From contig NW_024704742.1 in the NCBI RefSeq assembly GCF_018977255.1, positions 137,270,001 through 137,334,000 of the forward strand: a stretch of DNA of 64,000 bases. Reading direction: 5' to 3'. This stretch comes from Callorhinchus milii. Taxonomy: Eukaryota. The notes beneath the pieces were generated by a model. That model saw only the letters and a program-made list of their open reading frames with translations, made no database searches and had not been told where the DNA came from. Position 1 is the stretch's first letter, and each line of letters opens with the position of its first letter. The position numbers and the translations under genes are program-made. This document shows, one piece after another, positions 1 through 64,000 of this stretch.

Positions 1-2859
1 GGCTGCTGCGTTTCGCCCACAAATGTACAGTCAATTCACTTTACAGTATATTCTGTGAAGCGCTTTGAGACATTGAGAAGATGTGAAAAGCGCTGTATCA
101 AATGCAAGGATTATTATTATTATAAGTTGGTAGCACACTTGCTTTAGAGTCAGAAGGTTATGGGTTCAAGTTCCACTTCTGGACTTTGAACCCGAGTCTA
201 GACTGACACTCTAATACAGTTTGGGGGGAGTGCTGCATTATCAGAGATGCCATCCTTCGGATGAGATGTTTGCCTATTCAGGTGGTCATTCAGGATCCCA
301 TGGTACTATTGGAAAAGAGAAGGGAGTTTCCTGGTGTTCTAACTAAATGGCCAAAAAAGTGGAATTAACTTCATGGTTGTTTGTGGGACATTGCTGTACA
401 CAAATTGACTGCCGTACTCCCCCATAAAATACTATCATTATGATTTACAGTAAACCGTGTGAAGCCCGGAATTTAGAATTGATGTGACTGATGTAATGGA
501 GGCAAATGTGACGGTTACAAAGAAAGGTGATTATCTGCACTCCTTGAGACCGGCCCCACTGAATAAAAATACAGCGTAACTAATTGGACACAACATAAAG
601 TATACAGTGCTAATTTAAACAAAATTGCTCCGTCTGGAATTATACTGTCACTTTAATACCACACCGAGCCCTTTGCAATAATACTTTTTACATCTGACAC
701 ATTATTCATGTCAGGAGGACGTCTCGGTGGTAATTGCTGCGTATTTTGTAAGAGGTGTAAAAATAAAGTACTGTATATAAGTAAACTTGCAGTAGCCAAA
801 AAAATTCAGTTTTTGTCGGGTTTTCCAGTTTTGAAATTAATTCCTATTGTCACAAATTTCCAAAAAGAAATCTTGTGTCTGTGCGGAAAGCTGCGTGCAT
901 GCACGTGAGGACGTTATTCAAACTGCATTGCATCCAGCAACCTCACATGCACATGGAAAAATCGGACTTCCGCACAACATAATTTGTTTTGCAAGCATTG
1001 TAGCGTGTGTTCGATTGATTTCCGAGTTTCGCCCACAAAATAGTCAATTCACATTACAGTATATTCTGCGAAACGCTTTCAGACGTCTTGAGAATGTGAT
1101 AAGGCGCTATATCAAATGTAAGGACGAGTATATATATATAATCTCTAAAAAATATTATGGTGTCAAACAAATGCAAGTTGTGTGAGTAACCAGTATTATA
1201 CTGTAATTTGATTCAAGAATGCCCTACAAACAGCAATGAGGGTGTGGGTTTTGCTGTGCATAAAATGGCTGCTGTTTTCCTATGAAATCCACACTATATG
1301 TGATATTAATTGTTATGACAGGCATTTTACCGTTTAAATCTCAATACGAACTTTGTTCTTCCTTGTCCTGGGTGTGCAGCTCACTGATACGCTTCTGTTT
1401 CTGCATTTTACTTGCAATCTAAGAATTTGTTTGAAAAATAGTGTTTCTGTGAAAATGTAAGAGAATGAGCGTATTGTCCCTAATGATTAAGCTTCAGCCC
1501 TGAAAATGAGTAATTCCAGAGAGGCTCTTATAGAAATGTATAAGATTCTAAATGAGACTGACAAAATAAACACTGATTAATACTTTCAGATACACTAAGG
1601 CAGCAGGACAAGAGGGCGCAGTTTCAGGGCTGCAAAGGGCAAATTCAGCACAAACGCTAGAATGTGTTCTTCACACAGACGAGAGTTAGTTGGTAGCACT
1701 CTTGTCTCTGAGTCAGAGGATAGCGGGTTCAATTGCCACGTCAAGACTTTGAAATCATATGGTATAGGCTATATACTAGCCACTCAATGCAGAGCTGGAG
1801 GAGCACTGCGTTGTTGGACATGTCATCTTTCAGATGAGATGTTAAACCCAGGTCCCATCTGCCTGATCAGGTGGATGTTAAAGCACCCACGGCACTATTT
1901 GAAAAGGGAAGGGAGTTTTTGGTGCTGTAGCAAACAGCCCCCGCAGATACAATTGGTCACTTGCTCTATGGCTGTCTGTGTGATATTGCTCTTTGCAAAT
2001 TGACTGCTGCATAGTCACTACCTTTACAATAAACTACGTGAAGCACTTTGAGATATCCTCACTGCTCCTGGTCAAGTCTTAAAAGAAATAGAGAAATGGT
2101 CATTCATTTCATAGCTATTTGAGATACACTACTTTGCAAAAAATGGCTAATCACCTACAGATACACAACGTAGCAGAAATGCTGTAAGGTGCTTTAACAA
2201 CAGCCAAGATTATATTTGTATAGCTTTTATTTAAAATGCACCTTTGATACCTCCCGGAACTGTCAAATGTATTCCTCTCAGGTATCTTTGCTCACCGAGG
2301 AAATTCCAGTTTCTGTATCCTTACCCGCACCAAACTCTACCCGCTCATTACTCCAGTCCCCGCCGGGCTCCGCTGGCTTCTCTCTCCCAGCAGAGTTCTC
2401 TCTACACCCTACCACTCCCTCTCCTTCTGTCCAATTTCTTCCTGCCTGATCCCACTCCTCTGCTCACACCCTCTGGTCTGGCTAATTCATGCCCTCCACA
2501 CCACTATCAATGGCCAAGCATCTCTGACCACGTGACCTTTGGAACTTCTTCCTTCTACCTGTGCCTTTTCTCTTACAACCTACATCTTCGACCATTTTTA
2601 ATGTCACCTTCCCCTCCCCTCCACACTCCCTTGCTCGATATCCGACTACATTCATTGTGATGTCCTCTGAGATATTATCCTACATAAAGAGTATTATATT
2701 ATATAGTATTATATAATAAGTTGATGCGGATAAGTGTGCGTAAGTGCTCCGAGACATTTCCCCGTGAGAAGGGCCCCACATAAATGCAAGTTGTTGTCTA
2801 GAAAGCACTGAAAGGTGCCGACTGTTCAGATCTGAACTCTCTCTGTGTCTCTCCTCCAG

Positions 2860-3331
2860 AATATGGTTTCGAGTTTTCGGGTCTCGGAACTTCAGGTGCT
2901 GTTGGGATTTGCTGGACGTAACAAGAGCGGGCGCAAACATGAACTCCTGGTGCGAGCTCTGCACTTGCTAAAGAGTGGGTGCAGCCCGGCCGTTCAGATC
3001 AAGATCAAGGAACTGTACAGGCGGCGATTCCCCAGGACTATTGAAAGCCTCGCCGATTTATCGGCCCTCAAGTCTCCAGCCTTCCCCCTGGACACTACCC
3101 CACCAGCAGACTCGGAGTCGGGCTCTGGCACTGCCCTCTCCTCGGCCTCTACCTCGGCCGCCTCCCAGCCCTCCTCGCCCCTGGTCAGCCCCCTCGTGCT
3201 GCACGACACCAAACCCAGTGTGGAAATGCAGGAGGCGTCCACCTCCATACACCCTGTCCATCCGGACGTCCAGTTGAAGAGCATCCCTTTCTATGACGTC
3301 CTGGATGTGCTCATTAAACCTACTAGTCTCG
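2860..3331 (+). CDS. PIAS2: PIAS2 SUMO E3 ligase, exon 2 (SAP domain, start of PINIT); exon 1 lies upstream of the window
   Basis: ctccag acceptor, NMVSSFRVSELQVLLGFAGRNKSGRKHELL...FYDVLDVLIKPTSL, g|gtaagc donor; matches PIAS2 specifically (LKSGCSPAVQIKI, DTKP). Confidence 0.96.
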
Positions 3332-5745
3332 GTAAGCTTTGTTGTTTGGGCAGATTAAAGAATGATGGTACTACAATAGTGATGCTTCCACAATGGTGGT
3401 AATATTAAGGGATGTGGGTAATTCTTAATACGTTTAACATGGTCAAAAAAATCTAGCAGAGATAGCAGAACAGACTGTTCAGATTGAATTATTTCACACA
3501 GAGAGCAGTGTGGCATTGAACGAGGTGGTAACGGCAGCTTGTGCCAGCAAATGCAAGAGGGAGCAGACAGACAGACAGACAGGCAAGTAACCAGTTTAGA
3601 GGATCCGCTTAATATTACAGTGTCCCATTGACCCGCAGCATGCTGGTGGAGCAGTCACTGGGGGCAGGGAATCCTCCCACTCGGCTCCCGTTAACCCTGC
3701 AAACCAAAGCCCTAAAGGATAGGGTGGGCCTAGTTGGACACACAGTGGGAAAGCTTGCCAGGCAGTACTCTCAATGGCAAGCTGTATGGTTTAGCTGGTT
3801 AGACTCCAGCAGTTTCCCCAACGCACACTCTGGGGTCCCCAAGCCTTGGCTCTTGCCAACCTGCACCTAATACTCCGGAATTAGGTAAGCAGGAAGTGTC
3901 CCTCCAGGGAGAGAGTGCGCTGCAGGCATTGAGCGACTTAACAACAACCGCTGAACGTGGTGATAGCAGTTGGCAGCTTCCTGGGATGTGCAAGAAGTGA
4001 CATTCCAATGACCTGGAAGCAGTGATCAGTGGACATTTTATATCGTAACCAGTTCTAAGGTGGGGTTTGAATATATGCACCCAAATCACTGTTATAATGT
4101 GGGCAACCTGTATCACGGTTATAATGGGGGCAAGGAAATCAATAGAGGAAGGGTGCGCGAGTACAACAACAACTAATTGCATTTATACACGTGCCTTTAA
4201 CATCCCAAGCTGGTGGACAATCAAGGGTTTGCCCCCGAGCTGGGGGTTGGAGGCAACAGGGTGGAGTTGGGAGTATAACCGAAGGGAGGAACAAGACTGC
4301 GGAGGGTTTGTGGTGTAGAATCATTAATTTCTGTTACTTTAGATAAGACTTGATGCATTGCAGCAGGAGTCTTTTCGGGGACATTACATTCCTGTGTATT
4401 TGAAAAGTTATGTGCTTTAATCAGTTAGCCATTAAAGTTAACTATGGACACTTTCTGTATAGAAGGAGGCCGTTCAGCTCTTTGGGGCTGTGCCACTTCA
4501 ACCTCTGGGTTATTAAGTCATCCTGGAAGCAGATTTGATTGTAGCTTACAAAAGGGAATTGAATAGGTATTTAAAAAGGAAAAATGTGCGGGGCTATGGG
4601 ATAAGAGTGGGGGAGTGGGGCTAGTTTGTAACTCTATCAAAGAGCCGACACAGGCACGATGGGCCGAATGGCTTCCTTCTGTGCTGTAAGATTCTATGAT
4701 TATTTGATCCTTTTGATACACTCCAGTTCAGAGTGACACACTTTTTCTGACATCTGGAGACCGGCTGAGTAAAATGGTGTTCTGCATATGAGCGGATGCC
4801 TCTTCAGAGAGGCTAGAGATTTCTGAAGATGAATTAATTTTTTGAAAAATAATGAAATGAATCACTGGAGACAGGGAGGCTCTGAGTGACTCCAGTTCAT
4901 TGGTCTGCGAGTAAAATGGTTGTTTTTGTTCACTTGGATGAGAAACAGAACCCCCGGCATTTTAGATGTAAAATAATAATATAATAATAATCCTTGCATT
5001 TAATATAGCGACTTATCGTGTCTTTGAGACATCCCAAAGCGAAACACAGCAGCCAATTGTGCAAAACAGTGTCCCACAAACAGTCGTGGATTGAGTGACC
5101 AAATAATTATTAAAAAAAAACATTTTTTTTTGAAGGGATTATTATTAAATCCTAGTTAGAGCACAGATGCAAGGTTTTCCGCTATATCTAACCATCTAGT
5201 TAAATCCCTCTCTATTACCCCATACGCATTTGATTCCTTTTTATTAACTCTGTCTAATTCCCTTTAAAACAATTTACAAACTCTGTCTCACTTGCAGCTT
5301 GTGGCTGAGAATTCTGATGTCGGCTACCCTCTGTGGGAAGATCACCTCTTTACTGTCCTGTCAAAAGAGTGAGCTCAGGGTTTATTGAAATGATTTAACC
5401 TTTATTTTGCTCTGGCATCTTCCTCTTCCCAAGATGGTGACCAGGCGCTCCAGGACTCTACCCTGTGTGAGGGCGCTATATAAATACAAATTGTTGTTGT
5501 TGACTGGTGTGTTGCGGAGGGGGTTGGAAGTAATTGGTTATCAGACACTGGAGCTCTCTACTCTAATCCTATCCCCTGCTCTCTCTACGTCAAGTCTGTG
5601 CTGGTGCTCTCCTCCAGCCCCTTCGCTAGGAACTATACTCCAATCTCAATTCCCTGCTCTTTTCCCCACAGCCTTTAATATTCTTTTTTCCTCAAGTATT
5701 CATCCAGTTCCCTGTTGACAGATGCTGTGCAATCTTTTTGTTCAG

Positions 5746-5830
5746 TGCCATCAAACATTCAGCGGTTCCAGGAAAAGTATTTCATCTTTGCGTTGACTCC
5801 CCAACAAGTCAAAGCGATCTGCATTTCCAG
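5746..5830 (+). CDS. PIAS2: PIAS2 exon 3
   Basis: ttcag|..PSNIQRFQEKYFIFALTPQQVKAICIS..|gtaaga; phases fit neighbours. Confidence 0.95.
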
Positions 5831-6363
5831 GTAAGAGACTCTCACTATTGGAATGTAAATCGGAGAGAAGGTCTTCTGTCTTTCTCTGGCTTGAGTTCAA
5901 AGCCCCGACGTAGGCCTTGAACCAGGTGCCTTCTGACTCAAAAGGCAAGTAAGATACCAACTGAGCCAGACTAACACAAAGAGAACTGAACAGCTATCTG
6001 GCAAAGAATAGTATGACATAGAGGGAAAGCAGTTATTTTTTCCATCACATGAGGAAGCCCATTACTACGGTATCCAAACCAGAGTTCCTCACACGTTGTG
6101 CAGGTGGGATTGCCAGCTACGGTACTCTCTTCTCTATCTGAAGGTGTCGCAGGAACTTTAACATCCACTGGACCAAAAAACCAAAGCAAGTGCTGCATTG
6201 TTGGAAGTGCTGTCCTTCAGTTGAGATGTTAAACTGAGGTCCAGTTTGCCTGTTCAGGTGGTTTTTAAAGATCCTGTGATACTTTTCAAAAGAGAAGGGA
6301 GTTTAACCTGTTGTCCTGGCTAACAGTCCCCCAAATAAAATTGGTCACTCGTTTCTCCCATCT

Positions 6364-6512
6364 CTGGTGGTGTTGAACGCCTGCAGTTCCCGGTGTGGGT
6401 GTGTGTGTCTCTGTCGTACACTCTGCTGTGGCTGCTGAGAGAGAACGTGCAGCTCATGGGCCCCTGAGCCCTGACTAGTGGGCCTGGGGGATATAAATTG
6501 CTGCAAACAATG
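6364..6512 (+). ncRNA. 5'-truncated third copy of the same snoRNA in PIAS2 intron 3 (possibly a pseudogene)
   Basis: Near-identical to 28793-28941; lacks the 5' strand of the first hairpin base; H box, 3' hairpin and ACA (6507-6509) intact. Confidence 0.6.
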
Positions 6513-7054
6513 CATTGTACCAGTCTGGTCACCCTGCGGGGGGTGGGGGGGAGAAGAGAGATCCTTCAGTAAGCGCAGTGGGACCCTCTTATGTCTGATA
6601 GCTTGAGCCGTGTGTACGTGGATGCACTTGAGAGTCAGCCAGGTTCAGATAGTAGGACTCTCGCCTCTGGTCCAGATGATTGTGGGCTCAATCCTTCCAT
6701 CTTCTCCCACTCCAGAATGATGCTCCATTGTAGTAGTGGGAGGACCACCTCTGCATTACTGGAGGCTCCATCCTTCAGATGACGTGACAACAACAGAAAA
6801 TTGCCTTTCATGTCTGTAGGACAGTCAAGGGTTTGCACCCGATCTGGGAATTGGAGTCAAGACGGGTGGGAGGATGGCCGAAGGTGCGGTCAAAGAGGAA
6901 GGTCTTGTGACAGATCTTGAAGGAGGCAAGGGATTGGCAAGATAGAGGGACTCTGGGATGGAGTTCCAGAAGGTGGGACAGAAAGGCTGACAGCTGTTCA
7001 AGTGATTACTGCCTATGTGGTTTGAGTAATTTGATACACTCCGTTCTTTTCCAG

Positions 7055-7105
7055 GGACTTCCTGCCGGGTGGCAGACGAGACTACATTGTGCAGGTGCAG
7101 CTAAG
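7055..7105 (+). CDS. PIAS2: PIAS2 exon 4
   Basis: ccag|DFLPGGRRDYIVQVQL|gtgagc. Confidence 0.95.
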
Positions 7106-8554
7106 GTGAGCAGAGACCCTTTAGTCTATTCTTGTGCCCACCTGGAGCCCGTTATATAGCACACTTACTGCGGGACTGAGACTCCAGCATAGTGGGGGAG
7201 AGGAGAGCCTGTCCCTGGGATGAGATGGTAAACCTGACTGCCTGTCCTTTAGGTGGACAGTAAAGATCCCACAACACTCACGTTTGGAAGTGAGTTTTGC
7301 TGGGGTGTCCTGGCCAACAATCCTCCAGATAAAATTCATGGGTGTATGTAGGTCTCTGATGGTGCAAATGGCTGTCAAGTTATATAGTCAATTCACTTTA
7401 CAGTATATTTTCTGAAGCGCTTTGAGATGTCCTGAAGACATGATAAGGCACTTGCTACATCAAGTGCAAGTATTATTAAGTTTGGCTGCAATCATAGAAT
7501 TATACAGCACAGAAGGAGGCCATTCAGCCCATTGTGTCTGTGCCGGCTCTTTGAAAAGAGCTTCCAAATCAATCCCACTCCCCCGCTGTCTCCCCATAGC
7601 CCTGCAAGCTTGTCCTCACCAAATAATTATTTACTTCTCTCTTAAAAGTTGTTATCGAATCAGCTTCCACCACCCTTCCAGGCAATGCATTCCAGATCCC
7701 AGCAATGCGCTATAATAATAATGATATTATAACTCGCAATAAGTCACTACATTTGACAATACTTACCTGTGAGGTATTGCAATGTGTTAAGACACAAAAT
7801 AAAGTGTTTCATTACATCCTGAGATGTCTTCATTCCATCCATATTACGTTGTCAGGTGAATCTCATGTTATGAAATGTTTTAATGCTTTGCTTTTATGTG
7901 AAGGGCGCTTGTATGTAAGTTGTTAAACTCTTCGAGATGTTTCCTTAATGTGAAAGCTGCTGTACTGTCTAAACTGAAGTGTTTATGGCTAAATTAGCCT
8001 TTATAATCTCCTACTTACATGTTCCTGCAGAAGTAATTTGTTCAACAACATTACGAACTTACATAGCACCTTTTCCATAGTCTCAAAGTGTTTTACATAG
8101 ACAGAATTCCTGGCTGGGAGAGAGATAAGGCTGTGGGGATAGGGAAGAGGTAGCTGAAAACTCAGTCAAAGGTACTTGGGTAGGGAGCAAAGGGTGTCAG
8201 AAATGAGTTCAGGAGCTGGGTGCAAAGTGGCTGAAAGCTCATTCGCTGATGGTGGGGCAGTAGGGGGTCATGAAGTCAGCCAGTGTGAAGGAGATCACGG
8301 AAGAACTGTAGGTCAAGGCCATGGAGATATTTGAAGAACTTTTATTATTAATAATAATATTCCTTGCATTTGATATAGCGCCTTATCACGTCTTCAAGAC
8401 GTCTCAAAGGGCTTCACATAATATACTGTAAAGTGTGGTGACTATGTTTTGGCAGCCAATTGTGATTTGATTTATTCTTGTTTTTTGTTATTTATTATGT
8501 GATTTGGAGAGGAACGAGACTTTATCTAATGAAGATGGAAACTTTTGGTTTCAG

Positions 8555-8645
8555 GTTCTGTCTGGCGGAGACCAGTTGTCCACAGGAAGATAACTACCCC
8601 AACAACTTGTGTATAAAAGTGAACGGGAAACTTTATCCATTGCCA
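8555..8645 (+). CDS. PIAS2: PIAS2 exon 5
   Basis: tcag|FCLAETSCPQEDNYPNNLCIKVNGKLYPLP|gtaagt. Confidence 0.95.
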
Positions 8646-9460
8646 GTAAGTTACTTGTTCCTATTAAATATGAGGTGGGAGTAAGGGAGGAGATGTGAGG
8701 CCAGTGTGATCGCTGGAGGAATCGATCGTGGAGTGATATTTATCACATTGAATGAGTTGGAGGTAGGCCGAATCACTCTGCTCCTGTTAACGCCTTTCAA
8801 GTTGGGAGGACGTCCTGAGGAGCTGGACAGTCAGGGATTTGGGCCTGAGCTGGGGGTCAGGATTGGAGAGTAGGAGGGTGGCCGATGGCTCAGTTGAAGA
8901 GGAGAGTTTTGAAGGAGGCAAGCGAGGGAGGAGGCGAAGGGAATGCGGGATGAAATTCCATAGGGTGGGGGCAGAAAGACTGAAGGCCCGACCGCCGATG
9001 ATGGGGCGGGCTGGACGGGAGACGTGGAGCAGGCCAGAATCTACTGAGTGAAGGGAGCGGACAGGTTGGTATGCAACAGGCTGTAAACCAAAGCACTACC
9101 GGATAGGGTGGTTCCATCTGGACAAACAGCAGGAAAGCTTGCCAGACAGAGAGATCAATGGCAGGCTGTGTGGTTTTAGCTGGTTAGACCTCAGCAGTTA
9201 ACCCCAACGCACACTCTGGGCTTCCTAAGCCTTGGCTCTTACCAACCTGTGCCTAACATTCTCCGGAATTGTAAACGGGATGGGTCCCTCCAGGGAGAGA
9301 GTGTGCATTCCATTCCAGATACAGGGGAATATCCATGTGTAGTTGGCAGACATATGTGGAACTCTGTTTGGTTTGGATCCTCTTGAGCATGGTGATGGGT
9401 TTCCACGTGTGTCAGGCTCCCGGCTGACCAACGGCTGACTTTGCTGATCTCCTTGTCCAG

Positions 9461-9595
9461 GGCTTCACGCCACCACTTAAGAACGGTGTTGAACAGAAGC
9501 GACCCGGGCGGCCGCTGAACATCACATCTCAGGTCCGTCTTTCCTCAGCTGTCCCCAACCAGATCTCTGTGTCCTGGGCCCCGGAAATGGGCAGA
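9461..9595 (+). CDS. PIAS2: PIAS2 exon 6 (PINIT-motif region, PLNIT)
   Basis: ccag|GFTPPLKNGVEQKRPGRPLNITSQVRLSSAVPNQISVSWAPEMGR|gtaagt. Confidence 0.95.
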
Positions 9596-10246
9596 GTAAG
9601 TGCTACAACCTCATTCTTCTTCCCCTCTGGGAAAGACTGTAGCCCCCTGGGGCTGGCTCCTCTTACTGTGTGAAGAAACATTTACAAATGATGCAGAATT
9701 AGTATTTAAAAGCTTATTTTTGGCACTAGGCAGATGTCACCTTGTGGTCGTTGTGTGAAATGTCAGCATTTAATGTTATCAAATTGTTCTTCCTCTTTGT
9801 AATTCTCCTTCACTCTCCTACATCTGACTTTTTCTTTAGCTGTCTCTCTGACTCTCTCTCTCTCTCTTAACAATTTCTTTCTCTTTCAGTCCTCTCTCAG
9901 TCCCTAATTGTATGTCTTTCTATGACTTTTTCTGCCCATCTCTATGCCATAAAGTATACATAGCACTTACCTTTGTGCTCCCAATAGAACCATAACTGAT
10001 AAGCTTAGCACACGAACACAACAAGGTTCACAATGCGTGGTACAGGCAGTCTCAAATAAACGATGAACAACACCTGATCTGCTAACAAACAGTTAATTCA
10101 GCTTTTTAATTTCAAATTCAGAGTAAAATCATTTTTCGATCCATTGACATAGATTTTCCTCAGGAAAGGGGGGAATTGTCGGTGACTTTTTCTTAAAAAA
10201 GAAGCCGATTTTAAGGTCCTTGTTTGTGGTCTCTCCCCTCCCTTAG

Positions 10247-10352
10247 AATTACTCGGTCTCCGTGTACCTGGTGAAGCAGCTGACGTCGGCCGTGCTACTC
10301 CAGAGGCTGCGGAACAAGGGGATCAGGAACCCCGACCACTCCAGAGCCCTGA
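10247..10352 (+). CDS. PIAS2: PIAS2 exon 7
   Basis: ttag|NYSVSVYLVKQLTSAVLLQRLRNKGIRNPDHSRAL|gtgagt. Confidence 0.95.
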
Positions 10353-10875
10353 GTGAGTGTGGCCCTGAGAGAGAGAGAGAGAGAGAGAGAGAAGCCAGCG
10401 CTTAATACCACCGGAACTTGGGGCCCCCCTTCCCACCGGCACTTGGCCATTGTGTCAGCCAAAGATAGTGGGCAAAGATATTCCTGCACTTTCTAATGGG
10501 TTTGAGCGCTGCGCTAGGGTGTGTAGTGCAGGCAATATTGGGGAGCACTGTATTGTCTTTCACATGACATTAAACTGGGGGTTAAAGATTCCATGATACT
10601 GTTGGAAAAGGGAAAGGAGTTTCTCCAGGTGCCCTGGGAAACAGTCTGGGATTAATAGGTCATTCACCTTTGAGACGTGATAAGGCACTATATCACATGC
10701 AAAGCTTATTACCTCATAGCTATTTTTGTTTAAAAAAAAGACTGAGTTTTCTTGTGAAGCGCTTTGACACACATCGATGTGCTTAAAAAGGAAGGATTCC
10801 GGTTGTAAAAGTACTATATATAAATGTAATTTATTTCTGTGCTCACGGTCCTCCGTTTGCGTTCTGTTCTTTCAG

Positions 10876-10949
10876 TTAAAGAGAAGCTGACGGCTGATCC
10901 CGACAGTGAGATTGCTACCACCAGCCTGCGGGTGTCCCTCATGTGCCCT
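10876..10949 (+). CDS. PIAS2: PIAS2 exon 8
   Basis: tcag|KEKLTADPDSEIATTSLRVSLMCP|gtaagt. Confidence 0.95.
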
Positions 10950-11099
10950 GTAAGTTTCAGTGTCCATTCCTCACTGGTCGCTCACTGAGTCCTGGCAACA
11001 AGCTGCTAGTCTCGGAGCTTCTGATGCCCTAACATGAACCATTAAAAATATATCTCGCAGCCAGTGGGGCTGAGCCTAGGCGGCAGGGTGGGGTTTTTT

Positions 11100-11825
11100 C
11101 CTTGTCTATATGCTCCCTCTGGACAATGTCATCCGCAGACACGGGGTAAATTTTCACATGTTTGCCGATGATACACAAATCGACTTTGCCTCCTCCAGTA
11201 CCAACTCCAGGTCCCCGATTTTCTGTCGGCTTGTCTGGCAGACATCAAGGCCTGGATGGTGCAAACTTCCTGCAGCTGAATGTGGACAAGACAGAAGCCA
11301 TACTCCTTGGCTCCTGTCAATGTCTTCACTCCTGCGGATCTCAGACTCACCAAACCAGTGCGCAACCTAGGCATCCGGTTTGACCCCCAGCTGTTCTTTC
11401 TCCCCCACATCCGGTTCCTGACCAGGACCGCCTTCTTCCACCTCCGCCACATTGCCCATCTCCAACTGTATCTTACCCCAAATACAGCCAAAACCCTTGT
11501 GCATGCGTTTGTCACCTTCCACTTGGATTACTCCAACGCACTCCTCGCCTGTCTCCCAGCTCCATCATTCACAAGATCCAGCTCATTCTGCCGCCCGCAC
11601 ACTGACCCGGACCAGACTCCGGATCATTGCAAGTTTTTTTTTGCCTCCTTCATGGCACATTCTAAGACTCTCCCCTTTAACCACGCCTTCAGTCAACCTC
11701 CTACCCCACCTTTCATGCTCTCCACCCCTCATGATCCCAACCTCTGGATCCCAAATCCTGACTGTCCAACGCCTTGGGAAATCCTTCTGACATGAAAGGC
11801 ACTGTGTAAATATCATTTGTTGTTG
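11100..11825 (+). mobile_element. Decayed L2-type LINE 3' fragment
   Basis: FHMFADDTQ, FLQLNVDKTE, LVHAFVTFHLDYSNALL; (TTG)n tail. Similar fragments at ~17640-19135, 27815-28318, 42560-43310, 59260-60115. Confidence 0.85.
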
Positions 11826-11969
11826 ATGAGCCAGACATGTTGAAAGAATCCTGTGGGAAGTTGCGAGATGGATTAAGGGTCAGGTCCTGCCTGAAACCTT
11901 TGCTACGTTACTGTAAAAAGATGTTGGAAAGTTTTGTTCTGTTGACTATCTCCTCTATCCCTGGTGAAG

Positions 11970-12130
11970 CTGGGGAAGATGCGGCTGACAGTGCCGTGTC
12001 GAGCTGTGACCTGCACGCACCTGCAGTGCTTCGATGCCGCTCTCTACCTGCAGATGAATGAAAAGAAGCCCACGTGGATCTGCCCGGTGTGTGACAAGAA
12101 GGCCACGTACGAAAGTTTAATAATAGACGG
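11970..12130 (+). CDS. PIAS2: PIAS2 exon 9 (SP-RING/zf-MIZ)
   Basis: gaag|[53 protein letters not shown]|gtgagt. Confidence 0.96.
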
Positions 12131-13568
12131 GTGAGTCGGCGCAACAGTGAAACCTTTGTAGGGAGTCCTGTAACTCAGTGATTCGAGCACTCGCCCCGCA
12201 AGCCAGAGGACCCAGGTTTGATTCCTGGGCAGGGCAAAACCATAGGCAAGTTTCCTTACACCACACACCCCTGTTTACCGGCAGTAAGTCGGAACCCGCT
12301 TGTTAGTACGTTGGCGGATCACTTTCCCCCCAAAATTAAATAAATACGTTTTGGTCACTCAATCCACGACTGTTTGTCGGGCACTGCTGTGTGCAATTGG
12401 CTGCTGAGTTTCGCCCACAAAATATACAGTCAATTCACTTTACAATACATCCCGTGAAGGGCTTTGAGACATCTCTCCGACATGATAAGGCGCTAGCTAT
12501 ATCAAATGCAAGGATTATTGTGAGCACATTATGTGAGCATTAGTATGAGAGGTTTGGGTGTGGAAGCCCTTTTGGCCTGTGTGATTTCATCCTTCCAGAA
12601 AACACCGGTCAATACAGCATTGAGCTGTTCATTTAAAAAGGTCCCTCTCTCAACCATCCTCTTCCACATCTTATCACCCTCATTGCCAAGACCCTGTAAA
12701 ATAGTGGTTAGCATACTCGCCTCGTGAGCGAGAGGACCTGAGTTCAATTCCCGGGCGGTCGAACCCTTAGGCAAGTTTCCTTACTCCACGTGCTTCTGTT
12801 TAACCAAGCAGTAAGTAAGGACCCGGTTGTTAGTCGATTGGTAGATCTCTTTTCGGGGGGTCTAAATCCCTTATTTAAAAAAAACTTTGTCGGACACTGC
12901 TGTGTGCAATTGGCTGCCGCATTTCCTTTGTTTGTCTGTGCACATTAAAGTTCATGAGAGATTCCCCCGTGTGTTTATTTTTCTCCCTCTGAATTCTGAT
13001 TGGCAGCTCGCCCTATAAACATAATAATTCCTGTGTTTGATAGCTGTAATGTCGAGGTCTCAAAGTGCTTCACAACAATTACTGTGTTGTGTTGTGGAAG
13101 TTGAAGCAGCAGCCAATTTGTGCACAGCAAAGTCCCACAAACAGGAGATGAATGAGCAATATTATCTAGGGGATTGTAGTCCAGGGCATTGCACTCACCC
13201 TGGAGGGACATATCCTGCTTACCTAATTCGAGAAAGTATGAGGTGTAGTCAAATCACTTTACAGTATATTTTGTGAAGCGCTTTGAGACGTCTATAAGAC
13301 ATGCTAAGGAGCTATATATCAAATGCAAGGATTATTATTAAGGCCTGGGGACCCCAGAGTGTGCATTAAAACTGTATAGCTTGCCATTGATCTCATGGGC
13401 TGGCAAACACGATGCTGTAATGGAAAGACAATAAAGTGCGGATCCTGCATGGGTAAGATCAAACAAGCCTCTTCTGATCTTGTTTGAACAAGATAAGTTC
13501 TAAACAAATGTAAATTTGTTCTTGCTTTGGAGTAGCAAGTGGTTTTTGTCTGTGTTTTCCTCTCCCAG

Positions 13569-13705
13569 TCTATTCATGGAGATCCTGAATTCCTGCACGG
13601 ACGTGGATGAGATCAAATTCCTGGAGAATGGAGCCTGGTGTCCGATGAGACCCAAGAAGGAGTCGCTGAAACTATCCTCTCAGTGTCCCAAGGTGGAAAG
13701 CACAA
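13569..13705 (+). CDS. PIAS2: PIAS2 exon 10
   Basis: ccag|LFMEILNSCTDVDEIKFLENGAWCPMRPKKESLKLSSQCPKVEST|gtacgt. Confidence 0.92.
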
Positions 13706-15051
13706 GTACGTAGGTCCTGCCAACATCTATGTTGTTCACATCACTACTGCAGGCAGTGGATCAAGGAGCAGTAAAGGGTTCCTACAGCTCGAGTTGTGTT
13801 CAGTCCTCAGCTCTGCGCTGGCATGTTACTCTGCACAAGCCAGTCTCCTGCTCCCTCTTCTCCAGTTCCCCTTCTCATCCCCATCCCCTTTAAAACCCCT
13901 TCTCTTTGAGTACATATCTGAAGATTTATCCTTTTGAAATAGGTTAAGGAGAGATCCAATCGAGGTGTTCAAAATTATGAGTTTTAATAGAGTAGACAGG
14001 GAGAAACGTTTCCACTGGCGGGTGGGTCAGTAACCAGAGGATACAAATTTAAGATGATTGGCAAGAAACTAGAGAGGAGGAGAATTTTATTTTCACACAG
14101 CATTGTGACAGTCTGGAATGCACTACCTGAAAGGGTGGTGGAAACAGATTCCATGACAACTTTCAAAGGAAAATTAGATAGGTACTTGAAAAGGAAAAAT
14201 TTGCAGGGGTATGGGGAAAGAGCAGGGGAGTGGGACTGATTGGTTAGCTCTTCGAAAGATCCGGCAGAGGCACGATGGGCCGAATGGCCTCCTTCTTTGC
14301 CGTAATATGCCATGATTGCCTCAACTACGATTTGTGACAGTGATTTCCACATGCATCCCAATCTCGGCCCCTCACCCAAGTCGTTCTCCCTCTCCTCTCT
14401 GAGCTACTTGATAGCTGTGTTCTCTCTCACTGTTAATGTCCTAGTAAATTTATGCTGCACTCTCTCTCTCTCTCCAATGTTACAGTAGTACGGCAGTACT
14501 TCAAATGTGATCAGATTAAGAGGAAGCTAGATATACACATGAGAGAGAAGGGAACAGAAGAATATGGAATGGAGTAAGGAGTGAGTGGATACTCGTGAAG
14601 TATAAACACTGGAACGAGCTAGTCTGGCTGAACGGCCTGTTTCAGTGTTGTACATTTTATGTAAATCTATATGATTTATCCAAGGTTTTAGATAAATTTA
14701 CAACTTGCATTTATATGGAAGACCTTCCTCTTCGACCGGGCTTAGGGTCACCTCTTCCCTTCCCCCAGCTTGGCTCGTAGTCAGGCTCTGCCACTGTTAA
14801 GCTCTCCGAGACAGTGCCTCGTGTGAAGGGCACTTTATAAGTTGTTGAGTGCAAAATACTCACCTTGTTTGCCTATATAAACCAGGTTAGTATTCCCTGG
14901 TATTATACACATCCCAGCACCTTGGGACGTCCTCTCGACGTGAAAGCTGCTGTATGATAGAATTTTGTTGTTGGTGTTGTGCATACCATAGCGACGCGTG
15001 ACTGACTGACGTGTAAAGCGGGTGTTAAACGTGAGCTGTGTCTAACCCCAG

Positions 15052-15223
15052 CGAGTGTGAGCAAGAGCGGGGCAGCAACGCCAGCCAGCGAGTCCAGCAG
15101 CAGCAAAAAGGTGGAGGTCATCGACCTCACGCTGGACAGCTCGTCATCTGAGGAAGAGGAGGAGCCCCTCCCGAAGAAAAGGTGCCTGTACCCGTCTGAC
15201 ATTGAGGAAAACGCTGGCAAAGG
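15052..15223 (+). CDS. PIAS2: PIAS2 exon 11 (SUMO-interacting motif and acidic tract)
   Basis: ccag|..KKVEVIDLTLDSSSSEEEEEPLPKKRC..GK|gttagt. Confidence 0.92.
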
Positions 15224-16775
15224 GTTAGTCAAGGCGCGTCTTTCCCTCTTGTCTTCTAACACACACGTGAGTTGGTTTTGCCCAAATAACACTCGGTATT
15301 ATACACAAGGCTTTTGGTTACCTCCTGTTCAATTGAGTCATCTGTCTGGGTTCTGTCTGTCTTGGGATTCAATGATCACAGAGGCTAATGGGACGATCTC
15401 AAGGGCCTGGAATGCAAAAGCGGAAGCGATGCATCAGTTGTACAGAGCCTTGGCCGTATCCTATCTGCAGACCGCGTTCAGTTTTAGGCACCCGCACCTC
15501 AGGAAAGATATATCCTCTCTGGGGGGGGGGTTCACCAGAAAGACCCTAGGGATGAAAGGGTCAAATTGTGAGGACAGGTTACATAAACTTGGTCTGTATT
15601 CCCTGGAGTTCGGAAGGTTGAGGGCTGATCTGATTGAGGTGTTTAAAATCATAAAGGGATTCCATAGGGTAGCTGCAGAGAAACTATTTCCTCTGGTGGG
15701 GAATCCAGAACAAGGGGCAATTTGGCGTGGAACCACAGAAGCACTTTTTCAAGTAGTGGATATCTGGCCCCCTGTCTCCCTCTCCCAAAAGGCTGTGGAT
15801 GTTCGATAAATTGGAATTTTCAAGACTACGGTGAACAGATATCTGTTAGGTCAGGGTATCCAGGGATATGGGGCAAAGGTGGGTAAGTGCAGTTGAGGTT
15901 CAGATCAGCCATGATTTAATTGAATTTACTTAGATTGAATTTATAATTATTTTTGGTATCGAAGTCAATTTTGAGGGGTTCAGGAAGCGTGAGTCCCACC
16001 AGGTGTTCGGATCTATAGGGCTGGATTCGTCCGGATAGACGGTGGGCAACCACTTGTCTCTGGGTCAGAAGGTTGTAGATCCATTCACACGACCTGTGTT
16101 GGGTCTCACAGCCCAGGCTGACACTTCCTTGTTGGGAGGAGGGTAATATAATAATAATAATAATAATCCTTGCATTTGATAGAGCACCTTATATCTCGAG
16201 GCGTCTCAAAGCGCCTCACAGAATACATTGTAAAGTGAATTAACTGTATATTTTGTGAGTGAAACGCAGCAGCCAATTACACACAGCAGCGTCCCACAAA
16301 CAATGGTGGATTGAGTGACCAAATTATTATTTTTTTTGAAGGGATTTTTACCCCCGGAAAAGCGATCCGCCAATCGACTAACAACCATGTTCCTACTTAC
16401 TGCTAAGGTAAACAGAGGCGTGTTAACAGAGGGTGGGGAGAACATGGAGAGCCCAGGTTATGGAGGCAGCTGATGTGTGGAGTGATGTGACTTATATTAG
16501 AAAATAATGTTTGGGGATACAGTATACGAGTAATTTGAGACATGACATATAGTAAGTGTAGAATGGCTCGGAAGAACCAGGCAACTTTGGATCTAAGGTT
16601 CCCAAAGCTTCCCGCTGTGTTGTAGACTACACAGTCCATACAGAATTAATCGCTATCGACATCTCCATTACTTTAGCAAGCGACGGCCAGGATAGTAGAA
16701 GGTGGACTAGATGGACCTGGGTCTGTTGTTGTCCATCTGCCCTGTGATGCTATGTGTGTTTACTGTGCTCTGCAG

Positions 16776-16903
16776 GGTCCTCACGTACCAGCCCTCCTCG
16801 CTCCGGGTCCCCCCCGTGGACTCCAGTTTCCTGCCCCAGCTCTCGGACTACCCAGCTGCGTTCCACCACTCGACCATGTCCACACTACCCCCAGAGATAC
16901 ACA
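16776..16903 (+). CDS. PIAS2: PIAS2 exon 12
   Basis: gcag|VLTYQPSSLRVP..DYPAAFHH..PPEIH|gtaagc, phase-1 end. Confidence 0.92.
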
Positions 16904-17029
16904 GTAAGCTGCCGCTGGGGCCCCTTCTCTCCCTTTCATCTCTCCCCTTCTTTCATTCATTCAGCGCCTTGGGATGTCCTCCCGATGTGAAAGGCGCCAT
17001 GCAAATGTAATTTTGTATTGTATTGTGGT

Positions 17030-17435
17030 ACAAATAGGAAGTTCTGCTGAACCTTTACAAGACACTGGTTAGGCCTCAGCTGGAGTATTGCGTCCAATTC
17101 TGGGCACCGCACTTTAGGAAGGATATCAAGGCCTTGGAGAGGATGCAGAGGAAATTTACCAGAATGGTACCAGAGATGAGGGACTTCAGTTATGTGGAGA
17201 GACTAGAGAAGCTGGGATTGTTCTCCTTAGAGCAGAGAAGGTTATGGGTAGTTTTAATAGAGGTGTTCAAAATTATGAGGGGTTTTGATAAGAGTGGAGA
17301 TAGGGAGAAACTGTTTCCATTGGCAGGTGGGTCAGTAACCAGGGGACATGGATTCAAGATAATTGGCCAGAGGGGAGATGAGGAGACATTTTTTTCCACA
17401 GTTAAGGCCTGAAAGAGTGGTGGAAACAGATTCAA
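17030..17435 (+). mobile_element. CR1 LINE 3' fragment cut at the left inversion breakpoint
   Basis: LVRPQLEYCVQFWAP/LEKLGLFSLEQRRL CR1 ORF2 end; stops at ..gaaacagattcaa. Confidence 0.85.
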
Positions 17436-17821
17436 ATTGTGGTCGCTGCTGTGCGCAATCGGTTACCACGTTCACCCACGAAAATACAGTCACTACACTT
17501 TACAGTAAATCCTGCGAAGCCCTTTTGAGACGTCCTCCCACCTACACCAAATGCAGGGATTGTTATTCTCCGCACGTGTGTGTACCTGTAATATGTATGT
17601 GCCTGTTTTTGTGTGTGTGAATAGTCGTGGTAGGAGGTGATGCCCTCTTTATCTCCCACCTTGACTTCTCCAATGCCCTTCTCACCGGTCTCACCAGCTT
17701 TGCCGCCCACACTGAACTCTGTACCCCTATCACCCCAGTCCTCGCCAGGCTCCACTTGCTCCCTATCACAGAACGGATCGAATTCAAGACCCTCTCACAC
17801 GTCTACAGATCCCTTCACGCC

Positions 17822-18835
17822 CTCTCTACCTCTCTAACCTACCTACTCCCCACGCCCTGGCACCTCTCTACCTCTCTAACCTGCCTACTCCCCACGCCCT
17901 GGCACCTCTCTACCTCTCTAACCTGCCTACTCCCCACGCCCTGGCACCTCTCTACCTCTCTAACCTGCCTACTCCCCACTCCCTGGCACCTCTCTACCTC
18001 TCTAACCTGCCTACTCCCCACGCCCTGGCACCTCTCTACCTCTCTAACCTGCCTACTCCCCACGCCTGGCACCTCTCTACCTCTCTAACCTGCCTACTCC
18101 CCACGCCCTGGCACCTCTCTACCTCTCTAACCTGCCTACTCCCACACCTGGCACCTCTCTACCTCTCTAACCTGCCTACTCCCCACGCCCTGGCACCTCT
18201 CTACCTCTCTAACCTGCCTACCCACACCCTGGCACCTCTCTACCTCTCTAACCTGCCTACTCCCCACGCCCTGGCACCTCTCTACCTCTCTAACCTGCCT
18301 ACTCCCCACGCCCTGGCACCTCCCTACCTCTCTAACCTGCCTACTCCCACGCCCTGGCACCTCCCTACCTCTCTAACCTGCCTACTCCCACGCCCTGGCA
18401 CCTCTCTACCTCTCTAACCTGCCTACTCCCCACGCCCTGGCACCTCTCTACCTCTCTAACCTGCCTACTCCCCATGCCCTGGCACCTCTCTACCTCTCTC
18501 ACCTGCCTACTCCCCACGCCCTGGCACCTCTCTACCTCTCTAACCTGCCTACTCCCCACGCCCTGGCACCTCTCTACCTCTCTAACCTGCCTACTCCCCA
18601 CGCCCTGGCACCTCTCTACCTCTCTAACCTGCCTACTCCCCACGCTCTGGCACCTCTCTACCTCTCTAACCTGCCTACTCCCCACACCCTGGCACCTCTC
18701 TACCTCTCTAACCTGCCTACTCCCCACGCCCTGGCACCTCCCTACCTCTCTAACCTGCCTACTCCCCACGCCCTGGCACCTCCCTACCTCTCTAACCTGC
18801 CTACTCCCCACGCCCTGGCACCTCTCTACCTCTCC
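17822..18835. repeat. 42-bp minisatellite (~24 units) within an L2 remnant
   Basis: cctctctacctctctaacctgcctactccccacgccctggca repeated. Confidence 0.95.
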
Positions 18836-19130
18836 GAATCTGCTTACTCCCCACTCCACTACCCGCTGCCTTTGCTTGACTGGCTCTGGCCTCCTGCTTC
18901 CTCGGTCCCCACCACTCCACCATCTGCGCCCGCGTTTTCAGCCACTACGCCCCAACATTCTCCCTCAATCCCTCCGCCTTGCCCCCCCCCCCCCCCACTC
19001 CTTCCCCAGCTTCAGGTCGCGTCTAAAGACCTTCCTCTTCGCCGGCGTTTTACAGTCGCCTCCTCCCCTCTCCATGTCAGGCCGTTAAGCGCTCGGAGAC
19101 GCTACCCCGTGTGAAGGGCGTGAATGCAAG

Positions 19131-21125
19131 TTGTTGTGTCTCTGTGTGCGGGTCTCTGTGCGGGTCTCTGTGTGGGTCTCTGTGTGGGTGTGTTTGTCTC
19201 TCTCTGGCTCTGTGTGTGTGTGTGTCTCTCTCTCTCTCTGTGACAGTGTGTGTCTATTTCTATGTCTGTGTGTGTCTATGCGTCTCTCTGGGTATAGGTG
19301 TGTGTCTTTCTCTGTGTGTCTCTCTGTGGGTGTGTGTGTGTGGGGGGGGGTCTCTGTGTGTGTGTGTGTGTGTGTCTGTCTGTCTCTGTCTGTGTGTTTG
19401 TCGGTGTGTGTCTGTGCATGTGTCTCTCTGTCTGTGTGTGGGTAGGTCTGTGTGTGTGTGTGTGTATCTGTCTCTCTGTGTGTTTCTCTCTGTGTCTGTG
19501 TGTGTGTGTCTGTGTGTGTGTCTCTCTGTGTCTGTGTGTGTGTGTCTGTGTGTGTGTGTGTGTCTGTCTCTCTGTGTCTGTGTGTGGGTAGGTCTGTGTG
19601 TGTGTGTGTCTCTCTGTGTTATTCTCTCTGTGTCTATGTGTGTGTGTGTGTGTGTGTGGGTAGGTCTGTGTGTGTGTGTGTATCTATCTCTCTGTGTCTG
19701 TCTCTCTGTGTCTGTGTGTGTGTGTCTGTGTGTGTGTGTGTCTGTGTGTGTGTCTCTCGCTGTGTCTGTGTGTGGGTAGGTCTGTGTGTGTGTGTGTCTC
19801 TCTGTGTTATTCTCTCTGTGTCTGTGTGTGTGTGTGTGTGTGTGTGGGTAGGTCTGTGTGTGTGTATGTCTCTCTGTGTCTGTGTGTGTGTGTGTGTGTC
19901 TCTCTGTGTGTGTCTCTCTGTGTCTGTGTGTGTGTGTGTTTCTCTCTGTGTCTGTGTGTGGGTAGGTCTGTGTGTGTGTGTGTGTGTGTGGGTGTGTGTG
20001 TGTGGGTCTGTGTGTGTGTGTCAGTATCTTACCTCTTGATGTAGTTTTTCCCGTTTAAGATGTGTTGGAGAAGTGTCACGATGGCAAAGGCAGAGATGAA
20101 GATAAAAAACAGGGATCGGTTCCCCAAAATGTCCTTTCCTGAGCGTTCAGAGTAACCCATTCCCTCTGTGTTTTCTGTGTCCCTGTCCCTGTGTGGGTGT
20201 GTGTGTCCCTGTGTGTGTGTGTGTCTATGTCCCTGTGTGTGTGTCTATGTCCCTGTGTGTGTGTGTGTCTATGTCCCTGTGTGTGTCTGTCCCTGTGTGA
20301 GTGTCTATGTCCCTGTGTGTGTGTCCCTGTGTGTGTGTGTCCCTGTGTGTGTCCCTGTGTGTGTGTCTATGTCCCTGTGTGTCTGTCCCTGTGTGTGTGT
20401 GTCCCTGTGTGTGTCCCTGTGTGTGTGTGTGTCCCTGTGTGTGTGTCCCTGTGTGTGTGTGTGTGTCTGTGTGTGTGTGTGGCTCTGAGCTGCTATTTAA
20501 TAGACACAGACGCATTGAGCCCTTTTCACGTCCGAGCCCTCCTCTCCTCTCCTTCCCTCCCCCCCTCTCCACCCCCTCTCCTTCCCTCCCTCCCCCTCCC
20601 TCTCCTTCCCTCCCCCTCTCCCCCCTCTCCTTCCCTCCCTCCACCCTCTCCCCCTCCCTCTCCTTCCCTCCCCCCTCCCCCCCTTCCCTCCCTCCCACCC
20701 ATTCCCCCCCTTCCCACCCATTCCCCCTCCCTCTCCCCCCCCCCCTCACTCACTCCTCCCCCTCCCTCTCCCTCTCTCCCTCTCCCCCCCTCCCCTCCCC
20801 CCTCTCCCCCCTTCCTCCTCCTCTCCCTCTTCCCCTCCTCCCCCCTCCCTCTCCCCTCCTCTCCCTCTTCCCTCCTCTCCCCCCCCTCCTCTCCCTCTTC
20901 CCCCCTCCTCCCCTCTCCCCCACTCCCCTCTCCCCCACTCCCCTCTCCCCCTCCTCTCCCTTTCCCCCTCTCCCCTCTCCCCCTCCTCCTCCTCTTCCTC
21001 TCCCCCCCCCTCTCCCCTCTCCCCCCCCTCACCCCTCTCCCCCCCTCACCCCTCTCCCCCCTTCCCACCCATTCCCCCCCCTCCTCTCCCCCTCCCCTCT
21101 CCCCCCCTCCCTCTCCCCCCCCCCC
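19131..21125. repeat. GT-rich simple repeats flanking ST8SIA5 exon 1, then a ~590-bp C/T-rich tract (20540-21125)
   Basis: Direct reading. Confidence 0.9.
20033..20160 (-). CDS. ST8SIA5: ST8SIA5 exon 1 (cytoplasmic tail and transmembrane signal anchor), minus strand inside the inversion
   Basis: [42 protein letters not shown] ag|gtaaga; compare human ..DLLGSRTLLFIFICAFALVTLLQQILYGRNYIKR; phase 2 joins exon 2. Confidence 0.93.
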
Positions 21126-21287
21126 TCTCCAGACTGCCTCCTGTGATATGCAACTCAGTGGGAAGCTGCAGGAAGACCCCCCACAGAGCATTCCTGTGTC
21201 ACAGAGACTGCAGCTCATAACCGCCTCTCTCCTCTCTCTGTGTCTCAGGTTCTCAGTGTCCGTTCAGCCCCAACAGCACCGCGATCT

Positions 21288-22080
21288 GGGGGGGGGGGGG
21301 GAGGTCTGTGCAGAGAGGGGGGGGTCTGTGCAGAGAGGGGGGGTCTGTGCACAGAGGGGGGGTCTGTGCAGAGAGGGGTGTCTGTGTAGAGAGGGGGGGG
21401 TCTGTGCACAGAGGGGGGGGTCTGTGCAGAGAGGGGGGGGTCTGTGTAGAGAGGGGGGGTCTGTGCACAGAGGGGGGGTCTGTGCACAGAGGGGGGGGGT
21501 CTGTGCAGAGAGGGGGGTCTGTGCACAGAGGGGGGGGTCTGTGCAGAGAGGGGGGGGGGGTCTGTGCAGAGAGGGGGGGGGGTCTGTGCACAGAGGGGGC
21601 GGGTCTGTGCACAGAGGGGGGGGTCTGTGCACAGAGGGGGGGGTCTGTGCACAGAGGGGGGGTCTGTGCAGAGAGGGGGGGGTCTGTGCACAGAGGGGGT
21701 GGGTCTGTGCACAGAGGGGTGGGTCTGTGCACAGAGGGGGGGTCTGTGCACAGAGGGGGGGGGTCTGTGCACAGAGGGGTGGGTCTGTGCACAGAGGGGG
21801 GGGTCTGTGCACAGAGGGGGGGGGTCTGTGCAGAGAGGGGGGAGTCTGTGCAGAGAGGGGGGGGGGAGTCTGTGCAGTGAGAGTGGGGTGGGGGGAAGAG
21901 TCTGTACAGAGAGTGTGGGTGGGGGGGCGGGGAGAGCCTTTACAGAGAGTGGGGGGGTCTGTACAGAGAGAGTGTGGGGGGGGGGGATGGGGAGAGTCTA
22001 TACATAGAGAGAGTGGGGGGGGGGAGAGTCTGTACAGAGAGTGGGGGGGGGGAGAGTCTGTACAGAGTGGGGTGGGGGGG
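21288..22080. repeat. ~20-bp G-run minisatellite with a palindromic core
   Basis: (G)n-tctgtgcacaga-(G)n units. Confidence 0.9.
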
Positions 22081-22389
22081 GGGTTAGAGAGAGACCAAAT
22101 GGATTGAGTGACCAAATTATTATTTTTTTGGAGGGATTATTAGTCCTGGAAAGCGATCGGTCTATCGACTGACGACCGGGTTCCCAATTACCGCTGTAGG
22201 TAAAAATAAAAAAAAAACACCCCCAATAATGCTAATTTTCCAGATATTAAATAAAAATGGGAATTAATGTGAATTGATTGCATTGTTGCAATAATTTTTA
22301 AACCTATTCTGATATTGTAATACACTACAATTATTATAATCCTAAATATAATTATATTATTGTGTTATGTGATATTGATAATATTGTTA

Positions 22390-22876
22390 CACCCACAAAC
22401 ACACTCTCATACACACCCACACACTCTCTCACACACACCCACACACACACATTCACATACACACCCACACACACTCTCACACACACCCACACACACACTC
22501 ACATACACACCCACACACTCTCACACACACACCCACACACCCACACACACTCTCACACACACCCACACTCACATACACACCCACACACACTCTCACACAC
22601 ACACCCACACACACCCACACACACTCTCACATACACACCCACACACTCACATACACACCCACACACACTCTCACACACACCCACACACACCCACACACAC
22701 TCTCACATACACACCCACACACTCACATACACACCCACACACTCACATACACACCCATTCTCACATACACACCCACAAACACTCACACATACACACCCAC
22801 AAACACTCACACATACACACCCACAAACACTCTCACACATACACACCCACAAACACTCACACACATACACACACAA
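22390..22876. repeat. CA-rich simple repeat
   Basis: Direct reading. Confidence 0.9.
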
Positions 22877-24902
22877 ACAGTCGTGGATTGAGTGGCCAAT
22901 TTATTATCATTTTATTTATTTATTTTTGATGAGATCATGACTCCCTCAATGCAATCCAATTGACTAACAACCTGGTTCTTACTTACTACTAGGTAAACGG
23001 AGGCATGAGGAGCAAGGAAACTTACCTGCCCAGGAACCCTGCCTACCCAGTTACTCCCTGCCCAGGAAACAAGCCGGGCTTGTGATGCGAGTGCTCGAAC
23101 CACTACACTTATAATAATAATAATAATAATCCTTGCATTTGATATAGCGCTTTTCACGTCTGGAGGACGTCCCAAAGCGCTTCACAGAACACACTGTAAA
23201 GTGAATTGACTGTATATTTGTGGGCGAACGCGGCAGCCAATTGCGCACAGCAATGTCCCACAAACAGTCGTAGGTTGAAAATGACCAATTTATTATTGTT
23301 TTTTGTTTTGGAGGGATTATTATTAGGCTCTGTGTGGAGTAAGGAAACTTGCCCGAGGTTTCGCCCTCTGCCTGGGATTGAACTCAGGTCTCTCACTTGC
23401 AAAGCGAGTGCTCTAACCACTGAGCTACAGGACTCCAGTTCAGGACTCCACATACATCCCACCTACACATGGAAATTCCAGAGACAGATTGTTGGAATGG
23501 GATTTGACACTAAATTACTCAAAGCCCAACCTCCCTTCCTCTGACATTCACCTCCTCTACATGCTCAGCTACCTCAGGGCTGCTGTGTTTCCCTCAGTCT
23601 CGATGGCCCCATCAGCAGTTGAGCGTTCAGCTATTTCACCGCTAACCTCTGCACCTTCTACCCTTCTGTCTCGCCCCCCTCACCTCTGTCTCGCACCCCC
23701 CTTCACCTCTCTGCCTTGCCCCCCCCACCCCTCTGTCTCACCCCCTGCCTTGCTCCCTCTCAACCCTCTGCCTCTTCAACCGTGCTTATGGTTACCTCCC
23801 CCTCCCCTTGCTCGGTGCCAGGCTCCGCCACTGTTAAGCGCTCCGAGACACTATCCCACATGAAGGATGCAATATAAGTTGCGGTTGTTGGATTCGATCT
23901 CACTGATTCCTTTATTCGGGGTCCGACCCCCCCCCCCCCCATCTCTGTGCCGCGCTCCGAGACATTTTATTCCACGTGGAGAGTGGAGGGTGTATAACAA
24001 CAGGACGGCGTTGTGGGTGCACAGTATGGATGGAAATAATCCTCAAGGATTTACCCTAATAGGCCCCTCCTGTGGCCAGTTACAGCACAGCTAAACCTCA
24101 CCAAGGTTCCAATCAAGGTCACGTCAGAAAAATATCTGACGCTTCCAACGCAGTGCTGGGGAGACCTCTGCATTGGTGGAGGTGTTGTCCTTTGGATCGG
24201 GTTATAAACCAAAGTCTTGTCCGCCTGTTCCGGTGGACCTTAAAGATCCCTCGGTGCTATGTGCAAAGAGTGGGGTGGTTTTCTCTGTGTCCCGCCCAAC
24301 AATCCTCCAGATAAAATTGTTTTTTCGCCTCACGGATGTTTGTGGGATAGTGGTGTTGTTGCTGGCAAAACTGGCTGTCACATTTTCCTGCAAAATTCAC
24401 ATAGGGTAACATTTCTGCAGTCCTGTAGCTCAGTGGTTAGTGCACTCGCCACTCGAGTGAGAGACCTGGGTTTGATTCCCGATAGGGCAAAATGTTGGGC
24501 AATTTTCCTTACTCCACACGACTCTATTTACTTAGCAGGAAGTAGGAACCCGGTTGTTAGTCGATTGGCTATCAATGGTGAGCTATACGGTTTTGACTCA
24601 TTAAAATCCAGCAGTTACCCCAATACACACTCTGGGGTCCCCATGCCTTTTGGCCCCTGCCAACCTGCGCCTAATACTGAGTGGAATTAGGTAAGCAGGA
24701 TACATACCTCCACATGGGGGGGGGGGGGAATGGGGGGAAGAGAGAAGTGTGCACTGCATTCCAGTCACGGGAATGTCCACATGTCGGTGGAATGCACGGA
24801 ACTCTCAGTTAGTAATAATCCTTGAATTTGATATAGCGCTCATCATGTCTTTGAGTCGTCTGAAAGTGTTTCATAGAAAACTGTATTTTGTGGGAGCCAA
24901 TT

Positions 24903-25443
24903 GGGTAGGGCATGGAAGGGTAAGACAGGGAGGGTAGGGCAGGGAAGGGCAGGGCAGGGAAGAGAAGGGTAGGGCAAGGCAGGGTAGGGCAGGGAGGGTA
25001 GGGTAGGGCAGGGAAGGGCTGGGCAGGGTAGGGCAGGGTAGAACAGGGCGGCAGGGCAGGGCAGGGTAGGGCAGGGCAGGGAAGGGTAGGGCAGGGAAGG
25101 AGGGCAGGGTAGGGTAGAGCAGGGCAGGGTAGAACAGGGCGGTAGGGCAGGGCAGGGCAGGGAAGGGAAGGGAAGGGTAGGGCAGGGAAGGGTAGGGCAG
25201 GGAAGGGTAGGGCAGGGCAGGGCTGGGCAGGGAAGGGCAAGGTAGGGCAGGGTAGCGTAGGGCAGGGTAGGGAGGGCAGGGTAGGGAGGGTAGGGTAGGG
25301 AGGGTAGGGTAGGGCAGCGCAGTATAGGGCACGGCAGGGCAGGGAAGGGCAGGCAGGGTAGGGAGGGTAGGGGAAGGTAGGGTAGGGCAGGGTAGGGGTA
25401 GGGAAGGACAGGGCAGTGTAGGGCAGGGCAGGTGGGGGAGGGG
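24903..25443. repeat. (GGGCA/GGGTA/GGGAA)n pentamer array
   Basis: Direct reading; abuts the CpG island. Confidence 0.9.
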
Positions 25444-25479
25444 TCAGACACACACTGACCACAAACCATCATGCAGCAC

Positions 25480-26115
25480 AGGGTGGGTGTGGGAGGGGTC
25501 ACGTGGGGAGCACGTTACGTTGACGCACGACGTCAAGGCGTCGTGGCCCAGGTCTCCCGCTCCGCAAAGCCGAGTGTCCGTGAGGGAGCGCGAGAGGAGG
25601 AGGACAGTGTCCCGGTTGTAATCGGGGAACATCCGCCCACATGGTCAGTGATAATCCCCGCCGACGGCCCGAGCGGGCAGCGGGGCGTCCCGTCCGCCAT
25701 CCCAGGCCGCCATTTGTGACCGATGATGCTTCGTTTTCGGGATAAACTTAACCGTCGGCGGTCGGGCGCGCGGATGGACGGACGGACGGCCGCTTCCCCG
25801 CGCGGTTCCCGGCCTCTCGCCGCCGCCGCCGCCGGAGGGGCGGGCGGGCGGTGACGACGCTGCGGCCGCTTCATCAGGAGATTGCGGTGCACCGCGCGGA
25901 AAGCTTTCGTGGTTCGGTTGCGGCGGCCCCGCGCGCGCAGGGGCGGGGAGGGGGTCGAGGTATCCAGCAATTGCCGGACCCCCCCTCCCTCAGGTCCCGC
26001 CCGCTTCCCCGCCGCTGATTGGCTGGCAGTGACGTCATTGATCACCGAGCCCCCCCTGCTTTGATTGGCTGCTCGGGGTGTCGATCAACCCCTCCGCCCC
26101 GCCCACTCAGTCTTT
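25480..26115. promoter_or_regulatory. CpG-island promoter
   Basis: Dense CpG; E-box CACGTG 25500, ATF/CRE-like sites 25521-25535, YY1 GCCGCCATTT 25706, reverse CCAAT 26018 and 26064, CRE TGACGTCA 26030, GC boxes 26094-26104, Inr-like TCAGTCT 26107. Confidence 0.8.
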
Positions 26116-27132
26116 TGTCCATTACATTACATTTCATTGTGATTTCCTTGTGATGGTAAATGGAATAATAGGGCCTTTGAGGTCTTGACACAGTGACTTG
26201 TTATTAGATTAAACCGCATCGCGTCCCGGGGCCGAAAACCCCGGGATACAATCGGAGCCACTTGCGAGACTCTCGAGGGCGGGGGGGAGTGGGGGGGAAA
26301 CTGTTCTGTTGCGTTCTTCTCCAAATATAATGCTGATAGTCCGCGCATTTGGTGTACCGCGTCTTCGAGGCGTCTCAACGCGCTTCGCAGAATAGACTGT
26401 GAAGTGAATTGACTGTATATTGGTGGGCGCGAGGCGGCCGCCAATTGCGCACAGCAGCGTCCGCCACACACGGTCGTGGATTGAGTGACCGAATTATTAT
26501 TGTTGCCTTCAACTACACAGTCACTGCACTTGACAGCGGTTGCCCGTGTAAGCGTTTGGGACGTTTGGGCATTTTATAGGTGCTGTATCGCGTCAGTTTG
26601 TGAATCTCAGCGCTGGTATGAATGAATCTCAGTGACGATCGATGCTTTGTGGATTTCTGGCAGGACATTGTTCAGGAGTCAGGGCCGCACACCATTGCTC
26701 AGACTTGAGACCTGCACTTGGAAAACTGCCTGAAGGATCCAGAGGAGGATCTCGCTCGCCTCCACGTCAAGGTACAAGTTAGTGAGACACGGCTGTCAGT
26801 GCAGTACACGGCACACGCCCATCGCCATTGTGAGGGTGTCTCTCCCCGTCAATAAGTCTTTCGGTAAGCGGGGGGTGGGGGGGGCAAACCAAAACTGACA
26901 GTGGTGTGACCCTATAAATAGTGCTGTGACCCTACAAAAGGTGGTGTGACCCTGAATACAGTGGTATCAGCCCACAAGCAGTGCTGTGAGCCCACAAGCA
27001 GTGCTGTGAGCCTATAAACAGTGCTGTGACCAGGTTAGCAATGTCAGGGTGGCAGTCAGTCAGGCGAGGCCTCAGTTTAACATCCCCAGGAAACCCATCA
27101 CTGAGCCCATGAGTGTCCAAACTAGAGGTTTG

Positions 27133-27291
27133 AGCGGAGCCGCTGGTGGGGTTGAACGCCTGCAGTTCCCGGTGTGGGTGTGTGTGTCTCCGTCGTACAC
27201 TCTGCTGTGGCTGCTGAGAGAGAACGTGCAGCTCATGGGCTCCTGAGCCCTGACTAGTGGGCCTGGGGGATATAAATTGCTGCAAACAATG
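27133..27291 (+). ncRNA. H/ACA snoRNA, SNORA5-like, copy 1
   Basis: Two hairpins, H box AGAGAA (27219-27224), ACA (27286-27288); 3' pocket UCAUGGG/AUA(U)AA complementary to 18S AAUUAU-Psi-C-CCCAUGA. Confidence 0.75.
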
Positions 27292-27411
27292 GATTGTACC
27301 AGTCTGGTCACCCTGCGGGTGGGGGGAGGGGGAGGGGATTCCATGTGGTGATAGTATTTCTAGCCGGTCGTCGGCTAAAGTTTAGTGGAAGGTTCACTGG
27401 GCTCAGTTGAT

Positions 27412-27450
<39 letters not shown>

Positions 27451-28782
27451 CTCTGGCTCGACTGGTTGTGTGTTGACTCCACTGTTTCTGTTAGTGACCT
27501 GTACAGTCACCTCGGCTCGGGTGGCCTCACAATGAGCACCAGAGAGCAGTCCAGTCGGACATCCATAACTCACGCTGCCCCCTGACACCACGCACAGCGG
27601 TGAAGGGCATATCATCAGTGTCTGGAGCTGCTTCACAGCTGTAACCTGTGGCTGGAATCTTCCCAGGTGGATGCGACCACTTTTGTTTCCTCCGCCCATC
27701 TCTTGGCTCTTGCCAACCTGCGCCTGATATTCTCCGGAACCAGGTAACCAGGTAACGACTGTGCATTCCATTCCAATAATCTATCTCTGGGATTTCCATG
27801 TATAGGTGGGATCCCGCACCAGGCTTCGTGACCACATCACTCCCACCCTCGCTCACCTCCACTGGCTCCCCATCCGCCAAAGGATTGAATTCAACATCCT
27901 CATCCTCACCTACAAGGCCATTCATGGCCTTGCTCCCTCCTACCTCTCCGACCTACTATCCCCCTATCTACCTGACCGTACCCTCCGTTCCTCTGGCTCT
28001 GGTCTGCTCCACATTCCCCGCCCCAACCGCCCGACCATCGGTGGCCTTCAGCCTCTCAGCCCCGAGGCTCTGGAACTCCATCCCCCAGTGCCTTCACCGC
28101 TTCCTCCCTTTCCACCTTCAAGGCCGGTCTCAAGACCTTTCTCTTTGACCGAGCCTTCAGCTCCCTCTCGACTCTCTACCCCTCCTCGCTCCCTCCCTTC
28201 CCTTCCCCTCCCTGATCCATCCCCCCTAGTAGTCCAATCCCTACCGTCCAGCGCCATTGGGCTCCTCCCGACGTGAAAGGCGCTCTATAAATGGAATCTT
28301 GTTGTTGTTGTTGTTGTTGATGCAGGGAATTCTCAGTTTGGTTTGGAGACTCTTAAACAACGGTGATGGGTTTCTGCATGTGTCAGGCACCCGGCTGACC
28401 AAAAAGAAAATTGTCTCTTCTCTTCCCACAGTGCCCGGAGCAGACGGTTGGAGGAATCTGCGTGCTTCAGCAGGAACATGGGCCTGTGTTTGCAGAGTCG
28501 GAGGTGGTTAGGATGCCCATCGCCATTGTGAGGGTGTCTCTCCCCGTCAATAAGTCTTTCGGTAAGCGGGGGGGTGGGGGGGGCAAACCAAAACTGGATC
28601 CCGCCTGACAGTGGTGTGTCCCTATAATCAGTGGTGTGACCCTACAAGCAGTGCTGTGAGCCTATAAGCAGTGCTGTGACCAGGTTAGCAATGTCAGGGT
28701 GGCAGTCAGTCAGGCGAGGCCTCAGTTTAACATCCCCAGGAAACCCATCACTGAGCCCATGAGTGTCCAAACTAGAGGTTTG

Positions 28783-28941
28783 AGCGGAGCCGCTGGTGGT
28801 GTTGAACGGCTGCAGTTCCCGGTGTGGGTGTGTGTGTCTCTGTCGTACACTCTGCTGTGGCTGCTGAGAGAGAACGTGCAGCTCATGGGCCCCTGAGCCC
28901 TGACTAGTGGGCCTGGGGGATATAAATTGCTGCAAACAATG
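28783..28941 (+). ncRNA. H/ACA snoRNA, SNORA5-like, copy 2
   Basis: Near-identical to copy 1 at offset 1650; H box 28869-28874, ACA 28936-28938; a U>C change keeps upper-stem pairing. Confidence 0.75.
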
Positions 28942-29479
28942 AATTGTACCAGTCTGGTCACCCTGCGGGTGGGGGGAGGGGATTCCATGTGAAGTGATAG
29001 TATTTCTAGCCGGTCGTCGGCTAAAGTTTAGTGGAAGGTTCACTGGGCTCAGTTGATAGCTCTCTCTCTCTCTCTCTCTCTCTCCCCCTCTGGCTCGACT
29101 GGTTGTGTGTTGACTCCACTGTTTCTGTTAGTGACCTGTACAGTCACCTCGGCTCGGGTGGCCTCACAATGAGCACCAGAGAGCAGTCCAGTCTGACATC
29201 CATAACTCACGCTGCCCCCTGACACCACGCACAGCGGTGAAGGGCATATAATAATAATAATAATAATAATCCTTGCATTTGATGTAGCGCTTTTCACGTC
29301 GGGAGGACGTCCCAAAGCGCTTCACAGAACACACAGTAAAGTGAATTGACTGTATATTTGTGGGCGAACGCGGCAGCCAATTGCGCACAGCAATGTCCCA
29401 CAAACAGTCGTAGATTGAAAATGACCAATTATTATTGTTTTTGGTTTTGGAGGATTATTATTAGGCTCTGTGTGGATAA

Positions 29480-29504
29480 NNNNNNNNNNNNNNNNNNNNN
29501 NNNN
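29480..29504. other. Assembly gap (25 N)
   Basis: Run of n; a single n also occurs at 55526. Confidence 0.99.
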
Positions 29505-32400
29505 AACTGCCCCAGCGCCCCTCCCACCACGCCCGCGCCCACACGACTGCCCCAGCGCCCCTCCCACACCGACTGCCCCCAGCGCCCCTCCCACACCGAC
29601 CGCCCCCAGCGCCCCTCCCACACCGACTGCCCCCAGTGTCACTCTCCTCACACCTACAATGATGCTTTTCACATTGGCTCAAGATCTCATTTAGACTTAC
29701 GCGACAACACTAAAAAGCATCGGTGGCCCCAAAAACAATCTGCCAAACGACATCTTCACCCACGTTGGTGCGGACCCTCAACTTTTCCACATGGACATAT
29801 ATATGGGGGCTAACCCCACTCAGTCTCCAAGCCAGCCCATGGGCATGAGCAAACACTGGTTTATTGGTCAATCTCACAAGATAATGAACAGAACAGTTCC
29901 TCCCACATCATAACCCCTCACACCTTCTCCCCAAACAGGAGCCTTCTCTGGGCGAGGAAGGGAGGGGAGCTTTCCTCAACACCCAGAGGTCAAACGCAAA
30001 GAACGAAGCGCAGAGAATTCCTCTGCCAAGGCTCGTGCAGGAGAGGAACCTTAAAAAAAGGATCAATCACGGAGCCCCGAAGTCCTGCCCGAGACGGTTC
30101 TCGTCTTTCAACAACAACAACGTAAGATGGCGGAGAATTGTGCAACAATTCTTCAGTCACACTCAAATGTGGGTGAGGGAGAGAGAAGGTTGGGCTGGTG
30201 GAGGGTTGAAATTGGGTTGGGATTACTTGGCATCTTGAATCCCCTTTGTGTCGAAAAAAACTCGTTTGACGTTAAAAAATTATAAACTGTTTTAAAACAG
30301 CATCGTCGACTACTGGGTCGCGAAAGCAACCGTCCTTCCCTCTCCGCTGCACACATACAGCACCCGAAGGAAATCTCCATCAAGTTTCATTCTGTCACAC
30401 AATGCTTTTGGATTCACAAAAAGTTCCGAACATACAGTAACATAAAAACAGCCCTATTATTCCTGGCTGAGTTTTCTCTCTGTCTACCCCCAACCCCCCT
30501 CTCTCTTCACCCCGACCCCCACTCCAAACCATAATAATAATAATCCTTGTACTTGATATATGCCTTATCACGTCAGTGAGACGTCTCAAATCACTTCACA
30601 GGACATACTGTGAAGTGAATTGTATATACTTTGTGGGTGAAATGCACCTATCAAACAAAAAGGAAATTACTGGAGTTTAATTTGTATTTGTTCCTTTATG
30701 TGGAAACCTGGATCATGCTGATCGAGGGAGGGAGGGAAGGCAGGGCCAAACCTTGGGCAAGTTTCCTTACTCCACACAGAGCCTAATAATAATCCCTCCA
30801 AAACCAAAATCAATAATAAATTGGTCATTTTCAATCTACGACTGTTTGTGGGACATTGCTGTGTGCAATTGGCTGCCGCGTTCGCCCACAAATATACAGT
30901 CAATTCCCTTTACGGTGTGTTCTGTGAAGCGCTTTGGGAAGTCTTCCCGACGTGAAAAGCGCTATATCAAATGCAAGGATTATTATTATTATTATTATTG
31001 TTAAGGAGGGTTGATCCCTGGTAGATAGGAGTAAACCGTTCAGGCTGATCCCTCTGCTTTGACCTCAGCTGCCATAGCCTCTGGTTTACCTCTGAGCTGA
31101 TGCACCAGGCACCAAAGGGCAACGGAGGGAGCTCTTTACCAAACATCAAGGATATATAATACTCCTTCCATTTGATTCGGCACCTTATCACATTGTAGGG
31201 ACGCCTCAAAGCCCTTCACAGGATCGACTGTGCATTTTATAGGCAAAATGCGGCAGCCAATTGTGCACCGCAGTGTCCCACAAACAGTTGTGGATTGAAT
31301 AACCAAATTTATTTATTCTTGGGAGGGATTATTACCCCCGGAAAGTGATCCGCCAATCAAAAAGGGTTCCTACTTAATGCTAGGTAAACAGAGGCGTGCG
31401 TAAGGAGTAAAGAAACTTGCCTAAGGATTTGCTCTGTCCGGGAATCGAGCCCTCACGCTTTAACCACTGCGCATGAGAAAGGAAAGAAAATAAACATTGC
31501 TTTCCCTCTGAGAAAGGCAAACGGAAGGGACCTCCTTGGGAGCCGAGTTGACAGCCAGACGCCCATCCTGTACCCCGGAGTCAGAAACAATTCACAGTGG
31601 AGCTTTTTCCCCCAAAAAACAAAGTTACGGGAGAGAAAAAACCCTCTCCTGGAGCAGCCTCGCCCCTCAGAGAAACTTTTTCTTTTAAAAAGTTTTTGTT
31701 GTGATAATCTGTACACATTTATATATAAAATCTATTTACACGGTCAAAGGTGAAAGGGTTAACGTCCCGCACTCAGCCATAGCCTCACTCGGGAAATATT
31801 AACCCTTTGCTTTTTGTGGCTCAGTTTGTCGCATTCGAGAGTTCGGGGTGGGGTGTGCGTGTGTGTGTGTGTGGGGGGGGGAAAAGAGCATGGTCCAGGG
31901 GTAACTCTCTGTCTCTGCTCATCCTCTGGATCCGCACGCTGATCAGACAGTGCTGCTGTGGTTTCCTTCAACAAATGTTGCCGACAGATTCCAGCCGGTC
32001 TGCAGAATGTAACGTTGTCTTTTCCTGCTGGGGGGGTGGGGGGGAGAGGGTAGTTGGGTGGGGGGGGGGGGGGGGGGCTGCAGAGGAAGGGGTCCCGGAG
32101 TCTGGTGAACAAGTCTGCTGACTTGTAACCACAGCCGATTGCATCCATTTGTCACAGTAAGAGTTTATCTCTGATCCTCTGTCCCCGCTGGGCTCGGTGT
32201 TTAAGTGGACCCTCCTCACCGCTGGCCGGGCCCAGTAACCAGGCCACGTGGACCTTCAGAAATGCCATCGATGGTTCCCTGGTGGGTGAACCTCCTGGTC
32301 AATGGGTCGTTCACATCAAGCCCTTTGTTCCTCTAACTCCTTCTTTCCGATCAATCTTGGTTGCACTGCTCCAGTCAGTCAGTCATTCCTGTCAAAGACA

Positions 32401-32604
32401 TCAATCCAAGGAGATGATATCCGGTGCGTTGCTCCCCCCGCCCCCGCCCCCTCCCCCGGTGATCACCCCGGTCTCGACCCCCCTGGCAGCGTTGCTTTCG
32501 TGGTGCTGGGAGGAGGAGATGATGGCCCCGGTCATGGTGGTGGGAGTCAGGCTGGGCGAGCTGACCGCTGACGTCAGGTTATCCAGGAAGATAGACTGGC
32601 AACA
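32401..32604 (-). CDS. PIAS2: PIAS2 terminal exon 14 (beta-type C-terminus), minus strand
   Basis: attacag|CCQSIFLDNLTSAV...ETGVITGGGGGGGGSNAPDIISLD*; PDIISLD is the PIAS C-terminus; exons 2-14 total 1854 nt in frame. Confidence 0.93.
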   Translation of the reverse strand, partial: CCQSIFLDNLTSAVSSPSLTPTTMTGAIISSSQHHESNAARGVETGVITGGGGGGGGSNAPDIISLD

Positions 32605-33190
32605 CTGTAATAGAGCGACAAAGAGAGAGAGAGAGAGAGAGCAGTGAGCAGAGACAAGAAATAATAATAATCCTTGCGTTTCAAATAGGGTCTTATCAAG
32701 CGCTTCACAGGATATATGTGAAGTGAACGGACTGTGAATATATGTGGGTGAAACACAACGACCCATCTACAGGGCTGGAAAGAACCACAGCCCTCACCTT
32801 GTGCCCTCACAGATTACTCTCCAAACTCAAACTAATTCAGCAGCAATTTTACATCGATAGCGTGCGCTTCACATCAGAACTCCCAGGGCAACACTGAATA
32901 AAGGGCCCCCCCTAACCCTCGCGATAGCACTGACCGTCATATCCACCATCGACAATCAGGTTACCTTTACGCGTTACATTTGTGAGCCTCTCAGCCCCCA
33001 CCCTCAGGAACACCATCTCACAGTGCCTCCGCCTCGCTCCCTCTCTCGCCTGCTTGAAGACCCACCTCTTCGGTCACCACCTCACCCCCACCCTCCCTGT
33101 CCTTCACCCTTCTCTGATCCCAACCCCCAGTTCAGGTCCAAATCCCTGACCGTCCAGCGCATTGGGTCATCCTCCCGACGTGAAAGGTGC

Positions 33191-33655
33191 TGTGCAAATG
33201 TAACGTGTTGTTGTGTGCAAATGTAACGTGTTGTTGTGTGCAAATGTAACGTGTTGTGTGCAAATGGAACGTGTTGTGTGCAAATGTAACGTGTTGTGTG
33301 CAAATGTAACGTGTTGTGTGCAAATGTAACGTGTTGTGTGCAAATGTAACGTGTTGTGTGCAAATGTAACGTGTTGTGTGCAAATGCAACGTGTTGTGTG
33401 CAAATGCAACGTGTTGTGTGCAAATGTAACGTGTTGTGTGTAAATGTAACGTGTTGTGTGTAAATGTAACGTGTTGTTGTGTGTAAATGTAACGTGTTGT
33501 GTGCAAATGTAACGTGTTGTGTGCAAATGCAACGTGTTGTGTGCAAATGCAACGTGTTGTGTGTAAATGTAACGTGTTGTGTGTAAATGTAACGTGTTGT
33601 TGTGTGTAAATGTAACGTGTTGTTGTGTGTAAATGTAACGTGTTGTTGTTGTTGT
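33191..33655. repeat. 20-23-bp minisatellite in PIAS2 intron 13
   Basis: gtgttgtgtgcaaatgtaac repeated. Confidence 0.95.
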
Positions 33656-33676
33656 GACTGCGGTGCTCACACCCAC

Positions 33677-33714
33677 CTGAGCATCATTCTGAAACAGAGA
33701 GAAAAAGTCCAGAT
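33677..33714 (-). CDS. PIAS2: PIAS2 exon 13 (38 nt), on the minus strand inside the inversion
   Basis: Reverse complement: tttctccag|at ctg gac ttt ttc tct ctg ttt cag aat gat gct cag|gtgggt = (N)LDFFSLFQNDAQ; compare human GLDFLSLIPVDPQ; phase fits exons 12 and 14. Confidence 0.88.
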
Positions 33715-34011
33715 CTGGAGAAAGAGGAAATTTGTACCAACATGAGAAAGTACAAGATTTCAGCCGCGGTTACTCCATTTCCTGCCCCACACTACTCCCC
33801 ACAACTGCCCCAACTCCCACTCTACTCTCCACTCCTTGCCCACGTCTGGGACTGCTCCCACCTACCCCCTCAGCCACATTTCCCCCTTCCCCCCATGACT
33901 CCTGTGCTCCCCCAGCTCTGACTGTGGCTGCCAGCTCCCACATCCCCGATATTATAATATTCCAATTCAACCTTTAAGTAAATCTGCCCCACACATCACA
34001 ACCCAGTTGCT

Positions 34012-34178
34012 CTTAGAAATCTATTGCAGCACAGAAGGAGGCCATTAAGCCCATCGTGCCTGTGTTGGCTCTTTGGAAGAGCTACCAACTCGTCCCACTC
34101 CCCCCCCGCTCTTTCCCCATATCCTTGCAAGTTTCTCCTTTTCAAGTACCCATCTAATTCCCCTTTTGAAAGTTGTTA
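34012..34178 (-). mobile_element. Remainder (3' end) of the same CR1 at the right breakpoint
   Basis: Minus strand starts taacaactttcaaaagggg.. and ends with the tail ..aatggcctccttctgtgctg; colinear with the intact copy at ~14140-14310. Confidence 0.85.
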
Positions 34179-34958
34179 CAGCCATGAAGTGAATGAGTAA
34201 TGTTTTTTCTGGGGGGGGGGGTTGTTGGCCAGGACACGGGTGGGGGGAAGGGGTGAAACTCCCTTCTGCTTTTGAATAGAGCAGTGGTGATCTCTAACGT
34301 GCACCTGAAGAGGCCCAGACGGGACCTCAGTTTAACGTCTATTCCGAAGGACGGCATCTTCAGTAACGCAGTGCTCCCCCCACCCCCCCACCCAGCACTG
34401 AGCTGGAGAGTCCGCCGCGACTGTGAGCACAAGGTCCTGATACATGTGTGAACCCACAACCTAACAGACAGAGACAGAGAAACACAGACCTATGGACGCG
34501 CAGACATAAAACACACATACTCCACCTAAAGTTCCTCCTACACTCCCTGTTAGACCTCTTACTGACTCGCTTACGTTCACACCCGCAAGTTTAGACTCGC
34601 CAACAGTGGAAACAGCTCATCAACATCCACCTTATCGAACCTTTAGGATCTTTAAAGTCTACCTGTATAGGCACATTTAGGAACTCGGCTGAACATCACA
34701 GCTGAAGGACAGCGCAGCGCTCGCCCAGTACTACACTGGAGCATCAGCCAAGACCGCACAGGTTTAAAGCTCCGACATGGGGGGCTTGAACCCACAAACT
34801 TCTGACTCGAGACGAGACGAGAGTGCTACTGACCGAGCCTAAACAACCTAAACAACCTTGATATCCACACTAATTGTGTATACCAACAGTCGGATATTAA
34901 TTTTGTATTGTATGTGTCCACATCTCTCTCTTCCTCTCTCTCTCTCTGCCTGTCCATG

Positions 34959-34990
<32 letters not shown>

Positions 34991-35344
34991 CAATCCTGAA
35001 CTGATCTGAGATCCCAAATTCCACCCTGTCTCAGCCACTTTTGGGTGAAGGTTTAAGATGACACAGAATCGTGGGAAAAACTCTTTTAAATTCAGTCTCA
35101 GTACCTGAAGCCGCTTTTTCAGGCAAATTTTTAAAAATTTTAACAAGTGGGTTTTGTGACGAAGGGCGGATTTGAGAATGTTCCACAATTTGCAGGCAAT
35201 TTCCACAAATTTTAAGACAACACACATTCCCCCCATGACTTGGCTGTTGCCAACCTATTATGCCTAATACTCTCTGGAATTAGGATTTTCATCAATATAA
35301 AACCTTTACTAAATTACCTCATACAGTATACGCAATTTTATTTT

Positions 35345-35700
35345 GCTCAGCCGGGTGTCTGACATGTGGAAACCCGTCTGACACATGTGGAAACCCATCA
35401 CCGTTGCTTAAGAGTATCCAAACCAAACCGAGGTTGAATTCCCTGCATCCCACCTACACACGGAAATCCCAGAGATAGATTATTGGAATGGAAAGCGCTC
35501 TCTCACTCTCTCCCTGGAGGGACACATCCTGTTTACCTAATTCTGGAGAGTATTAGGCACAGGTTGGCAAGAGCCAAGGCTTGGGGGACCCCAGAGTGTG
35601 TGTTGGGGTAACTGCTGGAATCTAACCACCTAAAGCCACACAGCTTGGCCATTGATATCGCTGTCTGACAAGCTTTCCTGTTTCTTGTCCAGCGAGGACC
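35345..35700. mobile_element. Unclassified ~350-bp interspersed repeat
   Basis: Recurs at ~3720-3920, 9100-9428, 24590-24790, 27700-28400 (split), 42210-42365, 53060-53300, 61390-61690. Confidence 0.7.
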
Positions 35701-35883
35701 ACCAGACCCATTATATATTGTACAGTATATGTTGCCTCATTATACAAAAGACAATATCAGAAAGAGTACAGTGTAGATTGCTAGAATGTTCCCAGAATAA
35801 GTGGATAGAGCAATCAAGAAGGATTGGACGGGTCAAAGATTTTTGTCTCTGTACTTGAGATGATTTTTGTCTCTGTATTTGTG

Positions 35884-36200
35884 GAGTCCTGTAGCTCAGT
35901 GGTTAGAGCACTCGCTTTGCAAACGAGAGACCTGAGTTCAATTCCAGGAAGAGGGCGAAACCTTGGGCAAGTTTCCTTACTCCACCCAGAGCCTAATAAT
36001 AATCCCTCCAAAACAAAACAATAATAAATTGGTCATTTTCAATCCACGACTGTTTGTGGGACACTGTTGTACACAATTGGCTGCCGCGTTTCACCCACAA
36101 ATATACAGTCAATTCACTTTACAGTCTATCCTGTGAAGCGCTTTGAGACGTCTAGAAGACGTGAAAAGCACTATATCAAATGCAATGATTATTATTATTA
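35884..36200 (+). mobile_element. tRNA-derived SINE, representative full copy of a family with dozens of copies in the window
   Basis: A box TAGCTCAGTGG, B box GTTCAATTCC, shared body, tail atcaaatgcaa(g)gattattatt; close copies at 23111-23436(-), 29250-29479(-), 30745-31000(+). Confidence 0.9.
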
Positions 36201-39200
36201 TTTATTATTTATCCTGTGGCACTATTGGAAAAGAGTAAGGAGTTTCTCTCTCCCAGTGTCCTGGCCAACAATCCGACAGATGAAATTGATCATACGCTTC
36301 ATCGCTAATTGCCTACGGATAAACACACAGTCATTATCCTGTGAAACGCTTTGAGGCATCCTCCTGACATGAAAGGCACTGTATGAAATGTAAGACTTCT
36401 GTATAGGCACATATGGCATCTCGGCTTAATATTCTAAACTGACAGGTCAGGTTTCAACCTTCCCTTCATCCCTCCTTGTTCCACCTCTGCTGACTTCTCT
36501 CTCCTCTCTCACTACAGAAGGCTATATTTTTGTAATTTGTGGGCAAATGTAGTTGTTTCGATGATAAATGTTTGCTAATATTCTTTATTTATTTAGTATT
36601 CGTGCACGGTGCTATCACCATTGTGATGTGGGGAATGATGAGTGTGGGAACAGATCACTGGACCTGAGATCAGGAGAGCAAAGTGCTGGGAGCCAGTGAA
36701 CAACACAGGTCGCAATAATTTACAAGCTGATTTCTATAACAGCTTAACCCAGATAGAGACGCACAACGCAACGCAACACAACACACAGCCAGTCTGAGCA
36801 TACAGCATCTGCCCTACAATCACAGCTCACTCACACAGGGTCTCACAGCTTCACAACAGCTCACTCTTACACTGCGTCTCTCGCGGTGAGGGTCTCACAG
36901 CTCCAAAATAATGATGGGAGTCACTGAATGGAGGTGGTTGGTGGTGGGTGGGTGGGGGGGGGATTAAGCAAGTACATTCACAGAATGCGCTTAATAGGGG
37001 CTTAAAGCCAGGGAAAGGAGAGGTGAGGGATTTTGGGAGCAAATTCCTGCACACCAATGATTTATTACAGGGTATAACAGTGGTGGGTGGGAAGGGGCTG
37101 ATTTTTTTTTGGGGGGGAAGGCTAATGTGATGGTTTGGGGTGGCTGGGGCTGGTATAAAAGTGGTGGTTCGTGGAGGGCGAGGTGGGGCTGGTATAACAG
37201 GGCTGGTGTAAATGCACTGATACTAGTGAAAAGTCCCATTTCATCTGCTCCCTTATAATAATAATAATAATCCTTGCATTTGATATAGCGCTTTTCACGT
37301 CGGGAGGACGTCCCTTCTAAACACCACCATCCCCCCCCCCCCCCCCCCACTCATCCTCCCGGCGCAGCGATGCTCTGTTTCTTAATTGAGTCCTAGTGTG
37401 CAAGCCTCAACCACCTTCCTGGTGTACACCTGCCACGTCTTCAGTCCCAAATTCTCCTCTGTGTAAAGGAACGGTTCCTGGTATCTGGGCTGACCCTGTG
37501 GCCTCTTGTTTTGCCGTCTTGCCACGTCTGAGTGCATTATCTGTCTCATTCGCATTAACATCTTACACATCTCGACACGCTCCCCCTCTCAGACTTCACC
37601 TCATGACTGAAGAGGGGCTTAAAGCCAGAGAGAGGAGCCCTGACTTAGTTAATCCTTTAAAGTTCATCCCTTTAACACTGGCGGTGCGTCTCAAGTGACC
37701 GGAGCGGGTACCAGACCAGAACTGGACCAATGTTTATCTGTATTTTGATTGGCTGCTGTTGGGGGGGGGCGAGGTTGTGTGGAGGATGACTGGTTGGTGG
37801 CATTGCTTGGCGTTGATTGGTTGGTGGCATTGCTTGGCGTTGATTGGTTGGTGGCATTGCTTGGCGTTGATTGGCTGTTGTCAGTGTGGTTGGGGGTTGG
37901 GTTTGAGTGTATTGATTGGTCGCTGGTTTGTGACTGTGTGTTGATTGGTGTGTTGGGGTAGAGCAGGTCAGTGATTGGTTGGCTTTCCATCACACAGAGG
38001 ACACAGTTCAAGATCCTGGTCCTCATCTCCAAAGCCCTTCATTGATCCCCCACTATCTCTGCGACCCCCTAACCCCCTGCCAATGTTCCCTCTCCCTCCA
38101 CTCCATGGGCACCAGCCTGCTTCACGTCCCCTGCCTCACCCGGCCCACCATTGGTTGGCAGGCCTTCAGGCTCTCTACCCCCACCCTCTGAAACTTCATC
38201 CCAGAATCCCTCCGTCTCTCCCCCTGCCTTGCCTCCTTCAAGACCTTCTCAAGACCCTCCTCTTCGATCATGCCTTCGATCACCCTCCCACCCCTACCCT
38301 CCCCACCCTCCACCACTCCTGATCCCAACCACCAGTTCGGGTAAGGATCCCTGACTGTCCAGCGCCTTGGGACGTCCTCCTGACCTGAAAATCGCTGTGT
38401 AAATACAATTTGTTGTTGTTGTAGGTGGGGGTTGATTGGTTGGCAGTTGTGGCTTGGGAGTATATGCTTGGCGGATTCGAAATAACTTGTGATGGATTGG
38501 GTTTGTGGTCGGTTAACTTGTGAATAAAAATAATCCTTGCATTTGATACATTGCCTTATCACGTCTTCGAGACGTCTCAAAGCGCTTCCCAGAATATACT
38601 GTAAAGCGATTTGACTGTATCTTTTGTGGGCGAATGTTGTGTCGTTCGATCATCCACATATATTCTGCGAAGCGCTTTGAGACGTCTCAAAGATGTGATA
38701 AGCCGCTATATCCTTATAATAAAACTACGATGTCATTACACTTTACTGCAAGACTGTGTGAAAAGCTTTGAGACATTTGGATGTGATAATGTGACGCGTC
38801 AAATGTGAGGATTCTTATAATAATCTTATTCTGTTTGCAGAGTACGAATAAGATTCATTATATTAAGTACAACAACAATTAACAAATTACACATCCCCAT
38901 TGACATAGGTGAATGACTCAAAACTTTTAAGGAGTTAAATGGGAAAAGATAAAGAAGACCCTTTGGCCCATTTGATCTCATTCCCTCCAGAATATCTCAC
39001 CCAACCATCCCCCCCACATCACAACATCAAGGTGTTTTTTAAATGAGTCCTGGTGTCCTGATCTCAACCGCCATTCCTGGTAATCTACCCTTTGGTAAAG
39101 AAAAACGTAGAATTGTACAGCACGGAAGGAGGTCATTCGGCCCATCACGCTCTTTGAAAGAGCTATCCAAATGAATCCCACTCCCCTGCTCTCTCCCCAT

Positions 39201-40494
39201 AGCCCTGCAAATTTGTCCTCCCCGAATATCTATCCACTTCTCTGTTGAAAGTTGTTCTCGACTCTGCTTCCATCACCCTTTTCTCCTCATCTCCCTTCTG
39301 TTTGTTTGAGAACTTTGTGGTGTCTGTCCTGAAATTGCCCTTTGCAATTCTAAACCTATGTTCTCTTGTTCTGTCTCAGTGCATCTCAATGTATTGTTCT
39401 GAGTTTCATTTTTCAATCATATTTCTTGAAAAATTCTATCTAAGATTCTCGCTGAGATAATGATAGTAATTAAAAGAAAAGAATAAAAACAGTTACTCAA
39501 TCCACGACTGTTTGTTGGACACTGCTGCTACGATTGGCTGCTGTGTTTCACCCACAAATATATAGTTAATTCACTTTACGGTATATTCTGTGAAGCGCTT
39601 TGAGACGTCTCGAAGACGTGTTAAGGCCCTATAAATGCAAGGATTATTGCATGATCACAGAGGGAAGAGAGGGAGAGGGAGAGAGAGAGAGAGCGAGAGA
39701 GGGAATTGGGGAGAGCTCTACAGAACAGTGAAGTGGTTGGAGGCTTGGACACTGGTGGTGGGGATGGAGGAGGCGGTGGGTCAACAACAACAATTTGGAC
39801 TTAAAGAGCAGCCCTCAGGCACATAGAGTCTCAGAGAGCTTGACAGTGGTGGAGCACGATGCCAAGCTGGGGGGAAGGGGTGGGGAGGGGGAGGTGTGAC
39901 CATAGGCACAGTCGAAGAGTAAGGTCTTCAGGCATGACCTGAAGATGGGGAAGGGAGGGATGGAGGGAAAGTGTTCCGTAGTTTGAGGGAGTAGTAGCTG
40001 AAAGCGCGGCCACCGAGGGACATGCAGGAGGCCGGAGCCGGTTGAGTGGAGGAGCGGATAGTAGATTGAGGGGTAAGCTGGTCAGGGAGGTGTCAGGGCA
40101 TGAAGGGATTTGAAGACGAGTGTGAGGAGAGAAGACGTGGGGGGGGCGAGGAGTGGCGTGTAGAGAAATCTCCCCCACTCAGGACTCACCTGGGACAAGA
40201 CTGGCCCAAGATTGCCCCAAAGTGTATGTTTGTACATTGAGTTCTATGGAGGTTAAAGAGTAAAGGTTTGCCTCATTCTCTTGCCAGTGAGCTCCACAAT
40301 AGATGGCAGAATGTGGAGAATAATGTGACTGATAACGACACGGATTTCGGAGGTCGGAAGGCTGGCAGGGATGTGCATCGCAGGTACCTTCACAAACGGC
40401 TGAAGAGCGATATTCACTGCAGCTTTGTTTTAACTATCATAATCCTTACATTATCCTCCCTGTGGCTGGAGGTAAGCGGGTTTATCAATATTTT

Positions 40495-41327
40495 AAGAGA
40501 AAGAGAGTGGTAAAGGGGAATGTGGACCCATTTAAAGACAGGTGTAGGTGAGACTATAATGAACAATAAGGAAATGGCAGGCTTGTTGAATGAACACTTT
40601 GCTTCCGTTTTCACATTAGAGGAAGAGATCAGAATAATAGCGGTACAAGGGAATCCAAAAATAAGCCAAAGTGAATTTAATATATATAAATACATGGTAA
40701 TGGAGAAGATAATGGGACTAAAGATAGACTAATCTCCAGGACCTGATGGATTCCACCTCTGGGTATTAAAAGAAGTAGGGGAAGAAATTGCAGATGTGTT
40801 AGTTATAATTTTCCAAAGCTCTCTATAATTCAGGAATTGTGCCCTTGGATTGGAGAATTGCAAATGTCACTCCACTATTTATGAAGGGAGGGAGAGACAA
40901 GCCAGGTAACTACACACCTGTCACCTTAACTTCAGATGTGGGGAAGTTACTGAAATTTCTCATCAGGGACAGAGTGGCTGAGCATGTGGACAAGTATGAG
41001 CTAATCAAAGAGAGTCAGCGTGGATTAGCGAAAGGTAGGTCATGTCTGACGAATATAATTGAATTTTTTGTGGAGGTCATGAACATGGTGGATAAGAGAG
41101 TGTCTATGGATGTTGTCTATATGGACTTCCAGAGGCATTCGATAAGGTTCCACACCAGAGGTTATTAGCAAAAATAAAAGCGCATGGAATTGGTTTGACA
41201 TGGCTCGGCAATTGGCAGGAAAGAGTGTAGGGTTAGGGGGAATGCTCTCTGATTGGTGAGACGTGACAAGTGGTGTTCCCCAGGGGTCTGTACTGGGGCC
41301 TCAGCTTTTCACCACATATATACACAT

Positions 41328-41360
<33 letters not shown>

Positions 41361-41765
41361 AATGACTTGGATGAAGGAATAAAGAGTTTGATATCTGAAT
41401 TTGCAGATGACCCAAAGTTAGAAAGCACAGTAACTTGGACAGATTAAGTGAGTGGGCAAAACTGTGGCAGATGGAATTCAATGTGGGGAAGTGTGAGATC
41501 ATCCACTCTATATCCAAAAATAGCAAAACAGAATATTTTCTAAATGTTGAGAAACTGAGAACTGTGGAGGAGCAACGGGATTTGGGTGTCCACGTACACA
41601 AATCACTAAAAACAAGCTCACGGGTACAAAAAGTTATCAAGAAGGCTAATGGGATGTTGGTCTTTATCTCAAGGGGCCAGGAATATAAAGGAAGGAAATG
41701 ATGCTTCAGCTGTATAGAGCTTTGGTCAAACCCCACCTGGAGACTGTGTTCAGTTTTGGGCACTT
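40495..41765 (+). mobile_element. Decayed CR1 LINE ORF2 (reverse transcriptase) fragment
   Basis: DWRIANVTPLF.KG..PGNY.PV.LTS, SGVPQGSVLGP, FADD and W...WQMEFNVGKC motifs with stops and frameshifts. Confidence 0.9.
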
Positions 41766-44700
41766 ACCACCTCGCCAAGACATCTCAAAGTGCTTCACAG
41801 GATTTTACTGTAAAGTGCAGTGACTGTGTTGTCTTGTTGGCGACCTTGGACCTTGCACAGTGATGACCCACAAACAGCTGTTAAGTGAGCGAGCGATTTT
41901 ATGTGGGGGATTGTTGGCAGAACATCAGGAGAGATCCCTTTGCTTTTGGAATAGTGCCATGAGATCTTTGACATCCACCTGAACAGGGCACAGACGGGGC
42001 CTCGGGTTACCATCTCCTCTGCAGGACCACACCTCCAACAATACGGCACTCTCCCCCAGAACAGCCTTGGGAACATCAGTCTTGACTGTGAGTTCAAAGT
42101 CCCTGGCATGGGGCTTGAACCCACAACCTTCTGACTCGGAGGCGAGAGTGTGGCTGACAATGTCAGTCCTCCTGCAGTGATGAGAGTCAATCCCATTTTT
42201 TTTCTTGCCCAGTCGGGGTGTCTGACACATGGGGAAACCCATCACCGTTGCTTAAGAGTCTCCGAACCAAGCTGAGAATTCCCTGCCTCCCTACACATGG
42301 AAATCCAAGAGATAGGTTGTTGGAATGGAATGCGCTCTCTCACTCTTTCCCTGGAGGGAGGCATCCTTGTAGAGCCTCTGTGTGGCACAAAGCCATGGCT
42401 GCTTTAAGGCAGAGACAAGGCCCAGTCTATAGATAGTACCCTGTTGCTGGCCCCTAACCATTGGTGAATGCCAGACAATAATCCCTCTGCTGCTCACCCA
42501 CACAGTGGGACTGAGGCCCGGGAATACACTGCTTTGTGTCAACGTCTAAAATCTCATGGCTCTCACCTCCTCCACCTACCCGACCTCCCCCTAAAACTCT
42601 CTGAACCCGTACGCAACCGAGGCGTCAGGTTCGACCTCCAATTATCCTTCCTCCCCCACATCCGGTCCCTCACCAGCACCGCCTTCTTCCACCTCCGACA
42701 TATCGCTCGTCTCCACCAATATCTCTCTCCGAAAGCCGCTGAAGCCCTGGTCCATGTCTTTGTCACCTCTCGGCTGGACTACTCTAACGCCCTCCTCGCC
42801 GGCTTCCCATCCACTACCATCCATAAAATCCAGATAATGCAAAACTCTGCCGCCCGCATTCTCACCCGCACCAAACTCCCCAATCACCCCAGTCCTGGCC
42901 AGACTGCACTGGCTGTCTTTTCCAGAGAGGATCGATTTTAAGACCCTCACCCTTGTCTTCAAATCCCTCCACTCCTGCACCCCCCGACCTCTCTGACCTC
43001 CTCTCTCTTCAAAACAGTGGCTGTTGCCTTCGTTCATCCTCGTCCCCCAAGTCCTCCGCTCCACCCTCGGCAGCTGTGCCTTCAGCCACTAAGCCCCGAG
43101 GCTCTGGAACTCCCTTCCTCACTCCCTTTGCCTCGTCCCTTCTCTTCTTATCTTCAGGTCTCTGCTGAATACCTTTCTTTCCGACCGGGCCTTTGGTCGC
43201 CTTCCTCCCCTTTCCCGCTGGCTCGGCCCGGGGGTCCGTTACTGTGAAGCGCTCTGAGACGCTGTCCAGCGTGGAGGGAACTATATAAATCCAAGTTGTT
43301 GTTGTCGTTGACCCACACGGAAACCCAGCGCCGTGCTTAAGAGTCTTCAAACCTAAGCTACAGTACTATGAGTTCCACACATGTATCCGACATACATGTG
43401 AACACTTCCTTGTGCCTGGAATGGAATCCGCACACGCGCTCTCTCCCCCCAGAGGCTTTGATAATTAGCATCATTTTATAATAATAATAATCCTCGCATT
43501 TGATATAACACCTTATCACATTCTTGAGGCAACTCAAAGCTCTTCACAGGATATGCTGTATATGTTGTGGGAGAAACGAGGCAGACAATTTACGCACAGC
43601 AGTTACCCACAAACAGCCATGGAGCAAGTGACAATTTTATTAGCGGATTGCTGGCCAGGACACCGGGGTAGGGTGGGGTGGGGGTGGGGGGAGAGAGAAA
43701 CTCCTTCTCTTTTTGAGTAGTACCATGGGATCTTTCACGAACACCTGAACACGCAGGTGGGAGCTTGGTTTAAAGGCTCAACTGAAGGACAACACCTCCG
43801 ACAAGGCAACACATCCCCAGCGCTGCATTATTGGGGGGTCAGCGTAGACTGTGTCATTCCAAGTACGGATGGAGGGCTTGAACCCATAACCTTCTGACTC
43901 GGAGGCGAGGCTGTTACCACTGAGCCAGGCTGACAAATAACCAGCTAAAACCATGACATTGAACGCCCTGCCTGGCAAGCTTCCCAGCCAGGCTCACCAT
44001 ATCCGTCAGAGCTTTGCTAACAGGGACAACAGGAGCCGAGTGGGAAAACTCCCTCCCCCCCTCTCCCCTTCCCCCCCCCATCCCCTCTGCCAGTGATCGA
44101 CTGGTCTGTCCCTCCCAAGTCCAGCTGGGGGGGGGGGGGGGGGGCTGGGCTGGTTTGTCCTCAGCAGCCATGGAAGAGAAGAGCAAAGCCAAGTATCAAG
44201 TGGTGTGTGGCTATAGTTAGAGTGTGATTCAGTTTGACACATTAACACGTGCACTTCAGTCCGTGTTTACTCCTCCCTCGTCCCCTCCGCTCCACCATCG
44301 GTGGCCGGGCTTCCAGCCTCTACACCCCAGAGCTTTGCACCTCTCTCTCTCCCTCAATGCCTGTGCCTCTGCCTTGCCCCTCTGTGCCCTCTTTTAGTTC
44401 ACAACTGACCTTCCTCTTCGACTGCGCTTCTGGTCACCTCCCGCCTGGCTTGATGTCAGGCTCCGCCAACCATTAAACGCCCCGATGGTGAAAGGCGCTG
44501 TGTAGGTGCAAGTTGTTGTTGTCACTATGAACGTTCAAAGACCGAAATTCCTTCCAACCTCAGGCTGTGAGACGTTTCCTCTAAAAATCCTAAATTATTA
44601 ATCCTTACATTTGGTCTGGTACCTTTCAAGGGCGGGGGAAATGTTTCAAAGAACTTCATACGATTTGTAAAGTGGAGTGACTGCTTGTTACAACAATAAT

Positions 44701-45775
44701 AACAATAATAATCCTTGCATTTGATATAGCGCTTTTCACGTCGGGAGGACGTCCCAAAGCGCTTCACAGAATATACTGTAAAGTGAATTGACTGTGTATT
44801 TTGTGGGCGAACGCGGCAGCCAATTGCGCACAGCAGCGTCCCACAAACAGTCATGGATTGAGTGACCAAATTATTATTAATTTTAATTTTTTGGGGGAGA
44901 GATTAATACCCCCAGAAAGCAATCTGCCAATCGACTAACAATCGGGTTCCTACTCACTGCTGGTAAACAGAGGCGAGTGGAGTAAGGAAACTTGCCTAAG
45001 GTTTCTCCCTGCCTGGGAATCGAACCCAGGTCCTCTCACTTGTGAGGCGAGTGCTCTCGCCATTACGCCATGGGATATAGGTGTGTAGTTGATGTGTTGG
45101 AGGCTGGAGTCCAACCTGGGATATGGGTGAATCTCTACACCCCAGAGCTTTGCACCTCTCTCCCTCAAAGTCGGAGTCCGTTGTCCTTTGGGATCAGGGA
45201 GAGTGTTTGTAGATGAAGAATCTAAAAGATGTGGGAGAATGGGATTAGAGTAGTGAGCCTCTCAACTGGGGGAGCGAGCACCAGCGCGGGTCCTGATGGG
45301 AAAAGAACAGGGCAATTGGGATTTGAATAACAATTTATGTTTGACCCAACGCCTTTCACACTGGGAGGCTTTCAGCCACTCTCTCCCTCAATCCCTCCGC
45401 CTCGCCCCCTTCCTCCTTCCAGATCACGCCCGAAGACCTTCCTCTTCCACCGTCCTTACAGTCAACTCCCTCCCTCCCTCCCTCCTCGCCGGCTCCAGCC
45501 AGTGTTAAGCGCTCTGAGACTCTACCCAGTATAAAGGACGCTGTGTGAACTGGGCAAGTCGTATTTCCGTTGGGAAATATTTTTCTGGGGATACGGTGTG
45601 TAGTTTGGGGCACGACATGTCAAGCCACCGCCAGGATAGTGGACGGCAAAGTGGATGGACCTTTGCGCCAGCAAATTCTTCTGTTGTTGTTGTTCTTGGT
45701 GTTGTTGTTGTTGTTGTTGACGTGGTGACTCTCTCACTCTCTGACTCTGGAATCTGCTCTCTTCGTTTGCTGGAG

Positions 45776-45868
45776 GTACTTTGAGCTGACCGAGGGGTCG
45801 TATGATTACAACTCGTCCACCTGCCGTGAACTCCGCAATGACATCACCGAGGTCAAAGTGCTCTCCAT
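45776..45868 (+). CDS. ST8SIA5: ST8SIA5 exon 2
   Basis: ggag|YFELTEGSYDYNSSTCRELRNDITEVKVLS|gtaagt. Confidence 0.9.
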
Positions 45869-45898
45869 GTAAGTGAAAGACGCTGTACAAATGCCATT

Positions 45899-45938
<40 letters not shown>

Positions 45939-46356
45939 AAGGCCGGCCTGGCTGGCACAGGGCACAGGGCATTCTCTGCCCTTTCTAGCCCGTTTCTAGT
46001 GTTAATTAGCCCAACTCCACAAGTCAACACAAGCGTTCATAAATAATTGTAATAATAATTATCTTGGCTTTTGATACAGCGCCTCTTCACGTCGTTGAAA
46101 CGTCGTAAAGAGCTTCACGGAACACACTGTGAAGCGTAGTGACTGTGTATATTTGTGGGCAGAGCGCGGCAGCCAATTGCGCACAGCAGCGTCCTACAAA
46201 ACAGTCGTGGATTGAAGTCACCAAATATTTTTTAAGAAACATTTGGAGGAGGGATTATTACCCCAAATAAAATAGACGGATACTCTCTCATGTTTTCTCG
46301 TTCTCTCTCTCACATGTTGCCCCCTCTTTCTCACATTCTCACTCTCTGTTTCTCTC

Positions 46357-46388
<32 letters not shown>

Positions 46389-46576
46389 ACTCAATCTCTA
46401 TCTCTCATGTGCCCCTCTATCCCACTTTCTGACATTTCTCCCCCTCTCTCACGAACTCTCTCTCTTTCTCTCACACTCTCTCTCTCCCTCTTTCACACTC
46501 TCTCTTTCATCCTCTCCTTCCCTCTCTCTCACACACTCCCTCTTTCTCTCCCTCGTTCACTTTCCCTCTCTCTCAG

Positions 46577-46663
46577 GGTGAAGCAGTCGGAGCTGTTTGA
46601 ACGATGGCGAACACTGCAGCTGTGCAAGTGGGAACTCAACAAAACCGAAGCCAATACCTTCAG
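46577..46663 (+). CDS. ST8SIA5: ST8SIA5 exon 3
   Basis: tcag|VKQSELFERWRTLQLCKWELNKTEANTF|gtcagc. Confidence 0.93.
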
Positions 46664-47823
46664 GTCAGCAGAGAGAGAGAGAGAGAGAGAGAGCGCACAG
46701 GGGAGTGTATGTAAGAGTGTGTATGTGTGTGTGTGTGTGTCTGAGAGTATGTGTGTGTGTATGAGTGTGTGTGTGTGTGTGAGTGGCGGTGTATGAGAGT
46801 GTGTGTGAGAATATGAATGTATGTGTGTGAGAGTGTATTGAGTGTGTGAGAGAGTGTGTGTGTGAGGGGTGTGTGTGTGAGAGGGGTGAGAGGGTGTGTG
46901 TGTATGAGTGTGTGTGTGACAGGGTGTGTGTGAGAGTGTGAGTGTGTGTGTATGTGTGTGTGAGAGTGTGTGAGAGGGTGTATGTATGTGTATGTGTGTG
47001 AGAGTGTGTGTGGGTACGGGTGTGTGAGAGTATGTGTGGATATATGTGTGTGTGTGAAAGTGTGTGTGTGTAAAAGTGTATGAGTGTGTGTGAGAGTGTA
47101 TGAGTGTGTGTGTGAGAGTGTATGAGTGTGTGTGTGAGAGTGTATGAGAGTGTGTGTGTGGGGGTTTATATAAGTAAACCTTTGAAGGTGGCCGGACAAG
47201 TAGATAAAGCTCTCCCTCTTACGCTGTCACTCACTCCCCCTCTCCCGATTTCTCTTTTTCGCAGCTGTAACCCTCTCTCTCTCTCTCTCTCTCACTCCCT
47301 CTCTCCAAGTCTCTTCTCTCGCAGCTGTAACACACACACTCACTCTCTCTCTCTCTCACTCACTCACACGTTCCCTCTCTCGCTGCTGTAACACACTCTC
47401 TCACTCACTCACTCACTCACTCACTCATTCTCTCTCTCTCTCACTCACTCACACATTCTCTCTCTCTCTCACGGACTCACTCACACGTTCCCTCTCTCGC
47501 TGCTGTAACACACTCTCTCACTCACTCACTCACTCACTCACTCATTCTCTCTCTCTCTCACTCACTCACACATTCTCTCTCTCACGGACTCACTCACACG
47601 TTCCCTCTCTCGCTGCTGTAACTCTCTCTCACTCACTCACATATTCTCTCTCTCTCTCCCGGACTCACTCACACGTTCCCTCTCTCGCTGCTGTAACACA
47701 CACTCTCTCTCACTCACTCACACATTCTCTCTCTCGCGCACTCACTCACACGTTCCGTCTCTCGCTGCTGTAACAAACGCTCCCTCTCTCTCTCTCTCTT
47801 TCTGTCCCGCTCCCCCTCTCCAG

Positions 47824-47968
47824 GTCTCTCCTCACTCGCTGCTGTAATGCTCCCGCCTTCCTGTTCACCACACAGAAGAACACTCCTCAGGGGATGAAAC
47901 TCAAATACGAGGTGGACAGCAGTGGTTTCCTGCCCATCGACACCGAGATCTTCAAACTCTTCCCCAAG
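47824..47968 (+). CDS. ST8SIA5: ST8SIA5 exon 4
   Basis: ccag|SLLTRCCNAPAFLFTTQKNTPQGMKLKYEVDSSGFLPIDTEIFKLFPK|gtccgt. Confidence 0.94.
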
Positions 47969-48442
47969 GTCCGTGTGACGTGTTCACCCATCCGCGTGTG
48001 CACACGCGTGCAGACCCTCGCAGACACGTGATATAATGTGAGACCATGACACTGACATTGACTGTTGCAGAAATTGACTGCTGTTATCGCCTATAACCTA
48101 CACAGTCACTACACGTGACAGCGACGCCCAAGTCCTGACATTTACAACGCCGCACCAGACACGTGTCAGCCTGGCTCAGTGGTGCCGCTCTCGCCTCCGA
48201 GTCAGAAGGTTGCGGGTTCAAGCCCCACATCGGGACTTGGAATCGCACCATCGAAGCTGACTGTCCAACCCCCCCCCCCCAAACCACACAGTCACTCCAC
48301 TTTACAGTAACTCCTGTGAAGCGCCCGCAGACGTGATAAGGCACGGTTTCAAAAGCAAAGATTATTATTATTATTATTATTATATAAAGACGTTGCTTGT
48401 TGTAACGATGGTTTCTGTTGGCGTCTCTTCCCCCCCCCCCAG

Positions 48443-48555
48443 GAAATGCCCTATTCCCGCTCCCAGTTCAAGAAATGTGCCGTGGTCGGGAACGGAGGGA
48501 TCCTGAAGAAAAGCGAGTGTGGGAAGGAGATCAACTCGGCCGATTTTGTCTTCAG
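48443..48555 (+). CDS. ST8SIA5: ST8SIA5 exon 5 (sialylmotif L, first part)
   Basis: ccag|EMPYSRSQFKKCAVVGNGGILKKSECGKEINSADFVF|gtgacc. Confidence 0.95.
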
Positions 48556-50217
48556 GTGACCATTCAACAACAACGATTACACCCGTATAGCGCCTTTCAC
48601 TCGGGAGCACGTCACAAGGACAAGGCGCTGGACCGTCAGGAATCCGCACCCAGATCGGTAGCTGCGGAGGGTGAGGGGTGGTGGGGGGATAGAGGGTGAC
48701 TGAAGGTTCGGTCGAAGAGGAGGGGTCGTGACGGAGGCAAGGGAGGGGCTGAGGTGAAGAGACTGTGGGATGAAGGTCCAGAGATTGGGGGCAGAGAGGC
48801 TGAAGGTCTGATGGTGGGGCGGGAGGGGGATGTGGAGCAGGCTGGAGCCCGCTGAGCGGAGGGAGCGGACATGTGGGTAATTGGCTCCCTAACTAATGGG
48901 GCTTTGGCTTACAGGGTAACAGGATCTAAGTGGGAAGAGGACCCAGCCCCCAGATTGTCCCCGTTTATCTGATGGGGGGTGGAATCACTGTCTGGCAACT
49001 TACGAAACCACACATTTTTCACCCTTTAATTTTTCCCATCGCCATTGAGCTGAGTGAATGATGAGATCATCTAAACAGGAGCTACACCACTCAATCAATT
49101 GAGTTTAGATCCCAACACGTCAGGCTGTGCAGTGCTCTGGTCAGACCACACCTACAGTACTTATGTGGAGTCCTGTAGCGTATAGTAATAATAATAATAA
49201 AATACTTGCAGTTGATACAGCGCTTTATCACATCCTTGAGACGTCTCAAAGCGCTTCACAGAATATACTGCAAAGTCAACTGACTGTGTGTTTTGTGAGT
49301 GTAGGGGTAAGAGCCCTCGGCTCTCAAGCGAGAGGATATGGGTTCGATTCCTGGGCAGCGCAAAACCTTAGGCAAGTTTCCTTACTCTGCACACCTGTGT
49401 TTCCCCAGCAGCAAGTAGGAACCCGGTTGTTAGTCAATTGATAGATCGCTTTCCGGGGATAAAACATAATTTGGTGACTGAATCCAAGACTGCTGTCCGC
49501 GTTTCACCCACAAAGCATACAGTCAATTTGCTTTACAGGACTATATCAAATGCACAGATTATTATTACTGCAAACAGTTCTGGTCACCCCGACATGAAGG
49601 CCACAGAGACTGTGTAGAGGAGAGCAATGAGGCTGATCCCCAGTGTTGGAGGAATGAGCTGTGAGCAACGGTTAGACAAGCTCAGGCTCCAGTCTTGGGA
49701 GAAGGCGACTCAGAGGAGACCTTATAGAGATGTTAACATATTAAATGGGATTGGTAAATAAACCCAGATCAATACTGGCGGATGCACTGAGAGGATAGTA
49801 CAAGAGGCCGCAGGTTTAGAGTTGATTTCAGGACAGACACCAGGAAGTGTTTCTTTACCCAGAGGGTCATTAACAACTGGATCAGGTGGCCAGGAAGGGT
49901 GGCTGAGGCCGGGACATTGGGACTCATTTAAAAACCAGCTTGATGGATGCTGTGATGGAGGGAGTGGGGGAGGGGGTTGTGGAGGGCTGACATTGGATGG
50001 TCCAAAGGGTCTTCTTCAACCAGAACAATCTGTGACTTCATGAAAGCAGTGCTCAGATCATAGATCCAGTGACTGACTGGTTGGTACAGACAGACCCCCC
50101 CCAGACCTCCCCCCAGTGAATTACTGGAATCTAATCCAGAGTTTGTGGGGAGTGGGGCCATACACAGAATAACACTACAGGCTGGAATCTAACCTTTGCT
50201 GGTGTCTCCTGCTTCAG

Positions 50218-50310
50218 GTGTAACTTGCCCCCCATCTCTACGAAATATACAGATGACGTCGGTGTGAAGACGGATATCGTGACGATTAACCCAAGTATCA
50301 TAAGCGAGAG
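50218..50310 (+). CDS. ST8SIA5: ST8SIA5 exon 6 (sialylmotif L, second part)
   Basis: tcag|[30 protein letters not shown]|gtgagt. Confidence 0.95.
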
Positions 50311-50324
50311 GTGAGTTGATGTCA

Positions 50325-51340
50325 CTGTGTCTCTAACCCTGACCTGGGAGTGTGGACGGACGCACAGTGTAGAGAGAGCTTTACTGTGTTTCTAACCCTG
50401 ACCTGGGAGTGTGGACGCACAGTGTAGAGAGAGCTTTACTGTGTCTCTAACCCTGACCTGGGAGTGTGGACGCACAGTGTAGAGAGAGCTTTACTGTGTC
50501 TCTAACCCTGACCTGGGAGTGTGGACGCACAGTGTAGAGGAGCGTTACTGTGTCTCTAACCCTGACCTGGGAGTGTGGACGCACAGTGTAGAGGAGCGTT
50601 ACTGTGTCTCTAACCCTGACCTGGGAGTGTGGACGCACAGTGTAGAGGGAGCGTTACTGTGTCTCTAACCCTGACCTGGGAGTGTGGACGCACAGTGTAG
50701 AGGGAGCGTTACTGTGTCTCTAACCCTGACCTGGGAGTGTGGACGCACAGTGTAGAGGGAGCGTTACTGTGTCTCTAACCCTGACCTGGGAGTGTGGACG
50801 CACAGTGTAGAGAGAGCTTTACTGTGTCTCTAACCCTGACCTGGGAGTGTGGACGGACGCACAGTGTAAAGGAGCGTTACTGTGTCTCTAACCCTGACCT
50901 GGGAGTGTGGACACACAGTGTAGAGGGAGCGTTACTGTGTCTCTAACCCTGACCTGGGAGTGTGGACACACAGTGTAGAGGGAGCGTTACTGTGTCTCTA
51001 ACCCTGACCTGGGAGTGTGGACGCACAGTGTAGAGGGAGCGTTACTGTGTCTCTAACCCTGACCTGGGAGTGTGGACACACAGTGTAGTGACTGTGCGTT
51101 ACTGTGTCTCTAACCCTGACCTGGGAGTGTGGACACACAGTGTAGAGACGGTGCGTTACTGTGTCTCTAACCCTGACCTGGGAGTGTGGACGCACAGTGT
51201 AGAGGGAGCGTTACTGTGTCTCTAACCCTGACCTGGGAGTGTGGACCCACAGTGTAGAGGGAGCGTTACTGTGTCTCTAACCCTGACCTGGGAGTGTGGA
51301 CGGACGCACAGTGTGGAGGGAGCTTTACTGTGTCTCTAAT
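50325..51340. repeat. 55-bp minisatellite (~18 units) in ST8SIA5 intron 6
   Basis: actgtgtctctaaccctgacctgggagtgtggacgcacagtgtagagggagcgtt repeated. Confidence 0.95.
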
Positions 51341-51847
51341 CCATTCTGACACCTGAAAAGAAAGCTCTAACTGCAGGAAGCTGCCACCAGGGGCGCTGGT
51401 TCACTGTAAACAGGAACCTGGCAGCACAGAGAGTGACAGAGAGAGAGTGACGGAGGGAGAGAGAGTGACGGAGGGAGTGACGGAGACGGAGGAAGTGACG
51501 GAGACAAAGAGGGAGATAGAGAAAGTGAGAAGGAGAGAGAAATACAGAGGGTGATAGAGAGAGAGAGGGAATTGATAGAGAGAGAGAGACTGAAAGAGTG
51601 ATAGAGAGTGAGAGAGAGACGGAGTAATACAGAAGTAGAGCGAGACAGTGATAGAGAGAGAGAACAAAACAGAGAGAGTGATACAGAGAGAAAGTGAGAG
51701 ATTTAAAGAGAGAGAGACAAAGAGGGAGAAACACAGGGTGACTGTTGGTTGGCAGGATCTGGGAGGTGGGGTTTTGGGGGTGAGCTCGGTCGATGATGTC
51801 CTCTCTCTTCCCCACCCCCTCGCTCTCTCTCTCTCTCTCGCCGGAAG

Positions 51848-52310
51848 GTTCCAGAAGCTTGACAAGTGGCGGCGGCCGTTCGTGGAGCTGCTGCAGGTGT
51901 ACGAGAACACCTCGGTGGTGATGCCGGCTTTCTACAACACCCGCAACACCGACGTGTCGCTGAGGGTCCGGTACGCTCTGGACGACTTCTCCGCCCCTCA
52001 GGACCTCTTCTACTTCCACCCCCGGTACCTGGAGAACGTGGCCCGTTTCTGGGGCCGGCAGGGGGTGAGGGCCAAGCGCCCCAGCAGCGGGCTGATGCTG
52101 GTCACGGCCGCCATGGAGCTGTGCCAGGAGGTCCACCTGTACGGGTTCTGGGGCTTCCCCATGGACCCCTCGGGCATCCACATCACCCACCATTACTATG
52201 ACAACGTCAAACCCAGGCCCGGCTTCCACTCCATGCCTAACGAGATCTTCACCTTCCTCCACATGCACAGCCGGGGGGTCCTGCAGGTCCACACCACCCC
52301 CTGTAGGTGA
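51848..52310 (+). CDS. ST8SIA5: ST8SIA5 exon 7 (sialylmotifs S, III and VS; stop)
   Basis: FQKLDKWRRPF...PSSGLMLVTAAMELCQEVHLYGFW...HHYYD...HSMPNE...TTPCR*; seven exons total 1122 nt (373 aa). Confidence 0.96.
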
Positions 52311-55300
52311 CGGGGAGGAGGGGGAGAGGGGGTGGAGGGCAGCGGAGGGGGTAGGGGTCTTTCTTTATCGATCTCCTGCCGCCCTTCATTGGAGGTTTCT
52401 GCCCTCTGGCTTTTTTTTTTGTATCTTCACGGACTTGAGTTGACCGTGGTCTTCAGTGTGTGGATGGCTGAGGACAGTCGGCTGACATTTTTATCTCCCT
52501 GCCCACCCACCCCATTGCTGTACTCCTTCCCCCCCCCCCACTCTCTCCCTTCACCGCCCTCTCTCCCTCAACCCCCTCTCCCTCCCCCATCCCCTTCTCC
52601 CTCCCCCTCTCTCTTCCTCCCTCCCTCCCCCATCCCCCCTCTCCCTCCCCTCCTCCACTCTCCTCTCCCCCTCTCTTCCTCCCTCTCCCATCCTCTCTCC
52701 TTCCCATTCCCCCTCTTATTCTCTCCAACCCCTCCCTCTCTCGCGCTCTCCCTCCCCTTCTCTTTCCCCCTCCCCCCTATCACTCTCTCCCTCCCCCCTG
52801 CCCCGCTCGCCTCACGACTGGAGACCTGAACGATTCCATCGGCTCAGACATTTCACTCTCCTGAGGAAGCTCCAGACGAGGGGAATGTCTCAGACTTCCA
52901 CCCCATCTCTCCTTAGCATCTCACCCCTCCTGCAGATAGCTGGGATTCTTCCCGCTCGGCGCCTGTTTCCTAAAGCCCTGGGTGTTGGGTGGTCCTCACT
53001 GGACAAGCAGCGGGGAACCTCCTAATTGATTCTGGCTCATCAGCAGGACTTGGAAGGACAGTCCAGTCTGGATAAGCAGTGGGAAGGCTTGCCAGACAAT
53101 GTGCTCAATGGCAAGCTATGCAGTTTTTAGCTGGTTAGACTCGAGCAGTCACCCCAACGCACACTCTGGGGTCCCCAAGCCTTGGGTCTCGCCAACCTGC
53201 ACCTAATAATCTCCGGAGTTAATAATAATAATTGGATGTGTCACTCCAGGGAGAGAATGCGCAATCCATTTCAGACACGTGGAGATTTCATACGTGGGTC
53301 TCTCAGTCTGAATTGGACACCGGGGGGTGTCAGAAATTGACTGACCTCAAAAAGAATCCCAACCTCTCAGTCTCTCCTCCCAGCTGTACCCATTCCTCTC
53401 CCGTACCCTCCCCACGAACATATATGCTGGTCATGTCGAGTGGAGTCCCGTAGTGTAGTGGTTAGAGCACTCGTCTATCAAATGCAAGGATTATTATTAT
53501 TCCGCTTCCAATCCCCTCTCGCCTCAAATCCATCGCTTGCCATTTTTTTGGTATATTTTTCTACCTTTTCCACGAACCTTCTCTGCGCTATTTATCACCT
53601 CACCTCCTGCACCAGATCATTGACCTGCACTAAGCTCCTGATAACTTGACCCTGGCTTAATTTGTCACCGTGCTGTCAATATCCTGGCCCCGTTTATTCA
53701 TGTATTTATACATCTGCCTAATTCACCGCTCCTGATAACTAGTCACTGAGCCCTTTAAACTCGGAGCGATGTGTTATCAGGAGTTGTAATTGTCTGTGTT
53801 GTACTCCACACAAGTCTCTCTTCCATTCCCCTCTCTTCCCTTCTCCCTCGTGTCCACGTTGAGTTTCCTCTTATGAGAGAACCAGAGAGATCCCGACAGT
53901 GTTCCCGAGCCGGGCCGGGAACCGGAGAAACATCCCTTTAATTCCCGCTCTCTCTATCGCGTGTCCTTCACCCATTCCTCTGTCCACTTTCATCGATTCC
54001 GTGCCTTAATTTTGTCCACGCGTCTCTTATCAAACGCCTTCCTCAAAACCCCAACCACCATCTAGCTGCAATGTCTGTGGTCATCGCGCTGCGAGAGGCT
54101 ACCCCGTGTGAAGGACGCTGTCGTTGTTGTATCTCCCGCCCCCACCTTCCTCCCATCCCCCAGCCATACTCTAGGTTACTTACCTCTCCACTTGCCCTCC
54201 ACGGTCTCGCTCCTCCCTACCGCTGTGACCTCCTAAAACCCTACCAACCTCGCCGCTCCCTCTTCTCCATGTGCTCTGGCCTGCTCCATGTCCCCAATCT
54301 CGCCCGCCCCACCATCGGCGGTCGGGCCTTCAGCTTCTCTGCCCCCACCCTCTGGAACTCCATCCCACAATCCCTCCGCCTCGCTCCCACACTTGCCTAC
54401 TTCAACGTCCATCTCAAGACCATCCTCTTTGACCGCACCCTCGGTCACTCTCCTTTCCCTGTCTACAGTCCAGGCCTCTGGAACACTGCGGGTTCCACAT
54501 CTACGTACTTCTGTAGAGTAAAAGAAGCCGTAGCGTAGTGGTTACCGTACTCGCCTCGTAAGCGAGAGGACACGGGTTTGATTCCCGGGCAGGGTGAAAC
54601 TTTAGGCAAGTTTCCGCACTCCATACTCCTGGTAATAATCCCTCAAGAAAAGTAAAAAATAAATATATCAATTTTAAAAAATAATAATATGGTCACTCAA
54701 TCCACGAGTGTTTATGGGACGCTGCTGTGTCCAATTGGCTGCCGCGTTTCACCCACAAATATACAGTCAATTCACTTTACAGTATGTTCTGTGATGCGCT
54801 TTGAGACGTCTCGAAGAAGTGATGAGACGCTATATCAAATGCAAGAATTATTATTATTAAAGGGCGGTGAGTTTTCCACGGACTCTTACAAACATGCAAT
54901 GAAACAGCTTCAGAGTTAAGGCAACGTTTCAGAATTTGCCAAACTCAGAACGTCCTAAAATGCTGCGAAACCGGAGCGAGGGTAGACGAGGGCGGGAGGG
55001 GTGGGGCGGGTGGTGTTAGGAGCTTGGAAAAGCTCATGTTTCTCCTTTCTGAGGACACAAGTCATTTCGAGCTGTTTGTCGAATGTATCGAAGAAAAGGG
55101 AGTCATGTTAAGAGGGTCTAAGATTTCAGTCTGCGCCCCGCAAGGCTGACAGCTAGGGTCTGAGTCACTGTAATATCTCACAGGTTGTTTGTCAGCCGTC
55201 CTGGTGTTAAATTACTGCCTCGCTTTGTGTTGCACTGTGTGTGACCGTCCCCAGTAGCGCCTCACCCCAGGGTCTGACCCGCAGGGGTGCAATGCTTCGG

Positions 55301-58300
55301 TTAATACCGTTGAGTGAAAGTCACGTGGACGTTGAAGGCCTTGGTGAGGGTGCAAAGGAGATGTAATAATCCTTGCACTTGATATAGACGTCTCAAAAGC
55401 GCTTCACAGGAAACGCTGTAATGTGAATTGACTGTATTTTTTTGTGGGCGAAGCGCGAAACGCAGCCAATTGTGCACAGCTGTGTCCCACAAACAGTCGT
55501 GGATTGAGTGAACCCAATTTTTTTTNGAAAGGATTATTAACGCTGGAAAAGCGACCCAACAATCAATGTACCGATAGATAAACAATACAATGCAAAATTG
55601 CATTTACTCAGCGCCTTTCACGTCGGGAGGACGTCCCAAGGAGCTGGACAGTCAGGGATTTGGACCCGAGCTGGGGGAGGGCGGTTGGGATAAGGGAGGC
55701 TGGAGTGCAGGAAGGTGACCGTAGGCGCGGTCGAAGAGGAGAGTCTTGAGACTCGCCTTGAAGGAGGCAAGGGAGGGAGAGAGGTGAAGGGACTGTGGGA
55801 TGGAGTTCCAGAGGGTGGGGGCAGAGAGGCTGAAGGCTCAATCGCTGATGGTGGGACATGGAGCAGACTGGTGACTGCTGAGCAGAGGAAGCTGACAGGT
55901 TGATAAGGGGGGTCAAACAGGTCAAACAGAGGTGTGTGGAGTAAGGAAACTGGCTTAAGGTTTCGCCCCGCTCGGGAATCTAATCGGGGTCCTCTCGCTA
56001 GTGAGGCGAGTGCTCCAACCACTATATTACTGGAGTCTTGACTCCATGAGGGACTTCAGTTATGTGGCGAGATGAGAGAAGCTGGGTTTTTCTCCTTAGA
56101 GCAAAGAAGGTTAAGGAGAGAGTTAATAGAGGTGTTCAAAATGATAAGGGGTTTTGATAGAGTTGACAGGGAGAAACTGGCGGGCGGGTCAGTAACCGGG
56201 GGACATAGATTCAAGATAATTAGCAAATGAATCAAAGGGGAGATGAAGAGAATGTTTTTCCGCAGCGAGTTGTTCCAATCTGGAACGCGCTGCCTGAAAG
56301 CAGATGAAAGCAGATTCGATAATAGCTTTCAAAAGGGAAGAGGTGGTGGAGTGGGTCTAGTTGGCAGCTCTTTCAAAGGTCAAATGGCCTCCTTCTGTGC
56401 GTTAAGATTCTATGAACACTATTAGGAAAACAGAAGGGACTTTCTCTCTCCTGGTATTCTGGCCAACAATCCCCTCACCTTGTAATTAAGTGTTTGTAAA
56501 TTGCGCGGGTTGAGGTTAGAGGGAATGTGATGCTGAATTTGCCAACAAACACATTGTATTACTGTAAAGCACTTTAAGATGTTTTGATATTATGAGAGCC
56601 GCGTGAAATAAGAATGATTGTTATTATTAATATCTGGATCATGGTAAATGGACTGTGTGCCGGAGGCCACAATTATCATCTGAAGATCTTAAATCCAGTC
56701 TTGAATGTTTTTCCGCAGTTGATAAAAAACGTGACTTGTCAAACTGGCTCAGTGGTAGCGCTCTCTCTCCCGCCTCTGAATCAGAAGGTTTCAAGCCCCG
56801 CATCTGGATTTGGAATCACATAGTCTAAGCTGACGCTTCAATGCAATGCGGGGGTGGGGTGGAGGGGGTTATTGTGGGAGGTGCCGTCCTTTGGGGTAAG
56901 ACTTTAAACCGAGGTCCCGTCTGTCTGTTTGGGTGGGTGTTGAAATCTCAGGCCGCTATTTGAAAAGAAAAGGGAATTTCTCTCTCTCTCCCAGTGTCTT
57001 GGCCAACAATCCCCCAGATAAAATCATTCACTCACTCCATGGCTATTTGTGAGACATCGCTGTGCATAAATTGCCTGCTGCGTTCGCCTACAATATACAC
57101 AGTCGCTGCACTTTACAGTAAATCCTGTGAAACGTCCTCCAGATGTGAAAGGCGCTGGATCAAATGCACCGATTATTATTATTTGAACCAGTTTCTGAAT
57201 TTTTCCACAGTTGCGTGGCAGCTTGTGTTTATGGACAATAAGAGGTTTGACTTCCACCCATACCCTGATCCGAGCAAAACCTTGGGCAACTTTCCTTACT
57301 CCTCACGCCCGTTTATCTAGCAGTACAATCACAACTTATAGGGGCGCCCTCCACACAGGATAGCGTCTCGGAGCGCTTGCAATAAGTAGGAACCTGATTG
57401 TTAGTTGATGGGAGGTTCACTTTCTGGGGGTAATAATCCCTCAAAAAAAGAAATGTGGTCACTCAATCCACAACTGTTTGTGAGACACTGCTGTGCGCAA
57501 TTGGCTGCCGCGTTTGGCCCACAGTCAGTCCACTTTAGTATATGCGGTGAAGTGCTCTGAGACGCCTCATTGACACGATAAGTCGCTACATCAAATGCAA
57601 GGATTATTATTGCTATAATTATTGACAGGACAGGTGGGGAGCTAATGAGCAATATGATCATTAATCCCCTTCTGGGCCAAAAATCCTTTGTGGCTGTGTA
57701 ATTCTGTATGTCAGTGTGCGTCTCTCTGCTTCTCTCTGTCTCTGTAAAAAAAAAACACTGTGTTTCTGAACCTGTATGTGTTTACGTGCGATGAATGGGG
57801 TGGGAGTGAGGGTAAGGGGAGGGGTAAGGGGATGGGGTGGGGGGGGGGGGAGAAAACTGAGCAAACTTAAAAAAATAAATGTTCACCGTGTTATAATCAT
57901 TGTGTGTGGAGCCTGATTCTGTTAACCAGCTGGAAGTTCGCTGGGCGGCTGAACCATAGGAGATCACGGGCTTTGAGCTCACAGTCCAGGCTGGTGCTCC
58001 GGTGCAGTGTTGGGGGAACGTTCAACTGGGATCTTGTTTGCCTGTACTTTTGGGGGACTTCAAAGAACTGGTGACGGAGGCCGTTTCTCTCCCAGTCGGT
58101 GTCCTTGCCGGTAATCCCCCGGGTAACAATCCTTCCTTCACTTTATGTGGAATCCTGTAATGTAGTGGTTTGAGCACTCGCCTCGCAAAGATAGGACCCG
58201 GCTACGATCGATTCCCAGACGGGGCGACACCTTAGGCAAGTCTCCTTACTCCGCACACCCGTTTACCTAGTCCTAACAACAACAAATTACATTTGTATAG

Positions 58301-58602
58301 CGCCGTTCACGTCAGGAGGATGTCCCAAGGCACTGGAAGTAGGAACTTGGTTATTTGATGGACCACTTTCTAAGGGGAATAATCCCTCGACAAAAGTAGT
58401 TAGTCACTCAATCCATGATTGTTTGTGGGACACTGCTGTGTCCCCACCACAATTGACTGCCATGTTTTGACCAGAAAATACACAGACAATTCACTTTCAG
58501 GATATTCTGTGAAACACTTTGAGATTTCTCCAAGACGCAAAACGGTGCTGTATCGAATGAAAGGATTATTATTATTATTATTATTATGGTTATTTGTGAA
58601 TG

Positions 58603-59255
58603 TTCAGGGTGGAGCTTGTGATTGTTCGGGCCGAGGCTTGTGATTGTCCGGGGCGGGGCTTGTGATTGTTCAGGGCGGGGCTTGTGATTGTTCGGGGTGG
58701 GGCTTGTGATTGTTTTTGGGCGGGGCTTGTGATTGTTCGGGGCGGGGCTTGTGATTGTTCGGGCGGGGCTTGTGATTGTTCAGGGCGGGGCTTGTGATTG
58801 TTCGGGGGGGCTTGTGATTGTTGGGGCGGAGCTTGTGATTGTTCGGGGCGGGGCTTGTGATTGTTCGGGGCGGGGTTGTGATTGTCGGGCGGGGCTTGTG
58901 ATTGTTCGGGGGGGGCTTGTGATTGTTCGGGCGGGGCTTGTGATTGTTCGGGGCGGGGCTTGTGATTGTTTGGGGCGGGGCTTGTGATTGTTCGGGGCGG
59001 GGCTTGTGATTGTTCGGGGCGGGGCTTGTGATTGTTCAGGGCGGGGCTTGTGATTGTTCGGGGCGGGGTTTGTGACTGTTCCGGGCGGAGCTTGTGATTG
59101 TTCGTGGCGGGGCTTGTGATTGTTCGGGGCGGGGCTTGTGATTGTTCAGGGCGGGGCTTGTGATTGTTCGGGGCGGGGTTTGTGACTGTTCCGGGCGGAG
59201 CTTGTGACTGTTCGAGGCCGGGCTTGTTGTGATGTTTGGGGCAGGGCTTGTGATC
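58603..59255. repeat. 22-bp GC-box minisatellite (~30 units)
   Basis: ggggcggggcttgtgattgttc repeated. Confidence 0.95.
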
Positions 59256-62200
59256 GTTTCTTTCTTCAGTTGAACGTCAACAAGACCGAGGCTCTCCTGA
59301 TTGGCACCGGTCAGCGCCTCCTCACCTCAGGCGCTGATACCATCTCCATCAGTGGTTGCACACTCCCCCTCGCTAAGCCGGTCCTGAACCCTGGGGTCTT
59401 GTTTGACCCTCAACTATCCTTCCTACCCCACATCTGTGCAATGACCCTCTCGACATCCCTCATCTCCGCAACATCGCCCGGCTCCGCCACTGTCTCACAC
59501 CGCACGCCGCCCAAACCCTCATACACGCCCTTCATAACATCGAGGCTTGACTATGCCAACTCATTGCTTGTCGGCCTCCCCAACTCCTCCCTTCGTAGGC
59601 TGCAGATCATCCAGAACTCTGCAGCCCGTGTCCTCGCCTGCACCAGGCTCCGCGACCCTATCGCCCCCATCTCTGCCCAACTCCCGTCACACATCCCGTC
59701 ACACAGAGGATACAGTTCAAGATCCTGGACCTCACCTTCAAAGCCCTCCATAGCCTTGCTTCCCCCTAGCACTGCGACCTCCTAACCCCCTGCCATCCTG
59801 CTCACTCACTCCGCTCAGCGGGCTCTGGGCTGCGTCACGTTCCCCACCTCACTCACCCCACTATTGGCGGTTGGGCCTTCTGCCACTCTGCCCCCACTCT
59901 CCGGAACTCCATCCCGGAGTCCCTCCGCCTCACCTCCCCTCCTTCGCCTCCTTCAAGACCCATCTGAAGACACTCTTCGATCTCCCTGCTGCCCCCCTGC
60001 CCTCCACCCTCCCCGACCCCCAGCTCGAGTCCGTAATTCTGACTGTCTAGTGCCTTGGGACATCCTCCCGATGTGAAAGTCACTTTACAAATGTAATTTT
60101 GTTGTTGTTGTTGTCATTTTTGCTTTGTGTTTCCTTACGGTTATTTCATCCCAGGCTTCCCTGATCACTTTCAGTCACAGGGAGACGAGGTGACTGCAGC
60201 TCCCTCGGGACCTCAGTGAGTATCCCTTATCCTTATCTCGTACAGAGAATCAGCTCATTAATCCGCAAACCAATTAAACCACAATGGCTTTTATATTCCC
60301 CGGAGACCCCAGAATTCCACCTGGTCTCAGCCCACAAATCAGAATTTTCCCTGGAGATTCCTACAGCTCAGCGGTTAGAGCATTCGCCTCACAAGGGAGA
60401 GCACCCGGGTTCGATTCCCGGACAGGGCGAAACCTTAGGCAGGTTTCCTTACTCCAAACACCTGCTAGGTTGTTAGTCGATTGGCGGATTGCTTTCTGGG
60501 GGTAAAAATCCCTCCAAAAATATATAATAATTTGATCACTCAATCCACGCCTGCTGTGTGCAATTGGCTGTCGCGTTCGCTCACAAAATATACAGTTAAT
60601 TAACTTTTCCGGTATATCCTGTGAGGCGCTTTGAGACTTCTCAACGATGTCGCTATATCAGACGAAAGGATTCTTATTCTCTAATTGTGTCAGCCTGTGG
60701 CTCAGTCGGTAGCACTCTCGCCTGTGGGTCAGGAGGTTTAGGGTTCAAGCCCCACATTGGGCACTCTGAGTTCATAGCCTAAGATGACACTTCAATACAA
60801 TGCTGGGGGGGAGCACCACAGGTTGGAGGTGTCATCCTTCTGCTGAGACGTCAAACTGAGTTCCCTTCTGTGCCTGTTCAGGTGGACGTTAAAGATCCCA
60901 CTGAGCTACTTTGAGATGTCCACCTGATGCGAAAAGCGTTATAGCAAATGCAAGGATTATTATCGGCATTAATAAGACGGGACCCTTCATTCTTGAGAGA
61001 AGACATTTCAGTCGGGACTTTACACAGAAGTGTCGACAATTTTAAACGAGATTGAGAAGGTCAATAAAACAGGATTCACTGAGAGATGAGAAGAAAAGTA
61101 CAAAGGGTTAGAGTTGTAAAGGGAAATTTCAGGACAGACACTAGTATTTCTTTGCCCAGAGGGTAATTAACGACTGGAATAGGGTTAGCACAAAGTCTGG
61201 TTGAAGCCAGGACACTGATGCTGTTATGGGAGATGGGTGTTCTGAAAGGATGAGATCAGATGGACCTTCTTCATCCAAAACAATCTTGTGATCCTGTGAA
61301 AGACAGACAACAAACACATCCGCAGTGATACAGGGAAGCCACCAGAGGCCACTGGCCCCAAAAGTAACTTAAAGAGTTTTGTGACCACCTGGGTGTCTGA
61401 CACGCACAGAAACCCGTCACCAAGATCTCCAGACTACGAATTCCTTAGACATGTGCACGTCACCTACATGTGGAAACTTTCCTGCATCTGGAATGGAATG
61501 TGCATTCTTTCCCTGGAGAGCCGCACACCGCTTACGTAATTCCGGAGAGTTTTAGACGCAGGTTGGCAAGAGCCAAGGCTTGAAGACCTCAGAGTGTGCG
61601 TTGGGCTAACTGCTTGAGTCTAACCAGCTAAAAGCGCATAGCTTACCATTGAGAGCTGGCAAGCTTTTCCGCTGCTTGTCCAGCTAGGACCATAATAATT
61701 ATAATCCTGTCATTTGATATAGCGCCTTAACATGTTGTTGATCACTTCACAGAATATACTGTAGAGTGAATTGACTGTGTAGTGTGTGGGTGAAATGTGG
61801 CAGCCAGTTGCACACAGCAACGTCCCACACACAGTCATGGGTTGAGTGACTAAATTGTTTTCGAAGGGATTATCACACCCGGAAAGTGGTCCGCCAATTG
61901 ACTAAGCGCTAGGTTAACAGAGGTGTGTGGAGTAAGGAAACTTACCTGAGGTTTCGCCCGGCCTGGGAATCGAACGTGCGTCTTCTCGCTGTGCGAGGCG
62001 AGTGCTCTCACCACTACACTACGGGACGATGATGTCTGAGAAGGGTGGAGGGGATCAGTCAGCAGCTGCTGAGCCCTGCGTGTGCGTGTGTGCGTGTGTG
62101 TGTGTGGTCCGAGATGCTGGGCTAGGCTGAGACATTCCTCCACCCCCCTGTCTGTAAAGCGATCCTTCCATAATAAATTATAGAGCTGCCGGCATCAGTC

Positions 62201-62537
62201 GCTGGAGATTGTGGCACCCGGTTCCTTTTACACTCGTCTTTCTCTTCGACTTCACGTGACTCCTTCAGAGGAGTAATTTTTGATGAGGGTCTCGCTGTGC
62301 GAGAGGCAGCTCCAAGCTGGATATTCAACACGAGAGACAGTCGGTTGTTGCGTTGGAGCTCGCTGACACCCCCCACCCCCTCCTCTCTCTCCCTCTCTCT
62401 CTCTTTCTCTCTCTCCCCCACCCTCTCCTTACTCCTTCCCCCATTCTCTGTCTCTCCGCATTCGGAATCCTGGTGTCCTCTGACCATCAGACTCCAGGCG
62501 GGCGTCACACCAAGGACCGGCTGGAATCGAGGAGACC

Positions 62538-63054
62538 ATGGCCCCCAAGAAGAAGAAGCCGCCCAGGAAGGAGGAGAGCGATGGAGTAGAGGGAGAAAAG
62601 GAAGAAGTGACCGAGAGACCGAAGGGCAAGAAGGAGAAGAGGAAGGTGTTGGAGGGAGAAGGGGAGGAGGGGGTGAAGAGCAAGAAAGAGAGGAACAACA
62701 ACGAGACCAAGCTGAAGGAGAGGAAGAAGAAATCGCGGGACGTCGAGGAGGAGGAGGGGGAGGGAGCCGAGAAGAAAAGGAAAAAGAAGACGAAGGCCAA
62801 GGGCTCGGACGAGGAGGAAACTGAGGAGGAGGAAGAGAGAAAGGAGAAAAAGAAGGGGAAAAAGGCCAAGAGAGTTTCGGACGAGAGCGAAGAGGAGAAA
62901 AGAGAGAAGAAAAAGGACAAAGGGGATGGCAAGAAGTCAAAGGAGAAGAAAGGCAAGAAGCCCTACAATTACCAGGAGATTTATGAGCAGGAGCTCCTTC
63001 AGTACAAGACACAGTCTTCGGACGAAGATGAGGATCCATATAACAGGAAGAAAG
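62538..63054 (+). CDS. LOXHD1: LOXHD1-like exon 1 with a long K/E-rich N-terminal region; gene continues beyond the window
   Basis: accATGg Kozak context; MAPKKKK...YNYQEIYEQELLQYKTQSSDEDEDPYNRKK resembles human LOXHD1 ..FLALYEAELLNYASEDDE..YYKARV; phase-1 donor g|gtgagg; synteny with PIAS2 and ST8SIA5. Confidence 0.8.
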
Positions 63055-64000
63055 GTGAGGACCGCACTCCTGTCTCCCAGCTCGTCTCCACGATCATGGC
63101 TTCCCGTGGCTTTTGTGTCCGTTCCCTTAATAATAATAATCATAATAATAATAATAATCCTTGCATTTGATACAGCGCCTCATCACATCTTTGAGACATC
63201 TCAAAGCGCTTCACAGAATAGACTGTAAAGCGAATTGACTGTACATTTTGTGGGCAAAACACAGCAGCCAATTGCACACAGTAACGTCCCACAAACAGCT
63301 GTGGATTAAGTGACCAAATTATTATTTTTTTTGAGGGATTATTACCCCCTGAAAGCGATCCGACAATCGACTAACAACCAGATTCCTACTTACTGTTAGG
63401 TAAACAGAGACGTGTGGAGTAAGGAAACTTTGCCTAAGGTTTCTCCCCGCCCGGGAATCAAACCCAGGTTTTCTCGCTTGCGAGGCGAGTGCTGTAACCA
63501 CTACACTAGTATGGATTAATTAATGAATTAATGACCCTCACATTTGATACAGCGCCTTTCACACAGCACAAGGAGGACATCCCAAAGCACTTTGTGGGAT
63601 TTCACTGTAAAGTGTAGTGATCGCATGACTTCTCGGCGAACTGTAAATCACACGGAGGAGGTTCGGGTGAAGAAGGCTGTTTGATCCATCCATTCCCCCC
63701 TCCGCCCCCCATTGCTCTTTCTTAAACAAACCCCAATTTGGGTTTCTGTTTCATAATCAGAAAATCTTCTTAAAAGCTGCATAATATGGAACAAATCTTC
63801 AACCGAGTGTTAACTTGGAATCTGATTTTTTTTATCCGCAGAGAAATCGGCTTCAGAAATTCTCCCCCATTTTAGATGCTATCAGCCTGGCTCGGTGGGT
63901 GGCAGTCCCTTCCTTGATCAAGCCCCCGGTCTAGGCTGACACTCCAGTGTAGTGCCGTCCTTCGGATGAGACGGTAAACGAGGTCCTGTCTGTCTGTTCA

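Follow-up and report, generated by a model that had tools for sequence, protein, structure and literature searches.

Gene content and strand order of the locus

We examined a window of 64,000 nucleotides from the elephant shark Callorhinchus milii (NCBI RefSeq assembly GCF_018977255.1, contig NW_024704742.1, positions 137,270,001 to 137,334,000 of the forward strand), which holds the gene for the E3 SUMO ligase PIAS2 and the gene for alpha-2,8-sialyltransferase 8E, ST8SIA5. PIAS2 coding exons were located with Pfam and tblastn at 2854..16903 on the plus strand; they cover SAP, PINIT, SP-RING and the SIM exon, and the exon at 16776-16903 ends in a phase-1 donor. The Pfam scan took in 325 of the 544 open frames, with low-complexity frames omitted. 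The first large PIAS2 exon is 100% identical to the Callorhinchus milii PIAS2 model P0001. The last two coding exons are found on the minus strand. The penultimate exon, 38 nt long (33677..33714), has intact AG/GT sites and a phase that fits the donor at 16903, and the coding part of the last exon (32401..32604) ends in DIISLD-stop, its 3' UTR continuing toward lower coordinates. This tail is conserved, since 91 of the 120 PIAS2 matches end in ISLD. ST8SIA5 is divided in the same manner: six coding exons lie on the plus strand at 45776..52307 (Pfam PF00777, tblastn; best match C. milii ST8SIA5, 98%), whereas the coding part of exon 1, from the ATG to a phase-2 donor, lies on the opposite, minus strand at 20033..20160. 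All 43 residues of exon 1 are identical to the same-species proteins P0121 and P0123 (NP_001279920.1). P0123 fails to match the exons at 47822-47968 and 50141-50311, both of which are matched by P0121, and its central part may derive from a paralogue.

The misplaced exons share a single block of 16,743 nt (17436..34178, minus strand), composed of a 12,044-nt arm, an assembly gap of 25 N (29480..29504) and a 4,674-nt arm. All three exons inside the block are on the minus strand, and the exon matches outside it, 11 for PIAS2 and 6 for ST8SIA5, are all on the plus strand. When the block was un-flipped, the 13 PIAS2 exon matches fell in order on one strand, with an intron of 996 nt after 16903, as did the 7 ST8SIA5 exon matches. 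The splice sites of the three flipped exons (two of PIAS2, one of ST8SIA5) are intact and their phases match, and the rejoined PIAS2 tail is identical to P0245 (XP_007910053.1) at 120 of 122 residues. Compared with the vertebrate pair of PIAS2 (beta form) and ST8SIA5, all coding exons are thus present and undamaged, and turning the block back gives them their expected order; the orientation of the 16.7-kb block is the sole difference. Un-flipping it restores two genes and, as described below, two repeats.

Other protein models from the same species carry the standard order. In P0001 (UniRef A0A4W3HKV3) and P0245, the flipped PIAS2 exons are spliced onto the rest of the gene. The tail of P0001 is encoded by the same DNA with the frame shifted after a G run, and it was therefore presumably read from a genome, which suggests that this genome had colinear PIAS2 exons. 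The RefSeq PIAS2 model P0241 (XP_042192046.1) ends at residue 400, at the end of the SP-RING exon 11970-12131, and the three exons that follow in the window (13570-16903) match the full-length models; its end at 12131 comes earlier than the inversion alone would predict. Past the donor at 16903, reading in the PIAS2 frame meets no stop for 35 codons of the intron (16904-17010), and this open frame is a possible alpha-like PIAS2 ending, as judged from the reading frame. The left breakpoint falls in the intron at which the mammalian alpha and beta forms of PIAS2 diverge (P0026, P0066 and P0090 compared with P0021), and an excerpt of PMC11094195 has the mammalian PIAS2-alpha form departing from the beta form at the corresponding intron. 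When short proteins that cross the PIAS2 exon joint were sought, none came from the same species, the matches being four teleost proteins, and a literature search for Callorhinchus together with ST8SIA5 and PIAS2 found no paper naming the locus.

We also aligned contigs from 4 of the 24 listed sequencing runs (X1, X2, X3 and X5) to positions 15000-17800. In X5, one contig of 335 nt connects 15222 with 16775 across a GT..AG joint; it departs from the window sequence exactly at the donor 16903, with 178 further letters. The GT..AG joint is missing from X1, X2 and X3, and we took X5 to be RNA by guess; no listed run is recorded as RNA. The exit at 16903 is consistent with a normally spliced PIAS2 mRNA and does not amount to proof. 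Among the contigs listed for these four runs, none bridges 17435/17437; the repeats fragment the contigs, whose listed pieces end at or before 17244 and begin again at 17496-17522.

Junctions and split repeats

The junction at 17435 marks the left boundary of a clean inversion of 16.7 kb that runs from 17436/7 to 34177/8. Read directly, the window shows ...gaaacagattcaa (...gattcaa) up to 17435, an a at 17436, and then ttgtggtcgc.... The sequence to the left is the 5' part of a split LINE 3' fragment (17030..17435, plus strand; HMM model positions 2-284), which we take to belong to the CR1 family, following its naming in a preliminary description of this DNA. The start at 17030 is also that of the preliminary description; our alignment begins at 17176. 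The CR1-like element resumes on the minus strand from 34178 with the 3' part of the same copy (34011..34178; model positions 285-444). The sequence to the right of the left junction (17435..17437) is the 3' part of a second split element, presumably a SINE by the same naming (17437..17567, plus strand; model positions 315-459), and the 5' part of this element is on the minus strand, running from about 34462 to the right junction at 34178/34179 (34178..34462; model positions 47-313).

When the halves were compared with other copies in the window, they fitted without loss or gain. Of the five intact CR1 copies in the window, two can be aligned across the cut, and both show zero gap or overlap. 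The SINE halves abut exactly in all six copies that align on both sides (e.g., 43613/43612, 41874/41873, 44847/44846 and 36053/36054), the other 9 of the 15 copies being uninformative. In profile HMMs built with the split copies excluded, the CR1 is divided at model positions 284|285 and the SINE at 313|315. Both new junctions are thus reciprocal, with no net loss or gain of sequence, as in a balanced inversion. As a chance control, we counted complementary halves on opposite strands within one repeat family, of which there were 22, 36 and 67 pairs at tolerances of 3, 6 and 12; when a reciprocal pair in two families was demanded, the HMM version of the control returned one pair, namely 17435/34178. 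Chance adjacency of repeat fragments is therefore ruled out.

A single base departs from an exact exchange. At the junction column, both CR1 copies have T, as do 16 of the 19 hits of the SINE junction motif, a few of these hits being non-SINE. The right joint has this T, and the left joint has A at 17436, which fits neither family. Because both families have T where 17436 has A, the cut lies at 17436/34178 or at 17437/34177. Among 441 cut pairs, the best were 17437/34177, 17438/34176 and 17436/34178, and length is conserved in all three. Neither junction carries an N. BLAST gave no match between the breakpoint regions 16900-17750 and 33850-34600, and of the 1,066 inverted pairs in 16900-34700, the 25 longest all lie away from the block ends. 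Repeat-mediated recombination is therefore ruled out for want of homologous inverted repeats at the breakpoints; so is an inversion by staggered breaks, since the halves abut and the flanks carry no inverted duplication. The F8 intron 1 and intron 22 inversions arise by recombination between inverted repeats. They resemble the present case in that a gene is split with exons on opposite strands, but the breakpoints here lie in an unrelated CR1 and SINE that share no homology.

The preliminary description had the CR1 stopping at 17435 with SINE sequence next, and both direct reading and the HMM agree, the SINE starting at 17437. It had also joined 17435 to the reverse complement from 34178 as one continuous CR1, a continuity upheld by the two informative copies, and had proposed that the flipped block be aligned to the CR1 consensus; on the CR1 HMM, the halves proved contiguous, without overlap or gap. 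Its joint, blunt to within 1 nt and free of homology, loss or N, was recovered by the alignments, the HMM and BLAST. The geometry of that account stands in full, but an N gap does exist inside the block, this gap and the two broken genes had escaped the description, and the base at 17436 belongs to neither repeat; likewise, its reciprocal blunt inversion holds as a description of the window, but whether such an inversion exists in the animal had been left unweighed.

Origin of the inverted order

The internal 25-N gap, the breaking of genes whose exons are intact and the colinear same-species models together make an artefact the more likely origin. The inversion is most likely not a real feature of the animal's genome, and we regard it as probably an error of assembly in which a long-read gap fill was pasted in reverse between two contig ends. 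The inversion, its ends and its internal gap are observed; we infer that 17435 and 34179 were formerly the ends of two contigs flanking a scaffold gap. A long-read gap filler would have extended each end, by 4.7 kb on the PIAS2 side and 12.0 kb on the ST8SIA5 side; the extensions would have failed to join, a 25-N spacer would have been placed between them, and the whole fill would have been written as its reverse complement by a strand-handling error. The true order would then lead from the PIAS2 exon 16776-16903 through the 996-nt intron with a whole CR1 to the last two PIAS2 exons, and onward through the gap to ST8SIA5 exon 1 and an intron with a whole SINE. The layout is that of a reversed fill, with 25 N inside the block, none at its ends, and arms of 12,044 and 4,674 nt that are of long-read size. 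One model fits the reciprocal blunt ends, the lack of N and of homology at the ends, the internal gap and the read-size arms.

The gap filler PBJelly writes exactly 25 N as a spacer in overfilled gaps. Excerpts of its description (English et al. 2012, PMC3504050) state that it extends both flanks, that an 'overfilled' gap is one in which the extensions do not meet, and that runs of at least 25 N count as gaps. The present block resembles such an overfilled gap in its unmet flank extensions, its read-limited arms and its residual N run, 25 N being the smallest gap of the tool. It differs in that a reverse-oriented fill is absent from the account in these excerpts, so that the reversal would be a separate error. 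Our literature searches turned up no description of reversed gap fills, by PBJelly or otherwise, and excerpts of PMC7757076, PMC7190621, PMC7111595 and PMC7081964 describe none. Excerpts of PMC8302630 and PMC12952989 report a published long-read assembly of the same species made with Falcon and HiRise and a final round of PBJelly; the passage of the PMC8302630 supplement names no polishing after that final round. The published assembly totals 991.5 Mb, with 3,865 contigs placed in 1,761 scaffolds, or about 1 gap per 470 kb (PMC8302630, in excerpt). At this density a random 16.7-kb block would hold a gap about 3.5% of the time, a figure that rests on the gap density of an assembly that may not be the one from which the window comes.

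Base-level errors were examined as well. The SINE beside the 25-N gap shows two 1-nt homopolymer losses relative to its sister copies, as would be expected of an unpolished extension tip. Across repeats in the whole block, 1-nt deletions number 21 in 2,982 aligned bases, against 57 in 10,218 outside it (7.0 and 5.6 per kb; p = 0.21), and the increase is not significant. Against an artefact, the A at 17436 is unlike an exact cut and flip of family-typical sequence, and under a reversed fill it would have to be an earlier substitution or a single-base error of the filling. The same-species ST8SIA5 model P0122, which is without exon 1, also speaks against an artefact, as do the early end of P0241 and the fact that predicted models can borrow transcript sequence.

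The foremost alternative, which we consider unlikely, is a real and young balanced inversion in the assembled animal, probably on one chromosome, formed by classical non-homologous end joining. Two double-strand breaks at least 17 kb apart would have been rejoined, one base being altered at the left joint, and a collapsed assembly would have chosen the inverted haplotype. Blunt joints, or joints with 0-2 nt of microhomology and small indels, are the usual signature of end joining. This signature is present here: the joints are reciprocal and blunt, at most 1 nt is shared (T being expected at both sites), one nucleotide is changed, and no repeat pair lies at the ends. End joining explains the A at 17436 directly, which mildly favours a real inversion. 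Two exactly reciprocal adjacencies would also seem beyond the reach of chance chimeric reads; both joints are free of N, and the intact flipped exons suit a recent event. However, end-joining inversions are a class defined by DNA that spans the junctions, and a real inversion predicts no gap inside the block. It would also have damaged two conserved genes at once, PIAS2 with its widely shared ISLD end among them, and the same-species models show that the standard gene order exists in the species.

Were such a 17-kb inversion nonetheless segregating, it would strike two genes, detaching the beta tail from PIAS2 and the first exon from ST8SIA5, and we give this no better than a minor chance. PIAS2 would be cut at the intron of mammalian alpha/beta divergence and end alpha-like, with 35 intron-derived residues. 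The promoter of ST8SIA5 would be reversed and drive antisense transcription into PIAS2. Fusion of PIAS2 to ST8SIA5 would not preserve the reading frame, because the donor is in phase 1 and the acceptor in phase 2. The result would be a naturally occurring allele that hits two genes in a single animal, of a known kind and of modest interest.

An in-silico flip of another origin, introduced by a proximity-ligation scaffolder or by a manual or scripted edit whose new gaps were later removed, is improbable. HiRise breaks and rejoins contigs (PMC7757076, in excerpt) and was used in the published assembly of the same species (PMC8302630 and PMC12952989, in excerpt). However, its joins carry gaps of 100 N according to the same excerpt of PMC7757076, and neither junction here has an N; false joins that had been filled should leave N or duplicated flanks, and both are absent. 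Least tenable of all is a fixed or common inversion, in which PIAS2 would end in the intron-derived tail and ST8SIA5 would be lost or under another promoter: the in-frame read-through of 35 codons after 16903 and the departure of mammalian PIAS2-alpha at the same intron (PMC11094195, in excerpt) would suit it, but speaking against it are the full-length models from the same species, the absence of decay in the flipped exons and the X5 contig, which leaves at 16903 as a spliced transcript would. Because the same-species models have the standard order and the X5 contig leaves the window at 16903, fixation in the species is very unlikely; an artefact and a private allele are the two readings that remain.

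If the inversion is an artefact, the finding is a correction and a warning, as the flip would make PIAS2 look truncated and ST8SIA5 headless. Studies of vertebrate gene evolution use the elephant shark as a standard outgroup. A reversed fill without N at its ends mimics a clean biological inversion, and its signature, a pair of reciprocal blunt ends enclosing a single 25-N run, could therefore be screened for in any assembly finished by gap filling with long reads.

Repeats and other features of the block and its surroundings

The 12-kb arm of the block has a G+C content of 56%, compared with 46-50% elsewhere. Around ST8SIA5 exon 1, about 5 kb (17821-22879) consist of tandem and simple repeats, comprising a 42-mer repeated 24.8 times, GT, C-rich sequence, a 20-mer repeated 28.4 times and CA. 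Such repeat-rich and G+C-rich DNA could have caused a contig break.

Just left of the 25-N gap, about 0.8 kb is present twice in direct orientation as a recent duplication (26817-27615 and 28515-29252), with 12 substitutions in 804 alignment columns and gaps that fall mostly in mini- and microsatellites. The duplication could be real, or it could be two haplotypes written consecutively. A 191-nt element is present in three copies that are 96-97% identical, one in a PIAS2 intron (6364-6554) and two inside the duplication (27143-27333 and 28793-28980). The block also contains three young SINEs that are 96-97% alike (23111-23367, 29251-29476 and 30742-30998). Two of them, at 23111 and 30998, are inverted relative to each other at a distance of 7.4 kb, and the third, at 29251, is cut by the gap.

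Elsewhere in the window, head-to-head SINE pieces at 49178-49538 were considered as a second inversion and rejected, as they have no reciprocal partner. Here the tail of a minus-strand SINE meets the head of a plus-strand SINE at 49297/49298, and these are probably two insertions. A single N is present at 55526, after a T run. All four runs (X1, X2, X3 and X5) have one extra T behind 15943, which is likely a base error or a private variant in the window.

Follow-up and report, generated by a model that had tools for sequence, protein, structure and literature searches.

A 16.7 kb reversed segment across PIAS2 and ST8SIA5 in Callorhinchus milii: a probable error of genome assembly

Recombination between inverted repeats yields gene-disrupting inversions, such as the F8 intron inversions, and blunt end-joining requires no homology. 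Reversed stretches can also be products of assembly, and 45 fine-scale orientation errors are given for proximity-ligation scaffolding in the accessible part of one preprint (bioRxiv 10.1101/2019.12.19.882399). Gap fillers insert extensions from both sides of a gap and leave N where the gap is only reduced (PMC3504050). The PBJelly papers, in their accessible text, mention fills of wrong length, low accuracy and suspected inversions beside overfilled gaps (PMC3504050, PMC9635638, 10.1101/2019.12.19.882399). A literature search, outside which lay subscription papers and bioRxiv supplements, returned no report on the present locus or on reverse-pasted fills.

In this study, we analysed a window of 64,000 nucleotides from Callorhinchus milii in which the exons of PIAS2 and ST8SIA5 are divided between the two strands by a reversed segment. 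We consider, with a probability of about 0.86, that the reversal arose in genome assembly and that both genes are colinear and intact in the animal. The original prediction had placed the split exons on opposite strands, and its exon coordinates and segment limits were recovered here, together with further features:

17436..34178, no strand assigned: the 16,743 bp reversed segment, with ends blunt to within one base
2860..16903, plus strand: PIAS2 exons 2–12, exon 12 being 16776–16903
33677..33714, minus strand: PIAS2 exon 13, 38 nt, flanked by AG and GT
32401..32604, minus strand: PIAS2 exon 14, coding part with the stop
31312..31317, minus strand: first AATAAA, 1,083 nt past the PIAS2 stop, a candidate poly(A) signal
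20033..20160, minus strand: ST8SIA5 exon 1, coding part, with ATG, hydrophobic anchor stretch and GT donor
45776..52310, plus strand: ST8SIA5 exons 2–7
25401..26150, no strand assigned: CpG island, 5–6 kb upstream of the ST8SIA5 ATG on the minus strand, a putative promoter

Flipping 17436–34178 restores colinear genes with matching phases and open frames, as had been proposed: a PIAS2 model of 617 amino acids and an ST8SIA5 model of 373, with no internal stops and with GT at every internal donor and AG at every acceptor. All exons and splice sites are intact, in agreement with the claim that no exon shows decay. The flipped models are identical to C. milii database proteins at 615 of 617 and 373 of 373 residues, respectively; PIAS2 carries SAP, PINIT and SP-RING domains (PF02037, PF14324, PF02891) and ST8SIA5 carries PF00777. 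Further copies of the split exons, which would remove the need for an inversion, had been raised as a way out; a search of the genome assembly (G000) yielded no second copy for either PIAS2 exon 14 or ST8SIA5 exon 1. The upstream neighbours encode SKI, Yos1, HAD and AAA domains and form a conserved neighbourhood of PIAS2 and ST8SIA5, in an order and orientation that we take to be those of SKOR2, IER3IP1, HDHD2 and KATNAL2.

Among database proteins of C. milii, P0001 and P0245 join PIAS2 exons 12, 13 and 14, and P0121 joins ST8SIA5 exons 1 and 2; the proteins of relatives (P0003, P0009 and P0124) keep the exon order unchanged. NP_001279920.1 was rejected as support for the ST8SIA5 exon 1–2 join, its sequence being a mosaic. 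Protein models based on a genome follow the genome sequence. A further PIAS2 model from a chromosome-length contig (P0241, 400 amino acids) stops at exon 9 followed by an intronic stop, an end that would be expected if a public assembly also lacked a colinear PIAS2. A weak search for proteins in which exon 12 runs into other sequence returned none; one of its 12 candidates matched (P0001 only).

The ends of the segment were placed with repeats, two copies of which are cut at the junctions:

17036..17435, plus strand: first part of the 3′ region of a high-copy LINE, cut at the left junction
34022..34178, minus strand: next part of that LINE copy, interrupted at the right junction (L003 1501–1904, then 1905–2012)
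17437..17534, minus strand: part of a SINE, interrupted at the left junction
34179..34390, plus strand: following part of that SINE, beyond the right junction

The LINE is presumably CR1-like, and the label of SINE for 17437–17534 is likewise our assumption. Alignments of repeats break off abruptly at 17435 and 34178, which upholds the predicted breakpoints of 17436 and 34178 to within one base; base 17436 matches neither repeat continuation, and 17437–34177 does nearly as well as 17436–34178. The present junctions are spanned by 0/127 and 0/44 repeat alignments and the flipped junctions by 12/18 and 16/139. The flip rejoins both the LINE and the SINE to within one base and neither adds nor removes sequence. 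Neither junction shows a templated insertion, duplication or deletion (at most one odd base), and neither contains N. Aligned with each other, the two breakpoint regions share no microhomology, their best alignment is 14 nt (E 1.8), and no inverted repeat is found. Non-allelic homologous recombination was therefore rejected for want of inverted homologous repeats, as was microhomology-mediated or staggered-break repair, given zero microhomology and no flanking duplication. A contig flipped by the scaffolder was also discarded, since it would need N gaps at both junctions.

Sequencing reads were compared with 14900–17690, that is, with the left junction only, in four of the 24 listed runs (X1, X2, X4 and X6, from three studies), X4 and X6 being taken as RNA by guess, with no RNA entry on record. 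Among the pieces listed none crosses 17435/17436 or the corresponding flipped junction, and none of the loose ends listed lies there; the output, dominated by repeat contigs, comprised a further 89,042 pieces and 1,721 loose ends. Contigs from the two runs guessed to be RNA (two studies) splice PIAS2 exon 11 to exon 12 and run 178 and 106 letters beyond exon 12, in letters that are not on the tested stretch.

A gap lies within the segment and divides it into two arms:

29480..29504, no strand assigned: assembly gap of 25 N, within the reversed segment
17436..29479, minus strand: left arm, 12,044 bp, which in the true order would run on into 34179; holds ST8SIA5 exon 1 and the CpG island
29505..34178, minus strand: right arm, 4,674 bp, which in the true order would follow 17435; holds PIAS2 exons 13–14 and the 3′ UTR

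This gap was absent from the original prediction. Three 25-N gaps occur in 264 kb, and at this local density a random 16.7 kb stretch would contain one with p of about 0.17, so that the gap alone gives modest support to an artefact. Single N bases occur at three places, with no break there. A run of 25 N is, we presume, what a gap filler leaves. Long simple repeats abound in the segment, and its arms are no longer than long-read extensions, the yardstick being what is generally known of long-read lengths. No indel is found in 370 coding bases of the segment or in a 257 bp young repeat pair, a small sample; if anything, this speaks against a gap fill, since unpolished fills are often 88–96% accurate (PMC8848313).

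Together, the inner gap and the lack of the scars of a natural inversion make an assembly error most likely. The larger share of its probability goes to one route. Contigs ending at 17435 and starting at 34179 would have been separated by a scaffold gap, at which a long-read gap filler would have added 4.7 kb to the left contig and 12.0 kb to the right one. Failing to close the gap, it would have left 25 N, and the complete patch, with the N run between its left and right extensions, would then have been entered as its reverse complement. Written in reverse, such a patch loses no bases, encloses a gap and meets the old contig ends bluntly. The remainder would fall to other misjoins at this repeat-rich, GC-rich spot. 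The geometry is observed directly; we infer both the gap-filling step and that the present junctions do not exist in real DNA.

The original prediction had named a very recent or polymorphic inversion or an in-silico flip. A gap-centred assembly error was absent from these options, save as an 'artefact' among the refuting conditions; an artefact is what the evidence favours, whereas the inversion is weakened and a flip made in the window alone finds no support. A real, very recent balanced inversion, private to or heterozygous in the sequenced animal and arising from two double-strand breaks rejoined by blunt end-joining, with a coincidental gap, is unlikely. It would account for junctions in N-free sequence and a segment free of an error signature, and chance could have placed the gap (p of about 0.17 locally); however, the junctions lack inverted repeats, microhomology, duplication and deletion, two conserved genes would have been struck at once, the weak protein search (1/12 candidates) returned no exon 12 with other sequence after it, and a second flip in G000, on contig C1178, ends at a scaffold end.

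A flip made after assembly, in the analysed copy of the DNA, would also yield blunt, scar-free junctions, as any software flip does. It is nevertheless very improbable, since the window and G000 are 100% identical over the left junction, G000 gives the split exons the same strands, and the end of P0241 at exon 9 would fit a public assembly without a colinear gene. Still harder to credit is a rearrangement that has become fixed in the species, trans-splicing between opposite strands restoring both mRNAs. The intact frames and splice sites speak for it, but the two halves of the cut LINE and of the cut SINE still meet base for base, which makes the event too young for an evolved rescue, and P0001, a genome-based C. 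milii PIAS2 model, is colinear.

A blind flip scan of 264 kb, two earlier rounds of which did not recover the known flip, found both flipped junctions spanned in 20 rows of 1,052 candidate pairs, with 17436–34178 ranked second. One side was spanned in 1,031 of the pairs, so that one-sided evidence is worthless. Two of the three other top sites were rejected because their present junctions are spanned; at the third, around a neighbouring gap, the left rejoin is spanned by 59/139 alignments and the right by 3/172, only through an AT-rich tail, and a SKI-domain exon lies on the same strand as its neighbours. Neither of the two neighbouring 25-N gaps shows a clear flip (80 of 86 candidate frames scanned with Pfam); their closest exons, of the SKI-domain and HAD-hydrolase genes, share the strand of their neighbours, and the flip is thus not general. 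On C1178 a second PIAS gene is strand-split, the flipped piece reaching to about 230 bases from the scaffold end. The 25-N gap predicted there in advance is absent (0 N in 19,888 bases), and repeats did not place the junction (0 spanning alignments, no gain over controls); 32 colinear repeat pairs were found, but 78 of 328 control windows were positive too. At the SPRY1 locus, where a segment lies 3.4 kb from a 25-N gap, breakpoints were looked for and not found. Strand splits are otherwise rare: among loci with two or more matches, counted by eye, they occur at 0/43 kinesin, 0/31 myosin and 0/8 other sialyltransferase loci.

The value of the finding lies in correcting a reference rather than in new biology. 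If the reversal is an artefact, PIAS2 and ST8SIA5 appear disrupted or cut short in an early-branching jawed vertebrate of key importance, the PIAS paralogue on C1178 is likewise affected and false calls of gene loss may follow. A gap filler that sometimes pasted backwards would affect other assemblies. Screening for reversed segments that enclose a short N gap would cost little. It is doubtful that a wild chimaera carries a new blunt inversion that disables two conserved genes and sets PIAS2 exons 1–12 upstream of ST8SIA5 exons 2–7 on one strand. Were it real, PIAS2 in this allele would end after exon 12 and ST8SIA5 would be parted from its exon 1, a double knockout of a kind rarely met in nature, perhaps with a fusion transcript. 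Joining PIAS2 exon 12 to ST8SIA5 exon 2 would break the frame; with exon 12 skipped there is a single open frame of 825 amino acids counted from PIAS2 exon 2, which is predicted to fuse a SUMO ligase to an anchorless sialyltransferase catalytic domain.

Compared with the PIAS2/ST8SIA5 block of the 18q21 type in vertebrates, the locus encodes the orthologous proteins and differs only in the reversed 16.7 kb. As in F8-type inversions, exons of one gene lie on opposite strands, here without homologous inverted repeats. Misorientation in proximity-ligation scaffolding likewise reverses a short stretch relative to the true gene order; a scaffolder-flipped contig, however, has N gaps at both ends, whereas here the junctions are free of N and the gap lies mid-segment. 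The unclosed 'overfilled' fills of PBJelly, as described in the accessible parts of the papers (PMC3504050, PMC9635638, bioRxiv 10.1101/2019.12.19.882399), similarly consist of two read-length extensions with a short run of N between them, and, like the patch proposed here, they lie in GC-rich, repeat-rich DNA and are spliced at old contig ends. A patch in reverse orientation, as proposed here, is not described in those parts.

In the window, which sits close to where a scaffold of 139 Mb ends (G000:C1:137,270,001-137,334,000), the exons of PIAS2 and ST8SIA5 are split between strands as the original prediction had claimed, and mapping of database-protein queries placed them as follows.

up to 16903, + strand, PIAS2 upstream exons
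33677-33714 and 32401-32604, - strand, PIAS2 displaced exons
20033-20160, - strand, ST8SIA5 exon 1
+ strand, ST8SIA5 exons 2-7

Joined in gene order, the PIAS2 exons encode 617 amino acids, 615 of them identical to C. milii P0245 (counted from P0245 residue 9; both mismatches fall within a glycine run), and the ST8SIA5 exons encode 373 amino acids, 373/373 identical to C. milii P0121. Every internal exon boundary of both joined genes is GT/AG, so the colinear genes expected on turning back the segment 17436-34178 are indeed restored, with a PIAS2 intron 12 of 996 bp and an ST8SIA5 intron 1 of 14.2 kb, gap counted in. Further copies of the displaced exons, which would undercut an inversion, were looked for in the assembly and none was found. 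At human 18q21, PIAS2, ST8SIA5 and LOXHD1 lie on one strand; the genes neighbouring the window are taken to be SKOR2, IER3IP1, HDHD2 and KATNAL2. A 228-aa Lys/Glu-rich open frame (window 62484-63170, +) has a charged leader that looks long and an end presumably resembling the LOXHD1 N-terminus.

PIAS2 exons 12-13-14 are contiguous in each of the database proteins P0001 and P0245, as are ST8SIA5 exons 1-2 in P0121; P0122 is without ST8SIA5 exon 1. P0123 (NP_001279920.1 / CAM35867.1) was set aside as evidence on exon order, being a mosaic whose residues 99-150 match a paralogue on scaffold C2 (92%) and 186-219 one on C5 (94%), not the window locus. Contigs from the sequencing runs X4 and X6 (two studies, RNA by guess) carry the splice between PIAS2 exons 11 and 12 and go 178 and 106 letters beyond exon 12; this continuation, its letters themselves unseen, is absent from window 14900-17690. 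At the DNA junction the same comparison was dominated by repeat contigs. P0241, a 400-aa PIAS2 model on a chromosome-length contig, stops at exon 9, which is read into the intron with TGA directly after (window 11970-12134).

Both breakpoints lie inside interspersed repeats, presumably CR1 and SINE. When the junctions were compared with 264 kb of neighbouring DNA and nine other loci, the present junctions were crossed by 0/127 and 0/44 repeat alignments and the flipped junctions by 12/18 and 16/139, with zero bases lost. The predicted breakpoints 17436 and 34178 therefore hold, apart from base 17436 alone, which matches neither repeat continuation. Neither microhomology between the breakpoints nor an inverted repeat linking them was found. 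Since the repeats rejoin without loss and these features are lacking, the reversal is real in the sequence, balanced and scar-free. A blind scan reduced 1,052 candidates to 20 rows with both flipped junctions spanned, among which the segment ranked second. Three other top sites were inspected and two failed; at the third, C1:137,159,691-137,174,738, around a neighbouring 25-N gap, the left junction of the candidate flip rejoins a presumed SINE in 59/139 alignments and the right rejoins weakly.

Absent from the original prediction is a run of 25 N at window 29480-29504, on either side of which lie the two arms of the segment (12,044 and 4,674 bp). In the true order the left flank is followed by the 4.7-kb arm, and the right flank is preceded by the 12.0-kb arm; this is how a scaffold gap extended from both sides would look if written backwards. 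Just left of the gap lies a local duplicate of about 0.8 kb (26817-27615 and 28515-29252; 89% identical, 67 gap columns), with a partial third copy at 6364-6554 within a PIAS2 intron. Each of the three 25-N gaps in 264 kb has a single N 4-26 kb later, in or beside a homopolymer run.

window 55526, single N
C1:137,178,905, single N
C1:137,247,581, single N

The first is crossed by 24/213 repeat alignments, so no break lies there.

The reversal is most likely an assembly error (probability roughly 0.86), as argued by the internal gap, the read-length arms, the scar-free junctions, the striking of two conserved genes without decay, and a second flip that ends at a scaffold end. Within that figure, a fill pasted in reverse takes the larger share. 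A contig flipped by the scaffolder was rejected, as it should carry N at both ends; the N-free junctions also speak for a real recent inversion, as do the lack of an error signature in 370 coding bases and a 257-bp repeat pair of the segment and a gap that could fall inside it by chance (p about 0.17), yet such an inversion is unlikely against the points just listed. A flip introduced in silico after assembly is very improbable, for we read the truncation of P0241 as the annotator's response to a locus already broken; a fixed, trans-spliced state is more improbable still. Of the original suggestion of a recent inversion or in-silico flip, the reversal without decay thus stood, whereas neither cause is preferred to an assembly artefact. 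Were the inversion real, read-through beyond PIAS2 exon 12 would add 35 residues before a stop; exon 12 does not keep the reading frame of ST8SIA5 exon 2; exon 11 does, giving a predicted 825 aa counted from PIAS2 exon 2. The observation is correct and useful as a reference correction and filter rule, and its biological interest is low unless reads show the junctions.

Evidence that such flips recur is mixed. Among loci with at least two matches, strand-split cases, counted by eye, numbered 0/43 for kinesin, 0/31 for myosin and 0/8 for other sialyltransferases. The PIAS loci with at least two matches included 2/4 that were strand-split. At the two other 25-N gaps within 264 kb the nearest exons lie on the same strand as their neighbours. 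On C1178, a 19.9-kb scaffold (8999-19888; L034, L035), a PIAS paralogue, which we take to be PIAS3-like, carries residues 7-323 on the + strand and residues 322-494 on the - strand; a NUDT17-like exon on + separates the halves and belongs to the flipped piece, which comes as close as about 230 bases to the scaffold end. A 25-N gap predicted there beforehand was not found, the scaffold being without any N, and repeat tests failed to place the flip junction; read after the fact, the flip fits a one-sided extension pasted backwards. Several C1178 arrays (L034:3825-4356, 6767-7263) share a 55-bp minisatellite with an ST8SIA5 intron (window 50324-51339). The 25-N gap at C1:842,924-842,948 (L033:6924-6948), 4.5 kb from an SPRY1 coding exon (847,457-848,455, -), is spanned by a 3.3-kb direct duplication (98.2% identical) that looks like the mark of an overfilled gap; no flip breakpoints were found near it. 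Another 25-N gap (L028:3786-3810) lies within a HAD-hydrolase gene, presumably HDHD2-like, and may hold a short exon expected between two Pfam-matched exons and recognised on neither strand.

In the proposed course of events, the flanks would have been extended from both sides into a scaffold gap, with N remaining between the extensions, and the whole patch, we infer, written backwards. A filler of the PBJelly type reportedly leaves exactly 25 N after a partial fill. In the passages of the PBJelly paper cited here, a gap is defined by at least 25 N, flank extensions are spliced into it, N remain where it is merely reduced, and inversions and other errors are suspected at overfilled gaps (PMC3504050). 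Gap filling as a last step is exemplified by one long-read pipeline (PMC8302630). The literature searched yielded no report of reverse-pasted fills. In layout the segment and a two-sided PBJelly fill are alike.

Follow-up and report, generated by a model that had tools for sequence, protein, structure and literature searches.

The window, a stretch of 64,000 nucleotides of the Callorhinchus milii genome, contains two recent copies (A and B) of a normal-sized, SNORA5-like rRNA guide of the H/ACA class, in which one of the two targeting pockets has been lost. On the homology of its exons, the gene that hosts this pair is a decayed, intron-keeping paralogue of EEF2 adjoining PIAS2. The interpretation that we favor, and consider reasonably probable, is that this fossil is now a non-coding host, an intron of which yields a 131-nt H/ACA RNP that would guide pseudouridine formation at U1581 of 18S rRNA through its 3′ pocket, with the 5′ hairpin acting as a scaffold.

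Both near-identical units are laid out as hairpin, H box (AGAGAA), hairpin and ACA, as the preliminary description of this DNA had stated. The likely RNA is 131 nt in length, occupying 27161-27291 (copy A) and 28811-28941 (copy B) on the forward strand, a size adopted because the Rfam match begins at 27161 and 28811. In copy A, the 5′ hairpin is found at 27162-27214, the H box at 27219-27224, the 3′ hairpin at 27227-27284, and the ACA at 27286-27288; the boxes of copy B are at 28869-28874 and 28936-28938, and within the RNA they correspond to residues 59-64 and 126-128. The H box, which fits ANANNA and lies in the hinge, and the ACA, 3 nt from the predicted end, are perfect in A, B, and a third copy (C) described below. 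A and B differ at only 2 of 131 positions, a loop base and an upper-stem pair (C-G in B, U-G in A), and both differences preserve the structure.

Running Rfam in E-value mode reveals SNORA5 (RF00392) as the top family for both copies, at 25.6 bits (E = 0.012) for B and 23.0 bits (E = 0.052) for A. The suggested relationship to SNORA5 therefore holds as to the best family and falls short as to the score, since both values lie below the gathering score of 30. Most of the match comes from the 3′ hairpin, with the 5′ hairpin contributing its lower stem. At the gathering level, the whole window gave no snoRNA match, solely the heads of tRNA-derived SINEs; these seven tRNA matches (23372-23427, 24419-24490, 35885-35952, 45013-45070, 54531-54588, 60365-60421, and 63443-63515) belong to elements repeated across the window, some copies of which are 96-97% alike. 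Folded separately, each half of the RNA forms one hairpin, giving the order hairpin-hinge-hairpin-tail; the unconstrained minimum-energy fold of the whole RNA differs from this two-hairpin form. The 3′ hairpin is more stable than its dinucleotide shuffles (B, z = -2.7, 4/300 as good; A, z = -1.9, 17/300), whereas the 5′ hairpin shows no excess stability (z = -0.2 to -0.4). The latter is a 53-nt, almost continuous, closed structure rich in G-U pairs and UG and without an open pocket; both the fold and the Rfam alignment bear out the earlier remark that it is UG-rich and lacks the U1238 pocket of SNORA5.

The 3′ hairpin possesses the lower stem UGCAGC/GCUGCA, the upper stem, and the pocket UCAUGGG..AUAUAAAUU previously read from the sequence, the top of the pocket being 16 nt before the ACA. 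In copy A, this predicted pseudouridylation pocket spans 27233-27278 (forward strand). The 18S, 5.8S, and 28S rRNAs and U2 of this same genome were used as targets. The left arm (27233-27239) forms seven Watson-Crick pairs with the 3′ flank of 18S U1581, and the right arm, from 27270, forms three pairs (A-U, U-G, A-U) with the 5′ flank, followed by mismatches; relative to SNORA5, the right arm carries two extra bases at its top. Judged by position and context, U1581 would be the equivalent of human U1625, and the proposal that the pocket is aimed at this residue gains support from the seven pairs of the left arm and three from the right. The rRNA context given in the preliminary description (AAUUAU) is not that of this genome, which at U1581 reads GGAACUGU-U-CCCCAUGA in the matched sites, GGAACTGTTCCCCATGA being read at 19/19 of the 18S sites matching a degenerate pattern. 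In the 18S gene (L041:1235-3058, contig C328), the hairpin preceding the target, at ~1565-1585, differs at three bases from the human sequence, and does so in 19/19 matched copies.

SNORA5 targets U1238 and U1625 of human 18S rRNA and U1200 and U1583 in Xenopus (PMC6984369, supplement), and the minimum for an H/ACA guide is given as 8 bp, with an uneven split between the arms allowed (PMC6049503). The U1581 duplex, with 7+3 = 10 pairs including one G-U at a distance of 16 nt from the ACA, exceeds this minimum, and both pairs flanking the unpaired dinucleotide, a criterion of the same source, are kept. Among the top sites shown for 18S, 5.8S, 28S, and U2, U1581 is the sole one with an uninterrupted 7-bp left-arm duplex. 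The right arm does no better than three to four pairs against human-type 18S and is uncompensated for the three substitutions of this organism. Shuffled arms equaled the best Watson-Crick count in rRNA or U2 in 12/40 and 6/40 cases, so the scan alone is no proof of U1581, and what supports the site is that it fits the SNORA5 family assignment; the pairing is present, and guiding activity at U1581 is what it predicts. The U1238-equivalent of 18S is conserved in this genome, and the family arm GUCAAAUU is absent from the 5′ hairpin. That this hairpin might have another target or none had been suggested earlier, and in rRNA and U2 its arms indeed pair no better than chance allows (17/40 shuffles as good).

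The exons around copy A reveal the nature of the host. Exon 1 of the host transcript (25557-25643, forward) lies in a CpG island at 25.5-26.5 kb (CpG o/e 1.1-1.2) and closes with ATG|GT, as exon 1 does in intact EEF2; sequence resemblance between the two is weak (5/300 shuffles as good). The exon at 26664-26771 (forward) corresponds to decayed EEF2 residues ~536-571 (tblastn E = 1.2e-7), has intact splice sites, and is identical to the intact paralogue at 73/108 bases; its piece 26709-26771 gave 16 PDB matches, each weak, and 16/16 are elongation factor 2. An in-frame TGA is present in the assembly at 26706-26708, where contigs from runs X4 and X10 read TCA and those from X1 and X6 do not. Positions 27531-27648 (forward) hold a frameshifted remnant of the exon that encoded residues ~690-750, with 77/122 columns identical and a local alignment score of 57 versus a shuffle maximum of 32; it has CG instead of AG at the acceptor position and is skipped in spliced contigs. 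This remnant begins 240 nt past copy A, and its 5′ part recurs at 29168-29252, after copy B. The exon for residues 751-794 (28432-28561, forward; phmmer E = 5.5e-7 to eEF2, tblastn E = 8.6e-11) is one codon short with intact splice sites, and its last 45 nt recur at 26817-26863. One X4 contig is without 2 nt at 28537, the frame of the fossil thus varying among samples.

The three exons after exon 1 match intact EEF2 on contig C21, two of them with identical boundaries. No remnant of the exons for residues 572-689 and 795-858, nor of the 5′ coding exons, was found in 84 kb, and most of the 858-residue gene is gone. By exon order, the native position of the snoRNA is the intron preceding the ~690-750 exon. 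Searches of Pfam, of protein homologues, and of the ESM Atlas left the host exon unrecognized. The possibility that the host exons were decayed TBRG4 was dropped, as they match eEF2. The flanking exons are EEF2-derived or belong to PIAS2, and the location differs accordingly from the TBRG4 introns, as had been anticipated.

Contigs from four of 24 sequencing runs were placed on 25450-28562, X4, X6, and X10 being classed as RNA by the guess of the tool alone. One X10 contig joins 25557-25642, in the first exon, to 26663-26769, in the next. A GT..AG joint, 26771|28432, which removes the 1660-nt intron 26772-28431 (forward) together with copy A, occurs in X4 and X10, which come from two studies, and is not among the joints of X1. 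These joints indicate a forward-strand transcript from the CpG island that is spliced across copy A, the splice sites on both sides of which are intact and used. Copy B follows the splice donor at 28562, with an assembly gap downstream at 29480, and may lie in an unspliced part; copy C lies, by sequence, between PIAS2 exons. Over the snoRNA, contigs extend without a break from 26934 to 27326, mostly carrying B-type letters and reaching far beyond 131 nt, which would reflect a longer RNA or DNA, no discrete RNA end being visible. Run X1 has no cover at 26858, and its contig departs from the window sequence at 26818, leaving the left junction of unit A unconfirmed there. Contig depth is ~7-17 in unique sequence and 36-43 in the unit, figures which are no measure of copy number. 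In X4 and X6, contigs carry 368 other letters in place of the 167 at 27326-27494, at high depth in X6, so that more variants exist than the assembly shows; the 368-nt stretch may come from a unit or allele missing from the assembly, or from an overlapping transcript, the PIAS2 3′ UTR for example. In humans, snoRNA expression is associated with intact H/ACA boxes and a transcribed host (PMC10234308).

Comparison of the fossil with intact EEF2 reveals identity at 120/160 of codon positions 1 and 2 versus 38/78 at position 3 (Fisher p = 8e-5). Since the first two positions are more alike than the third, the copy would have coded for protein long after the duplication and decayed later. Four-fold sites are identical at 6/21 between fossil and EEF2 and at 13/43 between PIAS2 and the PIAS gene of C21, both being saturated. 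The order on C21 is PIAS, EEF2, and a DAPK-type kinase; the PIAS2-EEF2 arrangement of the fossil locus mirrors this intact PIAS4-EEF2 pair, and teleost pias4 genes adjoin eef2 too (PMC8657546). From two PIAS-EEF2 pairs of like silent-site age we infer the vertebrate whole-genome duplications, of which the EEF2 fossil is probably a relic. Intact EEF2 carries SNORD37 in an intron (54.9 bits, L161:7646-7712, minus strand), and no SNORA5-like RNA was found in its matching intron or elsewhere in the gene. One of its exons (C21:3990738-3990844; L161:5738-5844, minus) is 107 nt long, one base short of frame in a run of C, which is probably a sequencing slip.

A DNA search of the genome found copies in four places, a lower bound by this method: A, B, copy C in the window (matched over 6364-6521), and, on contig C17, a stretch matching the 3′ half at 82%. 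A reverse search returned the same four, as did a pattern search among its 20 matches, the remaining 16 being near the control level of 10. With four places, the unit is not a high-copy transposon fragment, the alternative named in the preliminary description. Copy C (6382-6512, forward) equals copy B over all 131 nt and is part of a 188-nt duplicated piece (6364-6551), in sense orientation within the PIAS2 intron 5831-7054; neither a poly(A) tail nor a target-site duplication was seen. PIAS2 was identified from the best PDB match and the domains. The fourth copy (C17:5030473-5030618; L004:1501-1645, minus strand) looks decayed, since its lower stem is broken and a perfect H box is missing; it begins 467 nt past the stop codon of a gene which we take to be GATD1. 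The 5′ arm is reminiscent of an eroded canonical U1238 arm, and the likeness of short flanking stretches to those around the window copies suggests an older DNA-level duplication. A pattern scan of metagenomes found no relatives.

The repeat, with a unit that runs from exon end through intron, snoRNA, and exon remnant to exon start at a spacing of 1698 bp, is a tandem duplication (26817-29252, forward) with units at 26817-27615 and 28515-29252. The duplicated segment is ~800 bp; 12 substitutions across 724 aligned bases, and several indels, separate the two units. The tandem arrangement is thus a recent DNA duplication and no feature of the snoRNA. The first 45 nt of unit A would be the leftover of an earlier, mostly deleted unit, and at its far end the second unit runs into a young SINE, beyond which is a 25-N gap. 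Minisatellites are found at 17821-18857, 26895-27030, 50321-51342, and 58594-59258, with periods of ~42, 20, 55, and 44 nt, respectively; the copy number of the 20-nt repeat is unequal between units A and B.

The assembly around the pair requires comment. PIAS2 exons are on the forward strand at 2860-16903, and its last exon is on the minus strand at 32604-32421. Exon 1 of what we take, from its Pfam family, to be ST8SIA5 is on the minus strand at about 20165-20030, with the other exons forward from 45774. A block from ~17000-20000 to ~33000-45700, containing the 25-N gap at 29480, is inverted relative to its genes, and this inversion is probably a misassembly. Once the inversion is undone, the fossil falls in the PIAS2-ST8SIA5 interval and is arranged head to head with ST8SIA5. 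A penultimate PIAS2 exon was not recognized, and the inversion breakpoints were looked for and not found.

The pattern searches found no further SNORA5 candidate in the assembly. A pattern for a two-pocket SNORA5, combining 5′ and 3′ arms, gave 24 matches, none H/ACA-like on inspection; a 5′-end pattern gave 110 matches versus 104 in the control, and none of the 30/110 inspected was convincing; and among the 20 matches of the pattern permitting a compensated pocket the known copies alone were convincing by eye. A genome search with RF00392 gave 0 matches with 46/21082 candidates scored, and missed the window's own copies, which makes it uninformative on absence. The human SNORA5 genes are hosted by introns of TBRG4. 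TBRG4/FASTKD4 was not found with Pfam RAP, FAST_1, and FAST_2, which did find five other FASTK-family loci; 150 kb beyond a CCM2-type gene contained neither TBRG4 nor a snoRNA. A weak match on contig C2 was set aside as chance. TBRG4 may have been lost, unassembled, or missed, and its absence from the organism is not implied.

The history that we envisage is as follows. A duplication of chromosomal scale, dating back to the separation of PIAS2 and PIAS4, would have left a second EEF2 beside PIAS2. This gene then lost most of its exons and its frame, held on to its promoter in a CpG island and to a handful of exons that can still be spliced, and would have become a non-coding snoRNA host. The SNORA5-derived RNA occupies the intron ahead of the exon for residues ~690-750; a recent tandem duplication produced A and B, and a short piece of DNA brought copy C to the PIAS2 intron. 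By the established route of H/ACA biogenesis, the intron released by splicing would be trimmed to an RNA of ~131 nt bound to dyskerin, NOP10, NHP2, and GAR1. Its 3′ pocket would guide pseudouridylation of U1581 by 7+3 pairs, the closed UG-rich 5′ hairpin would be a scaffold, and U1238 would no longer be guided. The dead but spliced EEF2 duplicate may survive only to make this small RNA. A bolder version, which we put forward tentatively and would not bet on, holds that a whole-genome-duplication copy of EEF2, dead as a protein gene, has been kept solely for an intron with the only SNORA5-type guide of its lineage, a guide which has lost its U1238 pocket, acts by a minimal duplex on a changed 18S helix, and is now moving by local duplication into a second host, PIAS2.

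The main competitor, in our opinion unlikely yet deserving of consideration, is that the copies are decaying snoRNA pseudogenes with a pocket which, being disused, did not track the changes in 18S, the real SNORA5 being unassembled or unrecognized and transcription of the fossil being run-off from a bidirectional CpG island. The lost 5′ pocket, the sub-threshold Rfam scores, and the uncompensated right arm are in its favor, TBRG4 may be absent from the assembly given the three Pfam searches, and the C17 copy, with its imperfect H box and broken stem, shows that decayed copies exist. Yet perfect boxes, stems, and a 7-nt left arm persist while roughly one in four of codon positions 1 and 2 is gone from the adjacent exons; on either side of copy A, splice sites remain intact and in use; and patterns admitting a compensated pocket, with 20 and 24 matches, yielded no further candidate. 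We regard as improbable that the RNA is expressed but retargeted, either by a register shift toward 18S U1074, which the two extra bases topping the right arm would permit, or through a new task of the 5′ hairpin, such as protein binding or Cajal-body targeting. U1074 would form 6+4 = 10 Watson-Crick pairs, 14 nt from the ACA, against nine for U1581, the shift costs merely 1.2 kcal/mol (G-U closure), and antisense-element switching is documented in vertebrate snoRNAs (PMC6984369). Against this, 6/40 shuffled arms equal U1074, the Xenopus/human guide table contains no 18S-U107x or U111x entry, the 5′ arms, in the scan of rRNA and U2, do no better than the shuffles cited above, and the link of UG tracts to Cajal bodies comes from C/D scaRNAs.

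Two further readings concern the unit itself, and to both we assign very little weight. The preliminary description envisaged a 159-nt RNA from 27133 with an extended 5′ hairpin of ~85 nt. The constrained fold of copy B is indeed one long irregular hairpin, and the 5′ end of the RNA is a predicted one; but copy A folds into a three-way junction, so that the 159-nt versions disagree, and the lower stem of the family, UGCAG/CUGC, is found at 27161 and 27211. Moreover, copy C shares just 18 nt upstream of the 131-nt start, lacking the first 10 nt, and 2/4 of the A/B differences fall within the 28 extra bases; neither the 85-nt hairpin nor the 159-nt size is supported, and 53 and 131 nt, respectively, are the likelier figures. 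As little credible is that the tandem pair is an assembly artefact of a single gene. The second unit does end ~230 nt before the 25-N gap, in a block inverted relative to its neighbors; against this stand the 12 substitutions and several indels between the units, the extension of A through the remaining part of the EEF2 exon remnant, and the presence of B-specific letters, including a 32-nt stretch unique to B, in independent contigs of X6 and X10. Both units look real.

By comparison with SNORA5/ACA5 (RF00392), the RNA is alike in size (131 versus 134 model positions), lower stems, H and ACA boxes, and the target of the 3′ pocket, and unlike in that a closed UG-rich stem replaces the U1238 pocket, the right arm has two extra bases, and the score is below the cut-off. 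Its hosts, the EEF2 fossil and PIAS2, differ as well from the human host, TBRG4. It is, on account of cut-off, U1238 pocket, and host, a SNORA5-derived variant and not a canonical member; by itself the snoRNA is a modest variant, and the host is the interesting part. Non-coding snoRNA hosts of the SNHG type, such as GAS5 and SNHG1, resemble the fossil in having a spliced Pol II transcript, a CpG island, short exons with a stop codon, and an intronic snoRNA as the likely product, whereas the exons here are still recognizable as EEF2 coding exons, so that the origin is directly readable. Intact EEF2 is itself a snoRNA host in this genome, with SNORD37 in its intron and no SNORA5-like RNA. Loss of a pocket and change of host are documented among vertebrate snoRNAs (PMC6984369). 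No report of an EEF2 fossil as snoRNA host, or of this locus, was found in the part of the literature searched, which does not imply that it is unpublished.

lncRNAs are known as fossils of protein-coding genes, for example XIST from LNX3 (Hezroni et al. 2017, PMC5577775), and others derived from dead protein genes are described in PMC5644071. Like the former, the EEF2 fossil lost coding where a paralogue remains and kept transcription and splice sites; unlike them, its proposed retained function is the release of a snoRNA, and the words "snoRNA," "host," and "EEF2" do not occur in the main text of PMC5577775. The origin of non-coding snoRNA hosts is usually untraceable because their exons are unrecognizable; here the EEF2 exons, the PIAS4-EEF2 twin, and splicing persist. 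If correct, the locus would preserve, in legible form, an intermediate stage by which a translation-factor paralogue turns into a non-coding snoRNA host. It would be a testable case of a dead duplicate whose intron is the reason for its retention, and a natural experiment on the minimal guide-substrate duplex, the rRNA target having undergone an uncompensated change.
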